Virus record (IMG/VR): IMGVR_UViG_3300037245_001295
Span: 1-64,000 of that record
DNA length: 64,000 bases
Origin: a virus
Strand: one strand, 5' to 3'
Made by a program: the position numbers and the translations under genes. Under the pieces are notes generated by a model. It was not told the origin of the DNA, did no database searches, and saw only the letters and a program-made list of their open reading frames with translations. Shown piece after piece: positions 1-64,000 of this stretch. Position 1 is the first letter of the stretch; every line of letters starts with the position of its first letter.

Positions 1-98
1 GTCGGGCGTCGGGCGTCGGGCGTCGGGCGTCGGGCGTCGGGCGTCGGGCGTCGGGCGTCGGGCGTCGGGCGTCGGGCGTCGGGCGTCGGGCGTCGGGC
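1..98. repeat. Perfect heptamer tandem repeat (GTCGGGC)x14, open at the window start
   Basis: Read directly from the sequence. Confidence 0.98.
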
Positions 99-285
99 GC
101 GTAGCAAATCCCATACCAATTGCGCTTATTCCGTTCGTGCTGGTCCTCGGGGTCGGGGCGCTTAGTCCGATTATGCCGATCCTCGGGGTCGTTCCGGTCG
201 TGCCGGCGGGCGGGCGTCGCGCCACGCCGGACCCCGACAATCGGAACATCCGGCATGACCCGCGCCACCCGGCGCTACCCCGACA

Positions 286-549
286 TCACGCCGAGTCGTG
301 ATAATGGTCACACAAGTCCCAGACCTCATAACCCACCTCAGTCAACCATGCGGCGCGACGGTCACGACCCTCACAAGCCGCACGATCCCCCTCATCCCGG
401 AGCATCGCGCTAATCCACACAAGCGTCAAGCGCTGCACACGCGGCACAAGCCGCTTAACCGCCACAGACAGCATAGCCTGCAAATCCGGGTCCATCACCC
501 CATCCCGCAGGCGCTCTACTTCCTGCCTAATCTCTACAATCGTCATCAC
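286..549 (-). CDS. Hypothetical protein
   Basis: 87-aa ORF with upstream GGAGG-like RBS; co-oriented with leftward gene cluster. Confidence 0.55.
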   Translation of the reverse strand: MMTIVEIRQEVERLRDGVMDPDLQAMLSVAVKRLVPRVQRLTLVWISAMLRDEGDRAACEGRDRRAAWLTEVGYEVWDLCDHYHDSA

Positions 550-717
550 ACGATCCTCCCGTTATAAACGGAATAACCGAACGCGCGGGCGACAAGCCCT
601 GCGATCCGCTCATTCGACACAATCACACCAATCGCCAGAACCGCTAAAATCGACATGACTCACCCTCCAAGGAAAATCGTCAGGATCACCAACCACGCCA
701 CAACCGTCACAATCGCT

Positions 718-993
718 TCAACCATTGTAACCAACCTCAATCCCTATGGCCATCAAATCCCGTATATCCCGATCTTCCGCGCGATCCAGCGCGGGGACTA
801 CGGATAATTCGCACAACTCCCCCAGAACCTCCAACCGTTCCGACCCCAACCAATCGGCAATCGGCAGGACGGTTGCAGAGGTTATCCGGTCTCTGCCGGT
901 TGTGACGGCGTAGAACTTGTCCGTCGCTGCAACCATTGTATCCTCTACAGCCACTACAGTCCGCTTGTCCAGGTCAATCACTGCATACTTCAT
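718..993 (-). CDS. Hypothetical protein
   Basis: 91-aa ORF, GGAGA RBS upstream, protein-like composition. Confidence 0.6.
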   Translation of the reverse strand: MKYAVIDLDKRTVVAVEDTMVAATDKFYAVTTGRDRITSATVLPIADWLGSERLEVLGELCELSVVPALDRAEDRDIRDLMAIGIEVGYNG

Positions 994-1164
994 AATCGTC
1001 TCTCCCGGTATTTTCGGATGAATTGAACGTAATCGTTACAACCGGCCCCGGCCCCAAATCGCCGGGTAAATCGGAACGACCGGTACTTTGCGTACCATTC
1101 CACTTGTCGTTTCGACCCGCAATTCCGGCGCTTTCGTTTCGACCCATCGACCATCGGTACAATC

Positions 1165-1518
1165 CTAAAATGCGGGAAGCTCGAAATCATCGGAATCAGC
1201 GGCCCAACTGGCAGCACCCCACAAAAGCACATGAGCGGCACGATAGGCAAAATCCGCATCGGCCACATTATCCGACCTAATCAGCGTAATCCGCGTATCC
1301 TGCCCGGTCAGCGCGTCACAGAACCGAATACGGGCACGAAACTTACCACCGGTAAAATCGACACCAACGCACCCCCACCTATTCGGCACAGGCGTTACAT
1401 TCGGCTCAGCCGCTTCCATCGCGCGACGTGTTCCAAGCCTTGCGATCACTTCATTCAGGATAACCGCACGTTCCAGCTTTGTCGTCAAAGTCGTCATAAT
1501 CAGACCCCTCCTCGGCAC
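1165..1518 (-). CDS. AP2-domain-like DNA-binding protein
   Basis: GV..GKFRARIR..ADFAYRAAHVLLWG resembles the AP2 consensus GV..KWRARI..EAAxAYxxAA..LxG. Confidence 0.55.
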   Translation of the reverse strand: MPRRGLIMTTLTTKLERAVILNEVIARLGTRRAMEAAEPNVTPVPNRWGCVGVDFTGGKFRARIRFCDALTGQDTRITLIRSDNVADADFAYRAAHVLLWGAASWAADSDDFELPAF

Positions 1519-1772
1519 GGTGGTACAAGTGACATAATCCGCACAGGTGGTTTTTCCGTGCGAGCCGTTCGATTCCCTGCGACCAGCAGCAGCATCAGCG
1601 TAATCAGTAGAATCGTGAACATCGGATCAATCCTCAAAATCGGCCAGTGTTGGCGGGTCCGGCTGTCAGTAGGGCAAGCGCCCCGACGATTGCGACCATG
1701 GTTGCGATTGCGATTAGTGTGGCCATTGTCTCGACTCCCTGTGTGGTTCGCGTGGTTTCCTTCTCTATTACA

Positions 1773-1800
1773 AGTATACAACATTTCCCCCACAAGTCCA
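1773..1800 (-). promoter_or_regulatory. Leftward early promoter (TGGACT-16-TATACT, followed by TGTAATAGAG)
   Basis: Reverse complement shares GTATACTTGTAATAG with the rightward promoter copies. Confidence 0.7.
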
Positions 1801-2200
1801 GAAAGAAACCGAGAAACCGATTAACGGGGTCGTGCCGACTATCGGGGTCGTGCCGATGATCCGGGGGTCGCGACGCCGGGCAACCGGCATGACCCCGACA
1901 ATACCACGCATCCGGGCATCCAGGCCCTACAGGTCATTTTACCATGCTGAGCCCATTCGATCGTAATAAGCCCTACAACCCCGAGCCTGAGGTACTACAA
2001 GCAGGACGACCGGTGCAGGCGGGTAACCGTCATAAGTGGCCTGCACCCTGCCCCCCATAAGTATGACCTTTCCCCCCATCGTGGCTATTGACAGGCATGG
2101 CGGCCCGATTGTGCCGGTCGTGCCGATTATGCAGGCACCCGACAGGATACCCCCTCCATCGGGTGGGGTCGTTGACACCACCCGAAAGGACTACCCCTAT

Positions 2201-2497
2201 TGGGGGTCCACCCCTGTGGGTGGTTGACAAGTCCCCCATCTTTACCCCGCCGTTTGGGGGTCCACCCCTGTGGGTGGTTGACAAGTCCCCCATCTTTACC
2301 CCGCCGTTTGGGGGGTCCACCCCTGTGGGTGGTTGACAAGTCCCCCATCTTTACCCCGCCGTTTGGGGGGAAACGTCATAACCCCGAGAATCAGTACAAT
2401 CGGAACCCCTCCTTCGGGGGGAAACATCATAAGGCCTACAACCCCGATAATCGTTACCCCTCTTCTGGGGGGTCCACCCCTGTGGGTGGTTGACAAG
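2201..2497. repeat. Three tandem 54-55 bp repeats (2201-2363) plus a partial copy (2466-2497)
   Basis: Unit TGGGGGTCCACCCCTGTGGGTGGTTGACAAGTCCCCCATCTTTACCCCGCCGTT read directly. Confidence 0.95.
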
Positions 2498-2661
2498 GCA
2501 CCACAGGTGGGGGTTCTATCGGGTGGTGTCGTTGACACCACCCACAGGAGGGGAAGCGACCAGGATAACCGATACAACCGGCCGCGTGTGGGCGTCTCGC
2601 GGTAGCGCACCCCCCATAGTGACTAGGAATCCCCTCTCCAGAGGGGTTGACAGCCTCACAG

Positions 2662-2977
2662 AGTGGATAATCGGAATTCTATCCACTACCCCTTTGTACA
2701 CTACAATCGTCGTAAACGCTACTATAGTAGCATATATCGCAGAGTGGATAACCGGGCGAGTGGATAGCCCCTATCTCCCCCATATAGAAACTATTCACTA
2801 TATTCTCTACAGATCTTTCTTATACTATTATCCACTCAAAACTAACTATCTCTATAAGAAGATAGGTCAGAACCACTGTAAAACTAGGGTTTTCCTGCAT
2901 AATCGACGCGTCAATCACAACCGATTGTAGTGGATAATGAGTGGATAATGAGTGGATAAACGGGCTTAGAGTGGATA
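2662..2977. repeat. Iteron-like cluster A: about 9 AGTGGATA(A)/TATCCACT boxes in both orientations around an AT-rich tract
   Basis: Boxes at 2662, 2680, 2743, 2759, 2828, 2929, 2940, 2951, 2970. Confidence 0.8.
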
Positions 2978-3952
2978 GAATGATGGTATCTGTCATGTTG
3001 ATTGTGCCGGTTGGGACAGAACACCTGTCAATCCGTACAGTCCTACAAATCAGCACACCCCGCAGATGCCGCGTAGTCCTTGGGACTATACCAGCCAGAA
3101 GACCCGTAACGCCTGCACCAGTTAGAAGATTCCACCTATTCCTTAAATATTACCTAACTATTACATTCGTCACAACCCGCAGGGCTCATACAATCTATTT
3201 CTTCCCTACATTCTATCCAGCCCACCTGTCATTATAACCGATACTATCCGACCCCTAACGGCTATGAGCCCTGTAGGGCGCATACCGGTCCTCGGGGTCG
3301 TGCCGGTCGTGACGATCGCCGCGCCCGCCCGCCCCGACCCCGAGGACTCATACAATCATTATCATCATGCTGATCGTCGCGATCGGCACGACCGTCATAA
3401 CCGGACCCGCAGCCCGCCCCGCTCAGCAACCGGCACAACCGGTACAGGTGGCTATCTTTCCTGACCCCGAGGATCGTTGTAATCGGCACAATCACCACAA
3501 CCCGCAGGTGTCGGTATGATAGGTACAATCATCACAGCCTGCTGTATCAAGTATGTGGAGTGTCCCGGTTGTACCGGTGGTGCGGGTCGTCGGGGTCGTG
3601 CCGGTAGTAACGTGGTGCGGTGTGCCAGCGGCAGCCGGTTGTAGTGATGGTACTAGCTGTGCTAGCTGTGAGGATGGTGACGATGGTGCGGGTTGCGGGT
3701 GGGTTAAACGAGAGAGGGGTAACCCCACCCCCCGGTAGGGGTATCTACTAGCCCTCCTCGCGGTGCTGCCAGCCCTTTTTGAGAGTGTTGACGCGTCATC
3801 TACTCGCGGCCACCCCAGGCACCACCCGCAGGTGCCATAGAGTATAAGGCCTCGTTCGCGGCCACCTGAGGCGGGGGGTGGGGTCAAATCGGGCCGATGT
3901 TTCGCGGAGGCCATGAGCCCTGCGGTAAAGATCGGATTTTTTGTTTTTTCAC

Positions 3953-3981
3953 TTGACAAAGGTGGCCCGGTAGGGTATACT
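3953..3981 (+). promoter_or_regulatory. Sigma70-type early promoter TTGACA-17-TATACT
   Basis: Near-consensus -35/-10; member of a repeated family. Confidence 0.85.
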
Positions 3982-3987
3982 TGTAAT

Positions 3988-4563
3988 ATGAGCAAGAAGT
4001 ACCCGCGAACAAACGACCGGACGACCTGCACGAAGTGCAAAGAGGAGAAGGAAGCTACGGAGTTTTATTCCAAGCCCGAGAAGCGAAACGGCTTGCGAAG
4101 TGCTTGTATAGCGTGTGAAAAAATCAGAGATAAGGGTCGTCGGAAACACCCATGTTCCGAGAACCCGCAGGAGTGTGTACAATGCGGCGAAGTCAAGGCG
4201 GCAGCGGAGTTTGCCCTTTGTCCGGGAAATAAGAGTGGGCTGAGGGGCGAATGTATGGCGTGCGGCAGGATTGCCCGGCGAAGGCGTCTGTACGGAATCA
4301 CCCCCGAGACTCATTTGCGGATGCTTGACGCACAAAACTACGAGTGCATCTGTGGGAAACCCATTACTGTATCTGACGACCTCGACCACTGCCACACAAC
4401 CGGCAGGCTTCGCAACATTCTCTGCGCAGCCTGTAATCGTCTAATCGGGCATGCAAACGATGACCCCAACCTACTAGAGAAACACGCAGAGAATCTCCGA
4501 CAACACCAGCAACTCGAAGCCCAGGGCGTCAGCCAGTGGGGCTACGTCCCGGATTCCAAGTAA
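3988..4563 (+). CDS. Endonuclease VII-like (His-Me finger) nuclease with two N-terminal Zn-finger repeats
   Basis: LYGIT..QNYECICG..DHCHTTGRLRNILCAACNRLIG motif; CxxC pairs. Confidence 0.85.
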   Translation: MSKKYPRTNDRTTCTKCKEEKEATEFYSKPEKRNGLRSACIACEKIRDKGRRKHPCSENPQECVQCGEVKAAAEFALCPGNKSGLRGECMACGRIARRRRLYGITPETHLRMLDAQNYECICGKPITVSDDLDHCHTTGRLRNILCAACNRLIGHANDDPNLLEKHAENLRQHQQLEAQGVSQWGYVPDSK

Positions 4564-4590
4564 CGCCCAGAGTGTGGTATACTTGTAGTA
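4562..4590 (+). promoter_or_regulatory. Early promoter copy lacking TTGACA, extended -10 TGGTATACT
   Basis: AACGCCCAGAGTGTGGTATACTTGTA identical to the 4969-4994 copy. Confidence 0.6.
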
Positions 4591-4624
4591 GAGGAGAACG
4601 CAATGCACGTCAAGAGGAAGATAC

Positions 4625-4966
4625 ATGACACGTAAAGGTCTTTTGCCGCCGCACGAATGCTGGTCTCAATGGATCAATGGCATTGCCTCGGACAATGATG
4701 TCGATCGTCAGCGTATCATTGACCATATAAAGGTCCATGTTGAGCAACACATGCCGCCAAAAGACGCGCCAGCACAGCGTTGGACTCAGTGGCTTACAGG
4801 CACTTACAATCTGCTCGGCATCCTGCAACAACTGACGGCCGGTACGCCAACTTTTGCGCTTGGACTGGATCGCCTCTTTCGGAAATGGGCAAAAGACCCG
4901 TTCGATCATACACCACCACCAACAGGATTGGTAGATACCGTTCGCACACACTGCGAATCTACTTGA
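4625..4966 (+). CDS. Hypothetical early protein
   Basis: 113-aa ORF between two promoter copies. Confidence 0.7.
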   Translation: MTRKGLLPPHECWSQWINGIASDNDVDRQRIIDHIKVHVEQHMPPKDAPAQRWTQWLTGTYNLLGILQQLTAGTPTFALGLDRLFRKWAKDPFDHTPPPTGLVDTVRTHCEST

Positions 4967-4990
4967 CAAACGCCCAGAGTGTGGTATACT
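4963..4990 (+). promoter_or_regulatory. Sigma70-type early promoter TTGACA-16-TATACT
   Basis: Consensus boxes; repeated family. Confidence 0.85.
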
Positions 4991-5009
4991 TGTAATAGAG
5001 GATAACACC

Positions 5010-5228
5010 ATGTACGAAGAAGAGTTAGACAGATGGTTGGTGGAAGATCGCCCCACAAAGCACGAGCGGCTTTTTAGCGTTCTTGATAAGGTGAGTCGGG
5101 ACGAAAGCCTGTCACCTGCCGAACAGCAGCTATTAGACGACTACCGCGCAGCGGGTGGGGGCGCGCACGCTAAACGACATCGAGAACGCATGGACGCTTG
5201 GAAACGCGAGCGTCGGGATTCCAAGTAA
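5010..5228 (+). CDS. Hypothetical early protein
   Basis: RBS GAGGA, 72 aa, ends in shared DSK* junction. Confidence 0.75.
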   Translation: MYEEELDRWLVEDRPTKHERLFSVLDKVSRDESLSPAEQQLLDDYRAAGGGAHAKRHRERMDAWKRERRDSK

Positions 5229-5250
5229 CGCCCTGAGTAGGGTAACACAT

Positions 5251-5344
5251 GGGCGGGTGGCGAAATTGGTAGACGCACCCGGCTAATACTGGGTTAGGTG
5301 GTACGCGACCACTACGTATGCAGGTTCGAGTCCTGCCCCGCCCA
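5251..5344 (+). tRNA. Atypical tRNA-Leu-like gene (6-nt anticodon loop CTAATA, about 26-nt variable arm)
   Basis: GGGCGGG/CCCGCCC acceptor, Leu-type D arm GCGAAATTGGTAGACGC, T arm GCAGG-TTCGAGT-CCTGC, discriminator A. Confidence 0.7.
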
Positions 5345-5371
5345 CTTGACAAACACCCGCAGGAGAACAAC

Positions 5372-5725
5372 ATGACGCCCACAGAGACAGAAGTTCTAGC
5401 CCTTTACAAACAACTTGACCCGTCGCGACTGGCCGGCGAGACGATTGCATGTGTTTACCACGATGACTACACGCTCGTCATGGTCACTGAATCTGAAAAA
5501 TACGTCAAGTTGGGCGCACCTGATGACGACCGCCTTGATTTTGAATCACTCACCGTCCTCGATCTGAAATGCATGCGGCTAATCGACCTAGATACCTGGG
5601 AACAAATACTGGCCGAGCGAAAAACGAGCCAGAGGACGCGAAGGCGGTCTGATGCCGAAATCACCATAGCTCGACTCGTCTTAGAACATGGGGCCGACAC
5701 GATTCGAGACTTGATCCGAGAATAA
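5372..5725 (+). CDS. Hypothetical early protein
   Basis: AGGAG RBS before ATG 5372. Confidence 0.75.
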   Translation: MTPTETEVLALYKQLDPSRLAGETIACVYHDDYTLVMVTESEKYVKLGAPDDDRLDFESLTVLDLKCMRLIDLDTWEQILAERKTSQRTRRRSDAEITIARLVLEHGADTIRDLIRE

Positions 5726-5726
5726 C

Positions 5727-5882
5727 ATGAATGCTTTGAAATCCCATACCGTCTTGATCGAACCATGCGACGGCGGCTTTGTCACTGTCGAAGTTCGAGT
5801 TTACGAGGACGCCTGGATTGAATTGTTCTTTGACGGGCAGCTATTGCACAGTCGTCCAGCCCTGTCACGGGTAGCAGTATGA
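5727..5882 (+). CDS. Small hypothetical protein (51 aa, not in ORF track)
   Basis: Fills the gap exactly; ATGA overlap with next gene. Confidence 0.55.
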   Translation: MNALKSHTVLIEPCDGGFVTVEVRVYEDAWIELFFDGQLLHSRPALSRVAV

Positions 5883-6154
5883 TGAGACCTGTAATGAAGA
5901 AGATCATGTTGTGGACAGTTATTCTGGATGCTGATTATACAGCTTGGCAGCGGAATTTCATGTTTAAGCCCACGTTGATCGACCTCCTCACCATTGTGGA
6001 GGAACAAGCCCAGACCGCAGCAACGGCCCCGCTGTTGGAACTTGTGCGGGGGGCTCAGGGGGTTGACCCCGACATCCATGACTCGGGCAGCTTGACGTAT
6101 CATGCCGAGGGCGGCGTGATATTTATCTACCAAAATGAGGCCATCGCGAAATGA
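5879..6154 (+). CDS. Paralog family A member
   Basis: WTVIL..WQRNFMFKPTLIDLL pattern. Confidence 0.7.
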   Translation: MMRPVMKKIMLWTVILDADYTAWQRNFMFKPTLIDLLTIVEEQAQTAATAPLLELVRGAQGVDPDIHDSGSLTYHAEGGVIFIYQNEAIAK

Positions 6155-6741
6155 ATAACATGCCACCCCTATCAGAACTGATTGCGAGAGCGCGGCGAAA
6201 CCAAATCGTTGTCGGCCTGGACCTGCAACGGCTACTCGGGGAAGCCGAGCGGCTGCAAGAGATCGACCGCGAGCAATTGAAAGGCAAAGCCAAGGACTGG
6301 AAGATTCGCTTAGGCAATCTGGACATGATGGCCGGCGAGATGCTTAGCACCCCCGACGCCGAAGCACTACTCGCCAAGGCACAGGCAGCGAATCTCGCAA
6401 TCAACGAATTGCGAGATTCGCTCAATCTGGCAATATCTGGTGAGGTCGAGGTGCCCATCGAGGTGCCCATCGAGGAGATCAACACGCCAGTGTTGCATCG
6501 GCCGGGGGTGTGGATTACGCCAGTGTTGCAGCGGGCGGGGAGCCGCAAGCGGGAACTCTATAAGGTTCCAACAGGAACGGGTGGGGTTGAGTGGCTCGGA
6601 ACTGTGGTGCCAAACGGAGTCAGGTGGGATTGGTGCCGGCACAATTCAGAGGTATATGACTGGGACGGTGAGCGTGGCGGCACTGAGGACACCTTGGAGC
6701 AAGCGAAGGCCAAAGTCATGGAGGGGTGGGATTCCAAGTAA
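6151..6741 (+). CDS. Hypothetical protein, coiled-coil N-terminus
   Basis: 196-aa ORF, ATGA coupling, ends in shared DSK* junction. Confidence 0.75.
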   Translation: MNNMPPLSELIARARRNQIVVGLDLQRLLGEAERLQEIDREQLKGKAKDWKIRLGNLDMMAGEMLSTPDAEALLAKAQAANLAINELRDSLNLAISGEVEVPIEVPIEEINTPVLHRPGVWITPVLQRAGSRKRELYKVPTGTGGVEWLGTVVPNGVRWDWCRHNSEVYDWDGERGGTEDTLEQAKAKVMEGWDSK

Positions 6742-6768
6742 CGCCCAAAGCACCCGTAGGGGATCACA

Positions 6769-7032
6769 ATGATTGATAGGATTTTGCAAGATGGCTTCGG
6801 GATGATTACCTGCGGGGATCACCTCGGCGTCTTCGTCTCACCCCTCAGGCAGGTGGGAAGGACGCCTCCGGGGTGGGTCTTTGTACCGAGCGAGACAATG
6901 ACTGCTGAGATTCTGCAAGAGGCCATCGACTGTGCCAAGAGCGGCCGGTCGGACTGGCCCAAAGCAGAGAAGCAACCAAAGGCTAAGATAACCAACCGGC
7001 GGAAGAAAGCAGCGCACATCCGCAGGCTGTAA
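6769..7032 (+). CDS. Hypothetical early protein
   Basis: 87-aa ORF with GGGGA RBS. Confidence 0.65.
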   Translation: MIDRILQDGFGMITCGDHLGVFVSPLRQVGRTPPGWVFVPSETMTAEILQEAIDCAKSGRSDWPKAEKQPKAKITNRRKKAAHIRRL

Positions 7033-7040
7033 GATTCCAC

Positions 7041-7068
7041 TTGACAAACGCCCGCAATGTGGTATACT
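7041..7068 (+). promoter_or_regulatory. Sigma70-type early promoter driving tRNA-Tyr
   Basis: TTGACA-16-TATACT. Confidence 0.85.
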
Positions 7069-7081
7069 TGTAATAGAACAA

Positions 7082-7165
7082 GCGTCGGTTGGGCATTGGC
7101 AGGCCTCGCTGGCTGTAAACCAGTCATCCTTACGGATCGTGGCGGTTCGACTCCGCCCCGGCGCA
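7082..7165 (+). tRNA. tRNA-Tyr(GTA), CCA not encoded
   Basis: GCGTCGG/CCGGCGC acceptor, GCTGG-CTGTAAA-CCAGT anticodon arm, long variable arm, GGCGG-TTCGACT-CCGCC. Confidence 0.9.
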
Positions 7166-7184
7166 CTAACCCTTGGAGAATAAC

Positions 7185-7364
7185 ATGTTGATCGTTTACA
7201 CCGGCCTTGATGAAGTTTTGGTCTGTCTCAGTGTCCGCGAAGCCGAAATGCGCGCCATTTGGTTTGCACCTGGCGCAGGGCGGGATGTCGATGATTACGA
7301 CCGCGAGGTATCCTCCACAGGGATTGTGGCAATCTCTTCTCGAATGAGCGTTGATTTAGACTAA
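7185..7364 (+). CDS. Small hypothetical protein
   Basis: GGAG RBS; short ORF. Confidence 0.6.
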   Translation: MLIVYTGLDEVLVCLSVREAEMRAIWFAPGAGRDVDDYDREVSSTGIVAISSRMSVDLD

Positions 7365-7379
7365 CCCAAGGATTCAAAC

Positions 7380-7622
7380 ATGCTTCCTTATATCGCACTA
7401 TGGCTCGCTACCGTGCCAGTGGCCTACTGTCTATTTTACCTGATTTTCAAAAGGCTTGGTTCCTGGAGAAGGGGCGACGTAGTATATTTTACCCTCTTCT
7501 GCGTGGGCTTCGGCCCTGTCGCGCTGTTCATAGCTCTCAAGGAGTTGGCGGACATTTTCACTGCGAAACTAAGAATCCGTAAGGCCTTGTCCGACTGGGC
7601 GGGCCGCTTAGCAAAGTGGTAG
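7380..7622 (+). CDS. Small two-TM membrane protein, family M
   Basis: Two hydrophobic segments; starts MLPYIALWLA, ends W..R.AKW. Confidence 0.75.
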   Translation: MLPYIALWLATVPVAYCLFYLIFKRLGSWRRGDVVYFTLFCVGFGPVALFIALKELADIFTAKLRIRKALSDWAGRLAKW

Positions 7623-7651
7623 AAACCAACAGAACCCAAGGAGAACACAAG

Positions 7652-7891
7652 ATGCTTCCTTATATCGCACTATGGCTCGCCGCCGCAATAGCGGCCTACT
7701 ACCTGTTTCGCTGGGATTGTAAGACGTTTGCGATCTGGATAAACAGTGACGTAATATTTTTCAGCACCATCTGTCTGATCTTTTCCCCTGTCACATTGCT
7801 CGTAGCACTCGTGTGGACGGGCATCCTCGTTATGCAACGAAGTGCCGGAACGAGGTTGTCCAACTGGCTTGACCGCCCATCAAAGTGGTAG
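7652..7891 (+). CDS. Small two-TM membrane protein, family M
   Basis: First 29 nt identical to 7380 gene; ends WLDRPSKW. Confidence 0.75.
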   Translation: MLPYIALWLAAAIAAYYLFRWDCKTFAIWINSDVIFFSTICLIFSPVTLLVALVWTGILVMQRSAGTRLSNWLDRPSKW

Positions 7892-7901
7892 GGAGAACAA
7901 C

Positions 7902-8123
7902 ATGAACGACATCATCGAACTGTGTGACGAATTAGCGTGCAACTTCGCCTACAGCCACCGGCAAGATCGTCTACCGTGGGCGCAAACTCTATATAGACAT
8001 GTGTGGCGTATCGAGGGTGTCAGAGAAGGGGAATCAAATGACGGCCGATCCGAGAGCTTAGCGGATTGCTTACAAGGGTGCAAAAAGTGGTTGCTTCAAA
8101 TTAAGTCCAAGAGATTGGCTTGA
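7902..8123 (+). CDS. Paralog family C member
   Basis: IIELCDELAC..CLQ..LLQIK shared with 9519 gene. Confidence 0.7.
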   Translation: MNDIIELCDELACNFAYSHRQDRLPWAQTLYRHVWRIEGVREGESNDGRSESLADCLQGCKKWLLQIKSKRLA

Positions 8124-8147
8124 CAAACCCGCAGGATAGTGTATACT
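8120..8147 (+). promoter_or_regulatory. Sigma70-type early promoter
   Basis: TTGACA-16-TATACT, identical to 8649 copy. Confidence 0.85.
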
Positions 8148-8167
8148 TGTAATAGGAGGAGACGCGG

Positions 8168-8329
8168 ATGAATTACGTAGTAGCAGGGCTTGAAGGTGTT
8201 GGATTAGGCGTGTTGGCAGTCGTAGCCATCATTACCACCCCGATATGGTTGCCCCTTTGGCTCCTGGGCTATCGTGCGGCCCCGACCAAGTCTCAAATCG
8301 CAGAGCATATCGTAAGGAATTCGCGATGA
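8168..8329 (+). CDS. Small membrane peptide, family T (53 aa, not in ORF track)
   Basis: GGAGG RBS; TTPIWLPLWLLGY motif; stop overlaps next ATG. Confidence 0.7.
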   Translation: MNYVVAGLEGVGLGVLAVVAIITTPIWLPLWLLGYRAAPTKSQIAEHIVRNSR

Positions 8330-8652
8330 ACACAACAAAAATATGGCACGTCGCAGTCAAGACTGACTCAAACTTCAGGTGGCAGGGAATCTTTGCCTTT
8401 GAGCCAACTTTGCTTGACGTTGAAAGCGCCGTACACGGTGCCATCATTGCGGCCGACCTCAAATGTAAACGCAACCGCCCGCCCGATGAGTCTCTCCAGG
8501 AGTATTGGGAGTGTTTGAAGCGAGTCCGAGAAGTGTTGCTCCAGGCGAGTGATCTTTCTGATTACTCTAACTGGCACTCGGTTATGAATGGCCGAGTAGA
8601 AGTTGGCACCATCTATGTGTGGGGAGACAAACTATACACGGAATCCATTTGA
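8326..8652 (+). CDS. Paralog family A member
   Basis: WHVAVKT..WQGIFAFEPTLLDV..VGTI. Confidence 0.75.
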   Translation: MNTTKIWHVAVKTDSNFRWQGIFAFEPTLLDVESAVHGAIIAADLKCKRNRPPDESLQEYWECLKRVREVLLQASDLSDYSNWHSVMNGRVEVGTIYVWGDKLYTESI

Positions 8653-8676
8653 CAAACCCGCAGGATAGTGTATACT
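8649..8676 (+). promoter_or_regulatory. Sigma70-type early promoter
   Basis: TTGACA-16-TATACT. Confidence 0.85.
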
Positions 8677-8695
8677 TGTAATAGAGGAATTCGCG

Positions 8696-8941
8696 ATGAA
8701 CAGAACAAACACAATTTACCTAGTGACGCCTCCCTTTGAACGCCACGTGCTTGAAGGGTTCGCGACCGACGTTGAAGGTATCAAGCAGATTATGCGGAAT
8801 CACTACCACACGCACTTTGCCTACCCCAACATAGACGTGTCCATAGACATGGAAGCTTTGACCGTGACGGCGTCCGCACAACATTACGTGAAAATGTACC
8901 ACATCCGAGTAATCAAGAGGGCCGTATGCTCCACTGCATAG
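8696..8941 (+). CDS. Paralog family B member
   Basis: IYLVTP..LEGFATD.EGI..Y.IR.I. Confidence 0.75.
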   Translation: MNRTNTIYLVTPPFERHVLEGFATDVEGIKQIMRNHYHTHFAYPNIDVSIDMEALTVTASAQHYVKMYHIRVIKRAVCSTA

Positions 8942-9120
8942 AAATCACAGACGACTATCACATGGGCACGGCGGGGCGGCTTTGGGTATTCCTCGACATC
9001 GCGTCAGACATGTTCCTCAAGACGGACTGCGGGCGTCATGTGTTCAACCGCGAGGAGATCGAGGAGCACGCGCGAGTGTCAGAACTCAGGCGACTGATTT
9101 TTGGGGGAGAGAGAGTATGA
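8926..9120 (+). CDS. Small hypothetical protein
   Basis: 64-aa ORF coupled to neighbours. Confidence 0.6.
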   Translation: MLHCIEITDDYHMGTAGRLWVFLDIASDMFLKTDCGRHVFNREEIEEHARVSELRRLIFGGERV

Positions 9121-9374
9121 ACACCATCTACCTCGTGACGCCCAGCTTTTGCCACTGGGAGGGCAAGCTTGAAGGATTTGCGACCGATGCTGAAGGCATT
9201 GAGCAGATTGTCCAGGATCGCTACCTCAAACACTACCACTATCTCGGCCGTCAGCGTATCGGGCCAATCAACGTGCAAGTAGACATGTCTAAGTTCACAG
9301 TATTTGTGCGTGTGCCCAAGATCGGTCATAAACAAACCTACTACATCCGAGAGATCGGGAGAAAGATATGTTAG
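9117..9374 (+). CDS. Paralog family B member
   Basis: MNTIYLVTP..LEGFATDAEGI..TYYIREI. Confidence 0.75.
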   Translation: MNTIYLVTPSFCHWEGKLEGFATDAEGIEQIVQDRYLKHYHYLGRQRIGPINVQVDMSKFTVFVRVPKIGHKQTYYIREIGRKIC

Positions 9375-9514
9375 ACAAACTGTGGTATGACCTCCTGGGC
9401 AATGCGGATGATGTCATTGAAGATGTTCTTCACGGCGTCGGGGTAATTCTTCTCGTACTGACCGCGCCTCTGTGGCTACCGTTTTGGCTCCTTACCTACT
9501 TCATCAACAGGTGA
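9368..9514 (+). CDS. Small membrane peptide, family T (48 aa, not in ORF track)
   Basis: TAPLWLPFWLLTY motif shared with 8168 ORF. Confidence 0.65.
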   Translation: MLDKLWYDLLGNADDVIEDVLHGVGVILLVLTAPLWLPFWLLTYFINR

Positions 9515-9518
9515 TAAC

Positions 9519-9737
9519 ATGACGCCAGAGATCATCGACCTGTGCCTAGAGTTGGAATGCACCTGCTCCTACAACTGTGAATGGCAATACACGGACCGCC
9601 CTGTGCTAAAGCACTGGTGGTACATCGCCAGCATTAGGCCTCGGGAATCCAACTGTTCCATCAACGCCTGCCTAGACTCTTGCTTGCAGACGGCCTTGGA
9701 TTGTCTGAAACAGATCAAAGCCCAGAGGACGCCATGA
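9519..9737 (+). CDS. Paralog family C member
   Basis: IIDLCLELEC..CLQ..LKQIK. Confidence 0.7.
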   Translation: MTPEIIDLCLELECTCSYNCEWQYTDRPVLKHWWYIASIRPRESNCSINACLDSCLQTALDCLKQIKAQRTP

Positions 9738-9789
9738 CCGCAGATGAACTCCGACGCACGAAGGGCGAACGAGCCTGGAGGGACCAGTA

Positions 9790-10062
9790 ATGAACGTGTG
9801 GAAAATCTGCATCGAGACAGTTAATCAATTGTGGTGGCACGAAGCCCCCATCACACCTTGCTGGCAGTATATCCTAGCCGTGCTGCGGGAAGAAATGTCT
9901 GATGACAACAACCTGCACGAATCAATTGAACTTGTGCAATATCTTATGGTGTATCACAGCATAGGATTTGTGGGGACTACGAATAAGGAATTTGTCGCCA
10001 AGATCGCTGGCACCTGCGTCGGCACCGTTGAGATCAGGCGTGTAACGCGGGAGACGCTATGA
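9790..10062 (+). CDS. Divergent paralog family A member
   Basis: WKICIET..W..P..KIAGTCVGTV. Confidence 0.65.
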   Translation: MNVWKICIETVNQLWWHEAPITPCWQYILAVLREEMSDDNNLHESIELVQYLMVYHSIGFVGTTNKEFVAKIAGTCVGTVEIRRVTRETL

Positions 10063-10307
10063 TCGACGCCATCTATCTCGTGACGCCATCCAAGGGATAT
10101 TTGGATGACATTTTTGAAGGGTTCGCGGCCGGTGCCCGGGGCGTTGAGCGAATTGTGCGAGATCATTACCGCACGTATTCATACATCGAGTTGACCAGTG
10201 TGCGAGTCGATATGGACGAGCGTACAGTGGTAGCGATCGAGGAGGACGGCGACGAACGGACCTATTACATCCGAGAGATTAGGAGGCATGCTGATGAACA
10301 AGACTGA
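10059..10307 (+). CDS. Paralog family B member
   Basis: IYLVTP..FEGFA..TYYIREI. Confidence 0.75.
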   Translation: MIDAIYLVTPSKGYLDDIFEGFAAGARGVERIVRDHYRTYSYIELTSVRVDMDERTVVAIEEDGDERTYYIREIRRHADEQD

Positions 10308-10593
10308 ATTTTGGGTAATCCATGTGACGGTCCAGACACTATCGTGGGAAGGTAAATTCACGGCCCAGCCGAAGTTGCGCGATGTACTCGCCGCATTGAC
10401 TGAGGAAAATCTACGCGAACGATATGCCACCTTGATCGAACTTGTGGAATACACCATCAACGTTACCACGGGACACAGTGCGGCGTTCGCCCTCCCAAAG
10501 GCCGTGAAGATCGCGGGCTGTATAATCGGAACATTTGCCTCGCGGATAGACCGGGCGTACAACAACGACCTAGAACTCTCGGAGGCGTGCTGA
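10288..10593 (+). CDS. Paralog family A member
   Basis: WVIHVT..WEGKFTAQPKLRDV..KIAGCIIGT. Confidence 0.75.
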   Translation: MLMNKTEFWVIHVTVQTLSWEGKFTAQPKLRDVLAALTEENLRERYATLIELVEYTINVTTGHSAAFALPKAVKIAGCIIGTFASRIDRAYNNDLELSEAC

Positions 10594-10880
10594 TGGATAC
10601 TGACACAGTCTGGACGGTAACGATTAACTCGCTCGCCCCAGGCGCCCGTGCTTGGCAGCGCCGCTTCCTTGGTAAGCCGATTATCCACGACATCAGGGAC
10701 GCATTGGAACACGAGGGCAAACAGCCAGAGGGTTCGGTCGAAGTCTTCGCTGACCTTGCGTCCCGCCTGCCCGTGTGTTTTCACGAGAAGGCTATGAACG
10801 GCCGTGGCTACATTATCTATGCCGCCCAGGTCGAAATTGGCAGCGTCAGTCTCAAGGAGTGGGAGGTTTACACGCGATGA
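10593..10880 (+). CDS. Paralog family A member
   Basis: WTVTI..WQRRFLGKPIIHDI..EIGSV. Confidence 0.75.
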   Translation: MDTDTVWTVTINSLAPGARAWQRRFLGKPIIHDIRDALEHEGKQPEGSVEVFADLASRLPVCFHEKAMNGRGYIIYAAQVEIGSVSLKEWEVYTR

Positions 10881-11173
10881 GACGAGTGACTTACTGGAGA
10901 GTGATGGTCTACATCATAGCCTCACGCACGACTTGGACTCGGAGCTTCGGATTCAAGCCAATGATGGAGGACATCCTAAATGCCCTCTACGCAGAGTGGA
11001 ACGGAGGTGCGCCGTGGTCAAAGCTATGCCGCGACCTCAGGTTGTTTGTCGCAGTTGCCGACCGTGCCCCGTTCGATTTTTCCGACGACTCCGGCACCCA
11101 CTGTGTCGTAGAAATCGAGGACACCCCCGTTGGCCATATCCGCATGAAGAAAGAGGAGATGTACACACGATGA
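10877..11173 (+). CDS. Paralog family A member
   Basis: WRVMV..WTRSFGFKPMMEDI..VGHI. Confidence 0.75.
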   Translation: MRRVTYWRVMVYIIASRTTWTRSFGFKPMMEDILNALYAEWNGGAPWSKLCRDLRLFVAVADRAPFDFSDDSGTHCVVEIEDTPVGHIRMKKEEMYTR

Positions 11174-11481
11174 ACATACTACCGAGTAAGACTTACGTGT
11201 ATGAAGTGACCCTGGCGACGACTAACGGTCCAAACTGGACCCGAAGCTTCACGTTCGACCCGACCCTAGCAGACATCGTGGCCACGTTGAAACTTGAGGT
11301 GAAGTATTCAACCTTCTGCGCTATTGGGCGATACCTGAAACGGCTGATTGAGCTAATAGATTACATCCCCAACGGGTCGAACTGGGCGGTGCGAAGCGTT
11401 CCCTACGCTATCAGTGCTGTCGGGACAACGCTCGGAACCATTTATCGCAGTAAAACGGAGGCGTACGAGAAATGCAAGTAG
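11170..11481 (+). CDS. Paralog family A member
   Basis: YEVTLAT..WTRSFTFDPTLADI..LGTI. Confidence 0.75.
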   Translation: MNILPSKTYVYEVTLATTNGPNWTRSFTFDPTLADIVATLKLEVKYSTFCAIGRYLKRLIELIDYIPNGSNWAVRSVPYAISAVGTTLGTIYRSKTEAYEKCK

Positions 11482-11798
11482 CAAAGACGTGGAAAGTTTC
11501 TGTCGCGACAGTCCACAACGGCGAGTGGAAGGGGATATTCCTCTTCCAACCAACCAGTCAGGATGTGATAAACGCCATCTCAGGCGTCATCACAGACGGG
11601 CAGCGGGAGTTGGAGCGGTGCGATCCCGGAGACGCGGACGAAGTTGAATCCTATCAGGAACGTCTACGGCATTTGCGAGACGTGGCGCAGCACGCGATGC
11701 ACGGCTTCGCGAACACGGAAGTCCGTAAGCGGATTCTCGTAGCGGGCACCCTTGTTGGAACCATCCGAGTATCCTTTGAACGAGCGTTTATCAAATGA
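11472..11798 (+). CDS. Paralog family A member
   Basis: WKVSVAT..WKGIFLFQPTSQDV..VAGTLVGTI. Confidence 0.75.
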   Translation: MQVAKTWKVSVATVHNGEWKGIFLFQPTSQDVINAISGVITDGQRELERCDPGDADEVESYQERLRHLRDVAQHAMHGFANTEVRKRILVAGTLVGTIRVSFERAFIK

Positions 11799-11944
11799 AC
11801 AACAGCAACACGAACGTAATAGTACAGTCTGTGATCGACTTGGCCAAGGCGGCTAAGCTAGCCTTGGAGATCGTGTATGAGAGAGAACAGGCCCGCCTGG
11901 ACAAAGCCATCGCGGATGGCGAGGAGCTATTGAAAGATGCCTGA
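11795..11944 (+). CDS. Small helical hypothetical protein (49 aa, not in ORF track)
   Basis: ATGA coupling to upstream gene; fills the gap. Confidence 0.55.
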   Translation: MNNSNTNVIVQSVIDLAKAAKLALEIVYEREQARLDKAIADGEELLKDA

Positions 11945-12245
11945 ATTCGAGAAAGACCCCAGCGGACAGGCGAGTTGCCGCAACCGCGTAGTATGCAACG
12001 ATGATCCGTGGTCCAAGGATGACTGTGCGAAGTTCAAAAGATACTGCCGCTACAGCGAGGACTGCCGAGTCCCGATCCCGGTGAAAGAGGGGATTAAGGT
12101 GGAAATACCGCCGCGTGACTGGCTGCTGGCACGATTAGGGGCCACGGGCGGAATCGCCCCAGAGTATGGCATCGCCATGCTGGACAGAATCGAGCAACTG
12201 GAACGTGACCTGGGGGTGGCAAATGAAACCAGCAATCGCACATAA
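11937..12245 (+). CDS. Cys-containing hypothetical protein, family D
   Basis: SCR.R..DDP..C..C.Y.EDCRV.IP shared with 12543 gene. Confidence 0.7.
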   Translation: MPEFEKDPSGQASCRNRVVCNDDPWSKDDCAKFKRYCRYSEDCRVPIPVKEGIKVEIPPRDWLLARLGATGGIAPEYGIAMLDRIEQLERDLGVANETSNRT

Positions 12246-12546
12246 GGTGACTGTCTCCACGCGGGGCGGCAATGTATGGGCCGGGCGATTCGTGGGGAAA
12301 CCGACGCGCAAAGACGTAGTCGCCGCCATTCAGTACGGCATTGACGCAGTCGTGAAGAATTTGGGTAAAAAGTGCGGGGACATAGGTTACTATACGTGGC
12401 GGCTGCGTGAGGCTTTGGAGATCATGGCGAATGCACCGTCCTACTTCGCCATGGATGATCGCGAGTACAGAATCGAGGTGGGAGCCACTTTGATCGGGAC
12501 GATTCAAACCCTCAGGTGTACGGTGTATATTGAGGACGCAGAATGA
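12223..12546 (+). CDS. Paralog family A member
   Basis: HKVTVST..WAGRFVGKPTRKDV..VGATLIGTI. Confidence 0.75.
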   Translation: MKPAIAHKVTVSTRGGNVWAGRFVGKPTRKDVVAAIQYGIDAVVKNLGKKCGDIGYYTWRLREALEIMANAPSYFAMDDREYRIEVGATLIGTIQTLRCTVYIEDAE

Positions 12547-12866
12547 TCGAACATCAACAAGACGCCGATGGAGTCGTAAGTTGCAGGTACCGACTACCGC
12601 CGGACGACGACCCCAACACAATAGGGTGGTGTATGTTGCGTAAGGAACCCTGCCAGTATTGCGAGGATTGCCGAGTCACGATCCCGACAAATCTCTCGCT
12701 GGTAGTCAATGCAGCGGAGGAACTGGTGACGGCTTCGCACGAGCTTGTGGAGATCATGGTGGACCTGGGCTACGACCGCGAGGGAAGCTGCCGCGAAGAC
12801 TTGGACGCAGCACGGAAGGCACTGACCACTGTCAAAGCTATCCTCAAACATCAGGAGGAAGCGTGA
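12543..12866 (+). CDS. Family D mosaic protein
   Basis: N-half like 11937 gene, C-half like 15140 gene. Confidence 0.7.
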   Translation: MIEHQQDADGVVSCRYRLPPDDDPNTIGWCMLRKEPCQYCEDCRVTIPTNLSLVVNAAEELVTASHELVEIMVDLGYDREGSCREDLDAARKALTTVKAILKHQEEA

Positions 12867-13001
12867 ACGCCACCGAGAGAACGAAGTTCCGAAAGCATCT
12901 GGAGTGGGCCACTAAGATCGTAGCAACGTGGCCGCCCTGGAAGCGCAACCTGCTGGAGGACAGTCTGAAATCAACATGCCCGAGACGCGAGGGAAGATAC
13001 A

Positions 13002-13406
13002 ATGAAAGCTTCAGAAGCAAAAGCAGCCGCAGCTAGGATTAGGGACATGCGGAAGAAGAAAGCAGAAAGAGATCACAAAGAATGGCAACAAAGAGAGAAA
13101 AAACGAATAGCAAAAGAGAGAAAAGAGCGGCTTGAGTGGTGGTCAGAGGTGGGCTGGGCTGACCTCCAGAAACGCATCAATAAGGCTGTGGGGGAGGGTA
13201 AGACTCATATTTTACGGGAATGGATCAGACTTGCTATGGGGGGATTGCCTGATGAGATTGTGGACCGACTCAGAAAAGATGGTTTTCAAGTAGAATCCGG
13301 CCTCGAAGGTGGTCCAACTCCGTGTGACCCCGGTTGTGGGGACTATTTCCCCTTTTACAAAATCAGTTGGAAACATCCAACGTCAGAGACAGACAATGGA
13401 CAATGA
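13002..13406 (+). CDS. Hypothetical charged protein
   Basis: 134-aa ORF with RBS. Confidence 0.7.
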   Translation: MKASEAKAAAARIRDMRKKKAERDHKEWQQREKKRIAKERKERLEWWSEVGWADLQKRINKAVGEGKTHILREWIRLAMGGLPDEIVDRLRKDGFQVESGLEGGPTPCDPGCGDYFPFYKISWKHPTSETDNGQ

Positions 13407-13776
13407 CTGCGAACGGCCCACGGTGGCTGATCTCATAACCAGGATGAACGATCATACAACAGACAAAGACCGCCCATTCACCGGCCAACCGCATACACAC
13501 CAGGGCCAACGCGGCAAGACCATGGTTGGGGGGATTAGGTTTAGGGATTTGGCCGATTGTGTTGCACGGGCCTTTGTCCACTCGGCTGGATTCACACTTG
13601 ATGACCCTGATGTGATATACGGACGGGCTGAGGATGGTACGCTCAACTACAATGACCTACACGATCTGGATTTATCTCGGATGGACCCAGTAGCATTGAT
13701 TCAAAACACGGTCTGCGAAGTTGAGAAAGCAATGGGGATATACCCGAACATTGAGGCCAACAATGGACAGAAGTAG
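13396..13776 (+). CDS. Hypothetical phage protein
   Basis: Coupled ORF in operon. Confidence 0.7.
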   Translation: MDNDCERPTVADLITRMNDHTTDKDRPFTGQPHTHQGQRGKTMVGGIRFRDLADCVARAFVHSAGFTLDDPDVIYGRAEDGTLNYNDLHDLDLSRMDPVALIQNTVCEVEKAMGIYPNIEANNGQK

Positions 13777-13966
13777 CGACTACTCATTGGAAGACACGTA
13801 CCAATGGTTGAAAAAGGAATTTCCCGCTATACGGCCTACCGGTATAGATGTCTTGGCGGAAGCCATCACGGAGAAGCTCGCCAGGGCTTACAGGAACGGA
13901 CGGGACGACGGCCGGGCAACAGCGGCCGAGGACATCATCAAGACCTCGACGAGACTTTACCCATGA
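13763..13966 (+). CDS. Small hypothetical protein
   Basis: GAGG RBS; coupled. Confidence 0.6.
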   Translation: MDRSSDYSLEDTYQWLKKEFPAIRPTGIDVLAEAITEKLARAYRNGRDDGRATAAEDIIKTSTRLYP

Positions 13967-14175
13967 AACATGCAGAACCCACAGTCGATCACTTAGAGCG
14001 AATAGCCGACTACGAAACTACATCCGTCTACAACTTCATATCACTGCGGCATGTGCTCGACTTCTTTAAGGAGCGGGGGGTTGATCTTGACGACGTCTTT
14101 ATCGAAGGCTCATACGGCGGAAGCAGCCCTACTGAGGACGACTGCCCGGTATTTACTTGGAGGCACCCACAATGA
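13963..14175 (+). CDS. Small hypothetical protein
   Basis: ATGA overlaps on both sides. Confidence 0.6.
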   Translation: MKHAEPTVDHLERIADYETTSVYNFISLRHVLDFFKERGVDLDDVFIEGSYGGSSPTEDDCPVFTWRHPQ

Positions 14176-14690
14176 ACATCATCCAACATGCCGCACAGCT
14201 TGCAAACGCCTTGCACAGAGGGCAGACCCGAGCCTGCGGCGAGCCTTACATTAACCACCCGCTGCGGGTGGCCGGAGCGGTGACGCTCCTCGACGATGCC
14301 ACAGAAGATATGATCGCGGTGGCGTGGCTCCATGACGTGTATGAAGACACCCTCTTCAGCGCGCCGTCATTGGTGAATCCTTTCGGCCATCCCGTAAATG
14401 AGATGGTCGTAGAACTGACGAACAGGTTCACCAAGGAAGCCTTTCCAGCATTAAACCGTGCGAAGCGGAAGGCGTCTGAGACTTGGCGTCTGGCTAGCAT
14501 CCCGCCGCAAGCACAGATCATCAAGCTCTGTGATCGCATTGACAACCTGAGGACAATCGGAGCCAAGGGGCGGGGGTTCGCGTTGCTCTACTGTGACGAG
14601 AGTGACGCCCTCGCGAAGGCACTGACCGCTGCTCCAGACCTCCAGGAGGAAATTTTCAAACTTACCCAGGAGCTTAGAGCCAATGGATAA
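14172..14690 (+). CDS. HD-domain small alarmone hydrolase-like protein (RelA/SpoT/Mesh1 type)
   Basis: H.GQ.R..GEPYI.HP, LHDVYED and IKLCDRIDNLR motifs. Confidence 0.9.
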   Translation: MNIIQHAAQLANALHRGQTRACGEPYINHPLRVAGAVTLLDDATEDMIAVAWLHDVYEDTLFSAPSLVNPFGHPVNEMVVELTNRFTKEAFPALNRAKRKASETWRLASIPPQAQIIKLCDRIDNLRTIGAKGRGFALLYCDESDALAKALTAAPDLQEEIFKLTQELRANG

Positions 14691-14913
14691 AAACACAGCG
14701 TCAATTCGTAAGCTGGGCGAGGTACTCAAGACGAACTCAGAGCACGCGACGGGGAACACGGGGTTCATCATGTGCTACTGCGCTGACGAGATCGACCGGT
14801 TGCGAGATGATTTGACCGAGGTGCGAAAGTCCATGGCGAACGCCGCAGCGTACCTCAGGCAAGCTCAACGAGAGGCCGAACACGCCGCCGACCCGGAGAA
14901 CTTTGAGATATGA
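14683..14913 (+). CDS. Hypothetical protein
   Basis: Coupled ORF. Confidence 0.65.
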   Translation: MDKNTASIRKLGEVLKTNSEHATGNTGFIMCYCADEIDRLRDDLTEVRKSMANAAAYLRQAQREAEHAADPENFEI

Positions 14914-15143
14914 GATACAAAGTCATCAACGAGAGCGTGAGCGCACACTGCTGCTTTGAGGCAACAGTCGTAGATACGCAGACACGGTGCGTGGCGTACC
15001 CCGAGCGCGGGCGAACCTTGTGCGAGTGTTTCAGCCGGGCCGACGCCCAGCGGGTGGCCAGGGCTTTGAATGCGGAGGAGGACGGTGTGGATCAAGGCAT
15101 AGTTAACGCATGCAAGGCAGCAGCGCTGCTGGAGGGTGAATGA
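14910..15143 (+). CDS. Hypothetical phage protein
   Basis: Coupled ORF; HCCFEATVVDT..CECF..A..LN pattern. Confidence 0.7.
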   Translation: MRYKVINESVSAHCCFEATVVDTQTRCVAYPERGRTLCECFSRADAQRVARALNAEEDGVDQGIVNACKAAALLEGE

Positions 15144-15496
15144 TGGATAAGTGCATCCAAGTGTTGAAGAAGCTAGTGAGGTCTTGCGAATATCTCATTG
15201 AAGACATGGAGATACTAGGCCTCGATGGCGAAGGCTATTGGGAGGACATGAACGAGGCGCGGCAGTGCATCGCCAGGGCTCACAAGTTATTCAAGTACAG
15301 GGAGGCAGAGCAGAAGGTGCGCGACGCCTTTGTCGCGGCGGGCATTGATCTTGGCGTGGACTATTCCGATCAACTAACCAGCGACGACCGAGCCCGTTTT
15401 GGGGCCGCAATGAATGCGTGCTGGAATAACAACGGCTACGATTCCACACCCGTGGATATTCTGTTGAAAGAATTCAGGGAGAAGTACAATGACTAA
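15140..15496 (+). CDS. Hypothetical protein
   Basis: Coupled ORF; shares helical segment with 12543 gene. Confidence 0.7.
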   Translation: MMDKCIQVLKKLVRSCEYLIEDMEILGLDGEGYWEDMNEARQCIARAHKLFKYREAEQKVRDAFVAAGIDLGVDYSDQLTSDDRARFGAAMNACWNNNGYDSTPVDILLKEFREKYND

Positions 15497-16100
15497 CGCA
15501 GCGCGATACCGACAACACCATGTTACCGTCGCCAAATTGATGGACCGGTTGAGCAATGACGACAAGATGCGTCTGGTCCAGGCTTTCAATGAGGCGTGGG
15601 CAGTCGGTGGCTTTGGTATAGGCTCATACGATCCGGGGCCGGTGGACGAGGTGTTGGCCGTTATCGAGGAGAGGGAGGGTGTGCCCGAATTCAAGGTGTC
15701 CGAATTCAAGGTGTTGGCACGGATCGGCGGGACCGGGTCGTATGAGCATACCCCAGAGCCACGGTACACAACAAGCTGTGAAGCCGCCCAGACCTTTGTA
15801 TTTGACGGAGATGACCCCTTGACAATGGGTCAGATTGTCGAACGCTTGAACAGCCAGCAGTGTGAGATCGACCGGCTCACCACCGGACTCCCAAAGACAA
15901 AGGATGGTGTGCCGGTGACGCCGGGAATGGTACTGATCGTCGGCCACCCTGAGACACAGGAGTTGTGGGAATTGAACGTGGTGTTAATGGGTAAGGAACA
16001 CTTCATGTATGGCTGGCCGCACCACGGGAAACTTTGTCGCTATGACGAGTGCTGGAGTACCGCTGACGCCGCCATAGCCGACGCCAACAAACTGCGATGA
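15489..16100 (+). CDS. Hypothetical modular phage protein
   Basis: 203 aa; LPKTKDGVPVTPGM module. Confidence 0.7.
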   Translation: MTNAARYRQHHVTVAKLMDRLSNDDKMRLVQAFNEAWAVGGFGIGSYDPGPVDEVLAVIEEREGVPEFKVSEFKVLARIGGTGSYEHTPEPRYTTSCEAAQTFVFDGDDPLTMGQIVERLNSQQCEIDRLTTGLPKTKDGVPVTPGMVLIVGHPETQELWELNVVLMGKEHFMYGWPHHGKLCRYDECWSTADAAIADANKLR

Positions 16101-16159
16101 TCCACTCGGCCGCCCGGTAAACCTGTCCGTTTTTCACCGGATGAGTAAGGTTTACCTTG

Positions 16160-16187
16160 AAAGCCTACCAAATTGGTAGGCTTTTTC
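16160..16187 (+). terminator. Rho-independent terminator ending the early region
   Basis: AAAGCCTACCA-AAT-TGGTAGGCTTT followed by T run. Confidence 0.85.
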
Positions 16188-16294
16188 TATGCGCCGACCC
16201 CCTCATTCTGGGGGTCATTTGCCGCGTCGTTGACCCCGACAACCAAAATAATCCGACTATTTGGCATAAAAGGCACAATCCCATTGCCGCTCGA

Positions 16295-16322
16295 CTCCGT
16301 TTGGCGTAATATAGAAGTATAG
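16295..16322 (+). promoter_or_regulatory. Second-class promoter motif CTCCGTTTGGCGTAATATAGAAGTATAG
   Basis: 28 bp identical to copies at 58201-58228(-) and 58700-58727(+); each precedes an operon start. Confidence 0.75.
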
Positions 16323-16361
16323 AGGGAGAAGCCCGCCCTTTAACCTTTTGCGAGGACGCCC

Positions 16362-16898
16362 ATGAGTAGAACCGATCCCAACGACCCCCGTCGCTGCGAA
16401 GCGACCACCCAATCGGGTCAATGTGCCCATCAAGCTGTTGATGGGCAGAATCTTTGCGCCTACCACATGAAGGATCGCGATGTAGAGGACAAGATGTCTC
16501 TGCGTAGCTACATCCTCACAGACACGGTGCTGGCGGAGTCTGCCGGGCGTCATAGTCAGGTCGAGGAACTGAAATCCCTCCGCGAAGAAATCGCTATCTG
16601 CCGCTCCCTTGTCGAGCGGCGTTTGAATATGATCGAGAGCAACGCCGATTTGCTGGCCGCAGTCGGGCAGGTGAACTCGCTCTTTCTCACGCTTGAGAAA
16701 CTCATCTCAAGTTGCCACCGGCTGGAGACCAGCCTTGGCACATTGCTTTCCCGATCCTCTCTGCTGGAACTTGCGAAGGGTATCGTGGGCACCATCATGG
16801 ACGAGTTGGAAGGCATTGATAACTACGAGGAGATCGTTGACACGATCAGCGAGAAAATCCTTAGGCAGATTGCCAGCTACGACCCTGACGAGAAGTAA
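16362..16898 (+). CDS. Putative terminase small subunit
   Basis: N-terminal RCxA..G.C..C..H Zn motif then helical region; first gene of late operon. Confidence 0.5.
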   Translation: MSRTDPNDPRRCEATTQSGQCAHQAVDGQNLCAYHMKDRDVEDKMSLRSYILTDTVLAESAGRHSQVEELKSLREEIAICRSLVERRLNMIESNADLLAAVGQVNSLFLTLEKLISSCHRLETSLGTLLSRSSLLELAKGIVGTIMDELEGIDNYEEIVDTISEKILRQIASYDPDEK

Positions 16899-16900
16899 GC

Positions 16901-18247
16901 ATGGCGTTAGAATACCACGATACTATGGTTCCGTCGCATGAGTATGGGAACATTGGTAACGATACAGCGAAGTGGGATGATGGGTGGTTTTCGGACACTA
17001 TCCACGCTCGTAAGTTTGAAGGCGACTTGCTTGACGTGACTGCGTACACCGCAGATACCATCACCGTAAACACAATCAACGCAGTTGATGTATACATTTC
17101 CGGCTTGCTTGACGTGACGGGAGAAACTACTAGCAGGGATGATTGGCACCTCCTATCGGACTCGGCTAAACTGTATCTCGGGGCCTTTGATGACGCAGGC
17201 ATCTATTACGATGATACTGACCTCATCATTGACCCGAAGATTGTTGGTTCCGGTAAGGTATCGGTCCCGGGCTCCATTTTTGTTACCGATTACTTCGGCA
17301 TCGGTAATGAGCCTGGAAACGCAAACCAAAGAATGAATTGCGTTTTCGCGACCGAGGAAACCTCCGCGCCCCAGTATGGCTACAGGATGCTGGGCCTTTA
17401 CGGTTCCCCCGGCTCCGGCAACATGTCGCTTGAAGCATACGGAATGTTTGGCGACTTCGGCACGGCGGCCACCTACGATGGTGACTATCTTCACAATATC
17501 AATGGTGTGTGGGCTTCCGTGAGTCACCGTGGCTCTGGATTGCTAGCTGGTGCGTATGGTGGGAGATTTTCCGTTGCCGTACATGGTTCGGGAAACATCA
17601 CAAACGCAAGGGCTGGTAGCTTTTCGATAGGAGACGCGGGTGCTGGCAGTATCATCAATGCCTACGGCATGTGGGTGTCGAACATTACTGTGGGAACGAC
17701 CCTCAACTACGCGGTCTACACTAACGCTGGGATGGTTCATTTCGGAGATGATGTTGAAATCCTGGGCGACCTCACGTTCAGTGGTGCCGGTAGCGGGCTC
17801 CCTTATGCAGAGATTTACGTCTACGATGCAGGGGCCACAATTACCATTGGCGGCACCGGGATCGGCAACAAGGTGCAGATCGACACGTTTGATGCCGATG
17901 GTGTGTCAAACCTCGCAACACCCGACCACACGAATGACCACATAACAATCACAAAGGCAGGCGACTACAGAGTAGCAGTCTCGCTAACGGCGGAAAGCAC
18001 CGGGGCCGCAGCATACAATTTTGGTTTCGCAGTCTACAAAAATGATGGGGCAACACTCTTCCAGAATCTACATGCTCATCGTGAGTTTTCAGGCGCTGGT
18101 GGCGACACAGGCTCCGTCAGCATCAGCGGGATCGCAACCTTTGCGGTGGCCGACACTATCGAAGTATGGTGTTGGAACGAAACAAACACAAACAACATAG
18201 TCATCGACGACATCAACCTAAGTATCTCGATGGTCGGAGGAGCCTAA
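16901..18247 (+). CDS. Virion fibre/receptor-binding-like protein
   Basis: Gly/Asp/Thr-rich beta structure; C-terminal jelly-roll-like ITITKAGDYRV segment. Confidence 0.6.
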   Translation: MALEYHDTMVPSHEYGNIGNDTAKWDDGWFSDTIHARKFEGDLLDVTAYTADTITVNTINAVDVYISGLLDVTGETTSRDDWHLLSDSAKLYLGAFDDAGIYYDDTDLIIDPKIVGSGKVSVPGSIFVTDYFGIGNEPGNANQRMNCVFATEETSAPQYGYRMLGLYGSPGSGNMSLEAYGMFGDFGTAATYDGDYLHNINGVWASVSHRGSGLLAGAYGGRFSVAVHGSGNITNARAGSFSIGDAGAGSIINAYGMWVSNITVGTTLNYAVYTNAGMVHFGDDVEILGDLTFSGAGSGLPYAEIYVYDAGATITIGGTGIGNKVQIDTFDADGVSNLATPDHTNDHITITKAGDYRVAVSLTAESTGAAAYNFGFAVYKNDGATLFQNLHAHREFSGAGGDTGSVSISGIATFAVADTIEVWCWNETNTNNIVIDDINLSISMVGGA

Positions 18248-18248
18248 T

Positions 18249-18476
18249 ATGGCAAGTTTCACATTTGTGGTCCCGAATGAACATTTTGAAAGACTCGTAG
18301 ATGCAGTCTGCGGACTACAAAACTACAAGTGGGAAACTCGAGAAACCGAGGAGACGAAGAACCAGTTTGCAAAGAGAAAAATACGTGAGTGGCTCGTCGC
18401 TCAAGTACGCCGATGGGAGCAAGCTGAAGCACAGAAGGCCGTCACCGCAGCGTTGACGGATATTAACGTAACTTAA
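18249..18476 (+). CDS. Small protein following fibre gene
   Basis: GGAGG RBS; 75 aa. Confidence 0.7.
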   Translation: MASFTFVVPNEHFERLVDAVCGLQNYKWETRETEETKNQFAKRKIREWLVAQVRRWEQAEAQKAVTAALTDINVT

Positions 18477-18498
18477 CAACACACACTAGGAGACTCTC

Positions 18499-19221
18499 AT
18501 GGGCGTTTATTCAGATTATCTCGCACACACAGGCGTAGTTGATGTGACCGGAGACAAGGTAGCCAACCAGCGATCAGCTTATAGTGAACTTGCCGGACAC
18601 GCGGGCGATTTTGACCCCGCCTGCCCCTCCTTCCTCGAAGCGAAGGACGCGGTCAAGGTAGTCAACAAGTTTGTCGCTACGGTCAGTGGTGGTAACTTCA
18701 CACTAACCATCACGGACTTCGCTGGCACCACGTACACCACGGCCAGCATTCTTTACAACGCAAGCGCGGCCACCATCGAAGCGGCCATCGACACGGCCTG
18801 CAATGGCAGCCTTCCCAGCTTCGTTGACGAAGATATTAGCGTTGCCCTCGCCGGTGACCTGACGGCAAATGCGATGACGGTAACGTTTGATGGTGACTCT
18901 GTCACGGGCGAGAATATGGACATCTCCATCGCTGACGTGGACTTGTCTGGGGGCGGTGGCATCAACACCGTGGCCACGACGACGTATGGTCAGGACAAGC
19001 GATACGCTTGGGCAATCATGTGGGCACACGGTATGATTACCTCGGTCCCGGTACAAGGTGCCGCAATGGCCGTCGGCGCGGGACTGGACGTGACGCCTGC
19101 GAGCACGACGGCTCACTGGCCGCGAGCCGCTCTGCGTAAGATGCTCGCTTTGGAGGCTTCGATTGACGACGCCAACGTCACTCTGAAAGGCCAGTTGGAA
19201 ACCCTCTTCAACGTTGAATAA
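18499..19221 (+). CDS. Putative virion structural protein
   Basis: GGNFTLT..TASILYNASAATIEAA module typical of phage tail/Ig-like proteins. Confidence 0.6.
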   Translation: MGVYSDYLAHTGVVDVTGDKVANQRSAYSELAGHAGDFDPACPSFLEAKDAVKVVNKFVATVSGGNFTLTITDFAGTTYTTASILYNASAATIEAAIDTACNGSLPSFVDEDISVALAGDLTANAMTVTFDGDSVTGENMDISIADVDLSGGGGINTVATTTYGQDKRYAWAIMWAHGMITSVPVQGAAMAVGAGLDVTPASTTAHWPRAALRKMLALEASIDDANVTLKGQLETLFNVE

Positions 19222-19223
19222 GG

Positions 19224-20879
19224 TTGAGTATGTTTGGACCACTGTACACGCCGCCAGGACTCGTCACAGGTCTCTACCCGTACATAGACTTCCTGACGGG
19301 TAATGCCGCACCACCATGGCACGAGGGTCGTGTATTCTATGATGATGTGAACAAGACTCTCGCGGTGTACAACAGTGAATCCGAGGTGACGTTACAACTT
19401 GGTCAGGAGATTTACATCCGTGCTCACAATGACACGGGTGATGCTCTTCCCAATGGTACTCTCGTCTATATCAATGGTGCGGTGCATGGAAGTCCCTCAA
19501 TCGAGAAAGCCCGATCCGATTCGCCCAACACCACTGGCGTCATCGCGATGACGACGCATGAAATCGGGACCGATGAAGATGGCTTTTGCACCACTCTTGG
19601 ATCGGTCGGTGGTCTCAACACACTCGGGCTTGCGGTCGGCACAACGCTGTACTTGTCGGAGACAGTGGCAGGTGATTGGCAAGTCGTCGCCCCTCTCGCT
19701 CCCAACTTCCCGATTCAAATCGGCATCGTAATCGCTGAGAGTGCTACGGAAGGTAAAATACTCATCAATGTTGGCCCGACCGACGTTGCCCAAACGATGG
19801 TGATCCAAGACCTCGAAATCAACGAGGACTTGAGGGTCAATAACAAGTTCACATTGAACCCGTCAGACTCGACGTATATTGATGCCGTGACAGGTATCAC
19901 GATCACTAATGCAACGATGCGGATTCAAGGCAACGGCGGCCCAGTAGTTATCACCGCCAGCCCACAGATCGCCCCCGCTGGTACAGATGGTCAAATCGTA
20001 CTACTGCACGGCGACCATGATGTAAATACAGTTACCCTCCACGATGGAGATGGTTTACATCTTCACTCCGGTAGCGTGCTCATCATGGGGGAGCACGACC
20101 ATCTCTTCCTACAGTATGATGCAGGTTCATCCTTGTGGGAAGAAGTGTCAACCAACTTCAAGTCGTTCGATACGTGTTGGTCATTCGCATCCCCGTCTGG
20201 TTCAGCGGGCACTTTCTACATCGGTGGTTTTTACCTGCTACCAGCAACCAGTTACACACCTGCGGGCGGGACATCACTCGGCACCTTAACCACCAGCTAT
20301 GCCGCCCATGCGTTTATCGTACTGGGGGCGAACTCAACGGATATGGTTGTGCGAATCACGGGCACGTCAATTGCTGAAGATGGTACCACCACGGCCAACG
20401 ATACTGACGACATTGATACGAGCGGTGGTGTGGTTGATGACTACTTCGAGACGCCGACGAAGTGGCTAGGACAAGTCAGCGTAAGTCTTCTGAGTGGTAC
20501 CGGAGTTGTCATCAATCATGGGCTGTGCAAATACTGGGACAACCAAAATAGTGACTTCCGCGTAACTGGCATCGAAGTCACCGGGCGAGCCGGGGCCAAT
20601 GATACCGGTGTAAACTTCGCGGCGATTCGACACCGCCCCATTGGCTGGACGTATGGCGGTGGCTCCGGCGCGATTCCGCCCGCCCCGGCTGCTGACATGA
20701 ACACCGACCACGGTGTTAATAGCAACATTACGAACGGTGAGCATTTTGCATGGAAGAGAATTGGCCTGAGTGAGGAAGTCAATGGAAGCGGGAGTGAAGG
20801 ACTCATCTGCGTGGTGACAACCACCGCGAACAAGGCGATCGAGATGATGAACTGGACATTCTCGATTCGACCGAGCTAA
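19224..20879 (+). CDS. Virion fibre-like protein
   Basis: VTLQLGQE..NG..VYI.G..G.V.GLNT..LYLS pattern of phage fibre modules. Confidence 0.6.
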   Translation: MSMFGPLYTPPGLVTGLYPYIDFLTGNAAPPWHEGRVFYDDVNKTLAVYNSESEVTLQLGQEIYIRAHNDTGDALPNGTLVYINGAVHGSPSIEKARSDSPNTTGVIAMTTHEIGTDEDGFCTTLGSVGGLNTLGLAVGTTLYLSETVAGDWQVVAPLAPNFPIQIGIVIAESATEGKILINVGPTDVAQTMVIQDLEINEDLRVNNKFTLNPSDSTYIDAVTGITITNATMRIQGNGGPVVITASPQIAPAGTDGQIVLLHGDHDVNTVTLHDGDGLHLHSGSVLIMGEHDHLFLQYDAGSSLWEEVSTNFKSFDTCWSFASPSGSAGTFYIGGFYLLPATSYTPAGGTSLGTLTTSYAAHAFIVLGANSTDMVVRITGTSIAEDGTTTANDTDDIDTSGGVVDDYFETPTKWLGQVSVSLLSGTGVVINHGLCKYWDNQNSDFRVTGIEVTGRAGANDTGVNFAAIRHRPIGWTYGGGSGAIPPAPAADMNTDHGVNSNITNGEHFAWKRIGLSEEVNGSGSEGLICVVTTTANKAIEMMNWTFSIRPS

Positions 20880-20900
20880 CTAATCTTAACAAGGGAGAGT

Positions 20901-21092
20901 ATGATGACGAAATCTAAATGGCGATCCAAGACGTTTTGGGTAAATGTTGCGACCGCAGCAGTGGGTATGATTACCTATCTGGTCGGACAAGACCTTATCG
21001 CGGACAATGCTAGCCTCGTGGCGATGCTTATCGCGATCCAAGGTGCCGTCAACGTCGGCCTTCGGTTTGTGACGACCCAGCCGATCAAGTAA
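20901..21092 (+). CDS. Holin-like small membrane protein
   Basis: K.W.SKTFWVN start, two TM segments, ends LRFVTTQPI. Confidence 0.6.
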   Translation: MMTKSKWRSKTFWVNVATAAVGMITYLVGQDLIADNASLVAMLIAIQGAVNVGLRFVTTQPIK

Positions 21093-21157
21093 TCAGCGTA
21101 GTTAAGGGACGGGTCGTACCGGCCGGGCGGCCCAACCCTTTTTAAGAGGACACTAAC

Positions 21158-21685
21158 ATGCCAACATTCCCGCAAGAAATCTGGAACGGCATCACGGACG
21201 GTAGACCGGACCTCGATGTCGTGAAATCACCGTCGCACAATGATTGGCGGCTGATGCTGCACGAACTGGTAGCCATCCAAGAGTACATTCTGAACCTCTC
21301 CAGTAATATCGAAGACATGCCGAACCTGAGCGAAACCATCGGAGGCGCAACGGCACAAGTCCGAGAGATGCTGGTGACATTAGATGAACTTGCTCCGCCA
21401 GCGGAATTGAAGGAGGATGTAAGGGGTCTACAACGTGAATTGGCGGACCTGGGGGCGAATCAAGACAACCTGAGGAGCGGCGTTAAAAAGCTCCTCCTGC
21501 GGACACGCACAGTCGAAGCCCTGTTCCAGAAGCTCAAAGAGACCGTGGACGAGCAGATCGAGGTGACTAGAAACAGCGTCCGCAATCAACTAGCAGAGTA
21601 CGAGAAGTTGATGCGAGCGGACAATTTGAAACTTCAGAAACAGATTGATGAGCTACACGAAGCGCTCACCAGCACTGATATTTAA
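21158..21685 (+). CDS. Coiled-coil virion-associated protein
   Basis: Heptad pattern; N-terminal FP..W.G motif. Confidence 0.65.
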   Translation: MPTFPQEIWNGITDGRPDLDVVKSPSHNDWRLMLHELVAIQEYILNLSSNIEDMPNLSETIGGATAQVREMLVTLDELAPPAELKEDVRGLQRELADLGANQDNLRSGVKKLLLRTRTVEALFQKLKETVDEQIEVTRNSVRNQLAEYEKLMRADNLKLQKQIDELHEALTSTDI

Positions 21686-21696
21686 GGGGTGACTCT

Positions 21697-22356
21697 ATGC
21701 CACAATCAACGCCCGAATCCAAATTTCCTGATTCAGTCTGGGATGGCCTTACATCCACCACAGAGGATGTCAGCGTTGATAAGACCCCTGATAACGTAAT
21801 GGGCAACCGGCTTCGGGCGGAAATCCGTGGCGTTGAAACGTCCATGCAGCCTTTCATCGCGGACCTTACGGTCATCAACACGTACGGCTCTCCTGCCACG
21901 GTGCTGACGGTAAACGCTCTCGGCACAGGGCTCGAATGGGCGGCTAGCAGTGGTGGTGGTGGCAGCGTCATCGAACTGACAAATGACAACGCAGGGACGC
22001 TGGTTATTGGCATGGCCGTCTACGTGAAATCGGACGGCGACATGGACAAGGCGCAAGCCGATGCGGCCGGGACTACGGAGCTTCTCGGACTCGTGGCAGA
22101 TACGACCATTCTCACAACTGCGGACGGCGACGTGCAGGCCGATGGCTTCCTGGAAGCGACCACAGGCCAGTGGGACGCAGTCACAGGAGATGTGGGCGGG
22201 CTGACAGCAGGGGGCATCTACTACTTGGACCCCGACACGGCGGGGTTACTCACCAGCACAGCCCCAACCACAGTAGGACAGTATGTTGTACGTGTGGGTC
22301 AGGCGATTAGTACAACGGTAATGAACATTCGCATCGAGCAACCGATACTGCTATGA
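21697..22356 (+). CDS. Capsid fibre/decoration-like protein
   Basis: G.AVY..A.A..GL..GLTAG..YYL..G.LT.TAP..VG.A pattern. Confidence 0.6.
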   Translation: MPQSTPESKFPDSVWDGLTSTTEDVSVDKTPDNVMGNRLRAEIRGVETSMQPFIADLTVINTYGSPATVLTVNALGTGLEWAASSGGGGSVIELTNDNAGTLVIGMAVYVKSDGDMDKAQADAAGTTELLGLVADTTILTTADGDVQADGFLEATTGQWDAVTGDVGGLTAGGIYYLDPDTAGLLTSTAPTTVGQYVVRVGQAISTTVMNIRIEQPILL

Positions 22357-23480
22357 CATACATAAAACCCTTAGTAACATCGAACGGTAGGTTGGAAGCA
22401 CTCGCTGCTGGCGATTTTGTCAGCCCCGGCTCCTTCCCCCTGTGGGATACGGACGCCCTGGCTTGGACTGCCTTCAGAGAAGCCCTCAGCAATTGGATTC
22501 CGATCCATCGGCCGCAATGGACTAAGAAGGGTGTAGAGCTTGGGACCGTTGGTGCGGGCTCGGATGATTGGTACGGCGGGGTTGTAGCTCCCAACGGTAT
22601 CATCTACGGGATTCCCTACGATAGCACCACAGTGCTCAAGATAGACCCGAGCGACGATTCAACCTCGACCTTTGGCAGTATTGCTGGCGGCGCTAAGTAT
22701 GCTGGCGGCGTCCTTGGCTCGGATGGCCTCATCTACTGCATCCCGTATGATGCGACGGCTGTGAGGAAGATCGACCCAAGCGACGACTCGATGGCAACCA
22801 TCGGCACGCTCTCTGACTCCGCGATGTACTTTGGTGGTGTGCTGGCTGCCACGGGGGTCATCTACGGAGTGCCGCATGGTCAGGCGACTATTTTGAAGAT
22901 TGACGGTGACACCGTCACGGAAATCGGCACCATCGCGGGCGCAGGTAGTAAGTACGCCGGGGGTGTGTTAGCACCAAATGGCCTCGTCTATTGTATGCCT
23001 TACACCAACACCGACATTCTTACGATTGACCCGTCAGACGATTCAACCGCAGTCTTTGGCACCGTGGCTGACGGCACACACATGGGCGGCGTGCTAGCCC
23101 CGAACGGCTGTATTTACTCGCCACCGTACGGAGCCACATCCATCCTCAAGATTAACACGCACGATGACACCTTAACTGAGTTCGGCACCTTCAGCAGTAG
23201 CGCGATGTATGTCGGAGGGGCTTTGGCACCGAACGGCAGAATCTATTGTGTTCCGAGAGATGAGAACACAATTCTTGAGATTGATCCCGAGACAGACACA
23301 TATACCGAGTGGGCTGACTTCGGTGAGACGGCTAATAAATGGGTTGGTACTGTACTTGCACCCAATGGCTGCATCTACGGCATCCCGGCCGATTTCACGA
23401 CCTTCCTAAAGATTGGTGAAAACTTGGACAGCGTACTGTTGGATCAAGTGTTGTCACGCCACAGTAACAACGCGATATGA
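22353..23480 (+). CDS. Seven-repeat beta-propeller protein 1
   Basis: 7 copies of GG(V/A)LAPNG.IY.IP-like repeat. Confidence 0.8.
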   Translation: MTYIKPLVTSNGRLEALAAGDFVSPGSFPLWDTDALAWTAFREALSNWIPIHRPQWTKKGVELGTVGAGSDDWYGGVVAPNGIIYGIPYDSTTVLKIDPSDDSTSTFGSIAGGAKYAGGVLGSDGLIYCIPYDATAVRKIDPSDDSMATIGTLSDSAMYFGGVLAATGVIYGVPHGQATILKIDGDTVTEIGTIAGAGSKYAGGVLAPNGLVYCMPYTNTDILTIDPSDDSTAVFGTVADGTHMGGVLAPNGCIYSPPYGATSILKINTHDDTLTEFGTFSSSAMYVGGALAPNGRIYCVPRDENTILEIDPETDTYTEWADFGETANKWVGTVLAPNGCIYGIPADFTTFLKIGENLDSVLLDQVLSRHSNNAI

Positions 23481-23490
23481 GGGTGGAAAC

Positions 23491-23733
23491 TTGAACATAT
23501 ACAAAGTGACCCATGAAGAACGTTTGGCGATAGAAGCCTTGAACGAGGTAAGCACCAACAACCTAGTCATCGTATGTGACACTGAGGAACACGGCTGCGT
23601 TATCTGTGCGGACGACATCAACAAGCCCGTATTCGTTGAGCATCGTAAACTACTGCCCCTTACTTTGGATTCAGCAAAGATTGTCGAGCTTGTCGAGCTA
23701 ACAGGGATAGATGACGTAGAGCCCAAAAAATGA
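23491..23733 (+). CDS. Small hypothetical protein
   Basis: Between propeller genes; TTG start inferred. Confidence 0.55.
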   Translation: MNIYKVTHEERLAIEALNEVSTNNLVIVCDTEEHGCVICADDINKPVFVEHRKLLPLTLDSAKIVELVELTGIDDVEPKK

Positions 23734-24872
23734 CCTACCATAATCCACTAACGATTTCCGACGGCGGTTTGCAAAAGCTCCAATCAGGAGACTTGGTAGC
23801 CAAGGGTGATTTTCCGGCCTGGGAAACCGATGCGCCGGGCTGGGACCAGATGCGGGAAGCGATTAGTGTACGAGCCGGAGCAGGACGCGCTCAAATGAGT
23901 CTCACCACATCGACGTTCGGCACCTTAACAGCCAGCGATCAAGCCGCCGGGTGCGTGCTAGCTCCTAACGGCTACATTTATGGTATCCCCTTTGATGCGG
24001 GCGTTATGATGAAAGTAGACCCGTCCAATGATACGGCGTCAACATTTGGTAGCCCAGGGGTTGCAGGCTCAAAATGGTGCGGCGGCGTGTTGGCCCCCAA
24101 CGGCGTAATATACGCCCCGCCTTATCATAACGGTACAATTTTCAGACTAGACACCAGTGACGATTCGTTCACGTCATTTGGCTCATACCCTGGGACACAA
24201 CAATATCTCGGGGCCGTGCTTAGCGATGCTGGCAAGGTCTACTGCATCCCGAACAACAGTGAACGGGTTATAAAGATTGATCCCAGCGACAGTGATTCAC
24301 ACGGGCTAGTTGGCACTACTTATCCAGCAGCGGGTTTGAAGTGGAGTAGTGGAGTTTTGGCCCCGAACGGGTGTATTTACGGCATACCGAGGAACTGGGC
24401 GGGAGTTCTAAAGATAGACACCAGCGACGATACGACTTCTACAGTTGGTACCCTTTCTAGCGACGGCGAGAAGTGGTGGGGCGGAGTCTTAGCCCCCAAT
24501 GGCTGCATCTACGGGATTCCATATTACGCTACCTCCGTCCTGAAAATTGACCCCCGTGACGATACGATCACTACCTTTGGCAGCCTAAGCGGCGCTGCTA
24601 AATGGAAGGGCGGTGTGCTGGGTTCAGACGGTTGTATCTACGGGGTTCCGTGGGCTAGTCAAACCGTCCTGCGAATTGATCCAACCAATGACACAGCCAC
24701 CACATTTGATGCCTTAGAGGCAGGAACCCAGAAGTGGTGGGGCGGCGCACTTGCACCTAACGGTGCCATTTATTGTGTACCGCACGACGCAAATTACGTG
24801 TTAAAATATGGCACCGGAGTGTCGGGCGTGTCCGAGGATTTCTGCCTATCACGGTACTTCAACAAGCACTAG
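23730..24872 (+). CDS. Seven-repeat beta-propeller protein 2
   Basis: 7 repeats; N-terminus paralogous to 22353 gene. Confidence 0.8.
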   Translation: MTYHNPLTISDGGLQKLQSGDLVAKGDFPAWETDAPGWDQMREAISVRAGAGRAQMSLTTSTFGTLTASDQAAGCVLAPNGYIYGIPFDAGVMMKVDPSNDTASTFGSPGVAGSKWCGGVLAPNGVIYAPPYHNGTIFRLDTSDDSFTSFGSYPGTQQYLGAVLSDAGKVYCIPNNSERVIKIDPSDSDSHGLVGTTYPAAGLKWSSGVLAPNGCIYGIPRNWAGVLKIDTSDDTTSTVGTLSSDGEKWWGGVLAPNGCIYGIPYYATSVLKIDPRDDTITTFGSLSGAAKWKGGVLGSDGCIYGVPWASQTVLRIDPTNDTATTFDALEAGTQKWWGGALAPNGAIYCVPHDANYVLKYGTGVSGVSEDFCLSRYFNKH

Positions 24873-24880
24873 GAATCACA

Positions 24881-25084
24881 ATGCGGCGACACTTACGTCA
24901 ACAGCGTAAACGAGAAGTGAAACAGGCCGAGCTAACCAAGCGGCGGGTCAGTGTTAGCGGCCAATATGTAGTATGTGGGTGCGGGAAAACAATCTTCTTC
25001 GCGAACACCGATTTGTGCGAGGATTGCTGGGTAGACAACCAACTGAAATATCACGGAAACGATCAATCAGCGAAGATCAACTGA
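24881..25084 (+). CDS. Small basic Zn-ribbon protein
   Basis: CGCG..CEDC; AGGA RBS. Confidence 0.6.
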   Translation: MRRHLRQQRKREVKQAELTKRRVSVSGQYVVCGCGKTIFFANTDLCEDCWVDNQLKYHGNDQSAKIN

Positions 25085-25096
25085 AGAGGGAGAACC

Positions 25097-25930
25097 ATGG
25101 GTAACCTGAAGATCACTTTGAAGAACGCACTCTTGGGCACAGCCTTGCTGGCGATGTTGGCACTTACTGGCGTCTGCGTAGTCCCTAAGATCGCCGGCCT
25201 GACAGCGTCCGTTTCCACAGTTCAGCATGTCGAGAGGAATGTCTACAATGGGTTGACGATCTTTTCGGACGACGAAGAGAATCTCGACACGGCTAAGATC
25301 GTCCTTAAAGCTCCGATTGAAGCCGAGATCGGAGAGCTTGTGCGATTCGACGTGTCTGCGAGTTGGGCTAAATCTTTCAAGTGGGTTCTGGTACCGGAGT
25401 CGGGCGACTTTGAAGTTTATGACGGTGGGAAACGCGCAGTATTCAGTGGCCGAAAATCGGGGGAATACATGTTCATCGTAGCTTGTGCCTACGAGAATAC
25501 CGTCGATGTTATCATACACACTGTCAGAGTTGGAACCCCCATTCCGAAGCCCGGCGACTATCCGGTGGTGGCTGAGCCCGAGGCAGATGCCCTCTTTTCG
25601 GAGTGGCTTCCTTACTGGTGCTCACTCACAGTCCGCACTGAAGCAGAGACCAGAAAACTTGCAGATGGTTTTGACAGCGTTGCCGCCAAAATCTCGGCCG
25701 GAGTGTACACAACCCCTGAAGAAATTATCAAGGCCACAGGCGAAGCTAATCGACTGGCCCTTGGCGACTCGCTTGAGGCGTGGAAGATGGTCCTCCTCAG
25801 TCTACAGAATGAATTCAAAGCCCGTGCGGATGCGGGCACGCTAGCGTCCCCTGAGCAGCACGCCGACATGTGGCGGGAAGTAGCTGCCGGGCTGCGAGCC
25901 TATGCCGATCTCTTTGAGACGCTGAAATAA
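25097..25930 (+). CDS. Exported/membrane-anchored protein with beta-rich and helical domains
   Basis: N-terminal hydrophobic helix; Pro linker. Confidence 0.75.
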   Translation: MGNLKITLKNALLGTALLAMLALTGVCVVPKIAGLTASVSTVQHVERNVYNGLTIFSDDEENLDTAKIVLKAPIEAEIGELVRFDVSASWAKSFKWVLVPESGDFEVYDGGKRAVFSGRKSGEYMFIVACAYENTVDVIIHTVRVGTPIPKPGDYPVVAEPEADALFSEWLPYWCSLTVRTEAETRKLADGFDSVAAKISAGVYTTPEEIIKATGEANRLALGDSLEAWKMVLLSLQNEFKARADAGTLASPEQHADMWREVAAGLRAYADLFETLK

Positions 25931-25950
25931 CCAAACGGCAGGAGGCAACG

Positions 25951-26985
25951 ATGAATCGACGTGACGCTTTGAAGCTAATGGCTGGAACGGCTGGCGGGCT
26001 TGTGACCGGCGGTGGCTTACTGAAACCGGCTTATGCAGCAGGAATGCCTTTGGACTTGTTTGCAGATTCCGATAAACCCCTCCTCACAGGCTGGATAAGC
26101 GACACAGCGGCACGTCAACGCTTTGTCGAGAACAACAGGTATCCCTTCCTGCGTAGCCACATGGGGCAAATCAAAGGTACGGGCAAAGGTAAGAAAGTCC
26201 TCCTGTACAAGCTCTTTGAGCAAGTCACAGGGCGACCTCTGGTCCCCCACTACCAGACTATTGGTGACTGTGTGAGTCACGCCTACGGCCTGGGGGTGGA
26301 TGTCCTTACTGCTGTCCGTATTTTGATGTACAACAAGTCCGAGCAGTGGGTTGCAAAGTCGGCAACTGAGCTTATCTACGCCGGGTCTCGAATAGAAGTA
26401 GGCGGCGGCAGGATCGGCGGGGACGGCTCAATTGGCGTGTGGGCTGCTGAATTCATCCGTAAGTGGGGCGTGTTGCTCCGGCAATCTTATCTCAACGGTG
26501 CGTACGATTACACCACGTATAGTGGGCAGCTTGCCAGAGCTTTAGGCAGACGTGGCGTAGGCGTGCCGGACTCATTGGAGCCTCTTTGCAAGTTGCACCC
26601 CTTGAAGACTTGTGCCCTTGTGAACTCGTGGGAAGAGTGTCGTGATGCGGTGGCGAATGGCTACCCCGTGACCATGTGCAGCAATATTGGCTTCACGTCG
26701 AAACGAGACAGAGATGGCTTCCTCCGACGCGGACGACAGCCGTGGTACCACGCGATGGCGATCCTTGGCGTGGACGACGAGTATCGGCGCCCCGGAGCAT
26801 TGATCCAGAACAGTTGGGGCGGCGACACATGGGTCAGTGGGCCGAAGCGGCATGAGCAGCCAGACGGTAGTTTCTGGTGTGACGCTGCTACGATTGATGC
26901 CGCCATGAAACAGGGCGACAGCATCGCCCTCAGTGGTTACGTTGGGTACCCACGAGTGGACATCCCAGATTACATCATTTGGTGA
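25951..26985 (+). CDS. Papain-like (C1) cysteine peptidase with twin-arginine signal
   Basis: MNRRDALK plus hydrophobic stretch; QTIGDCVSH, HAMAILG, IQNSWG give Gln/Cys/His/Asn catalytic residues. Confidence 0.85.
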   Translation: MNRRDALKLMAGTAGGLVTGGGLLKPAYAAGMPLDLFADSDKPLLTGWISDTAARQRFVENNRYPFLRSHMGQIKGTGKGKKVLLYKLFEQVTGRPLVPHYQTIGDCVSHAYGLGVDVLTAVRILMYNKSEQWVAKSATELIYAGSRIEVGGGRIGGDGSIGVWAAEFIRKWGVLLRQSYLNGAYDYTTYSGQLARALGRRGVGVPDSLEPLCKLHPLKTCALVNSWEECRDAVANGYPVTMCSNIGFTSKRDRDGFLRRGRQPWYHAMAILGVDDEYRRPGALIQNSWGGDTWVSGPKRHEQPDGSFWCDAATIDAAMKQGDSIALSGYVGYPRVDIPDYIIW

Positions 26986-26989
26986 CATA

Positions 26990-27523
26990 ATGAAAAAACA
27001 CATCCTTTCAATACTAGGAGTTGCTTATGTTTGCTTTGCTCTCATTATGGCGACGAGTAGTCAAGTTATTCCGGTCGGTAGCGACGGCCCTATCCCAGGG
27101 CACAAAGATCGTCTGGAGCAAGAAAATCGAAGAGGCGACGGATATAGCCAACGATTACCTGGACCAGCAAGGTCGTCCGAAGCTGAACGACAGTTCGGCT
27201 GGCGACCCGAGTATCTCCAAGAAGCCAAGGACGAGGCTGCTGAACCTCAGGCGGTGACGCCAATTTTTCAACCCAATTGCATGATCCTGTGGACGGCTGA
27301 GTGGTGCCCCTCTTGCAAAAGCATGTATCCGATTGCTAAGATACTGCAAGCTGAGGGTTACACAGTCTACGTCCTGGACCTCGACAAAAACAAGAAACTT
27401 GCCAAAGAGATGCGGATTCAAGCCGTGCCGACAACTTTGATTCGGCGCGATGGTGTTGAAGTTACACGTCGAATTGGCACCGTCGCCTTAGCCGAGATCA
27501 AGAGAACCCTAACGAAGAATTGA
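26990..27523 (+). CDS. Thioredoxin-domain protein with N-terminal signal/TM
   Basis: WCPSC active site; AVPT cis-Pro motif. Confidence 0.85.
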   Translation: MKKHILSILGVAYVCFALIMATSSQVIPVGSDGPIPGHKDRLEQENRRGDGYSQRLPGPARSSEAERQFGWRPEYLQEAKDEAAEPQAVTPIFQPNCMILWTAEWCPSCKSMYPIAKILQAEGYTVYVLDLDKNKKLAKEMRIQAVPTTLIRRDGVEVTRRIGTVALAEIKRTLTKN

Positions 27524-27837
27524 CAATGACAATCAGTGAAATCATTATCTTAGCCCTCGCCGTATCGTCAATGTCGATGACTGTCACTACGTCGATCGCC
27601 CTGGGGTGGTTGCGAACATTGGTTTCCAAGCTCGGCCCAATGTCTACGGGGTTGATCCACTGCCCGTACTGCCTTAGCCATTGGCTGGCAGCGATTGTTA
27701 CCTTAGCCTGGGTCAAAGGTCCGGTGAGTGAGTTAATTGTAACGGGCTTTGCAATCGTAACTATTGCAAGCCTGACATCCTTAGGAATCACACATTTCTT
27801 TTTGGCACTAGATGCCTTAGACAGGAGTGAAGAATGA
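27520..27837 (+). CDS. DUF1360-like membrane protein
   Basis: LIHCPYCLSHWLA between TM helices. Confidence 0.65.
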   Translation: MTMTISEIIILALAVSSMSMTVTTSIALGWLRTLVSKLGPMSTGLIHCPYCLSHWLAAIVTLAWVKGPVSELIVTGFAIVTIASLTSLGITHFFLALDALDRSEE

Positions 27838-28151
27838 ACTTCGCACGAAAAGCACAACGAGTAGCTAGACGACAACATCGGCGTGGACTCATCACCCGAG
27901 AAGAATACGATAAGGTAAAGGAAGCCGTCCGTGACCCAGAGATCGTGGAGAAGTGGCAGGCCGAAGTTGAGAAGCAACTGGTGCCGCCGTGGAAGGCTAA
28001 GACCGGCAAGATTGATTGGGCGGCTATTTGGGATTGGTTCATTCGGAACTGGCCCACGATTCAAGCCATCCTGTTTAAGCTGCTTCCGCTGCTTATCCTG
28101 GAGCCGAATCCGTCCGAGCGTAAATCCGAGCGTAAACCCGAAGGAGAGTAA
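27834..28151 (+). CDS. Hypothetical protein with amphipathic Trp-rich helix
   Basis: IDWAAIWDWFIRNWPTI segment. Confidence 0.7.
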   Translation: MNFARKAQRVARRQHRRGLITREEYDKVKEAVRDPEIVEKWQAEVEKQLVPPWKAKTGKIDWAAIWDWFIRNWPTIQAILFKLLPLLILEPNPSERKSERKPEGE

Positions 28152-28152
28152 G

Positions 28153-28587
28153 ATGAAGATCAAGAATCCCGCACGCCACTTGCCGCACTACGCTATCCGA
28201 ATCCATTTCTCGGATGGGACGCAGATGAACAAGCGAGGCTCGGCCCAACCTGAGATTGACGTTCCAGTTGAAAAAGGCGAGTATCTGGCCCTAGTCTTTG
28301 AGTGCCTCAACAGTGCCAGAGAGACGCAGATCAAGCTGCTGTTTGTTGATGGGGCGTGGGTTGACTTTAGCGAGGCGGCGCTGGCAGAGATGTTAGCCCC
28401 CAAGCCCGAACCCAAGCCCGAGCCAGTGCCGGCGTCAAAAGAAGAGACATGTGGCCCCGACATTGCAATGTCTGAGCCCAAGCCCAAGCCCAAGCCCAAT
28501 CGCAAGCGTAAGCCAGTCGAGCGTAAGCCCGAACCCAGAGATGAAGACGCCGATGATGATGGCCGGTTCGGCCTTGGTTGCAACTAA
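28153..28587 (+). CDS. Hypothetical protein with PK/PE-rich tail
   Basis: AGGAG RBS; low-complexity C-terminus. Confidence 0.7.
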   Translation: MKIKNPARHLPHYAIRIHFSDGTQMNKRGSAQPEIDVPVEKGEYLALVFECLNSARETQIKLLFVDGAWVDFSEAALAEMLAPKPEPKPEPVPASKEETCGPDIAMSEPKPKPKPNRKRKPVERKPEPRDEDADDDGRFGLGCN

Positions 28588-28611
28588 CAGGATTCTAACG
28601 AAGAGTAAGCA

Positions 28612-30279
28612 ATGGGCGAGTTACAGGACGCATTCCGGGAAGCGGTCGCAGAAGGCATGAGAAGCCGCACTATGACCTCACCGTCTCGATGGGCCTGTAA
28701 TAGGCGTGTCATGGGCGGGAACTTTCCAGGGCCGTATGGGTACGGAGCACACCCGTGGTGTAAGGAGATTCAGGACGCAACATCAGCATACATCGTAGCT
28801 ATGAAGGCCGCACAAATGGGCGTCACCGAAGTCGCCATCAATCAAGCCTTTTATGTTGTGGACGTGCTACGGAAGGATGTCCTGTATGTCCTCCCAACTT
28901 TAAGCAACGCCAGTGACTTTTCCAAGGCCCGGTTTAACACAGCACTACTGTACAGCCCGTACTTGGATCAACTTTTCACGGACACTAACACCGTTGGATT
29001 GAAGCAGGCAGGTGGAGTTAATCTCTACATCAGAGGCTCGCGTGGCGACTCGAACTTGAAGTCGGTCCCTGTCTCGACGCTCATCCTTGATGAAGTAAAC
29101 GAGATGGACCAGAAGCAAATCTGGTTGGCTTTGGAAAGGTTGTCAGGATATGACAAGAAGTCAGTGATGGCCATATCCACGCCGACCATTCCTAAGTTTG
29201 GAGTCCACAAACTTTATGAGCAAGGGTCGCAAGAGCACTACATGTTCAAGTGCCCACACTGCGGACGGATGACAGAGTTAGTGTGGCCAGATTGTTTTGA
29301 ACTAATCGGTGAGACTGTTTCCGACCCACGTTGCAAAGAGTCTTACCTGAAATGTAAGGAATGCGATCACAAACTTAGCCACAAAAATAAAGCTGAGTGG
29401 CTTAACCTAGATAACTGTAACTGGGAATCGACGGTGCGGTGCGATGAAGATTTTCGCAGCTTCCTAATCAACCAGTTGTACAGTTACACAGTGTCCCCAG
29501 GGGAAATTGCAGTAGCACATTTCAGAGGTCTGGGTGATGAAGCTGCAATGGTTGAGTTCCACAATTCAAAGCTAGGCCAACCGTATGTACCGGCAGGTGG
29601 TTTAGTCACAGACACCGAACTTGAACGTGCGGTCGCTGGGTACACGAAGAATGACGCCAGACCGGCATTTGGAGGCGACAGGTGCATTTGCATGGGGATT
29701 GACCAAGGTAAAGTAAACAACATCGTCGTAATGGAATATTTCTTTGATCGGTTTGACCACGACTTAAACGCCGCTGCGTTTGGAAAGCTGTTGTGGGAGG
29801 GCAAGGTTCCTGGCGACGATTTTGAACATCTCGATAAATTGATGCGAGAATGGCAAGTCTTGGCCTGCGTAATAGACCCCGATCCACAGATCAATGATGC
29901 CAGACGGTTTGCACGACGCTTCCCAGGTTACGTTTATCTGTGCCGATACCGAGCAGGGGTTACTGGCAAAGAACTGCAACTTAGCGAGGAAGACGGCGGC
30001 GCACCTATAGCTACTGTTGACCGAACTAACTGGTTGGACGCGGCCCTTGGGCGTTTTCATAGCGGGCGGATTCAAATTCCCGCTGACACAAGTTTAGAAT
30101 TCAAAACGCACATGAAGAATGTAGTCAGAACCTATGAGAAGGACAGCTTGAACAACCCCCGAGCCGTCTATATCAACACCGGCGCCGACCACTTTGTGCA
30201 TGCCCTTACATACGCAGAAGTGGCCCTACCGCTCGCAGCGGGAATCGTCACTAACAAAGACATTGGAGCGTTCTTATGA
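28612..30279 (+). CDS. terL: Terminase large subunit (GpA-like)
   Basis: KAAQMGVTE Walker A variant, LILDE Walker B, ISTP, Zn ribbon, MGID nuclease, DHFVHA. Confidence 0.92.
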   Translation: MGELQDAFREAVAEGMRSRTMTSPSRWACNRRVMGGNFPGPYGYGAHPWCKEIQDATSAYIVAMKAAQMGVTEVAINQAFYVVDVLRKDVLYVLPTLSNASDFSKARFNTALLYSPYLDQLFTDTNTVGLKQAGGVNLYIRGSRGDSNLKSVPVSTLILDEVNEMDQKQIWLALERLSGYDKKSVMAISTPTIPKFGVHKLYEQGSQEHYMFKCPHCGRMTELVWPDCFELIGETVSDPRCKESYLKCKECDHKLSHKNKAEWLNLDNCNWESTVRCDEDFRSFLINQLYSYTVSPGEIAVAHFRGLGDEAAMVEFHNSKLGQPYVPAGGLVTDTELERAVAGYTKNDARPAFGGDRCICMGIDQGKVNNIVVMEYFFDRFDHDLNAAAFGKLLWEGKVPGDDFEHLDKLMREWQVLACVIDPDPQINDARRFARRFPGYVYLCRYRAGVTGKELQLSEEDGGAPIATVDRTNWLDAALGRFHSGRIQIPADTSLEFKTHMKNVVRTYEKDSLNNPRAVYINTGADHFVHALTYAEVALPLAAGIVTNKDIGAFL

Positions 30280-32075
30280 GCAAAGCCTTCTCAGTCACCG
30301 AGTCACGGCATCCGAGATACTTCCATGATACGCCATTCTGGTTCAAGTGGAGAGAGGTTTACGATGGTGGGGACGCTTATGTTGACCAATATCTCAACAA
30401 GTTCACTGAACGTGAGACGCCGGAAGATTTTACCAATCGCCGGGCAATAACACCCATCCCCACTTACGCAAAAGCAGCAGTGAACGATGTGCGTAATGCC
30501 ATTTTCCAGCGGATGCGAGACATCACGCGGCGAGATGGGTCCGATGCCTATATGCGAGCAGTAGCGGGCGAGCGAGGTGGTGTTGACTTGGAAGGTAGTA
30601 CGATGAATGGCTTCCTTGGTATCAACATTCTAACCGAATTACTTGTCATGGGCAAAGTCGGGATGTACATTGACATGCCGCAACTGACCGGGCCTACCCT
30701 TGCTGACATTGGGGACGCACGGCCTTACCTGTACATGTACCAAGTGGAAGACATCCTAGCATGGTCACAGTCCAAGCCAGAGGAACCGGGCGAGTTTCAA
30801 TCTCTCCTCCTGCGAGACAAGGGTATAGACTTCACGCAGCACGATATGTACGATCTCCAATTGCCCGGCGGTGAGTACGAGCGATACAGATTGATTTGGA
30901 TAGACAAAGAGACTGGCTTCGTCAATGTTCAATTTTATGACGCCGAGTCAGTTCCGATTGACAAAGACGGCGAGTACACGGATGAAGGGCCAATTGAATT
31001 ATCGCTACAACGGATTCCATTCGTTATGCTGGACATCGGTGACAGTCTTTTGAAGGATGTCTCTAACCATCAAGCAGCCTTACTAAATCTAACCTCCGCT
31101 GACGTGTCGTATGCTCTGAAATCAAACTTCCCGTTCTACACCGAACAGCGGGACGCACGGGCTGTTGGCGACCACTTGAAAACCACCATGAACCCAGATG
31201 GAACGGCGATGGCTGGCGGACAACGAGCTTCTGACCGGGAAGTAATCACAGGAGTTACGCACGGGCGAACTTACGACCTGAAGGCTGACCGACCTAAGTT
31301 CATCCACCCATCCCCCGAGCCTCTAGAGGCTTCGCTCAAGCTACAGGAGAAGCTCGAAGATGACATCCGTAAGCTGGTTAATTTGGCAGTAACGAACAAG
31401 ATCGGTAAGCGAGCCACTTCCGCCGAAGCTCTGCAAATGAGTGACCAAGGGTTGGAAGCCGGACTATCCTTCATTGGACTGGTACTGGAAAGTGGAGAGA
31501 GAAAAATCACCAGCCATTGGGCGGCGTATGAAGAACGCCAACCTGCGAGCAGGGAAATCGCCACGATCAAATACCCTGATCGGTACAGCTTGAAGACAGA
31601 TGCCGATCGCATCTCCGAGGCTGGTAAACTGGCCGAGTTGATGTTCAAAGTACCGGGCCGGAGCGTCAAGAAAGAGATTGCTAAGGGCATTGTATCCGCT
31701 CTGCTTTCAGGCCGTGTAAACACCGCGAAGATGGACGACGTGTTTAAGGAAGTTGACGCAGCCAACTATGCCACCAGCGATCCAAAGACCATCCTCGATG
31801 CCTTAGAGGCTGGGGCGTGCGGTGAGCAGGTGGCGTCGATTGCACTCGGCTTCGATGACGATGAATACCTGCAAGCCCGTGAAGATCATGCGGCCCGAGC
31901 CGTAAGAGTTTTGGCGGCACAAACGGCAGCCAGTGCTGGTAACAATCCAGCAGCCAGGGGTGTGGCCGACCTGTCGGCCGACCCAGGGAGAGAGGGGTCG
32001 GAGGAGCGCAGTGCGGCTTTAGATACCACGCTGAAGGATACTGCGGCTAAGCCAGTTCGTGGCGAAGGTAAGTGA
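30276..32075 (+). CDS. Portal protein
   Basis: Directly after TerL; 599 aa; W..VYDGG..Y..RET..F..R pattern of siphophage portals. Confidence 0.85.
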   Translation: MSKAFSVTESRHPRYFHDTPFWFKWREVYDGGDAYVDQYLNKFTERETPEDFTNRRAITPIPTYAKAAVNDVRNAIFQRMRDITRRDGSDAYMRAVAGERGGVDLEGSTMNGFLGINILTELLVMGKVGMYIDMPQLTGPTLADIGDARPYLYMYQVEDILAWSQSKPEEPGEFQSLLLRDKGIDFTQHDMYDLQLPGGEYERYRLIWIDKETGFVNVQFYDAESVPIDKDGEYTDEGPIELSLQRIPFVMLDIGDSLLKDVSNHQAALLNLTSADVSYALKSNFPFYTEQRDARAVGDHLKTTMNPDGTAMAGGQRASDREVITGVTHGRTYDLKADRPKFIHPSPEPLEASLKLQEKLEDDIRKLVNLAVTNKIGKRATSAEALQMSDQGLEAGLSFIGLVLESGERKITSHWAAYEERQPASREIATIKYPDRYSLKTDADRISEAGKLAELMFKVPGRSVKKEIAKGIVSALLSGRVNTAKMDDVFKEVDAANYATSDPKTILDALEAGACGEQVASIALGFDDDEYLQAREDHAARAVRVLAAQTAASAGNNPAARGVADLSADPGREGSEERSAALDTTLKDTAAKPVRGEGK

Positions 32076-32079
32076 TAAC

Positions 32080-32409
32080 ATGCTGCCAGTGAAAATTTCC
32101 AAAAGCTCGATCCCTGATAAGGTTTATCATGGTCATAAGACAGTGGGGGCTTCCATCGTTCAATTCGATGAGGTTGCTCCGAAACTGGTCTTTGGCTTGG
32201 TACTCAGAACCCCGGGCCGAGATGACCCGGTAACAAACTCTGCACCAATATGGGTTGGTGGCTCCAATGTTACTGCCGACTCCGACCCAGGTACGGGTGG
32301 TTTTCCGCTGGTCCCCGGCGCCTCCCTGTCCTTGAGTGTGGAAGATGCGAAGCACTTGTATTTCATTAGCACTGTTGCCGACCAAAGTATCATGTGGATA
32401 GGTAACTGA
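32080..32409 (+). CDS. Small beta-rich virion protein
   Basis: N..PIWVGG..VT..GFPL.PG pattern. Confidence 0.6.
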   Translation: MLPVKISKSSIPDKVYHGHKTVGASIVQFDEVAPKLVFGLVLRTPGRDDPVTNSAPIWVGGSNVTADSDPGTGGFPLVPGASLSLSVEDAKHLYFISTVADQSIMWIGN

Positions 32410-32444
32410 ATCAGGAAACAACCAAGCGATAACGAGGAATTCAC

Positions 32445-32969
32445 ATGTACACATACTACGGCACAATCGCGGACGCTGATGAATACTTCGACAACCGACT
32501 CCACGAGGAGGCTTGGACGGATGCGTCTACGGATGATAGACGGAAGGCTTTGATCGCCGCCACTGTCATTATTGACGCACTCAACTACCGGGGTCAGAAG
32601 GCCGCCGTTTACGATATTATGTACGACGACGATGGTATCCTATTGGATGTCACCGATGAAGAACTCAGAGACGCCGACTGGTCGCAGGACTTAGAGTTCC
32701 CGCGAGACTCGGATGTTGATGTTCCAGAGGAGATCGAAATCGCCTCCTGGGAAATCGCCCACGCCCTTTTGGACGGGGTCGATCCTGACCTTGAACTTGA
32801 AAATCTTGGAGTGGTCAGCCAAGGAATTGCGTCAGTCAGAACGACGTACAATCGGAATCACACGCAGGTTGAACACCTGATAAACGGGATTCCCAGTGCC
32901 ACAGCGTGGAGGTACCTACGCCCCTTCCTGCGTGACAGTAGCGCAATTAAATTCAGTAGGGTAGACTAA
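32445..32969 (+). CDS. Head-tail adaptor-like protein (DnaT-like family)
   Basis: Y.TIADADEYF..R..W..ALI.AT..ID..Q.LEFPR motif. Confidence 0.75.
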   Translation: MYTYYGTIADADEYFDNRLHEEAWTDASTDDRRKALIAATVIIDALNYRGQKAAVYDIMYDDDGILLDVTDEELRDADWSQDLEFPRDSDVDVPEEIEIASWEIAHALLDGVDPDLELENLGVVSQGIASVRTTYNRNHTQVEHLINGIPSATAWRYLRPFLRDSSAIKFSRVD

Positions 32970-32989
32970 CACATGTTAGGAGAGTGACG

Positions 32990-33937
32990 ATGTCGAACGA
33001 CAAACTGTACAACTTGATCTGGACGAAGCCGACCCTGGCCTGCTACGAAGGCGATGGTGGAGACGGTGGAGATGGTGGAGATGGTGGAGATGGTGGTGGA
33101 GATGCTGGCGACCCTTTGGCCGACCGCGCGCAGGCCGCCCAAGCTGCTGCGGATCAAGCCCGCGATGATGCCGCTCGTGCAGCCGCAGATGCTCGGCTCG
33201 CTGCCGATGCCGCCCGTAAGGACTCTGAGAAAAGCTTTTCTCAGAAGGATTTGAATGCCTTCCTGGCCGAGGACAGACGCAAGCATCAGGAGAAGTACAC
33301 TAAACTGGAAGGCAGCATGAAGACGATGCTGGAAGACACGAATTTGCAAAAAGAGCAGCGAGCAAGGATTGAATCTGAGCTTCAGGATTTGCAGGCTTCT
33401 CAACGCACCGCTAAGCAGCAGGCTGAGTACGAGCGTAAGCAAGAGCGTGAGGAGTTTACCACGGAGGTGGAAAGCCTAAAAGATCAGGTCGGTCAGTGGG
33501 AAAGTTTGTACAAAACCTCTGTTGTTGACCGGTCGCTTCAGGATGCGGCCATTGCTCAGGGCGCATTTAACCCTTCGCAGATTATGGGGTTGCTCCGCCC
33601 GATGACTCGTATGCAGGAACAGACTGACGACAGTGGAAATCCGCTTGGTCAGTTCACGCCTATCATTGATTTCTCCGACATAAACGAAGCAAGCGGAGAG
33701 GAAGAAACCACACTAAGAACCCCCGAACAAGCTGTACAACGCATGAAGGAGTTGCCGCAACTTTACGGTAACCTCTTTCGCTCAAACGTTGTAAGTGGTA
33801 TCGGGTCAGGTTCCGCAACCGGCGGCGTCAAGTCGGGCGAAGGCCGTATTGATCCTACGAAGTTGACTGCTGAGCAGTATCGTAAGGTTCGCAGGGAAAA
33901 CCCAGAAGCCCTGGGCCTAAAGCGTCGAGACGTATAA
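32990..33937 (+). CDS. Capsid scaffolding protein
   Basis: Acidic DGG repeats, FSQKDLN motif, coiled coil, directly before capsid gene. Confidence 0.8.
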   Translation: MSNDKLYNLIWTKPTLACYEGDGGDGGDGGDGGDGGGDAGDPLADRAQAAQAAADQARDDAARAAADARLAADAARKDSEKSFSQKDLNAFLAEDRRKHQEKYTKLEGSMKTMLEDTNLQKEQRARIESELQDLQASQRTAKQQAEYERKQEREEFTTEVESLKDQVGQWESLYKTSVVDRSLQDAAIAQGAFNPSQIMGLLRPMTRMQEQTDDSGNPLGQFTPIIDFSDINEASGEEETTLRTPEQAVQRMKELPQLYGNLFRSNVVSGIGSGSATGGVKSGEGRIDPTKLTAEQYRKVRRENPEALGLKRRDV

Positions 33938-34027
33938 AGAAAGGGGTCACGGCAATATCCAATGTAGGATATTGAACTGTTGTCACCGCCCAGTATGGGC
34001 AAAAGTAACCAATTAGGAGAAAGCACT

Positions 34028-35446
34028 ATGAATATGCTTTACAGCCACCCCGTCATGGCTTGTTATGCCAATGACAACGATGCGTTGATCCCGGAACTGT
34101 GGGCTCAGGAAGGTCTTGCCATTCTCGAAGAGAACATGGTCATGGCTCGTCTGGTCCACCGGGACTTCAGTAACGTAGTCGCCCAATTTGGCGACGTTGT
34201 GAACACACGTCGGCCCGGAACTTTCACGGCTAAGCGGAAGACCGACTCTGACAGTGTCACCAATCAGGATGCCGTCGCGACCAACGTGCAGGTTCCTCTG
34301 GATCAGCACGTCTACGTGTCCTTCACCATCAAGGATGGTGAGGCCAGCAAGTCCTTCCAGGACTTGGTCGAGATGTACCTGACGCCCGCCGCGCAGGAAA
34401 TCGCTAGCTCGGTTGACCGCATTCTGTGTGGTCAGGTCCATGAGTTCCTCACCAACAACGTTGGTCAACTTCAGACGATGGACTCCACGAATGCGAAGTC
34501 CTATCTGTTGGCCGCGCGTGAGAAGATGAACCAGAACAAGGCCTACGCCGGTGGACGGAACATGGTTCTTTCGCCTGCGTCGGAAACTGACCTTCTGGAA
34601 ACGGAACTGTTCGTCAGTGCTGAGAAGCGCGGCGACGATGGAACCGCTCTGCGTGAAGCCAGCCTGGGCCGTGTCTTTGGTTTCGATACCTACATGGACC
34701 AGAACATTCCGAGCCTCTTGCAGGCTAGCACGGACAACGCCCCTGGCGTACTCAATGGCGGTGAGCCTCTTGGCGAAACCGTCCTGGCCGTGACCATTCT
34801 GGCCTACACGGTCGTGGATGGTGAGTATGTCTGGATCGAAGGCGAAGGTAAGCCGCATGTCGTGTCGGCCGCCACGGATGACGCCACGGACACCAGCAGC
34901 ATCACGCTGGTCTCTGGCTTGACCGCAGCCGGCGTTGACACGAATGCAGTCGTCGTGTGGAAGTCGTGTCAAGTGGATGGCATTCATGCTTCCGGCTACT
35001 CGAAGGGCATCGCTCTTGACCTCTCGAACGCCGTGATGACAGAGCCGCCGCAGGTTGGCCAGTTGCTCGCGTTCGCGGAAGGTGCGAGTCGTCATGTGTA
35101 CACGATTATCGGCATCGCCGTTGATCCCGACGACGCAACCCGCCACTTGGCGTGGTTGGATCGCCCGCTGGCCGCAGCCTTGGCTGACAACGACATCGCG
35201 TTCCCCGGCCCGTCTGGTTCGTTCAACTTTGCGTTCCACCGCAATGCTCTCGCGCTCGTTACACGTCCGCTGGCTCTGCCGAATACCGCTCTTGGTGTCC
35301 GGTCGGCCGTTGGTGCGTACAACGACGTGGCCATGCGGGTTTCGATGCAGTACGACATCAGTGCCCAGGGCACGATCGTGACGGCTGACCTGCTCTGCGG
35401 AGTGGCTAAGCTGGATGCCAACCTCGGTTGCATCATGCTCGGATAA
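34028..35446 (+). CDS. Major capsid protein (P22 coat-like) with insertion domain
   Basis: PELWA.E.L..L..VHRDF..GD.V..RP; FAFHRNALALVTRPL; D.L.G C-terminus. Confidence 0.9.
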   Translation: MNMLYSHPVMACYANDNDALIPELWAQEGLAILEENMVMARLVHRDFSNVVAQFGDVVNTRRPGTFTAKRKTDSDSVTNQDAVATNVQVPLDQHVYVSFTIKDGEASKSFQDLVEMYLTPAAQEIASSVDRILCGQVHEFLTNNVGQLQTMDSTNAKSYLLAAREKMNQNKAYAGGRNMVLSPASETDLLETELFVSAEKRGDDGTALREASLGRVFGFDTYMDQNIPSLLQASTDNAPGVLNGGEPLGETVLAVTILAYTVVDGEYVWIEGEGKPHVVSAATDDATDTSSITLVSGLTAAGVDTNAVVVWKSCQVDGIHASGYSKGIALDLSNAVMTEPPQVGQLLAFAEGASRHVYTIIGIAVDPDDATRHLAWLDRPLAAALADNDIAFPGPSGSFNFAFHRNALALVTRPLALPNTALGVRSAVGAYNDVAMRVSMQYDISAQGTIVTADLLCGVAKLDANLGCIMLG

Positions 35447-35456
35447 ACCCCTTACC

Positions 35457-35497
35457 ACCGGGCGGGCGAAAGCTCGCCCGCCCGGTTTCTTTTGTTT
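35457..35497 (+). terminator. Rho-independent terminator after capsid gene
   Basis: ACCGGGCGGGCGA-AAGC-TCGCCCGCCCGGT then T-rich run. Confidence 0.9.
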
Positions 35498-35510
35498 AAG
35501 GGGGCGTCCC

Positions 35511-35834
35511 ATGGAAATACTTTTTGCAGCAGCAGGTTCGGAAATGCTGACAGAATTACTCGCCAACTTTGGTCCTCTTGTCGGCATTGTGCTGTTTTTC
35601 ATTTGGCGCGATTGGAAACGAGAAGACGCGCTTTCCACAAGAGTTGAAAAACTCGAAGACTACCAGCGAGACACTTTGTTCAGTCTGGTAGAACGGTCTA
35701 CAACAGCTTTGGCCCAAAACGCAGAATGTCTGAGTTGGGTTGCACACGTAATGGAGCGGCTCTGTAACCGCTGTCCATACATCGAAGCAAGTGACGCACC
35801 TGAAGGAGTCAGAGATGTTGAGCGGCGTAAATAG
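35511..35834 (+). CDS. Single-TM protein with coiled coil (holin-like or hypothetical)
   Basis: FGPLVGIVLFFIWRD..RE then helix. Confidence 0.6.
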   Translation: MEILFAAAGSEMLTELLANFGPLVGIVLFFIWRDWKREDALSTRVEKLEDYQRDTLFSLVERSTTALAQNAECLSWVAHVMERLCNRCPYIEASDAPEGVRDVERRK

Positions 35835-37503
35835 AAGTATGAACCGCTTTCTTCGGAGAACGCTGTACAGCCTCAAGAGGCAGTACGGTGGGCGGGTCGA
35901 TGTGTACCAACTTGGAAGCACCGACACGGATTACGAGACTGGCGACAAGACATACACCCGATCAATGATTACGGTGCCTAAATGTATTGTGTTGCCTGTT
36001 AAAATCCAACGCGAGGCTGTGCAGTCGATCTCCGTAATATCAGCAAACAAAACATTCGTCTATGGTGGGACGTATGATGCGGGAACACGGATGTTTATCA
36101 TTGATGCTCGTGACTTGCCCAACGACTATGAAATCGTCAACGACGATTGGTTGGTCTATGATAACCGTCGTTACGACATCAAAGACATCACTGAGTTTGA
36201 GCAACACACAGGTTGGATAATCACCGGACGTGAAGTCAAGGGTGTTCGACCTGAGCAGATTTTCAAGGTCAACAGTGAAAATATCATGGAGGTTGAGAGC
36301 AGCGTCTTTGGTGAGGTCGGCCCAGTCGTCGCGGAGAATCCCGCCAGTGCTGCGGCAATCTTGCAAGCAGTGGTGGCAGTTATGGAGCGTTCGGTCGCGC
36401 CGTCCAGTACGGCTAGCATGTCGCAAGAAGTTGAGGCGACTTTAGTTGGCGGTGCTTGTGCCGGTGTTGCCTGGGCTAACGTAGGTGCTGCTTACTGGTC
36501 TGGGTATCAATCCTGTATCAATGCGACGAAGGACCAAAGTGGGTCAGACTCAACAGCTACTTTTGGCAGTCTTGCAGGGTCGTCTAAGTGGTGGGGCGGT
36601 GTTCTCGCACCCAATGGTTTTATCTATGGGGTGCCGTTTGTCAGTACCTCGGTGCTTAAAATCAATCCAAGTACGAACGGTGCTACCACCTTTGGAAGTC
36701 TCGCAGGGTCAACTAAGTGGGTGGGCGGGGTTTTAGCCCCTAATGGCTTCATCTACGGCATCCCATTCAGCAGCACCACCGTGCTTAAACTCAACCCGAG
36801 TGACGATTCAACTTCAACGTTCGGCACAGTCTCAAATGGTCCATATTACAGCGGAGTGTTGGCTGGCAACGGATGTATCTACTGTGTGCCAAACAACGGT
36901 ACAACAGTGTTGAAGATTGATACGAGCAACGATACTGTTGACGAAATCGGCTCGCTGCCCGCCACGTCTTCCAAGTGGAGAGGTGCCGTGCTAGGTGCAA
37001 ATGGGATGGTTTATGGGATACCTGGAAGCAGCACCACGATCTTGAAGATAAACCCAAGTAACGATAGTATATCTGAATTTGGAAGTCTGAGCGGAACCAA
37101 TAAATGGGTGGGTGGCGTCTTGGCACCTAATGGCCACATCTACGGGATACCATTCGATAGTACCCAAGTGCTAAAGATTGATACTACCTCAGACACCCCA
37201 ACAGTCTTTGGGAGTTTGTCAGGAAGTAATAAATGGCGGGGCGGTGTCTTAGCTCCCAATGGTTTCATTTATGGGGTGCCTCGCGACAGCACTTCAATCC
37301 TCAAGATTGATCCCTCGGGCGATACTGCCGGTACCTTTGGAAGTTTCCCAGGTGCTAGCGACTGGGCCGGTGGAATTTTGGCCCCTAATGGACACCTTTA
37401 CTGTATTCCATACTCAAATACAACTGTACTTAGGATTGAGCCTGACAGCGCCTCAGAGTTTACGGATGACGTGATCCAATCGGCTTACTTCAACAAATTT
37501 TAA
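35815..37503 (+). CDS. Head-closure-like domain fused to seven-repeat beta-propeller 3
   Basis: N-terminal D..TG..DWLVYDNRRYDIK; 7 GVLAPNG-like repeats in C-terminal half. Confidence 0.75.
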   Translation: MLSGVNRSMNRFLRRTLYSLKRQYGGRVDVYQLGSTDTDYETGDKTYTRSMITVPKCIVLPVKIQREAVQSISVISANKTFVYGGTYDAGTRMFIIDARDLPNDYEIVNDDWLVYDNRRYDIKDITEFEQHTGWIITGREVKGVRPEQIFKVNSENIMEVESSVFGEVGPVVAENPASAAAILQAVVAVMERSVAPSSTASMSQEVEATLVGGACAGVAWANVGAAYWSGYQSCINATKDQSGSDSTATFGSLAGSSKWWGGVLAPNGFIYGVPFVSTSVLKINPSTNGATTFGSLAGSTKWVGGVLAPNGFIYGIPFSSTTVLKLNPSDDSTSTFGTVSNGPYYSGVLAGNGCIYCVPNNGTTVLKIDTSNDTVDEIGSLPATSSKWRGAVLGANGMVYGIPGSSTTILKINPSNDSISEFGSLSGTNKWVGGVLAPNGHIYGIPFDSTQVLKIDTTSDTPTVFGSLSGSNKWRGGVLAPNGFIYGVPRDSTSILKIDPSGDTAGTFGSFPGASDWAGGILAPNGHLYCIPYSNTTVLRIEPDSASEFTDDVIQSAYFNKF

Positions 37504-37520
37504 CCAGCGGGAGAGAAACT

Positions 37521-38003
37521 ATGGATGCCAATCTACCCCGCTGGATCATGTCGTCAATTGCTGTCTATTTTAAGCCAGTTGCCGACAGCCTGAGTCTCAC
37601 ATACTTCGTGGAAGGTGTCGATGAGCGCGAGACCGATACGATGCGTGCTGAGCATTCAGAAGTGCGTGTCAGTGGTCCCAACATCCGAGAGGTTAGTAAG
37701 GACTATTGGCGTGTACATATTGATATCAATATCATGCTAACAGACTACATGCAAATGTCTTCTGAGAATGCTTATGATATCAATCAATGGGGCGGCGCAT
37801 TTCTTGCCGCAATGATGGACCCGATTCCAATCTATCGTTTTGGGAGCGGGGGAGATGACGATGATTCGCTGATAGGTTGTTTGACCCAACGGTCCAAGTT
37901 TGCCGAGCCAGCGAAGCTAATCCACTTTGGCCAAGTCAACAGTGAAGATCGGATACGACAGGCTGTGGTGGATGGACGTTTTGAAATGTACCTCACAATG
38001 TAA
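37521..38003 (+). CDS. Putative tail terminator
   Basis: Size and position just before tail tube. Confidence 0.55.
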   Translation: MDANLPRWIMSSIAVYFKPVADSLSLTYFVEGVDERETDTMRAEHSEVRVSGPNIREVSKDYWRVHIDINIMLTDYMQMSSENAYDINQWGGAFLAAMMDPIPIYRFGSGGDDDDSLIGCLTQRSKFAEPAKLIHFGQVNSEDRIRQAVVDGRFEMYLTM

Positions 38004-38062
38004 CCATTGAGGCACGCAGGGATTTTGTGATCCCACTAACTTAACAATGAAGGAGGCTTATA

Positions 38063-38812
38063 ATGGCCCGAATCGAACTTAGGGATGCCACTATCCTTAT
38101 CAAGGATGGCCTTAGTGGCTCAGGCATAATTGAAGAAGCGACTCCCGGTGCAACGGACACCGACGCTGATGTGAATACCGCCGTTCTGAACTCTGCCATT
38201 ACCGACTTGGTTCCGGTGGGCGCTCGGTTCACGGTAAACACGGCAAACAACACTGAGATTTATACGGTCACCGCTCGAACTCCTGCGACGACAAGCCCGA
38301 CTACCAACGTCGAGTTTACGCCTGCCTGGGGTGCGAATACGCCGACCGTTTCGGACGTGATTACGTTCCAGGCCCAGGAACTCGAAGTGACCATCGGTGA
38401 GGGTAACCTTACCTGGACGGAAGCCAAGGAGTACGAGTATCTCCTGGACCGTGGTGACCTCGATACCGTGAAGGAAGGCGACGAGCAGCCGCTTGAAGTC
38501 TCCCTGGAATTTGTGTACTCGCACGTTACCCAAGGCACCGGCGAATCCGTCTCCCCTGTGGATGCTGTCAAAGGCTCTGGTGGGGCATCGGAGTGGGTGT
38601 CTAGTTCGTCCGACTTGTGCGAACCGTATGCGGTTGACATGGTGGTTCGCCACTGCGTTCCGTGTGGTACGGACGAGGACGAAGAAATCACGTTCCCGGA
38701 CTTCCGCCAGGAAAGTTTGGAGTATGACCTGAGTGAGGCAACGATTGCCGTATCCGGTCGGTGCAACGTGAGTGAGGCGGTTGCGGTTAGGAGTAACAAC
38801 ACCGAGTGTTAA
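38063..38812 (+). CDS. Major tail tube protein
   Basis: Strong AAGGAGG RBS, acidic beta-rich, followed by terminator and chaperone. Confidence 0.75.
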   Translation: MARIELRDATILIKDGLSGSGIIEEATPGATDTDADVNTAVLNSAITDLVPVGARFTVNTANNTEIYTVTARTPATTSPTTNVEFTPAWGANTPTVSDVITFQAQELEVTIGEGNLTWTEAKEYEYLLDRGDLDTVKEGDEQPLEVSLEFVYSHVTQGTGESVSPVDAVKGSGGASEWVSSSSDLCEPYAVDMVVRHCVPCGTDEDEEITFPDFRQESLEYDLSEATIAVSGRCNVSEAVAVRSNNTEC

Positions 38813-38822
38813 GCAGTGAACG

Positions 38823-38875
38823 TCAGTGGGCGGGTGTGAAATACCGCCCGCCCACTGATTCTTTTCATCTTTTTT
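38823..38875 (+). terminator. Rho-independent terminator after tail tube gene
   Basis: TCAGTGGGCGGG..CCCGCCCACTGA then T runs. Confidence 0.85.
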
Positions 38876-38889
38876 GAGGGAGAACAGTT

Positions 38890-39435
38890 ATGCGTATAGG
38901 TGGAGTGAACATTGAAGGCCCAAATGAGGAAATTCTCGTGCTTCCGCGACTTGGTGACGACATCATCATCCGCGCGATTGCCGTATCGGATATGAGTGAG
39001 TTTCATGCACTCGTCCCCGAACCGAAGCCTCCGGGCAAGCTAACGAAGAATGGCTGGGAACCGACTCTGAACGACGAGACGTTCAAGACGAAGATGATTC
39101 GGTATGGCGAGCAACGCTACGCCTACATGCTTATCCTGTCGCTTATCCCGAGCGAAATCGAGTGGGAGACAGTCGATCTTAACAGTCCGAAGACATGGAC
39201 CCGATGGGACGAAGAACTGCGAGCCGCTGGTTTGTCTACAGTTGAGGTTGATCGTATCTCTGTCTGCGTGATGCGTGCAAACGCTCTGGACGAGAAAAAG
39301 TTGAAGGAAGCCCGCGACCTTTTTCTACTTGGGATGGCGGAGGAACAAAGAAAATCCTGTGGCCTGGAAACCGAACCGGGGAGTACGCCGTCTGGCGAGC
39401 CTGCGAGCGATTCGGAATCCGACCGCCAGGAGTAA
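38890..39435 (+). CDS. Tail assembly chaperone (gpG-like)
   Basis: Between tube and tape measure; overlapping open -1 frame. Confidence 0.75.
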   Translation: MRIGGVNIEGPNEEILVLPRLGDDIIIRAIAVSDMSEFHALVPEPKPPGKLTKNGWEPTLNDETFKTKMIRYGEQRYAYMLILSLIPSEIEWETVDLNSPKTWTRWDEELRAAGLSTVEVDRISVCVMRANALDEKKLKEARDLFLLGMAEEQRKSCGLETEPGSTPSGEPASDSESDRQE

Positions 39436-39602
39436 AGGCCGACTGGGAAGATTGCATGTCTCCTACGCAAGCACAAATACTCGCGTATGACCAGACACGT
39501 CAACATGACGAATTTGAGGAAGCGAAGGCGTTGTCGGGAGCAGGGAAGTCTCCCGCATCGCCAACAATGGGACGAGGCCGCAGGGGACGAGGACGACGCT
39601 AA
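39294..39602 (+). CDS. -1 frameshift extension of tail chaperone (gpT-like)
   Basis: -1 frame open 39252-39602 (..YAVWRACERFGIRPP..W..QAQILAYDQ..), stop overlaps next ATG. Confidence 0.7.
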   Translation, partial: EKVEGSPRPFSTWDGGGTKKILWPGNRTGEYAVWRACERFGIRPPGVKADWEDCMSPTQAQILAYDQTRQHDEFEEAKALSGAGKSPASPTMGRGRRGRGRR

Positions 39603-40111
39603 TGAAATTCAAAGCTAAATTTCATACTTTGACGTTGGACTTAGGGGCCTACAAGGCGGAACTTAATGCCTACATGGAGGAATGGTTAAAGCAAGCTGGA
39701 CGAGAGTGGCTGAATGCTACCGTTATGACTGCGATCCCCACATGGTCGAAGGCATCTCGGGCCACTTTCCAAAAGCTCGCTCACGAACTAGGCACGTCAG
39801 TTCCGTATGGCCCTTTGAAAAGCCTAAAAGATCGGGAATCTCTAGGACTATCTGCCGGGAGCGGCAGTGGTGTGGAGCTTAATCCGAGCAATCAGCAGTG
39901 GCATTTCAAATACCACAGTGACCTCAAATATCTGGCATACAATGAGTACAATAAGGCCGTCTATGGACAGGGCGGCGTCTTCTCAAGATCGGGACTTCGA
40001 CATCCCACCCCCTATCACTTCCAAGAAAAAGGACTGAAAGCGTTTGAAGATTTCACACGCTTTACAGAACTTCCGAATCCCTTCAAGTTTTTGAAAAAGG
40101 GTAAGATTTAA
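39602..40111 (+). CDS. Putative tail completion/neck protein
   Basis: IPTWS..SR..YLAYNEY pattern reminiscent of HK97 gp10-like proteins. Confidence 0.5.
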   Translation: MKFKAKFHTLTLDLGAYKAELNAYMEEWLKQAGREWLNATVMTAIPTWSKASRATFQKLAHELGTSVPYGPLKSLKDRESLGLSAGSGSGVELNPSNQQWHFKYHSDLKYLAYNEYNKAVYGQGGVFSRSGLRHPTPYHFQEKGLKAFEDFTRFTELPNPFKFLKKGKI

Positions 40112-43100
40112 TGCCTGAAGACATCACACAAAAACTAGGTTTTGACGCCTCCTCCGCTATCCAAGAGTTAGTGCGGTTGCGTCAGGAACTTCAGAACTTC
40201 AAGCAGTCCCTCCAGAATGTGTCTGGTGGGCTGCGGAAGTTCCCGTCTGCGGCCGTTCCCGCAATCAAGACATTCCGAGAACTCGCGACAGCGGCAACCT
40301 CAGCCTCCGCTGCTATTCAAAGTCTAGCAGTAGCGGGTGGGGTTCGTCAGGCTGCCGCTGCGGTTACAAACTCGTTTGACCAAGCTCGGACGGCTGTGCA
40401 AGGTGCTGGGGAGGCCGCCACGCAGGCGAGTACCGCAACGAAAGCGGCGGCGGACACTACCGCAACGGCTGCTAAAAAGTCTGGCGATGCAATGGACAAG
40501 GCCGGTAAAGCCGGTCAGAATGCTGGCAAAGCAATTTCCATCTCTTGGAAGACAATTGCCAGAGTCGTGCAGGCTCAGGTTATTGTCCGTGCAGTAAACA
40601 CGATAATCTCTTCGTTCAAAGAAGCCCGTGAAGAAGCTATTCAATTCTCAGTGGCCGTGGCGGAAGCGTTCACGATTTCCGGCGGTGCCTTAGGGTCAAT
40701 GGATGAGATGAACGAGCGGGTTCGTCAACTGACCCTCAGTTTAGGGGCTACTAGCGATGTCGTCGCCGAAGGTGTCTACCAAACTCTGTCGAACCAAGTG
40801 GTTGAGGCAGGGGACGCTTTGAAATTCACGGAGCAGGCGGGAAAGCTTGCTATTGCCACTAACTCCGACCTGAAGGATGCGGTGAATGCACTATCGTCTG
40901 TGATGAACAGTTATGGTCTCGATGTAACTGAGGCCACTCAAGTATCTGATGTACTCTTCAAAACAGTTGAATTGGGACGTACTCGACTGAATGAATTCGG
41001 GTCCACCTTAGGCCGATTGGCTCCTTTGACATCCGCACTTGGGATTAGCTATCAAGAAATGGCAGCAGCGGTGGCGGCTGTCACTAGGAAGGGTGTTCCA
41101 ACCCACACCGCTCTGACACAGATTTTGCAGGTGTCGCAAAAACTTCTACGGCCCACGGAGAAGCTGCAAGAACTCTATAATAAGTGGGGTGTAGAAACAG
41201 GGCCGGAGGCAATCGAGCGGTTCGGAGGCCTCGCTGGTGTATTGATTAAGATGAAGGACGAGACGGCCGGAAACGACGCCGCATTCTCCGATTTGTTAGG
41301 CCGAGTTCGTGCCATTGTTGGTGCTTTGAACTTGACCACTGACGGTGCCAATGACCTCACTGACGCACTCGATGCGATGAATAGTGTTGGTGGCGAGACC
41401 AGCAAGGCAATGGATGAGATTCGCGAGTCCACAGGTCGGCAAGCAATTGAGGCTTGGAACAATCTTGGCACGGAAATGTTGACTGTCGGTAAGACCTTGG
41501 CGGAAATTACCACGCCGTTAGCTAAGGGACTCCAGGTAATCGTTGACAATATGAATTCAGTTATCGCCGTCACAGTAGCGGTCGGTGTTGGCTTCATAGC
41601 TCTACGGGCGCAAGCTGCGGCGGCCTCGTCGCAGATGGGTGTAATGGCCCTCTCTGTGAAAGGCGTTGGTGCTGCTTTGATGTCTGTTCTTCCTATAGCC
41701 ATACTGGCAGCGGCGGCATTTGCCGCAGTAAAGGCTGCTGAGGCGTGGGCCGATTGGGCCGACAGTGCTACCGAAAATGCTGAAAGGATCGCAAATGCAG
41801 AGACGGCTCTGACGGCAGCACATGAACGGGGGACGAGGGAACGGGTGGAAACGTCTCGAAAAGAATTTGCTGCGCAAACCAAAGTTGCTGGTACGTTCTT
41901 CACTGAGATGTCCCAACTGTATCAGAAAGATGCGAGTGAGTTTGAGACTCGCAGTGAAGTCATTGGTAAAGTTCTTGATAGTACGCTTAGTCGCTTGATG
42001 AAGAGACGTGCTGATGCCGTCAAGATAGTCAGGGACGCTGTGATTGAAGCAGATGATGCGATCAGAACATCTGCTGAGAAACAAGCTACCGCGCAAGACA
42101 AACTCGATGAACTCAACTTCAAGAGACGGCTTCGCCGCCTGGGCGCGCGACGTGCAGCTACCGCCGTACACCAGCGTGCAGAGCAGACTGCGGCGCGTGC
42201 CGCGCAAGCGTTTGCCACAGCGGGTGCTGACGAGGAAGCACAAGCTGGGGCGCGGAAACTGTCGCAGGTGGCTGAGGTGCGGGCTGCCGAAGATGCCTCC
42301 CATCAAAAGACATTGGGCAACTTCAAGGGTATCCAAAGGGCTGAGAAGGTTCTTGAGGGAATCTTGCAAACTCGTATCTCGGGCGAAAAGGCTTTCCAAG
42401 CTGAAAGAACTAAGCTGCGCGACAGCGAGCACAGGACAGAGCTTCAAAGACTGGAAGAAACCGGACAGGCGGTCGAGGTTCTTCTGGAGAAGATGAAAGA
42501 CCTTGCTGACCCCACTGGTAAAACTTTCGCACAAATGGAGGCAGATACGCAGCGGATCGCCGAGCTTGTTCCTGAGTTCGCACGAAACCTTCAAGGAGCA
42601 TTTGACTTCGACGCCTTTGAGGGGTTAGGGCTGCCAGCGGGGATTGAAGAGTTGAAGACAGGCGTTGCGGAGGCATTTGACAAGGCTACGTTCGATTGGA
42701 CTCGGGCCACGGCAGACTTCAAGAATGCCGTGACCTCCCAAGAATATGATGTGCCAGTGACGCTAAAAATCTCCAACGAAGGATTCATTGAACAATTCGT
42801 GGCGTCGTTCGGTGAGGTTGATCTGCTTGGTGATCCAGGGCAGCGAGCCGCCAAAGAATTAAAGACTGCCCAAGACATAGTCCAAAGGACAGAAGAAGCT
42901 GGACGGGGTGTCGCTAACTCTCTGGACATAATTACGGACAGAGCGGGGACTATCAGAAGTAGTTTGGACATCAGTGACTTGTTAAGCACTTGGGAGAAAT
43001 TCTACGCCGTTGGTGCCCGTAAGGCCCCGTTTGAAAATATGGAAGAGTACCACGAGCGAGTGCGAAAGGCGGTGCCCGAACTCGATGCACTTCGCGGCAA

Positions 43101-44418
43101 GGTGCTGGAACTGACTAACTCACTTGAGACAAGTGGTAAAACTGGACAAGCCGTTATTGATGAGCAGCGAACAGCTTACAAGGAGATCATTGATGAAGCA
43201 AAGAGGTTGGAGGAGGAAGATATTGTCAGTCAGAACGCACTGAACAACCTCAAGCTCTCCACTGACCGTCTCAAAGAGATGGGAGCGGAAGTGACGAAGA
43301 TTAAGGCCTTTGACGAATCTGTTTCGGATATTCGGGCGGGCACTTACGAGGTGGCGTTGACTCGTCTAAGCGAGACGAGTGCCCAAGCAAAAGAATTGGT
43401 CCTCACAGAGGAACTTCTTGGCACGAAGACTAAGGCTCGAAATACAGAGCTTGAGCGGTCTATCGCCATTCACAAGCTACTCAACCAGGGTTCTCAGGAT
43501 AATGTCACTGCTACTGACAGTGAGAAAGAAGCCGTGGACTCACTATCAACCGCGTATGAGGGCGCGGCCGAGGCTCGTAAGAAATTGAACGAAGCCGGTG
43601 CTCGCGGTGAGGCTGGTGACGCCGGGGCGGCTGGCCCTGCCGGCGGCGAAGAAGCAGCGGCTCCGTCTGTGGATGCTTTGGCTGCTCAGGCTGCCGCTGC
43701 GCAGCAACTTCAAGCAGAGTTGCTGCTAGTCAATACGGAATTCGCAAACGTCATCAGTTCAGCCAGCGGACTCACAACTGCCGTTAGTGCCCCCCTTGAG
43801 CCCGCCATCCAGCTTCGGGACGCCTTCATGGGCATCTCCCAGGCGATAGCCGGTGTTAGTGCTGCTATGCCGTTGGTGACAGGGCAGCTATCGGGCGCAA
43901 CCTCAATTGCTGGTGCCTTGACCTCAGCTTTGAATCAGTCGGCCACGGCTGTAAGTGCTATCACGCAAGCCACCGGAAGCTTGTCCAGTAGTTTGGCAGC
44001 AGCGGCGGGCGCCGGTAACACCATGGCAGCGTCGATGAATGCTGCTGCTGCGGCGGCTGTGAAGGCGGCACAGGCCTGTGCCAAGGCCGCACAACAGTGT
44101 GCAGGCGGTAGCGCCCGTGCGTCCAATGGCGGCCGGTTCTTCGCGGACGGTGGGCGTGGCACGGACACCGTGCCTGCTATGCTGACTCCGGGTGAATTTG
44201 TTGTCAACGCCAAATCGGCACGTAACTTCTTCCCGCAGCTTCAGGCCATCAATGCGGGCCAGAGTCCTGTCTACCGAGAGCAAGGCGGACAGGTGACAAA
44301 TATCGGTGACGTGAACGTGACGTTACAAGGTGGTGACGGGCCGCCCGCCCAAACTATAAGAGAGATTGGTAACGGGTTACGACGTGAGTTACGTCGAAAA
44401 ACTGTGAAACTTTACTAA
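40111..44418 (+). CDS. Tail tape measure protein
   Basis: 1435 aa, Ala-rich helical; TP901-like core; GTDTVPAMLTPGEFVVN C-terminal motif. Confidence 0.93.
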   Translation: MPEDITQKLGFDASSAIQELVRLRQELQNFKQSLQNVSGGLRKFPSAAVPAIKTFRELATAATSASAAIQSLAVAGGVRQAAAAVTNSFDQARTAVQGAGEAATQASTATKAAADTTATAAKKSGDAMDKAGKAGQNAGKAISISWKTIARVVQAQVIVRAVNTIISSFKEAREEAIQFSVAVAEAFTISGGALGSMDEMNERVRQLTLSLGATSDVVAEGVYQTLSNQVVEAGDALKFTEQAGKLAIATNSDLKDAVNALSSVMNSYGLDVTEATQVSDVLFKTVELGRTRLNEFGSTLGRLAPLTSALGISYQEMAAAVAAVTRKGVPTHTALTQILQVSQKLLRPTEKLQELYNKWGVETGPEAIERFGGLAGVLIKMKDETAGNDAAFSDLLGRVRAIVGALNLTTDGANDLTDALDAMNSVGGETSKAMDEIRESTGRQAIEAWNNLGTEMLTVGKTLAEITTPLAKGLQVIVDNMNSVIAVTVAVGVGFIALRAQAAAASSQMGVMALSVKGVGAALMSVLPIAILAAAAFAAVKAAEAWADWADSATENAERIANAETALTAAHERGTRERVETSRKEFAAQTKVAGTFFTEMSQLYQKDASEFETRSEVIGKVLDSTLSRLMKRRADAVKIVRDAVIEADDAIRTSAEKQATAQDKLDELNFKRRLRRLGARRAATAVHQRAEQTAARAAQAFATAGADEEAQAGARKLSQVAEVRAAEDASHQKTLGNFKGIQRAEKVLEGILQTRISGEKAFQAERTKLRDSEHRTELQRLEETGQAVEVLLEKMKDLADPTGKTFAQMEADTQRIAELVPEFARNLQGAFDFDAFEGLGLPAGIEELKTGVAEAFDKATFDWTRATADFKNAVTSQEYDVPVTLKISNEGFIEQFVASFGEVDLLGDPGQRAAKELKTAQDIVQRTEEAGRGVANSLDIITDRAGTIRSSLDISDLLSTWEKFYAVGARKAPFENMEEYHERVRKAVPELDALRGKVLELTNSLETSGKTGQAVIDEQRTAYKEIIDEAKRLEEEDIVSQNALNNLKLSTDRLKEMGAEVTKIKAFDESVSDIRAGTYEVALTRLSETSAQAKELVLTEELLGTKTKARNTELERSIAIHKLLNQGSQDNVTATDSEKEAVDSLSTAYEGAAEARKKLNEAGARGEAGDAGAAGPAGGEEAAAPSVDALAAQAAAAQQLQAELLLVNTEFANVISSASGLTTAVSAPLEPAIQLRDAFMGISQAIAGVSAAMPLVTGQLSGATSIAGALTSALNQSATAVSAITQATGSLSSSLAAAAGAGNTMAASMNAAAAAAVKAAQACAKAAQQCAGGSARASNGGRFFADGGRGTDTVPAMLTPGEFVVNAKSARNFFPQLQAINAGQSPVYREQGGQVTNIGDVNVTLQGGDGPPAQTIREIGNGLRRELRRKTVKLY

Positions 44419-44492
44419 GGACTTCAGCGGGCCACGGGCACCTGATGTTGGTGCCTGCTAGACAGCCTGCGTAATACGATTGGAGACAAGAC

Positions 44493-44981
44493 ATGAACGC
44501 TAATCACGCCCTACCGCTTCGAGGCAAATTCTTCGTTGAGCACCGGAACAAGGACGGAAAACTTATCGGCCTCTACAGGATTCCTAATGGGATCGTGGAT
44601 GTTGGTATGGACTTCCTCCTGGACTGCATGTTCAACAGTGGCACGCAGAGTGCTACTTGGTATATCGCCCTCATCGACAACTCTGGGTACACCGGAGTTG
44701 CGGACAGTGACACACTGGCTTCCCACGCGGGCTGGACGGAATTCACTGATTACTCGGGTGGCCGAAAGACGTGGGGCGTTGGTTCTCCTTCTGGCCGTGC
44801 GATAACGAACGGCTCTACTGTGGACTTTACCATTACCGGCGCAGGCGCAGTCAGAGGTATTTTCGCCACAGACCAAGCGTCCGGTGCCTCTCCCATCCTC
44901 TGGGCAACGGCTCTATTCAGTTCGGCCATTACGGTTGCGGGGTCTGACGTGTTGAAGATTACCTACACAGTCAGTGGTTGA
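44493..44981 (+). CDS. Minor tail structural protein
   Basis: NGIVDVG..LL..F..WYIAL..GDVLKITYT-type phage tail family pattern. Confidence 0.65.
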   Translation: MNANHALPLRGKFFVEHRNKDGKLIGLYRIPNGIVDVGMDFLLDCMFNSGTQSATWYIALIDNSGYTGVADSDTLASHAGWTEFTDYSGGRKTWGVGSPSGRAITNGSTVDFTITGAGAVRGIFATDQASGASPILWATALFSSAITVAGSDVLKITYTVSG

Positions 44982-44995
44982 TTCTCTCCCTCGGT

Positions 44996-45033
44996 GAGCC
45001 TTGGCGCGAGACTTCTCGCGTCAGGGCTCTTTT
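44996..45033 (+). terminator. Hairpin/terminator
   Basis: GAGCCTTGGCGCGAGA..TCTCGCGTCAGGGCTC then TTTT. Confidence 0.75.
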
Positions 45034-45050
45034 CAAGACAAGGTGCTGAT

Positions 45051-46088
45051 ATGGCTCTACTGTGGGTGGATGGCTTTGAAGGCTATGGTGATTCCGACAA
45101 CGAACGTGTGGAGAGTGTATTAGCGCGCCGGTATACTGTCGCTAGTCTACACGAAGTAAAGAATGATGGAAGATATGGAGGTTGGTCAATGCAGCCTGAG
45201 TTTTTTAACTGCACTTTCCAAACTCCCGCGTTGACAACTGACGATACTTTGATTGTTTGTTTTGCCTTGAAGTGGCCATACTTTGTCATTAACGCTGGCT
45301 CAATCTGTGCCATGTACAGTGGAGTTACAGAGGGTATGAAGTTTGGATGCCGTCCAGATGGTTCAATCATCATCTGGCGCGGCGGCACTATATTGGAGAC
45401 TACTGAACCCAGCGTTCTAAAATATCGCAGGTGGCATTGGATCGAATTCAAAGTAGTTACCAGTGACACGATCGGTTCGTATGAACTGAAGGTTGACGGG
45501 ACAACAGTTGCCTCAGCTTCCGGTATGGACACACAACCCGGCCTCTCTGCGTATCACGATATTGTGCAACTAAATGGCGTGGCTATCTCAACTGTAAAGA
45601 CGCCTAGATTCGACGATCTATTTATTATGGACGGTACGGGTGGGAGCTACGACGATTTCATTGGGCAGCGTCGTACGCAGGTGATAGTGCCTGACGGCGA
45701 CACTGCCACAGTAAATTGGACCGTTAGCGGCGGCAGTAATCACTGGGAGCTTGTTGATGACCTTGATCCTGATGATGACGCGAACTACGTCGAAGATACG
45801 GTCAGCACCGATCAAGATCGCTGGACTTACAGTGATATTACCGACTTCGATGGTGGGAGCATTGATGCCGTCTCCTTGATTACAGATGTTCGTGTAACAG
45901 ATGCTAACACGTATGATCTAACCACAGTCGTCAAGTCTGGCGGAACTGAATATACAGTAAATGCAGGAACTATCAGCAGCACTTCGTATGTTATGCTGGA
46001 CAGGTTGATGGTAGTAGACCCAGACACTTCGTCTGCTTGGACGTACAACAACGTAAATGCCATTGAAATGGGCGTGGAGGTGGGTTAA
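45051..46088 (+). CDS. Tail-associated beta-sandwich (lectin-like) protein 1
   Basis: LLWVDGFE start; W.WIEFK..YELKVDG..DDLFI pattern. Confidence 0.7.
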   Translation: MALLWVDGFEGYGDSDNERVESVLARRYTVASLHEVKNDGRYGGWSMQPEFFNCTFQTPALTTDDTLIVCFALKWPYFVINAGSICAMYSGVTEGMKFGCRPDGSIIIWRGGTILETTEPSVLKYRRWHWIEFKVVTSDTIGSYELKVDGTTVASASGMDTQPGLSAYHDIVQLNGVAISTVKTPRFDDLFIMDGTGGSYDDFIGQRRTQVIVPDGDTATVNWTVSGGSNHWELVDDLDPDDDANYVEDTVSTDQDRWTYSDITDFDGGSIDAVSLITDVRVTDANTYDLTTVVKSGGTEYTVNAGTISSTSYVMLDRLMVVDPDTSSAWTYNNVNAIEMGVEVG

Positions 46089-47146
46089 TGTCATTGTTAT
46101 GGATGGATGGCTTTGATAAGATTGGCGACATGGTCGGGGGTGAGGTGACGCCTGACAGTGTCATGGGTTGTCGCTATACAGACAGCCAGCATAGAGTGAA
46201 ATCGTATGGAGGCAGGAACGGTGGCGGGTCTATGGTCGCTTACTGGAATGCCGAGGCATTTATTCAGACGCCAGCTTTGACAACTGATGATACATTGATA
46301 GTTGGATTTTCTATGTATTGCCCAGACCCGTTTAACTCGGGTGAAATTTTTCAGATGAGATCGGCCTTTAACTTTGTAGACGACGAAATTGGCGGGATTT
46401 CACTCGTACTCAACGCTGACCTGTCCCTTACAATCAAACGTGGCTCAACTATACTGGCATCTTCGTCGGCGGGTGCTATCACACTTGACAATTGGGTTAG
46501 TGTAGAGACAAAGATAGTGTGTGACAATACCACAGGCTCTTATGAAGTTAGAGTCGATGATGTTGATGTTTTGTCTGCCACTGGAGTAGATACGCAACAA
46601 GGCGCAGACCCGCACCACAGTGTTGTTCGTTTTAATGGCGCATTGGCGTCCACTACTCCTGTCAGAGGTATGCGCATTGATGACTTTTGGGTGTGCGACA
46701 GTGTCGGTGGTCTCAGTGATTTTCTAGGTGCCTCCATAAGAATCACCACACTAAGCCCTAATGCTGATGGTGACGCTACAGACTGGACGCCGGATGCCGG
46801 GGGTACAAACTATACTCAGGTGGATGAAGATACTCAGGTAAGTGGCAACTATGTTGAGTCAAGCAGTCAATATGAGTTGGACTTATATGAGTTGGAAAAT
46901 ACCGTTAATATGCTAACACCCCTTGTTGTTCAAGTAGTTACCGAGGCTTTGAATACCGAGCCGAGTACCTGGACTCTGCAAACTGCCGTGAAGCACGGTG
47001 TTGATGTGAGTGTAGATTCTGGACAAACTATCGGCCACAGTGAGGTTGCATCAATTACCAGAAAAATGGACACTAATCCGGTAACTGCCAACATTTGGAC
47101 TGTGTCGGACATTGATGCACTTCAAACTGGGATAAAGGTAGGCTAA
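46088..47146 (+). CDS. Tail-associated beta-sandwich protein 2 (tandem paralog)
   Basis: Shares LLW.DGF and QTPALTTDDTLIV with 45051 gene. Confidence 0.7.
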   Translation: MSLLWMDGFDKIGDMVGGEVTPDSVMGCRYTDSQHRVKSYGGRNGGGSMVAYWNAEAFIQTPALTTDDTLIVGFSMYCPDPFNSGEIFQMRSAFNFVDDEIGGISLVLNADLSLTIKRGSTILASSSAGAITLDNWVSVETKIVCDNTTGSYEVRVDDVDVLSATGVDTQQGADPHHSVVRFNGALASTTPVRGMRIDDFWVCDSVGGLSDFLGASIRITTLSPNADGDATDWTPDAGGTNYTQVDEDTQVSGNYVESSSQYELDLYELENTVNMLTPLVVQVVTEALNTEPSTWTLQTAVKHGVDVSVDSGQTIGHSEVASITRKMDTNPVTANIWTVSDIDALQTGIKVG

Positions 47147-48336
47147 TGGCACTAAGAGTAACAAGACAACTTGGTGAAGTTTTGGGAACCGGCGGCGGTG
47201 TAGTTCGTGTTATACGTCAGTATACTGAAGTTTTAAGTGCGTCCTATACAATCTTTAACGAATCAGTGTCCTCCACACTGTCGCTTGGTTCCGAATCAGG
47301 TGAGTTCCTCGGCATTGGGGAAAGTGCCCTTGTAGGTAATACACTTAATATGACCTCTGAGGTTGTTACGAGTGGCCTATTACAGTCTATTGGTTCAGTA
47401 ATGAACCTGCAACAAACTATGGTGGTGCAGAAGCCGATCTATCAGTTTATGGTATCTCCGATGCGTATTCTTAGTGCTGTTAGTCGGGCGGGTTCGGAGA
47501 GGAATCTGTCACTAGCGTCAGAGATGTTGGTGACCGGTCAGGCAGGGCGGGGTTACGACGTTGATGTAGCGACCACGCTGGCAGTGGTCCAAGACATGTA
47601 TCGCCTCCAGACCCCCTCTTCAACGATGAACCTCACACAAACAGTTGACTATGGGAAGACCAAAGGACTTGAAGTAAGCGACATGGCTCTTGAGCAGACG
47701 GTTCTGTTAAATGCTGACTGGGTCCGTCCGATCACACAGACTTTGGGCATCGGCCACACCCTGACTTACTATCTCCCTAGTCCGTGTGGCACGAAGGCCT
47801 ACACCCCCTATATCGGTGAGAACACTATCATCGGCGCCCCCGCGCCGCCCGACGCTTCGCTGCCGTTTGCACCTGGACTCCCAGTGGACGAGAGATTCCA
47901 ACTTCTGTATCCTGGCCTTGGAGAGGCTACCGACACGGTCGAGCTTCGAGCCCCTAACCTGGACAACAGAGAGCGCCTATCCTTCACGAGGATTAACAGA
48001 GAGACTCGTGGCGGTCGTTTAATCGTATTTGCCGACCCGACGTGGCCACAAGTAAATACGTTGGTACTTAGCTTCTCCGGCCTCTCCAAAGCAGAGGTGG
48101 ACTCGCTACAAACATTCATGGTGGCACACCTCGGAGAGGAGGTTGGTTTGATTGATTGGGAGGGTCACCATTGGGTCGGTGTGATTACATCACCAACGGA
48201 ACGGGCTGTGCAAGATGGTAAAGGCTGCGACGGCCGGTGGACCATCGGATTGGAGTTTGAAGGCGTTATGTTGGAGGAGGCGCCGTCTGGGTCGCACATG
48301 TCGCTGGCGAGTTCTGTCATCGCGGTGTTAAACTAA
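47146..48336 (+). CDS. Tail protein with distal-tail-like C-terminal domain
   Basis: Position; C-terminal domain similar in pattern to next gene. Confidence 0.6.
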   Translation: MALRVTRQLGEVLGTGGGVVRVIRQYTEVLSASYTIFNESVSSTLSLGSESGEFLGIGESALVGNTLNMTSEVVTSGLLQSIGSVMNLQQTMVVQKPIYQFMVSPMRILSAVSRAGSERNLSLASEMLVTGQAGRGYDVDVATTLAVVQDMYRLQTPSSTMNLTQTVDYGKTKGLEVSDMALEQTVLLNADWVRPITQTLGIGHTLTYYLPSPCGTKAYTPYIGENTIIGAPAPPDASLPFAPGLPVDERFQLLYPGLGEATDTVELRAPNLDNRERLSFTRINRETRGGRLIVFADPTWPQVNTLVLSFSGLSKAEVDSLQTFMVAHLGEEVGLIDWEGHHWVGVITSPTERAVQDGKGCDGRWTIGLEFEGVMLEEAPSGSHMSLASSVIAVLN

Positions 48337-48349
48337 TTGGGAGAGTCAC

Positions 48350-48733
48350 ATGTTCTTTATTCGAGCCCCATACCCCACCACCCAAGTGACGGTGGAACTT
48401 CCGTCGCCGCATTGGAGCGACTCTGTAGCCCTTGCCGCAACCTTACAAGTGTTGCGAGCAATGAACGGGGCGCAGTACACTTACGTTCACGAGCGAAATG
48501 GTCGGAAGAAGTTTCAGTGGGATTTCACCATAGCTAGAAACAAAGCCCTGGAGTTGCGTGCCTTTCTGAAGGTGTACTTCCGCTTCCAAGTGCAGATCAT
48601 TGACCACAATAACGAGACGTGGGTTGGTTACTTAATCAACAACCCGTTTGAAAGTGCTGGCAGCGGTCGGGCGGTGGACTTCCCAGGGGGTGAGACGATG
48701 GACATTACTTTGGAATTCGAGGAGGCTGAGTGA
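48350..48733 (+). CDS. Distal tail-like protein
   Basis: 127 aa; RAMNG..Y..F.W.F..TLEFEE. Confidence 0.6.
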   Translation: MFFIRAPYPTTQVTVELPSPHWSDSVALAATLQVLRAMNGAQYTYVHERNGRKKFQWDFTIARNKALELRAFLKVYFRFQVQIIDHNNETWVGYLINNPFESAGSGRAVDFPGGETMDITLEFEEAE

Positions 48734-51732
48734 TGCGTGACATACCTGCTGATGTTTTAGCCAACTTACAACAGAACCATGGCATCGAACCGGTCCTCAT
48801 TATCGAGGTCCAGTGGGTTGATGGCGGTCCACTTGTATTGTACTCTGACCAAAAACTATCTGGTGCCGAGTACCCGTATCCTTCAATCATCCAAGTGGGT
48901 AATTTCGACGCGGCTATGCAGGTTGATGGTGCCGGGGACTCGCAGCAAATCAGCATTGTGTTGAATGATGTTGATGGTGCTTTGAAAACTCTCATTGACG
49001 AGAACGATATTCATAAACGCCCTGTGCGCGTGTTTCAAGGCGTTCAAGGTCTTACCATAGACCACAAGTTCCTACTTTTCAAAGGGGAGCTTAGCAGTCC
49101 CATTGTCTGGAATGAAGGCGACAGGACACTGAGCTTTGACGTGTTGACGCGCGAAGAAGATACAGAGGTGGGTTTTTCGATGGAGGAAGGTGACTTCCTC
49201 AGTATCCCCAACGAAGCTCTCGGTAAAGCGTGGCCTCTGGTCTTCGGAGAAGTGTGCAACATGCAGGCGGTCGCTGTAAGGGCTCAACAGCGGGGGCGCA
49301 TGGTGGCCGGCGAAGGTGTGCATGATTGGACCTTGCCGAATCGCATTTGTCAAGCTCGCGAACTGCAATGCCCCGCGCAGTACACAGGGCTTGAAACATA
49401 CTTAAACAACCTTAGGTTTGGCAGTGGCACACAACGTTTGATTACGGTCCCGACCTTTGCGCCTGACTATGACTGTATAGACAATCGTTGGGCGACAGTT
49501 TGTCAATTACAGAACTTGTACACGCAGCAACGTTCATACGAACATACGTCTTTTGAGATCACCGGTGGCGGGGAGTTTCCTCAAGGTGAGGGTAACCGAG
49601 TTGTGCTGAATATCAATGGGGCAAAGTTTCATGGTTGGTTTGACGACACCACCTTCCATGTTACCGAGCGATTCCACCCTGAATATGACAACATCACCTT
49701 AGCCGGTTGTACGTCCATTCCCGAACGTAATCGTGGTCTCCTTCGCGTCAATTGGTTCAGCACGGATGAGTCGGTACAAGATCAGCTTGATGGAGGCAGT
49801 CCATTCTGGGGGCGATCGGACTCTGGACTAACGTATGCGCCGAACCCCAATAGCCCAAACCTCGGTGCTTGCGTGGAGGAAGACGCAACCCAATTAGTCC
49901 CTGGAATGACTGGCGGTCCTGCCCAAGCCCAGGAGGTGTTTGACGCGATGCCCACGTCTAGTTTCTTCTGGATTCCGCCCGGGGCCGAAGTGTTCTTAGA
50001 AGAAGAGGGGGAGGTGCTCTCGATTGTTAGTCTCATTACGGGGACGGTGAACCATGTGGCTGCCTACAAGAAGCAGCCGGTAGGTAATGACTTGCTTCTC
50101 GAAGTTCCGGCCGATTATTACACAATCTACGAGACCGACTACAATGGCTACACGGTTATAGAAATTGGCATGGAGCAGAAGATGAGCCTTCGTGACCCTG
50201 ATTGGGGCGACGATCTCTATGTGTCATTTACGTCAGATGTTGGGCCTAATCCCGTTGACATCATCCAATGGTTGGTGGAGAAATACACTAGCCTGTCAGT
50301 AGATGCCGCTACATTTGCAACCGTCCAGACGAGTATGACTAACTACCCGACGAACTTTACCCTCAAAGAGCGGAAGAATGTCTTGGAGTTGATTAAGGAT
50401 ATTGCCTACCAAACTCGATGCGCAGTGTATATTCGAGACGGTGTGCTATTCATCAAGTATCTGGCTACCGAGCCCGCGTCTGTTCGGACGATAACGGGTG
50501 GGGACATTCTTACGCAGTCTTTCAAGATTACTCACACACCCTCTGAAGACCTCGTGACAAAGTCGGTGGTGAATTACCGGGAGACTGAAGCCCCCGTCGT
50601 GCGGGGCGACAACATTGACCACACCATCATGCTGAAGTACAACATTCCAAAATACGGTGTCTCTGAGGCGGACTACGATTACTACACTCAAAATACTTTT
50701 GGCACAATTATGAAGTCGTCCACCTTCTGGCTGATTCGAGACGCACACACCTGGAAGTACGTTGAGTTTGACACGACCATTAAGCACTTGGATTTAGATT
50801 TGTTTGACTGCATCACTCTGGACTTGCCGCAGTTTTCAGCGAGTCCAATAAAGTGTGTCATCACTGAAGCTCAATTCAATAGTGAAAACAATACCATTCA
50901 CTTCCAAGCCTGGACTCCTGTTCGGGCAGGAACTTCAATCCAGTATCCACTAGCGTGGCCAGCGGCTCTACCAGCCGAGACTGTGTGGCCGGTAGACGGC
51001 GAGCAGCAGTGGGCCAATCCCGGCTATTCGTTCAACGTCACCCCACCAATCGGCCACATCCTTTCGGGCGGCGACACAACGGAGCTTGAGAACTTTGTCG
51101 TTCAGTCTAGTGGCGACCGCCACCCGTCTGACCTTGACGACGTGCTGCCTTCGGTTGAGTGCCTGATCTCCTCCTTTGAAGAGGGGGATGTGGATGTTAG
51201 TGAGTTGGCCCCAGAGTTCCGAGCCTTGAATCTTGCGAAGCGTAATCACAAAAAATTGTTGGAGCGAGGGGGTTGGTCTGTGAATTGGCCCGATAAGGAC
51301 GAACAAGAGGAGGAAGAGGAGGAGAAAAACCCAGAGCGGGGCGGCTGTGGTACGGCAACGGAAGGTAGCGGCTGCGTTTACGACGTTACCGTGACATATA
51401 CCCTGCCGACCAGTGTGTCGTCTGGAAAGATTGCTGGCGGTTGCGCTGGCGGTCCTTGTTGGTGTGACGCAGGTGGCGGGCCTTGCATATCCGCACTAAG
51501 TCAGAAATGTCACTCATTTAGTAGTATGTCGGCAGCTACATTATTCCACTCTGAGATGACGGCTACAATTCAAGGGTTGAAAAATGCCTGCGGTTACTTC
51601 TGTGGCACGTCGTCACCTTATATGGTGAGTAGTGTTAAGGCATTTGCCGACCCCACAAGCGACGAGCCTTGTGAAGACCCACCGGGTCAGCCCGAGGTGC
51701 CATACATTGAGTACGAACCACAGGACGTTTAA
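48730..51732 (+). CDS. Tail tip/baseplate hub protein, Cys-rich
   Basis: 1000 aa; PLVFG and NPVDII.WL motifs of central tail hub proteins. Confidence 0.75.
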   Translation: MMRDIPADVLANLQQNHGIEPVLIIEVQWVDGGPLVLYSDQKLSGAEYPYPSIIQVGNFDAAMQVDGAGDSQQISIVLNDVDGALKTLIDENDIHKRPVRVFQGVQGLTIDHKFLLFKGELSSPIVWNEGDRTLSFDVLTREEDTEVGFSMEEGDFLSIPNEALGKAWPLVFGEVCNMQAVAVRAQQRGRMVAGEGVHDWTLPNRICQARELQCPAQYTGLETYLNNLRFGSGTQRLITVPTFAPDYDCIDNRWATVCQLQNLYTQQRSYEHTSFEITGGGEFPQGEGNRVVLNINGAKFHGWFDDTTFHVTERFHPEYDNITLAGCTSIPERNRGLLRVNWFSTDESVQDQLDGGSPFWGRSDSGLTYAPNPNSPNLGACVEEDATQLVPGMTGGPAQAQEVFDAMPTSSFFWIPPGAEVFLEEEGEVLSIVSLITGTVNHVAAYKKQPVGNDLLLEVPADYYTIYETDYNGYTVIEIGMEQKMSLRDPDWGDDLYVSFTSDVGPNPVDIIQWLVEKYTSLSVDAATFATVQTSMTNYPTNFTLKERKNVLELIKDIAYQTRCAVYIRDGVLFIKYLATEPASVRTITGGDILTQSFKITHTPSEDLVTKSVVNYRETEAPVVRGDNIDHTIMLKYNIPKYGVSEADYDYYTQNTFGTIMKSSTFWLIRDAHTWKYVEFDTTIKHLDLDLFDCITLDLPQFSASPIKCVITEAQFNSENNTIHFQAWTPVRAGTSIQYPLAWPAALPAETVWPVDGEQQWANPGYSFNVTPPIGHILSGGDTTELENFVVQSSGDRHPSDLDDVLPSVECLISSFEEGDVDVSELAPEFRALNLAKRNHKKLLERGGWSVNWPDKDEQEEEEEEKNPERGGCGTATEGSGCVYDVTVTYTLPTSVSSGKIAGGCAGGPCWCDAGGGPCISALSQKCHSFSSMSAATLFHSEMTATIQGLKNACGYFCGTSSPYMVSSVKAFADPTSDEPCEDPPGQPEVPYIEYEPQDV

Positions 51733-51755
51733 GCAACTGTTTAAGGGAGAGAGAG

Positions 51756-52136
51756 ATGAACGGTTTATTTTGTAAGTATCAGGAGAACATGGTTGATGAC
51801 GGTAGCGGCATTACCGTCTCAGCCTGTCGGTGTCCCGACGCCGCGCACCAGCACAGCATTGTAAGCGAGTTAATTTGCTCAGCCTGTCATCTACGGGAGG
51901 AACCAACTGCGGAGGAGCGACATCTGAACACACACATGCAGGAGCAGAGGGGCGGAGACATTCTTGAGACTCGTCCCTTAGCCGTTCGGACGAAAATCTT
52001 GGAGGACTACTGCCTAAAATGCAAACACTGTGATAGTGTTGACAAGGTATGTATGGCCTGTACCTGTAACGTCAGGATACCGGTCGATGACTACGTGAAG
52101 TACGCCGCCCACCACTGTCCACTGGAGTTATGGTAA
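51756..52136 (+). CDS. Cys-rich small protein
   Basis: C..C..C..C.C..CP..W C-terminal module. Confidence 0.7.
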   Translation: MNGLFCKYQENMVDDGSGITVSACRCPDAAHQHSIVSELICSACHLREEPTAEERHLNTHMQEQRGGDILETRPLAVRTKILEDYCLKCKHCDSVDKVCMACTCNVRIPVDDYVKYAAHHCPLELW

Positions 52137-52885
52137 TGAGCCGACCTTGCCAGAAACGACGAACGATTGTCCACAAAGGGCAAGACGGTTCCAAGAGAAC
52201 TTACTATAGGTGTGCGCACGGCGGTGCGAACACCTACCGCCAGGAAGTGGACGACGGGATTTGCGACGGTTGCGTCCTTAGACAGGAATTGCCAGGGGCC
52301 GCCAAGTGTAGCCCTAAGCCTCCGGCAAACCCAACTTACAGTCAGCCAACATACGGGCAGGACGCGGAGATACGCTACGAACCTATTGACGCTTCCGAGC
52401 CGCCGGAGTGCCCAGAAGGATATACACGCCGCACGGACGATGAATGGGCGTTTGACTCGGTATGGTTCCCGTGCCCCTACCGGGCTTTTAGCGACGATTT
52501 GAAACCAGACGGATCGCTGCAAGTTCACGCCTTCTGCACTGTGGGTCATAAGAAGGTCACCTGCGGCGACTGTGAACAGTGTGAAGGTGCATTAGTACAG
52601 CTTGACGGTTCTTTGAAGATAGACAAGTCGCCAGAGACGCCTGCCTTAATAAGTAAGGCTAGGACATACTGGAAAGCCGTGAAGAATTGGATCTCAAGTG
52701 GGCGACCCGTCAGATCGGATGCCGAGGTGCAGAGGATACATGCAAACTATTGTTTGCAGTGTGATTGGTATGACAAACCGACCCAGAGATGTAAGGGCTG
52801 CGGTTGTAAAGTCAAACCGGTTGGAAAGGCCTTGCTCAACAAAGCCAAGATGGCTACCGAGCACTGCCCCCGTGATTTTTGGTAA
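52130..52885 (+). CDS. Cys-rich protein
   Basis: C-terminal CLQC..CKGCGC..KA..EHCP..W module. Confidence 0.75.
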   Translation: MVMSRPCQKRRTIVHKGQDGSKRTYYRCAHGGANTYRQEVDDGICDGCVLRQELPGAAKCSPKPPANPTYSQPTYGQDAEIRYEPIDASEPPECPEGYTRRTDDEWAFDSVWFPCPYRAFSDDLKPDGSLQVHAFCTVGHKKVTCGDCEQCEGALVQLDGSLKIDKSPETPALISKARTYWKAVKNWISSGRPVRSDAEVQRIHANYCLQCDWYDKPTQRCKGCGCKVKPVGKALLNKAKMATEHCPRDFW

Positions 52886-52967
52886 ACGGCCGTCGTTGTC
52901 GGCAAGCGGGCTAACGCTAACTCGCCGCGATAGTCAGACACCGGCCATTTTCATAGAGGAGAAAGAT

Positions 52968-53114
52968 ATGGGTTGCTGTTCTAAAGGTAGGGGACGCAGT
53001 GGTAGCCGCAATAGTAGAAGTGTGGTGTCCTCTGGCGCATGCCGGACACCGCAGTCGAAAATGCCGCGATCCGGCAAGCGAAAAGTACGCAAGGCTCAGG
53101 GCCACGCTAGATAA
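52968..53114 (+). CDS. Small basic peptide (MGCCSKGRGR..)
   Basis: GAGGAG RBS; Arg/Lys-rich. Confidence 0.5.
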   Translation: MGCCSKGRGRSGSRNSRSVVSSGACRTPQSKMPRSGKRKVRKAQGHAR

Positions 53115-53115
53115 G

Positions 53116-53352
53116 CTACCATTTAGCTGACCCCTCCAGCCACCTCACAACCCTCTGGGCCATGGAGAAACGCCAGCTTATGTATGCCAGTATCCAGACA
53201 ACTGTTGTTACAGGTCCAAAGAGGAGGCTAACAATAAAGCAAGAGAGGCGATCAAAGTTGGTCCAAGAGTTATACGCCCGCCGCCAATAGGCTTGCATAA
53301 GTGTGTAAGATGTGACGCACAAAATCAACCACAAAATCAAGAACATCAACAT
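53116..53352 (-). CDS. Small two-TM membrane protein, family M
   Basis: GGAGG RBS; W..D..FGPV..WLEGSAKW matches 7380/7652 genes. Confidence 0.7.
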   Translation of the reverse strand: MLMFLILWLILCVTSYTLMQAYWRRAYNSWTNFDRLSCFIVSLLFGPVTTVVWILAYISWRFSMAQRVVRWLEGSAKW

Positions 53353-53353
53353 A

Positions 53354-53957
53354 TCAACCTCCAAACGCGGACAGCATTGCTTTGTACACCTTAGCTTCTG
53401 TAATTGCATCGCACAAGGCATCATGCGGTTTGGGATTCACAATCCCAAACCGTTTTGCCATTGCCTTCAGGCCGGGATATGGGAACGGCGCACTCAGACC
53501 ATGGAAGGTCGCCGCATCGTTGATGCTCAGAGCAAACAGCATGGAGTCCCGAGGGTGGTAGTGGAAGAATTGATTGAAGGACTCCAGCCCCAGCCAGTTC
53601 ATTAGGAATCCCCGCTCGAAAGCCCAGTTGTGAGCCAGAGGCACCAACCGCCTGTCGAACGGTAAGTTCAACGACTGCAACCACTCGTCAAACAAATCAG
53701 CCACCTTCCAAGCGTCTGGGCAGTTATTCATCAGTTCTTCGATGTTCAAGCCATGTACGGTCTGGGCTTCGGCCTCGCACCGCTCCGGCCTCTCTGGGGC
53801 TATGTCCATATAGAATGGAATGATGTCCGGCACGGGCTCGATTGAACTCGTAAGTGGCACCACAGCAATCTGGATAATCTCGTGGTAGCCCGCGATCCGC
53901 CCTGTCGTCTCTACGTCCACAGCGGCGAGCATGTGGCCATTCAGGTTCAGTAAGCTA

Positions 53958-53971
<14 letters not shown>
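53354..53971 (-). CDS. DEDDh 3'-5' exonuclease (DnaQ-like)
   Basis: VDVETTG, AHNWAFE, HDALCDA motifs. Confidence 0.9.
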
Positions 53972-54553
<582 letters not shown>

Positions 54554-54557
<4 letters not shown>

Positions 54558-55048
54558 TTCTCTCTCTCCGCTGCAATCTTTGCTGCGATGTCCGGGTTTC
54601 GTCTCAGGAAGTCCTCTTCGTCAAACGGGATGTTGAAGTGATCCAAAGACTGCCGGAATTCAGTGAGACCTTGGCAGGGGCGATCATCCCCGTCTTTGTA
54701 ACTGTCTACATAGTGACGAAGGAACAAGAGGTTTGCGAGGCAATGATCCAAGTGATGTTCGCCGGAGTCTTTGTCCAAGTCTTCTCCGAACCACCACCAC
54801 TTCATCCAATGCCTCATGTAACTATCATAGCACACAGACCATGCCATTCCGCGAGCCCAGTTGAAAGCTGAATACTTCAACAAGCCTCCCATGAATACGC
54901 GGCACGCACCGGCCAGTAGATGGATGGGCATCAATGAGAATGACACCTTTCCCAGATTAGCGCGAGCGCCAGTTCCGCGTTCCTTGCTGTTTACATCGCC
55001 CACCGCATACTCTAATGCTTCTGGAATCTCCAAATATTCAGAACTCAC
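54554..55048 (-). CDS. DUF5664-like (dATP/dGTP diphosphohydrolase N-terminal family) protein
   Basis: GK..SL.P..G..KY..NW..G..S..RH..GED.D..SG.HHL.H..N..FL; GTG start after AGGAG. Confidence 0.8.
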
Positions 55049-55220
55049 AGTCGTGCTCCTCTTCGTCAACGTTGGTAATGTTGCAGAAATCGCCTTCAAG
55101 GTCGTCAATGATGTCATCGAGATCGTCGGGGATTTCTGGTCCGTACAAGGTTGTAAGCAATGTCGCCAGGACTACCGACCCTGCACGACCCGTGCTGCGG
55201 AAAATGGCTATCTCGTGCAT
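55038..55220 (-). CDS. Small acidic protein
   Basis: GGAGG RBS; fills gap after primase. Confidence 0.6.
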   Translation of the reverse strand: MHEIAIFRSTGRAGSVVLATLLTTLYGPEIPDDLDDIIDDLEGDFCNITNVDEEEHDCEF

Positions 55221-55221
55221 A

Positions 55222-57966
55222 TCATTCCTCCAGTGCTAGTCGTTTGCCTTTTGCGATGTACCGTTTTGCATCCGGTTCTACTTTGACGTCCGTAAGGCTG
55301 ACATTTCCAACATAAAGCTGTCCGCCAGTGTTAATCCCCACTGGGAAGCTGTCTGGCACGTTTTGCCGAACCTTCCTCTTTGTCCAACTGGCCTGCTCGA
55401 ACGCTGTCAAAGTACCCATGAAATGGTTAAAGAAATCTTTGAACAAGGCCTTCTGTCCGGGACTTTCAAAGCAGTTCTCATTGATGAACTCATCAAGCGG
55501 GTTGCGATTGGATTCAGCAGCTTGTTCTTTGCCCGCCGTGTCCAGAACAGGGATGCGAAGTCGCGAAGTTGCTGCCGGTAGTGACAGACCCATTAAGGTG
55601 GCCATGAAGTGCGGGGCCTCCTCCTCCAAGGCTCGTATCAGGATCGGTTTAGGAATCTCTTCCAGAAGGGGGCCAACATACATGGCCGTGATCCGGGTGT
55701 CTCCCGGAAAGATCGGGCAGCTATCACGATAGTTAGCCGTCTGAACAAAGTGCAAGCAATTCCGCTGCTGGTAAACTTGCTGGTACATTGGTCTGATACT
55801 GAGAAACTGGGCGGTGGTCCATTCTTTGATTTTGTTGTAAACGGATGGACCGGCATTAGAAATGTTCACTTCGTCCACAACGCCTAAAACGGCGTTTGCA
55901 AGTTCGCCATTGAAGTCACTGGAACTGGTCAAAGCCCTGTCGGCCTTGACAACGCCCGCCGTCATCAGCAAATTGATCGCCTCATGGAAGATGGATTTAC
56001 CTGACTCCTGAGGGCCATACATAAAGAGGTATGGAAGTGGTTCAAAGGGCTCTCGGAGTAAGCAGGAAACCCATGCCGTCAGGTAATCTCTTCCGTTGAA
56101 AATGCCCCAGTTCTTGCACCATGAAGTCTCGGATACAACGCCGTCCAAATCTTCGCCACAGTGATCGAGAACTCGATCCCAGTGTGGGTGGTACGGTTGC
56201 TCGTCGTCCTCAAATCTGGCCGGTTGGTAGACCAATTGAGGTGCTCCAAGATTCCACTGACGACCTCCAGGGTATTCTTCGTGGAAGGGTTTACAGACCA
56301 TTAGCCATTGATTGATAATGGACTGACCCATAATCTTTGTCGGAGGTACGTCCGGCGGGGCATACAGGTTCAGGACGCTTGTGACATTTTCCCGGGGGTG
56401 TTTAATCCATGAGCCGCCCCGCACACAGATTCGCCAACCCGCGTCAGCATTTGATGGGGTCCGGCAAGACCGGATTAGTGTGTCAAATCTGGTGTAGTCG
56501 TCCTTCTCGCTGGAGGCGTCAACCATGATGTTGAAGACCTTGATCCACTTATTCTTTTTCTGGCCATCCCACGACTCAAAGCCAACGTCTGTCTCCCGGC
56601 GATCAAGTTCGACCACAAGCCTACCATCTTTGTTCTTACGTAGCGTGGCTCCCCGCTGCTCGTAATCGTTTGCGGCGGGCAGAGTCAACTCTGAGCCAAG
56701 TGCCTTTACGGCGTCCTTAGCGTCCTCCACCGCTGTGAAGTGGAAGCCCTTATTGTTCTCAAGTTCAGCACCGCCTAGAGCCGTGGCCGCCTCCGAGAGG
56801 ATCGGGGGGCGGTTGTAATGACACCACGTCCAACCCTCTCGATCCTGCTTCCATAAATCGTGTTCGGTGGTTCCTTGCCCGAAGCGAAATACCATGAACG
56901 ATCCACCTTGCTTCGGAATGGCAAAGCAGTTCGGTTTCGACAAGTCGGTCCCTGGCGACAAGGTGTCAAAGAAACCCCTGATTGGTTCACCCTGATCCGC
57001 ACACTCCGTGTACACTTGCTTCAAGGCTTGCGTGTGAGTTTGCAGCAGGGAGTGGTCAGGTACCCATACACATGAATAGCCCGTCATTTCCAGATCGGAG
57101 ATGATCTTTCTGTGCTTCTCATCCAAAGGCACCTTAGGGTGGGCTGAGGTCAGTTCTGTTAGCGGGTCTTGATCGTCAACCTCGTCCCCACTATCGTTTA
57201 CACCCACGACTCGAATCTTAGAGGATTTTCCACCGATGACGTCAAGATGGTCTCGCCAATTTGGGGGCAGATCAGATTCGATCAATTCATGCTCAGTCTT
57301 CTTGACGCAAGTGAAGCCGGGCGTTCCAAACATCTTAGTGTGCCCGACCCACATGTTCCCGCCGCATACATCAAGGTGGCTACCGAAGTCAAACTCTGCG
57401 TCGGTGCTCAGCTTGCCGAGAATGGCCCTAGCAATGGCCGCGTGTTCCGTGTGGTTCTGTGTCTTTGGCCGCTGGCCTTCCGCAAACCAAACGTAGAGGT
57501 GAAGCCCCTTCCCTCCGGTAGAACGCAGGACTTCAACGTAATCCAATTCACACGCCCGGTGCCGAATCTCCTCAAGCTGTGAGTCAGAGACGCCTGTGCC
57601 TGCGGCGTGGGAGGAGATGTCGTCAAAGTCAAATCCACAGCCCACCGACTCCCGGTTCTTCCAATCCCACCACGTCGTACCTATCCCCAACCAATGCTTC
57701 TCAAGAAGGAAGTCCAGCGGGCGATCGCGCCAATAGGGCTCGTTCATCGCGTTCTTAGGATAACGTATATGGTGCCATGTCTCAGATTCATCAGTCCAGA
57801 CGTTCCTCTTATCGTCAATGGGGTGACCGCCCTCAGGTGAGACGAGCAACTGTGTCTCCAGAGCATCGAGGTTATCGAGCCATCGGCAAAAGAACTCAGG
57901 ATTGTTGTGCTTGGGCAGCACTTCGTTTCGGAAGTATGTCTCGAAGGCTTCAAGAATAGATGCCAT
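55222..57966 (-). CDS. Primase-polymerase (AEP-like) fused to SF3/D5-like helicase
   Basis: FDFDD and RSTGGKGLHLY AEP motifs; GPQESGKS Walker A, VVDE Walker B, TAN motif C. Confidence 0.88.
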   Translation of the reverse strand: MASILEAFETYFRNEVLPKHNNPEFFCRWLDNLDALETQLLVSPEGGHPIDDKRNVWTDESETWHHIRYPKNAMNEPYWRDRPLDFLLEKHWLGIGTTWWDWKNRESVGCGFDFDDISSHAAGTGVSDSQLEEIRHRACELDYVEVLRSTGGKGLHLYVWFAEGQRPKTQNHTEHAAIARAILGKLSTDAEFDFGSHLDVCGGNMWVGHTKMFGTPGFTCVKKTEHELIESDLPPNWRDHLDVIGGKSSKIRVVGVNDSGDEVDDQDPLTELTSAHPKVPLDEKHRKIISDLEMTGYSCVWVPDHSLLQTHTQALKQVYTECADQGEPIRGFFDTLSPGTDLSKPNCFAIPKQGGSFMVFRFGQGTTEHDLWKQDREGWTWCHYNRPPILSEAATALGGAELENNKGFHFTAVEDAKDAVKALGSELTLPAANDYEQRGATLRKNKDGRLVVELDRRETDVGFESWDGQKKNKWIKVFNIMVDASSEKDDYTRFDTLIRSCRTPSNADAGWRICVRGGSWIKHPRENVTSVLNLYAPPDVPPTKIMGQSIINQWLMVCKPFHEEYPGGRQWNLGAPQLVYQPARFEDDEQPYHPHWDRVLDHCGEDLDGVVSETSWCKNWGIFNGRDYLTAWVSCLLREPFEPLPYLFMYGPQESGKSIFHEAINLLMTAGVVKADRALTSSSDFNGELANAVLGVVDEVNISNAGPSVYNKIKEWTTAQFLSIRPMYQQVYQQRNCLHFVQTANYRDSCPIFPGDTRITAMYVGPLLEEIPKPILIRALEEEAPHFMATLMGLSLPAATSRLRIPVLDTAGKEQAAESNRNPLDEFINENCFESPGQKALFKDFFNHFMGTLTAFEQASWTKRKVRQNVPDSFPVGINTGGQLYVGNVSLTDVKVEPDAKRYIAKGKRLALEE

Positions 57967-57978
57967 GCTGTGTCCTTA

Positions 57979-58185
57979 TTAGTCTTCCATTGCCACCACG
58001 CGATTCGTCATCGAGCGACGAACCCGTGTAAGTATACTGACCCTTGCCTTGTACCACTCTGTTCCAGGAGCGGCGAATGTGTGGGCTCGTTGTTTAGCGG
58101 CTTCCCCGCTCACTTCAACTACAACGGCATTTTGGCCCCTGGGAAGGTGTAGCCAGAAGATGTACTTGTGATCCGGTGTGTTCAT
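57979..58185 (-). CDS. Small hypothetical protein
   Basis: Starts inside the left inverted-repeat arm with GAGGGG RBS. Confidence 0.65.
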   Translation of the reverse strand: MNTPDHKYIFWLHLPRGQNAVVVEVSGEAAKQRAHTFAAPGTEWYKARVSILTRVRRSMTNRVVAMED

Positions 58186-58748
58186 AACGTCCCCTCGCTC
58201 CTATACTTCTATATTACGCCAAACGGAGAGCAGCGGTAGCGCTAAATGAGAAAATTGCAAAGTGGATGGAAAACCCCTCTGATGGGTGTCGCATCCACTG
58301 GTTATCCACTAATTATGCCCCCGGTTGGGGGTATTATCCACTCAGTCGGCGCAGGGAATCTTGCTTAAACTCTATACAGTTGTACTTCTTCTCACTATGA
58401 GTGGATGAAAGAGAGTGGATAAGGTAGGAAAGACTATCTGAGAGAAAAAAGAAAAAGAAAATCTATAGGGGAGAGTTAACCCCCATCCACTCTGCGTTTA
58501 TCCACTCTCGACCTAAACCCTTGTCCCGCAACGACTTACGACAGTATTACTGTACATAAGGCGAGTGGATAAACAAAATTCCATCCACTCTGAAGCGATC
58601 TAAACCCCCTCTACCGGGGGTGGTCATACCTCTACTGGCAGTTTGACTACCCCTCTGTAGATTAGTTCAGTAAATTTCTCGTTTAGCGCTACCGCTACTC
58701 TCCGTTTGGCGTAATATAGAAGTATAGGAGCGAGGGGACGTTATGAAC
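58180..58748. repeat. 74-bp inverted repeats (58180-58253 / 58675-58748, 2 mismatches) flanking iteron cluster B; probable replication origin
   Basis: Arms compared base by base; about 10 AGTGGAT(AA)/ATCCACT boxes and an A-rich tract between them. Confidence 0.85.
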
Positions 58749-59693
58749 TTGGCACACATTGACTTGGAACTAATCCGTGCCCCTAAGTATCTCCTCCGCC
58801 CTGTGCGTGTCAACAGCGTCGAGTACGCGGAGATGCTGGACTCTATAAGAGATAATGGACTGTGGCAGCCTATCCTTGTTAGGGTGCTCGACAACGGCGA
58901 CTATGAGGTTGTGGAGGGTAACTGGCGGTATACTTGCTGTAAGCAACTCAGGTTCACAGCCATCCCTTGCATTGTATGCAAGCTCACAGACCCCGAGGTG
59001 CTGGTGGCACAGCTACAGTGCAATGGAATCCGACCAGAGACCACGCCGGTGGAATTTTCCGAACGTTTGGCACAGATTTTGCATAATACTCCTGGGATGA
59101 CTGTGCCAAAACTCGCAAAACTGATTCGCAAGAGCCCGTCTTGGATTCACAAAATCCTGCGGTTACAAAAGCTGCGAGCGCAATACAGCACGATGGTACG
59201 TAGAGGAGAGATGTCACTTACGGCCGCATGCGCCTTGGCCCGACTGCCCCCTGAATACCAAGATTTGCTGATAGACAAGGCTACAACATTATCAGCAAAG
59301 GACTTCACAGCCCTTGCCAACACGGAACTAAAACGTCTTCGGGAGGCTTCACGAAATGCGTACATTGATGGCCATGTTATCAATCAATCCAAACCGGTAC
59401 CATACCTTCGGAAGTTCGTTAAACTGCGGGGCGAATACCACAGGCCGACCGCCGCCGGTCCAACTTTGATTAAGATGGGCGCAGAGACAGCAATGGAGGG
59501 CTGGCTAACTTGTATGGCATGGATTATGCACATGGACCCGGATAGTATCGAGGATCAAGAACAAACGGTTCTCGCACGAAGTAAGATAGAACAGCGCGCA
59601 GCAAAGAGGCGAAAGAAAGAAAGACGCGCACTCAGGAAACTAAGAGAGGAAACTGGAGAAACAGAAATCCACCATTTGGAGAGTGAAGAATGA
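58743..59693 (+). CDS. ParB/Spo0J-like protein
   Basis: SIR.NGLWQPILVR..YEVVEG..RY; HTH LAKLIRKSPSWI..L.L. Confidence 0.85.
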   Translation: MNLAHIDLELIRAPKYLLRPVRVNSVEYAEMLDSIRDNGLWQPILVRVLDNGDYEVVEGNWRYTCCKQLRFTAIPCIVCKLTDPEVLVAQLQCNGIRPETTPVEFSERLAQILHNTPGMTVPKLAKLIRKSPSWIHKILRLQKLRAQYSTMVRRGEMSLTAACALARLPPEYQDLLIDKATTLSAKDFTALANTELKRLREASRNAYIDGHVINQSKPVPYLRKFVKLRGEYHRPTAAGPTLIKMGAETAMEGWLTCMAWIMHMDPDSIEDQEQTVLARSKIEQRAAKRRKKERRALRKLREETGETEIHHLESEE

Positions 59694-60421
59694 GTAAGAA
59701 AAACTCTTTAGTACCGTTTGATGCGAACGCCCTTCCGAGCACTGAGCTTGCGACGGACGAGCAACTTCAAGAGTTGTCCAAGGGAGTCGATTATTTGCAG
59801 CGTGTCCAGTTGGTCACGAAGGGCAAGTACGTTGACACGGGTAAGATTAAGCCCGGCCACTATGGTGTCCCCCAGCCCGGCGGCGAAGAGATTGATGATC
59901 TCGGCCCCGAGGTTGACTTCCTTCCTCTGTGTGTTCGGCCGAAGGCCTTGGACATGCGGGATCGTGAAGCAATCGTGGCAGTCTATGATATGGACAACCC
60001 GTCCTTCAAGGAAATCAAGAAGCTGTCAGCACAGTCCGATAGTAACTGTATGTGGGGGCCGTCGTTCCTCGTTCTCGAACGTTCGACAAACTCCCTCTTC
60101 GAGTTCTTTATGAGCAACAAGTCGTCTCGTGCTGAGTCAGGTAACTTGGTTAAGTTCCTGCCGATCAGCAAAGAGAAGGCTGAGCGAACAGGGGTCGAGC
60201 CGCAAGGGCCTATGCCTTGCACCTTGAAAGCTCGCTACGCAACGAGCGGTTCGTGGGGCTGGCATGTGCCAGTCGTAACGAAATGTTCTGAGCCCTTCAC
60301 CAACTCCCCGGATATTGAACGTATCCGAGAGGAGATGGTGAAGTTCACCTCTGTTAAGGATAACGGAGTTCAGAACGTGACAGAGGAAGAGGCCAAGGCG
60401 ACGAATCGCCGAGCCCGTTAA
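59690..60421 (+). CDS. Putative ssDNA-binding/recombination protein
   Basis: Position in replication operon; aromatic WGWHVP strand; followed by terminator. Confidence 0.45.
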   Translation: MSKKNSLVPFDANALPSTELATDEQLQELSKGVDYLQRVQLVTKGKYVDTGKIKPGHYGVPQPGGEEIDDLGPEVDFLPLCVRPKALDMRDREAIVAVYDMDNPSFKEIKKLSAQSDSNCMWGPSFLVLERSTNSLFEFFMSNKSSRAESGNLVKFLPISKEKAERTGVEPQGPMPCTLKARYATSGSWGWHVPVVTKCSEPFTNSPDIERIREEMVKFTSVKDNGVQNVTEEEAKATNRRAR

Positions 60422-60429
60422 ACCCGCTA

Positions 60430-60470
60430 AGGGAGCCGGAAAATAGCGATCCGGCTCCCTACCTTTTTCT
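60430..60470 (+). terminator. Rho-independent terminator-like hairpin
   Basis: AGGGAGCCGGA..TCCGGCTCCCT then T run. Confidence 0.8.
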
Positions 60471-60471
60471 G

Positions 60472-60544
60472 GGCGCGGTCGTCCAGTGGACCAAGACTCC
60501 GGGCTTTCATCCCGGCAACCGGGGTTCAATTCCCCGTCGCGTCA
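60472..60544 (+). tRNA. tRNA-Glu(TTC), CCA not encoded
   Basis: GGCGCGG/TCGCGTC acceptor; CCGGG-CTTTCAT-CCCGG; CGGGG-TTCAATT-CCCCG. Confidence 0.92.
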
Positions 60545-60576
60545 CTCACAGTAATTTAACCTCAGGAGAGAAGAAA

Positions 60577-60951
60577 ATGTTTACGAGATCATCCCTTAAT
60601 CTGTTGAAGTCAGCCGCAAAGTCCGATGCCGCAGCCCAGAGGGCGTTCGCACTCGCTCAAGCCGCGCAGACTAAGGCTAATAAGGCGCGAGAACTTGCCA
60701 GCGTGGCCGAAGCGAAGGAGCTAATCCTTGAACTGTCGAAAGCTGAGGTAGCGGCAAGACTGACCCAGACAAACGCTGCGTCAGCCTACATGGCTTCCGT
60801 TACAGACCGCAATTCTGCGTCGTCCGTTTATGAAGCCTCTAAGAAGAATGAGGAGGTCACGAAGGCAGCGTTGGCTCAGGCAGACGCGACCCTCATCGCG
60901 GCCGAAGATGCCGCCACCGTAGAGCGCGACCTAATCAAAACCACGGAGTGA
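60577..60951 (+). CDS. Ala-rich coiled-coil protein
   Basis: AGGAG RBS; 124 aa. Confidence 0.7.
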   Translation: MFTRSSLNLLKSAAKSDAAAQRAFALAQAAQTKANKARELASVAEAKELILELSKAEVAARLTQTNAASAYMASVTDRNSASSVYEASKKNEEVTKAALAQADATLIAAEDAATVERDLIKTTE

Positions 60952-60954
60952 CTC

Positions 60955-61422
60955 ATGGACAACTCAGATTTAAGTGCAGGCCCCATCGAACATCTCGGAG
61001 GTGCCGAGCAACCGCTGGGCGACATCACTGCATTGTCACCTGAGATGGCTATCAAATCGCTACAACTGCTGAAAGCGAAGACTGAAGCTGACGCAGCAGA
61101 ATACGAGAAGCGGTTGGTCATGCAGCAGTTCCGCCCGTGTAAGATGTACCCTGTCGTCATCTACCATGACGGTATGCGTTGGGTCTGCTCGATGGGCGTC
61201 ATGGGCAACGCTTACAGTGACTATCTGCCTGACAGCGCAATGGGTCAGTCGGGGGTAGAGGGTTACGGCGAGTTCCCTGAGCAAGCGATGCAAAACTTCG
61301 ACGCTATGTGGGTAGGTATGGTGGCCGAGGAATTGGCCGACGCTGCGAACGACTCCAATGATGACTCTGACGACAGCCCTGACGACGACCCTGACGATGA
61401 CTTTTTCGGAGAAGAAGTATGA
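60955..61422 (+). CDS. Hypothetical protein with acidic tail
   Basis: GGAG RBS; Asp-rich C-terminus. Confidence 0.7.
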   Translation: MDNSDLSAGPIEHLGGAEQPLGDITALSPEMAIKSLQLLKAKTEADAAEYEKRLVMQQFRPCKMYPVVIYHDGMRWVCSMGVMGNAYSDYLPDSAMGQSGVEGYGEFPEQAMQNFDAMWVGMVAEELADAANDSNDDSDDSPDDDPDDDFFGEEV

Positions 61423-61943
61423 CACCCGGAGTAGCGATGATCCTGCGATCTGAAATGGACCTTGGCACATTGCTGCCATTAACACGTAGGCTTCTGGGGT
61501 ACAGTATTGCAAAGCAAGCTGATGGGGCCACGATCCCCTTGGCTCCTATTGCCCACCAACTAGCCTGCCTCGCCGGGTTTAAGGATGAAAAAGCATCACC
61601 GACAGTCAGAGGCGGCGACTCTTATCTGGGTCTGCTTTCTGTTGGCTTCTTAGTTGCAGCAGACGAGCGGGACATGGTCTTCATCTTAGAAGCCACGCTC
61701 GGTATGGAATGGGTCGTCACAGATAGCACTCAACGCGGTACGCAGGCAGCACTAATCACCGGCACGCTGGCCCAGTGGAAGCGAGCGGTACGGGCAGCCT
61801 GTAAGCCTTCAACAGCCACCGCCGTGCGGCAGACCTACAATGCTGTGTATCGGCAGCTTTCCGATCAGAGTCTTCGCCCGTTATTCGGAGACCTCCGGGA
61901 ACACAAGCAAACAGACCAAACTTTTCTGCTGTTGGAAGGCTGA
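61419..61943 (+). CDS. Hypothetical protein, weakly ThyX-like C-terminus
   Basis: ITGTLAQWKR..C..VRQ..VY..L; no RHR motif. Confidence 0.55.
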   Translation: MTPGVAMILRSEMDLGTLLPLTRRLLGYSIAKQADGATIPLAPIAHQLACLAGFKDEKASPTVRGGDSYLGLLSVGFLVAADERDMVFILEATLGMEWVVTDSTQRGTQAALITGTLAQWKRAVRAACKPSTATAVRQTYNAVYRQLSDQSLRPLFGDLREHKQTDQTFLLLEG

Positions 61944-61945
61944 GC

Positions 61946-62134
61946 ATGTACATCATCGTATTCACTGAGGACACACAGTCTGTTGTATCAACCGCCAAAG
62001 GAACGCCGCGAGATTTTTCAAAGGCGAAGAAGGCGAGAAACTTCATTCAAGGTAGGCCACGATTACGCAATCTTAAATGGCGGGTTGTTGAAGACCTACC
62101 CACAAACATCCAACGATTGAGAGTGGACCTGTAA
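61946..62134 (+). CDS. Small basic protein
   Basis: Coupled to helicase start (TAATG). Confidence 0.55.
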   Translation: MYIIVFTEDTQSVVSTAKGTPRDFSKAKKARNFIQGRPRLRNLKWRVVEDLPTNIQRLRVDL

Positions 62135-64000
62135 TGTCAGAACCAGAAACAGTTCATCTGATGACGGAGACAAGTAGCGGGAAACTGATTAAAGTCCCGG
62201 TAACTTTCCAAGTGGTCAAGAAGCGGATCGAGTTTCTCAAATGCCCGTTTGCGTTGAAGGACGAGATCAAAGCAATGGCAGGGGCAAAGTGGCACGGGTA
62301 TGATGACGTAAAACGGATGATCTGGTCAGTCTCAGATTGTGCTAGGAACCGCTTCCAGCTTGCCTTCATGCAAGGTCAGAATCCATACACCCGTTGGGAG
62401 AAGCCTCTACAGGAATTCAGCTACGAGCGGCCACTGCGGCAGCACCAAGAACTGATGTCGAACTGGGGCCTGACGTATCATTACTGCATCCTGGCGGCCG
62501 AGATGGGTACTGGTAAGACTCTCTCTGCTATCGAGATCATGGAACAGTCGGGCTTTGAGGACTGGTGGTGGGTTGGGCCGAAGTCTGGGCTCAAGGCAGT
62601 CGAACGGGAGTTTAAGAAGTGGGGCTTGACCGGTGTTGACTTGAAGCTGATGACCTACGAAGCCTTGCGAAACATCGTGAAGAACTGGACACCCGGCGAC
62701 AGGCCACCCCACGGACTGGTCTGTGATGAGTCCAGTCGCCTGAAGAATCACCGGGCAAAGAGGTCAGAAGCGGCTCAGCATTTGGCTGACGGCATCCGTG
62801 AGGCCTTCGGCAGTGATGGCTATGTCATTGAGATGTCTGGCACACCATCGCCCAAATCGCCAGTGGACTGGTGGAGCCAGTGCGAGATCGCCGCCCCAGG
62901 CTTTCTGCGTGAGGGTAGTATGAAATCGTTCGAGCGGCGGATGGGCATCTTTGCGGAGAAGGAAACGTCCCAGGGAAAACACCTGCAACGAATCGCGTGG
63001 TTAGACGACGAAGACAAGTGCGCGATCTGTGGCGGCTATGCGGACGAAGAACAGCATAACCCCGACCTCTTCGCAGAGGACTACCACCCGTGGGAGGCGA
63101 GCTTCAATGAGGTGGCTTTTTTGAACGAGAGACTGCAAGGGCTGGTGCTGGTTCTACACAAGAAGGATTGCCTCGACCTGCCCGAGAAGCAGTACCGCAC
63201 CGTCGAGTGTCCGATGACTCCGACGACCGAGCGGGTGGCGAAGGCGTTGGCAAAGATCGCTCCGAATGTAATCACCGGCCTGACATGGCTGCGTGAGTTG
63301 AGCGACGGCTTCCAGTACAGGGACGAAGTTGATGGCACTGATCCGTGCCCCGTCTGTGCTAGTACCGACACACCTGGGCAGACTGAAGTGTGGTGTGACC
63401 CGGAGGACGAGGACCGCCAGTTTGAGATGGTGGACATGCTCGACCCAGAGTATGTCGAGACGTTGGAGAAGAAGCTGATCGAATGCCCAACGTGCGAAGG
63501 TTCGGCCGAAGTGCCTCATAAGATTCGTGTCACTCGGGAAGTACCCTGCCCGAAGGACAAGGCACTAATTGAACTGCTTGACGAAAATGACGATCAAGGT
63601 CGCCTCGTGGTGTTCACCGGTTTCACCGGCTCTGTGGACCGAATCACCAAACTCTGTCTGAAGCAGAAGTGGGCAGTCGTCAAGGTTGACGGCCGTGGTT
63701 GGAAAGTCTGGGACATGGACGGCAACTACCTTCTGAAAGAAGACCCGCTAGAATACTGGGCCGACATTGCCAAGAACAGACGAGTCGTCTTCGTTGCCCA
63801 CCCGCAGTCCGGCGGCATGGGCCTGACGCTCACTGAGAGCCGCATGGCCGTCTTCTACAGTAATGACTTCAACCCAGAGTCCCGGTCGCAGGCAGAGGAT
63901 CGCATCCACCGCATGGGCACGGATGTGAATCTAGGTGCGACAATCGTAGACCTGATCCACCTGCCGACAGACGCGAGGGTGCGAGACATCTTGAGACAAA
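62134..64000 (+). CDS. SNF2-family helicase, runs off the window end (absent from ORF track)
   Basis: AEMGTGKT, DESS, SGTP, GLTLT and QAEDRIHRMG motifs read in frame from ATG 62134. Confidence 0.9.
   Translation, partial: MSEPETVHLMTETSSGKLIKVPVTFQVVKKRIEFLKCPFALKDEIKAMAGAKWHGYDDVKRMIWSVSDCARNRFQLAFMQGQNPYTRWEKPLQEFSYERPLRQHQELMSNWGLTYHYCILAAEMGTGKTLSAIEIMEQSGFEDWWWVGPKSGLKAVEREFKKWGLTGVDLKLMTYEALRNIVKNWTPGDRPPHGLVCDESSRLKNHRAKRSEAAQHLADGIREAFGSDGYVIEMSGTPSPKSPVDWWSQCEIAAPGFLREGSMKSFERRMGIFAEKETSQGKHLQRIAWLDDEDKCAICGGYADEEQHNPDLFAEDYHPWEASFNEVAFLNERLQGLVLVLHKKDCLDLPEKQYRTVECPMTPTTERVAKALAKIAPNVITGLTWLRELSDGFQYRDEVDGTDPCPVCASTDTPGQTEVWCDPEDEDRQFEMVDMLDPEYVETLEKKLIECPTCEGSAEVPHKIRVTREVPCPKDKALIELLDENDDQGRLVVFTGFTGSVDRITKLCLKQKWAVVKVDGRGWKVWDMDGNYLLKEDPLEYWADIAKNRRVVFVAHPQSGGMGLTLTESRMAVFYSNDFNPESRSQAEDRIHRMGTDVNLGATIVDLIHLPTDARVRDILRQ

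Follow-up and report, generated by a model that had tools for sequence, protein, structure and literature searches.

How did a tailed phage come to carry six families of small genes, each in two or more copies and interleaved with one another, and what might it gain from them? The question is raised by the block at positions 7380-12866 of a 124,740-bp genome (G000) of an uncultured tailed phage from marine-sediment metagenomes, whose record is rated 100% complete; the window analysed here is the first 64,000 nucleotides of that genome. Situated 7-13 kb from the left contig end, the block holds 21 ATG-started genes, all on the + strand, which make it 96.7% coding. Genes overlap at 13 of the 20 junctions, translational coupling is frequent, and a GGAG-type ribosome-binding site (RBS) precedes most starts. 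The first-pass annotation gave the order as M M C [P] T A [P] B x B T C A B A A A A A y D A D, an exact match to the ORF list and translations, and its two [P] marks each correspond to a copy of a 36-nt sigma70-like promoter cassette. Families M, C, T and D are thus present twice, B three times and A eight times, alongside the singletons x and y (Table 1). On balance, though with no great assurance, we read the block as an accessory gene island specific to its lineage, set in the left end of the genome where promoters are dense, formed by old duplication and gene-by-gene turnover and encoding putative early binders of host targets.

Table 1. Genes and promoter cassettes of the block, with related features elsewhere in the window.
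Feature	Position	Strand	Description	Evidence
A0	5894..6154	+	Ninth family A paralog, outside the block	HMM E 3.1e-6, top non-training ORF of 2,433
Promoter cassette	7041..7076	+	TTGACA, 16 nt, TATACT, then TGTAATAG; directly upstream of tRNA-Tyr and orf63-M1-M2-C1	
tRNA-Tyr (GTA)	7082..7166	+		ARAGORN
M1	7380..7622	+	80 aa, basic; hydrophobic windows across residues 1-57, probably two transmembrane helices	
M2	7652..7891	+	M1 paralog, 40% identity; L086 ortholog 52% identical	
C1	7902..8123	+	Predicted soluble, 73 aa, Cys-containing; TGA stop within -35 hexamer of next promoter	
Promoter cassette	8120..8155	+	First [P]	
T1	8168..8329	+	Predicted 53-aa single-pass membrane peptide; motif P-x-W-L-P-x-W-L-L-G-Y	
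A1	8326..8652	+	Start overlaps T1 stop (ATGA); TGA stop within next -35 hexamer	
Promoter cassette	8649..8684	+	Second [P]; next + strand motif copy not before 77 kb	
B1	8696..8941	+	Family B, about 80 aa	
x	8926..9120	+	Singleton in G000; L086 ortholog	E 3e-9
B2	9117..9374	+		AF2 model, pLDDT 80
T2	9368..9514	+	L085 ortholog 69% identical	
C2	9519..9737	+	8 Cys; L085 ortholog 58% identical	
A2	9790..10062	+	Most divergent A copy; clade with P0034	Leave-one-out E 1.6e-5; clade support 100
B3	10059..10307	+		
A3	10294..10593	+		
A4	10593..10880	+		
A5	10877..11173	+	Orthologs in L085 (54% identical) and L086 (47%)	
A6	11170..11481	+		
A7	11472..11798	+	Copy used for model: beta-beta-alpha-alpha-beta-beta	pLDDT 95.4
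y	11795..11944	+	Singleton, 49 aa; L085 ortholog 55% identical	
D1	11937..12245	+	Four-Cys N-terminal segment	
A8	12223..12546	+	L085 ortholog 70% identical	
D2	12543..12866	+	Four-Cys N-terminal segment in common with D1; L086 ortholog 55% identical	
M3	53119..53355	-	Dispersed third family M member; 15 invariant alignment columns including terminal K-W	HMM E 5e-4

The families proposed at first pass are real and truly interleaved, as all-vs-all blastp of the 21 proteins and an HMM control confirm. Blastp paired M1 with M2 (E 2e-18), C1 with C2 (36% identity, E 2e-10), T1 with T2 (46%, E 3e-8), the B proteins with one another (36-45%, E 2e-12 to 9e-17) and D1 with D2 over the N-terminal 55 aa (42%, E 3e-11), and the A pairs form a connected network (E 6e-14 to 1e-3). 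As a chance control, family HMMs were searched against the 2,433 six-frame ORFs of at least 30 aa in the whole genome. The top matches of the C, T, B and D models outside their own families had E values of at least 0.29, and with leave-one-out A profiles all nine members, A0 included, came out as the top non-training ORF (E 1.8e-14 to 1.6e-5). Two family members, A0 and M3, lie outside the block, and a possible tenth A, with a weak HMM E value (0.009-0.38), is found past the window end at genome positions 64075-64377. The six families of small proteins were previously unannotated, M and T being predicted membrane proteins and A, B, C and D predicted soluble ones. None of the 21 proteins scored above threshold in Pfam, PHROG or NCBIfam; the PHROG search gave no match at E<=0.001, and its weak rows up to E 0.1 were all families of unknown function. 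For family A, one of 68 members matched DUF7716 at E 0.005, below the cut-off, and the DUF7716 model matches nothing in the genome. Searched against 1.84 billion representatives, the A profile itself recovers 78 proteins with E<=1e-3. Rough dN/dS values are 0.20-0.65 in all 12 computable array pairs and 0.16 in the flanking HD gene, rough because dS is near saturation (0.5-1.8), and indicate that the block orthologs are kept under purifying selection. The genes are real, as their ATG starts, tight packing, intact-frame orthologs and dN/dS attest.

The promoter cassette follows a 36-nt pattern, TTGACAAAC..GTATACTTGTAATAG, that occurs four times in the window (4963, 7041, 8120, 8649), where 100 shuffles lead us to expect none. 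Its core motif has about 15 copies genome-wide, six of them within 3.9-8.7 kb. Between 1 and 17 kb, five + strand sites match the sigma70 consensus at 11 of 12 positions, a consensus match only, and promoter-like sites overall number 19 against 11.5 +/- 3.8 in shuffled sequence, only about 2 sd higher. Cassettes head three units, with that at 7041 followed by tRNA-Tyr, orf63, M1, M2 and C1, that at 8120 by T1 and A1, and that at 8649 by B1 through D2 and beyond. From promoter consensus and position, the block is probably transcribed early. Short junctions also recur within it: A1 and B1 have AGGAATTCGCGATGAAC in common (96% identity over 25 nt), and the starts of A5 and A6 have ..TACAC.CGATGA in common. 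In run X1, variant contigs have joints at the edges of cassettes (4590>7081, 6154>7033, 7077>5894, 6736>4566), and one from run X2 joins 8329>8935; each joint comes from one contig, with a depth of 3-6 and in some cases a side shorter than 30 nt, matched at 80% likeness, at which joints can stem from other organisms or repeats. In the hyperplastic regions of T4-type phages, repeated sigma70-like early promoter motifs are scattered between small ORFs that are non-essential and of unknown function; these regions are also where most indels and replacements between close relatives are found, and motif recombination shuffles modules (PMC2839356; PMC4122927). A repeated early-promoter motif interspersed with small ORFs is likewise present here. 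T4-type PeSLs, however, combine the promoter with a terminator stem-loop, whereas the nine terminator-like sites in 1-17 kb all lie away from the cassettes. The present cassettes also differ from PeSLs in that the stop of the upstream gene, C1 or A1, falls inside the -35 hexamer, and in that 15 of the 21 genes lie downstream of the last cassette with no further one between them.

Two related metagenome sequences, L085 and L086, carry comparable arrays, which likewise close with D, A, D. Gene order is C B B B T A y D A D in L085 and M A .. T .. A A B B B .. T A B x A .. A .. D A .. D in L086, and their orthologs of block genes have 37-70% identity and intact frames. Since order and copy number differ among the three sequences, reshuffling has happened, as the first-pass annotation held. 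The L086 ortholog of D1 lacks the four-Cys segment, which two run X1 variant contigs also skip. The closest relative by TerL (G001, 88%) is without the whole 10.6-kb block: its collinearity with G000 stops at 5.7 kb and resumes at 16.3 kb, about 350 bp separating the two stretches, and these breakpoints do not fall at cassettes. G001 has a T-like gene alone. Four further genomes (G002-G005) have none of the six families, save one weak B match. A complete 106-kb relative (G006, TerL 59% identical) has a single A, with M, C, T, B and D absent, so family A can exist without the others. Presence and absence among the relatives amount effectively to one lineage event and not to independent co-variation.

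Judged by their divergence, the paralogs are old. They share 16-48% protein identity, and no DNA repeat between copies exceeds 31 nt (68-84% identity). A tree with SH-aLRT support was built from 82 family A rows; in it, seven of the ten G000 copies (A0, A2, A3, A4, A5, A6 and A8) fall in clades with sequences from other contigs at support of at least 95, A0 being well supported with P0036, P0045 and P0068, and A1 and A7 do so at 80-82. Six changes of the G000 label are needed on this tree against a shuffled mean of 6.5, so the G000 copies do not cluster by genome. Most of the paralogs have conserved orthologs of their own in other contigs. These results bear on the "accordion" suggested at first pass, taken in the sense of a recent adaptive expansion in which selection amplifies copy number and the copies are little diverged; poxvirus accordions, such as that of K3L, are recent, near-identical amplifications. 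Five A genes in tandem (10294-11798), the copy numbers that differ among the three sequences and one lineage-specific sister pair in L086 (2397 and 2866, support 94) would suit such an expansion, but the divergence and the tree have already largely refuted it, and we hold it to be very improbable. Because the copies are old and were kept in two related sequences, the block looks like a lineage-specific accessory island and not a recent amplification. Chance ORFs or a chimeric assembly are a scarcely credible source of the mosaic. The genome does come from a metagenome assembly, and run X1 is rich in related variants at 80-95% likeness, but perfect-match X1 contigs tile 8655-10615, 10586-11926 and 12184-14075 with no other letters, the profile statistics back the families, and the independent contigs L085 and L086 have the same families and local orders.

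Two other readings concern what holds the genes together. The mosaic could consist of duplicated multi-gene modules, with obligate partners across families such as a membrane peptide T that anchors or neutralises a soluble A, a D-A-D unit or a toxin and its antidote; duplication of a multi-gene unit and cognate sets had both been proposed at first pass. A is the next protein-coding gene after T in four of five cases (G000 T1, L085 T, and L086 T at 2055 and 4255), although G000 T2 is the exception, being followed by C2 and then A2. A is also the commonest family (8 of 21), and from that share the chance of four such adjacencies in five is estimated at about 7%, with cases that are non-independent. 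T1 and A1, flanked by two promoters, make up a two-gene unit, the D, A, D order is kept in all three array-bearing sequences, and for SPO1 functional interaction among the products of one operon is described (PMC6873191). Contrary to a duplicated C-T-A-B unit, its would-be partners A1 and A2 are not sister paralogs but lie in different major clades, with weak support. The families do occur together in all three array-bearing sequences, but this may simply reflect shared descent, and the cognate-set proposal is weakened by the lone A of G006 and the lone T-like gene of G001. We consider obligate sets possible but unlikely. Less probable still is that the small genes are passengers of selfish, promoter-bounded units, kept by spreading in the style of PeSL mini-circles and of little benefit to the phage. 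Repeated cassettes bound some units, the variant joints (single low-depth contigs) lie at cassette edges, the block is absent from G001, and such a mechanism is documented for T4-type phages (PMC2839356). Against this, the region has just three cassettes, with most genes after the last one, no stem-loop partner was found near cassettes in 1-17 kb and no homing endonuclease or recombinase within 7380-12866, and the orthologs appear to be under purifying selection.

The accessory island that we favour resembles the host-takeover module of Bacillus phage SPO1, genes 37-60. This is a cluster of about 20-26 small early genes near the genome end, dispensable or accessory in character and divided among several short operons whose promoters are strong and host-type and whose ribosome-binding sites are good (PMC6873191). 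The present block has a comparable gene content, a place near the left contig end, an accessory character and, at the level of consensus, three 11/12 sigma70-like cassettes (7041, 8120, 8649) along with its GGAG-type sites. In the PHROG (E<=0.001) and Pfam searches, its proteins showed no sequence relationship to SPO1 gp37-gp60. Blastn of the left 8 kb against the right 20 kb of the genome found no terminal repeat, so that terminal redundancy as in SPO1 stays hypothetical here. To our knowledge, descriptions of the SPO1 module do not present it as a set of interleaved paralog families. The module also differs from the block in that early expression and host toxicity have been demonstrated for SPO1.

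A further analogy is offered by African swine fever virus, whose genome ends carry multigene families: several sets of paralogs, unrelated to one another, that are interleaved, vary in copy number by isolate and have a presumed role in host interaction. The block likewise interleaves several paralog families in a variable region near its left end, but this virus and the poxviruses infect eukaryotes and their proteins are unrelated. Phage anti-defence and anti-CRISPR islands consist of small, fast-evolving, unannotated proteins, often of novel fold, in early regions and with patchy presence; the block resembles them in its small, unannotated, clustered proteins and their patchiness among close relatives. 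No family matched known anti-defence, takeover or exclusion proteins by sequence or fold, and no anti-CRISPR-associated regulator was seen. The best hints, AcrIE2 for family B (Z 4.6) and AcrIIA15 for family A (E 1.4), were both within noise. A role in host takeover or exclusion may reasonably be inferred from position and promoters.

The AF2 model of A7 (pTM 0.85) is of high confidence. A structure search found no whole-domain match. Conserved columns in family A are W7, V9, W19, G21, F23, P27, A35, L65, V90, A91, G92, I95, G96 and I98, and the only conserved polar columns are D31 (65%) and E70 (57%); the loop between the helices, at positions 45-58, is indel-rich (gap fraction 0.22-0.66). 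Its compactness, its hydrophobic core of conserved residues, the variable loop and the lack of any invariant residue of catalytic type make the modelled domain look like a binding scaffold. Two database members, P0035 and P0055, are natural A-A tandem fusions.

Under the island reading, ancient tandem duplication would have expanded the families, which then diverged by birth-and-death evolution, and single genes would have been moved, gained and lost by recombination at short common junctions, namely promoter cassettes and RBS/start junctions. Host RNA polymerase would read the block early in infection, and its proteins may be small, non-enzymatic binders of host targets that serve host takeover, anti-defence or exclusion; each retained paralog would have specialised on its own target or variant of a target. 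A bolder proposal, which we put forward as speculation with the odds against it, is that family A represents a new fold class of phage binding domain that radiated, in one phage lineage, into 8-10 specialised paralogs, which may work as homo- or heterodimers, as the A-A fusions suggest. Together with B, C, D, M and T, it would then form a phage counterpart of the terminal multigene families of large eukaryotic DNA viruses, in which each copy may neutralise a different variant of a host defence or host factor.

The interleaved array in the early region of the window comprises 21 genes, all on the plus strand, in the order M M C T A B x B T C A B A A A A A y D A D, where x and y are singletons and the other letters denote six families of small proteins. 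All 21 genes start with ATG, most of them behind a GGAG-type ribosome-binding site. Neighbouring genes overlap at 13 of the 20 junctions, usually by ATGA, and coding sequence takes up 96.7% of the region. All-vs-all blastp of the array proteins joined M1 with M2 (40% identity, E = 2e-18), C1 with C2 (36%, 2e-10), T1 with T2 (46%, 3e-8), the B pairs (36-45%, 2e-12 to 9e-17) and the first 55 residues of D1 and D2 (42%, 3e-11), while the A pairs form a connected network (E 6e-14 to 1e-3). As a chance control, the family profiles were used to search every six-frame ORF in the entire genome (2,433 in total). With the C, T, B and D profiles, ORFs outside the family scored no better than E 0.29, and in leave-one-out A profiles the held-out member was the top non-training ORF in nine of nine cases (E 1.8e-14 to 1.6e-5). 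The gene order and family membership given by the first-pass annotation are therefore borne out by the 21 genes, the profile controls and the leave-one-out result. Further members lie outside the array (A0, M3 and possibly another A gene; see table), and small-protein paralogy is rare in the rest of the genome. Plus-strand orthologs and profiles account for this stretch; two long minus-strand ORFs that overlap it are without support and are probably shadows of plus-strand genes.

Coordinates of the features discussed
Sequence	Coordinates (nt)	Feature	Detail
Window	1-105	Heptamer array	About 14 tandem GTCGGGC copies, at the contig start
Window	2195-2526	Repeat set	Three copies of a 55-66-nt repeat at 95-100% identity, one at 65%; repeat contains GGGGGTCCACCCCTGTGGGTGGTTGACAAG
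Window	4963	36-nt promoter cassette	
Window	5251-5345	tRNA gene	95 nt; no anticodon assigned by ARAGORN
Window	5894-6154	A0	Outside the array; found by genome-wide profile searches
Window	6151-6741	196-aa protein	
Window	7041	36-nt promoter cassette	Unit 1: tRNA-Tyr, orf63, M1, M2, C1
Window	7082-7166	tRNA-Tyr gene	Begins 6 nt past the cassette
Window	7380-12866	Array	
Window	8120	36-nt promoter cassette	Unit 2: T1, A1
Window	8649	36-nt promoter cassette	Unit 3: B1 through D2 and beyond
Window	10179-10784 (-)	Overlapping ORF	201 aa
Window	11970-12100	Four-Cys segment of D1	
Window	12094-12621 (-)	Overlapping ORF	175 aa
Window	22353-23480	Repeat-rich protein	Structural region
Window	23730-24872	Repeat-rich protein	Structural region
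Window	28612-30279	Large terminase (TerL)	
Window	35791-37503	Repeat-rich protein	Structural region
Window	53119-53355 (-)	M3	Profile E 5e-4; 15 invariant columns
Source genome	64075-64377	Possible further A	Just past the window; weak match
L085	1576-2133	Zinc-ribbon-like ORF	
L086	631-2003	Two adjacent genes	Module of the 196-aa protein
L086	6943-7215	Zinc-ribbon-like ORF	
L115 (G006)	10252-10542	Acidic ORF	About 97 aa; rich in Trp, Asp and Glu

Both places marked as promoters in the first-pass annotation are copies of a single cassette, which consists of TTGACA, 16 nt, TATACT, then TGTAATAG and a ribosome-binding site. The 36-nt pattern occurs four times (expected 0 in 100 shuffles), and its 15-nt core has about 15 copies genome-wide, six of them within 3.9-8.7 kb. 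C1 and A1 each stop at the TGA within the -35 hexamer of the next cassette, and no terminator-like site was found adjoining a cassette. From the cassette positions and these embedded stops, the region can therefore be read as three units. As a near-consensus, host-type promoter, the motif makes early transcription of the array a natural supposition. ARAGORN places two tRNA genes in this early region.

A metagenome scan found two further array-bearing contigs, whose gene orders were taken from profile matches and ORF maps. L085 reads C B B B T A y D (zinc-ribbon ORF) A D, and L086 reads M A (repeat protein) T (tRNA) A orf63-like A B B B .. T A B x A .. A .. D A (zinc-ribbon ORF) D .. HD, where HD is a flanking hydrolase gene. 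The families therefore co-occur and interleave in all three array-bearing sequences; D A D is retained in each, while the rest of the order and the copy number vary, and in L086 the orthologs of M2 and A3 lie left of the tRNA. The zinc-ribbon-like ORF (CxC...CxxC) amid the D-A-D genes of both contigs is absent from the source record (G000). In L085 this ORF shares its frame with the D1 ortholog, and the C-terminus of that ortholog lies in another frame, which may be a frameshift or a fusion. D1's own four-Cys segment looks like an insertion: the L086 ortholog is without it, two variant contigs from a public sequencing run (X1) partly skip it (11926>12096 and 11946>12100), and D2 carries a homologous segment joined to a different C-terminal half. 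The 196-aa protein upstream of the array has a C-terminal module (..YKVPTG..EWLG..W.WCR..DTLEQAKAKV.EGW) once in the window and about four times over two adjacent L086 genes, counted from tblastn segments and L086 translations, which is a copy-number change at the domain level.

Beyond these contigs, the array is largely missing from relatives defined by the large terminase. The closest record, G001 (TerL 88% identical), is collinear with G000 to 5.7 kb and resumes at 16.3 kb, with about 350 bp where G000 has a 10.6-kb block; it keeps one T-like gene. The A profile had no match in G001-G005, and the four other records in that set (TerL 61-78%, two complete) hold none of the families except for one weak B match (E 6e-5). 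G006, a complete 106-kb record (TerL 59% identical), carries a single A gene and lacks the other five families, so family A can exist alone; the gene lies in another promoter-dense stretch. Directly after this gene is an extremely acidic ORF, followed by four copies of that genome's own TTGACAT..CTATACT promoter motif. The composition of this ORF may resemble that of DNA-mimic anti-restriction proteins. Another ten A proteins, which are more distant, come from ten contigs of differing sizes, which suggests single A copies there. Six contigs (25,047, 32,249, 13,988, 9,558, 9,417 and 4,651 nt) seemingly hold several of these families, judged only by recurring equal nucleotide sizes among the family matches. 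IMG/VR scans with A7 and with the A5 sub-family found no related loci, nor did a search from P0029, a database relative of family A, find one. From these presences and absences, expansion and co-occurrence of the families are thus traits of one sub-lineage.

The first-pass annotation described the mosaic as a gene accordion, made by repeated duplication and reshuffling of a multi-gene unit. A recent accordion is not borne out: the array paralogs are 16-48% identical, and the longest DNA repeats between copies are 18-31 nt. A quick maximum-likelihood tree of family A (82 rows; a careful search is unfinished) was built after removal of the spurious repeat protein, of five proteins that are long or have two domains, of a single fragment, and of those representatives whose sequence equals one of the window's own copies. 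In this tree the ten A copies of G000 do not cluster by genome, the genome label needing 6 changes compared to a shuffled mean of 6.5. A0, A2, A3, A4, A5, A6 and A8 each group with sequences from other contigs (SH-aLRT at least 95), as do A1 and A7 at support 80-82, while the possible tenth copy sits on a long branch with no settled placement. Identity to the array genes is 37-70% for their orthologs in L085 and L086, compared to 78% for the HD hydrolase, and rough dN/dS for 12 array pairs is 0.20-0.65 compared to 0.16 for the HD gene, with dS near saturation; one further pair was not computable. The copies are old, individually maintained and fast-evolving. Literature searches on gene accordions in phages found no phage gene array among the papers listed, and those on paralogous small early phage proteins found nothing related.

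The mosaic would instead have been made by recombination at short regulatory junctions common to different families. A 25-nt stretch, AGGAATTCGCGATGAAC, precedes the start of both A1 and B1 with 96% identity between the two, and the starts of A5 and A6 have ..TACAC.CGATGA in common. Among metagenome contigs aligned at no less than 80% likeness to the window, single low-depth contigs link a cassette edge to another place (4590>7081, 6154>7033, 7077>5894 and 6736>4566), and other variants skip whole genes (8347>9529 in X1; 8329>8935 in a second public run, X2). These joints fit recombination at short common regulatory junctions, of the kind described for the PeSL cassettes of T4-type phages (PMC2839356). 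They are weak evidence, since joints of this sort may stem from other organisms or from repeats.

None of the 21 array proteins scored above threshold against Pfam, PHROGs or NCBIfam, nor did eight neighbours, and no Pfam domain was found in twelve family A proteins that are longer or fused; DUF7716 was considered as the identity of family A and rejected. The nine-paralog A profile retrieved 78 proteins at E<=1e-3 and 17 at E<=1e-10 from 1.84 billion representatives, of which at least six are the window's own proteins and one, a 731-aa repeat protein, looks spurious. Two of the matches are tandem A-A fusions (P0035 and P0055). Family A has about 70 relatives in public metagenomes. Families B and T are much scarcer: 5.8 billion clusters yielded 19 and 7 proteins, respectively, located on the same handful of contigs. 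M proteins are basic, of about 80 aa, with hydrophobic windows over most of residues 1 to 57-65. T proteins, at about 50 aa, are peptides whose single hydrophobic segment ends in P-x-W-L-P-x-W-L-L-G-Y, and both the C and D families conserve four cysteines.

The model of A7 (pLDDT 95.4, pTM 0.85, 68-row alignment) has a beta-beta-alpha-alpha-beta-beta arrangement. Against the PDB, the A sequence profile reached only E 0.057 and the model gave no convincing match by Foldseek (best E 0.16, TM about 0.3), nor did it against BFVD (best E 0.01, TM at most 0.42). A full VIA-align scan reached Z 8.1, with only residues 26-76, the helical hairpin, aligned. The A domain, which is confidently predicted, has no whole-domain structural match in these searches, which is not proof of a new fold. 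Its conserved columns are nearly all hydrophobic, Gly or Pro and its inter-helix loop is indel-rich, from which we infer a binding scaffold rather than an enzyme. The B profile had no PDB match, and the B model (pLDDT 80) gave nothing specific by Foldseek (best E 0.07, to ERH, TM 0.37) or VIA (best Z 5.5 across 49 residues). The best feature score of D2 in the ESM Atlas was 0.81, under the lead level.

What the products do can be approached through the layout. The host-takeover module of phage SPO1 likewise has many small genes near a genome end, several strong host-type promoters, good ribosome-binding sites and patchy presence among relatives; some of its products are host-toxic and some interact within operons (PMC6873191). 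From this SPO1-like layout, the favoured reading is an early accessory island whose products would bind host targets, in takeover, anti-defence or exclusion, with the membrane families M and T acting at the envelope. Sequence and fold searches found no likeness of any family to known effectors. The earlier proposal of cognate sets stands in part: T is followed by A in four of five cases, T1 and A1 are coupled as a unit of two genes, and the D-A-D order is kept. The lone A gene of G006 and the high background frequency of A weaken it. A complex prediction for T1 with A1, run without controls, scored 0.00 and bears neither way. The array as observed is confirmed, and its first interpretation is supported in part.

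The source record, a 124,740-bp IMG/VR virus rated 100% complete whose first 64 kb make up the window, encodes a large terminase, portal, major head protein and 1,435-aa tape measure, and is therefore a tailed phage. The region had no blastn match among 50,697 GenBank phage records, and its TerL shares only about 25% identity with that of the best named phages. Public runs containing the window's sequence are marine-sediment metagenomes by their run records, and no RNA run is listed among them. Two TerL relatives, L087 and L088, sit on binned contigs: one of 63.5 kb, assigned to an Anaerolinea MAG (TerL 66% identical), and one assigned to a Planctomycetaceae MAG (TerL 59%). The A homolog P0026 is named from a Planctomycetota MAG. 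These names are weak host hints, and we claim no host because the binning of phage contigs is unreliable. The heptamer array at the contig start may lie at a true end of the genome or where the assembly broke off; at the collinear position, G001 starts with a different short C/T-rich repeat. The repeat set further in may be a regulatory or origin-like array. Three large repeat-rich proteins are paralogs (44-52% identical), and in relatives the same module is repeated internally many times.

Variable gene blocks in the early region of large phages are a known kind of thing, and such small-gene blocks are where phages keep host-takeover and counter-defence tools. We know of no relatives for most genes in them. 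What is unusual here is the presence of six interleaved, wholly unannotated families in one block, a largest family of up to ten old paralogs for which no whole-domain structural match was found, and junction cassettes that are promoter-only. Because the phage is uncultured and functions are only inferred, the present value of the block is that of a lead. It supplies six unannotated families at once, and its 8-10 diverged A copies in one genome are a ready comparison set for the variable surface and binding target. The block further shows that evolution of phage early regions can go by way of interleaved multigene families that are long-lived, and not just by single-gene swaps.
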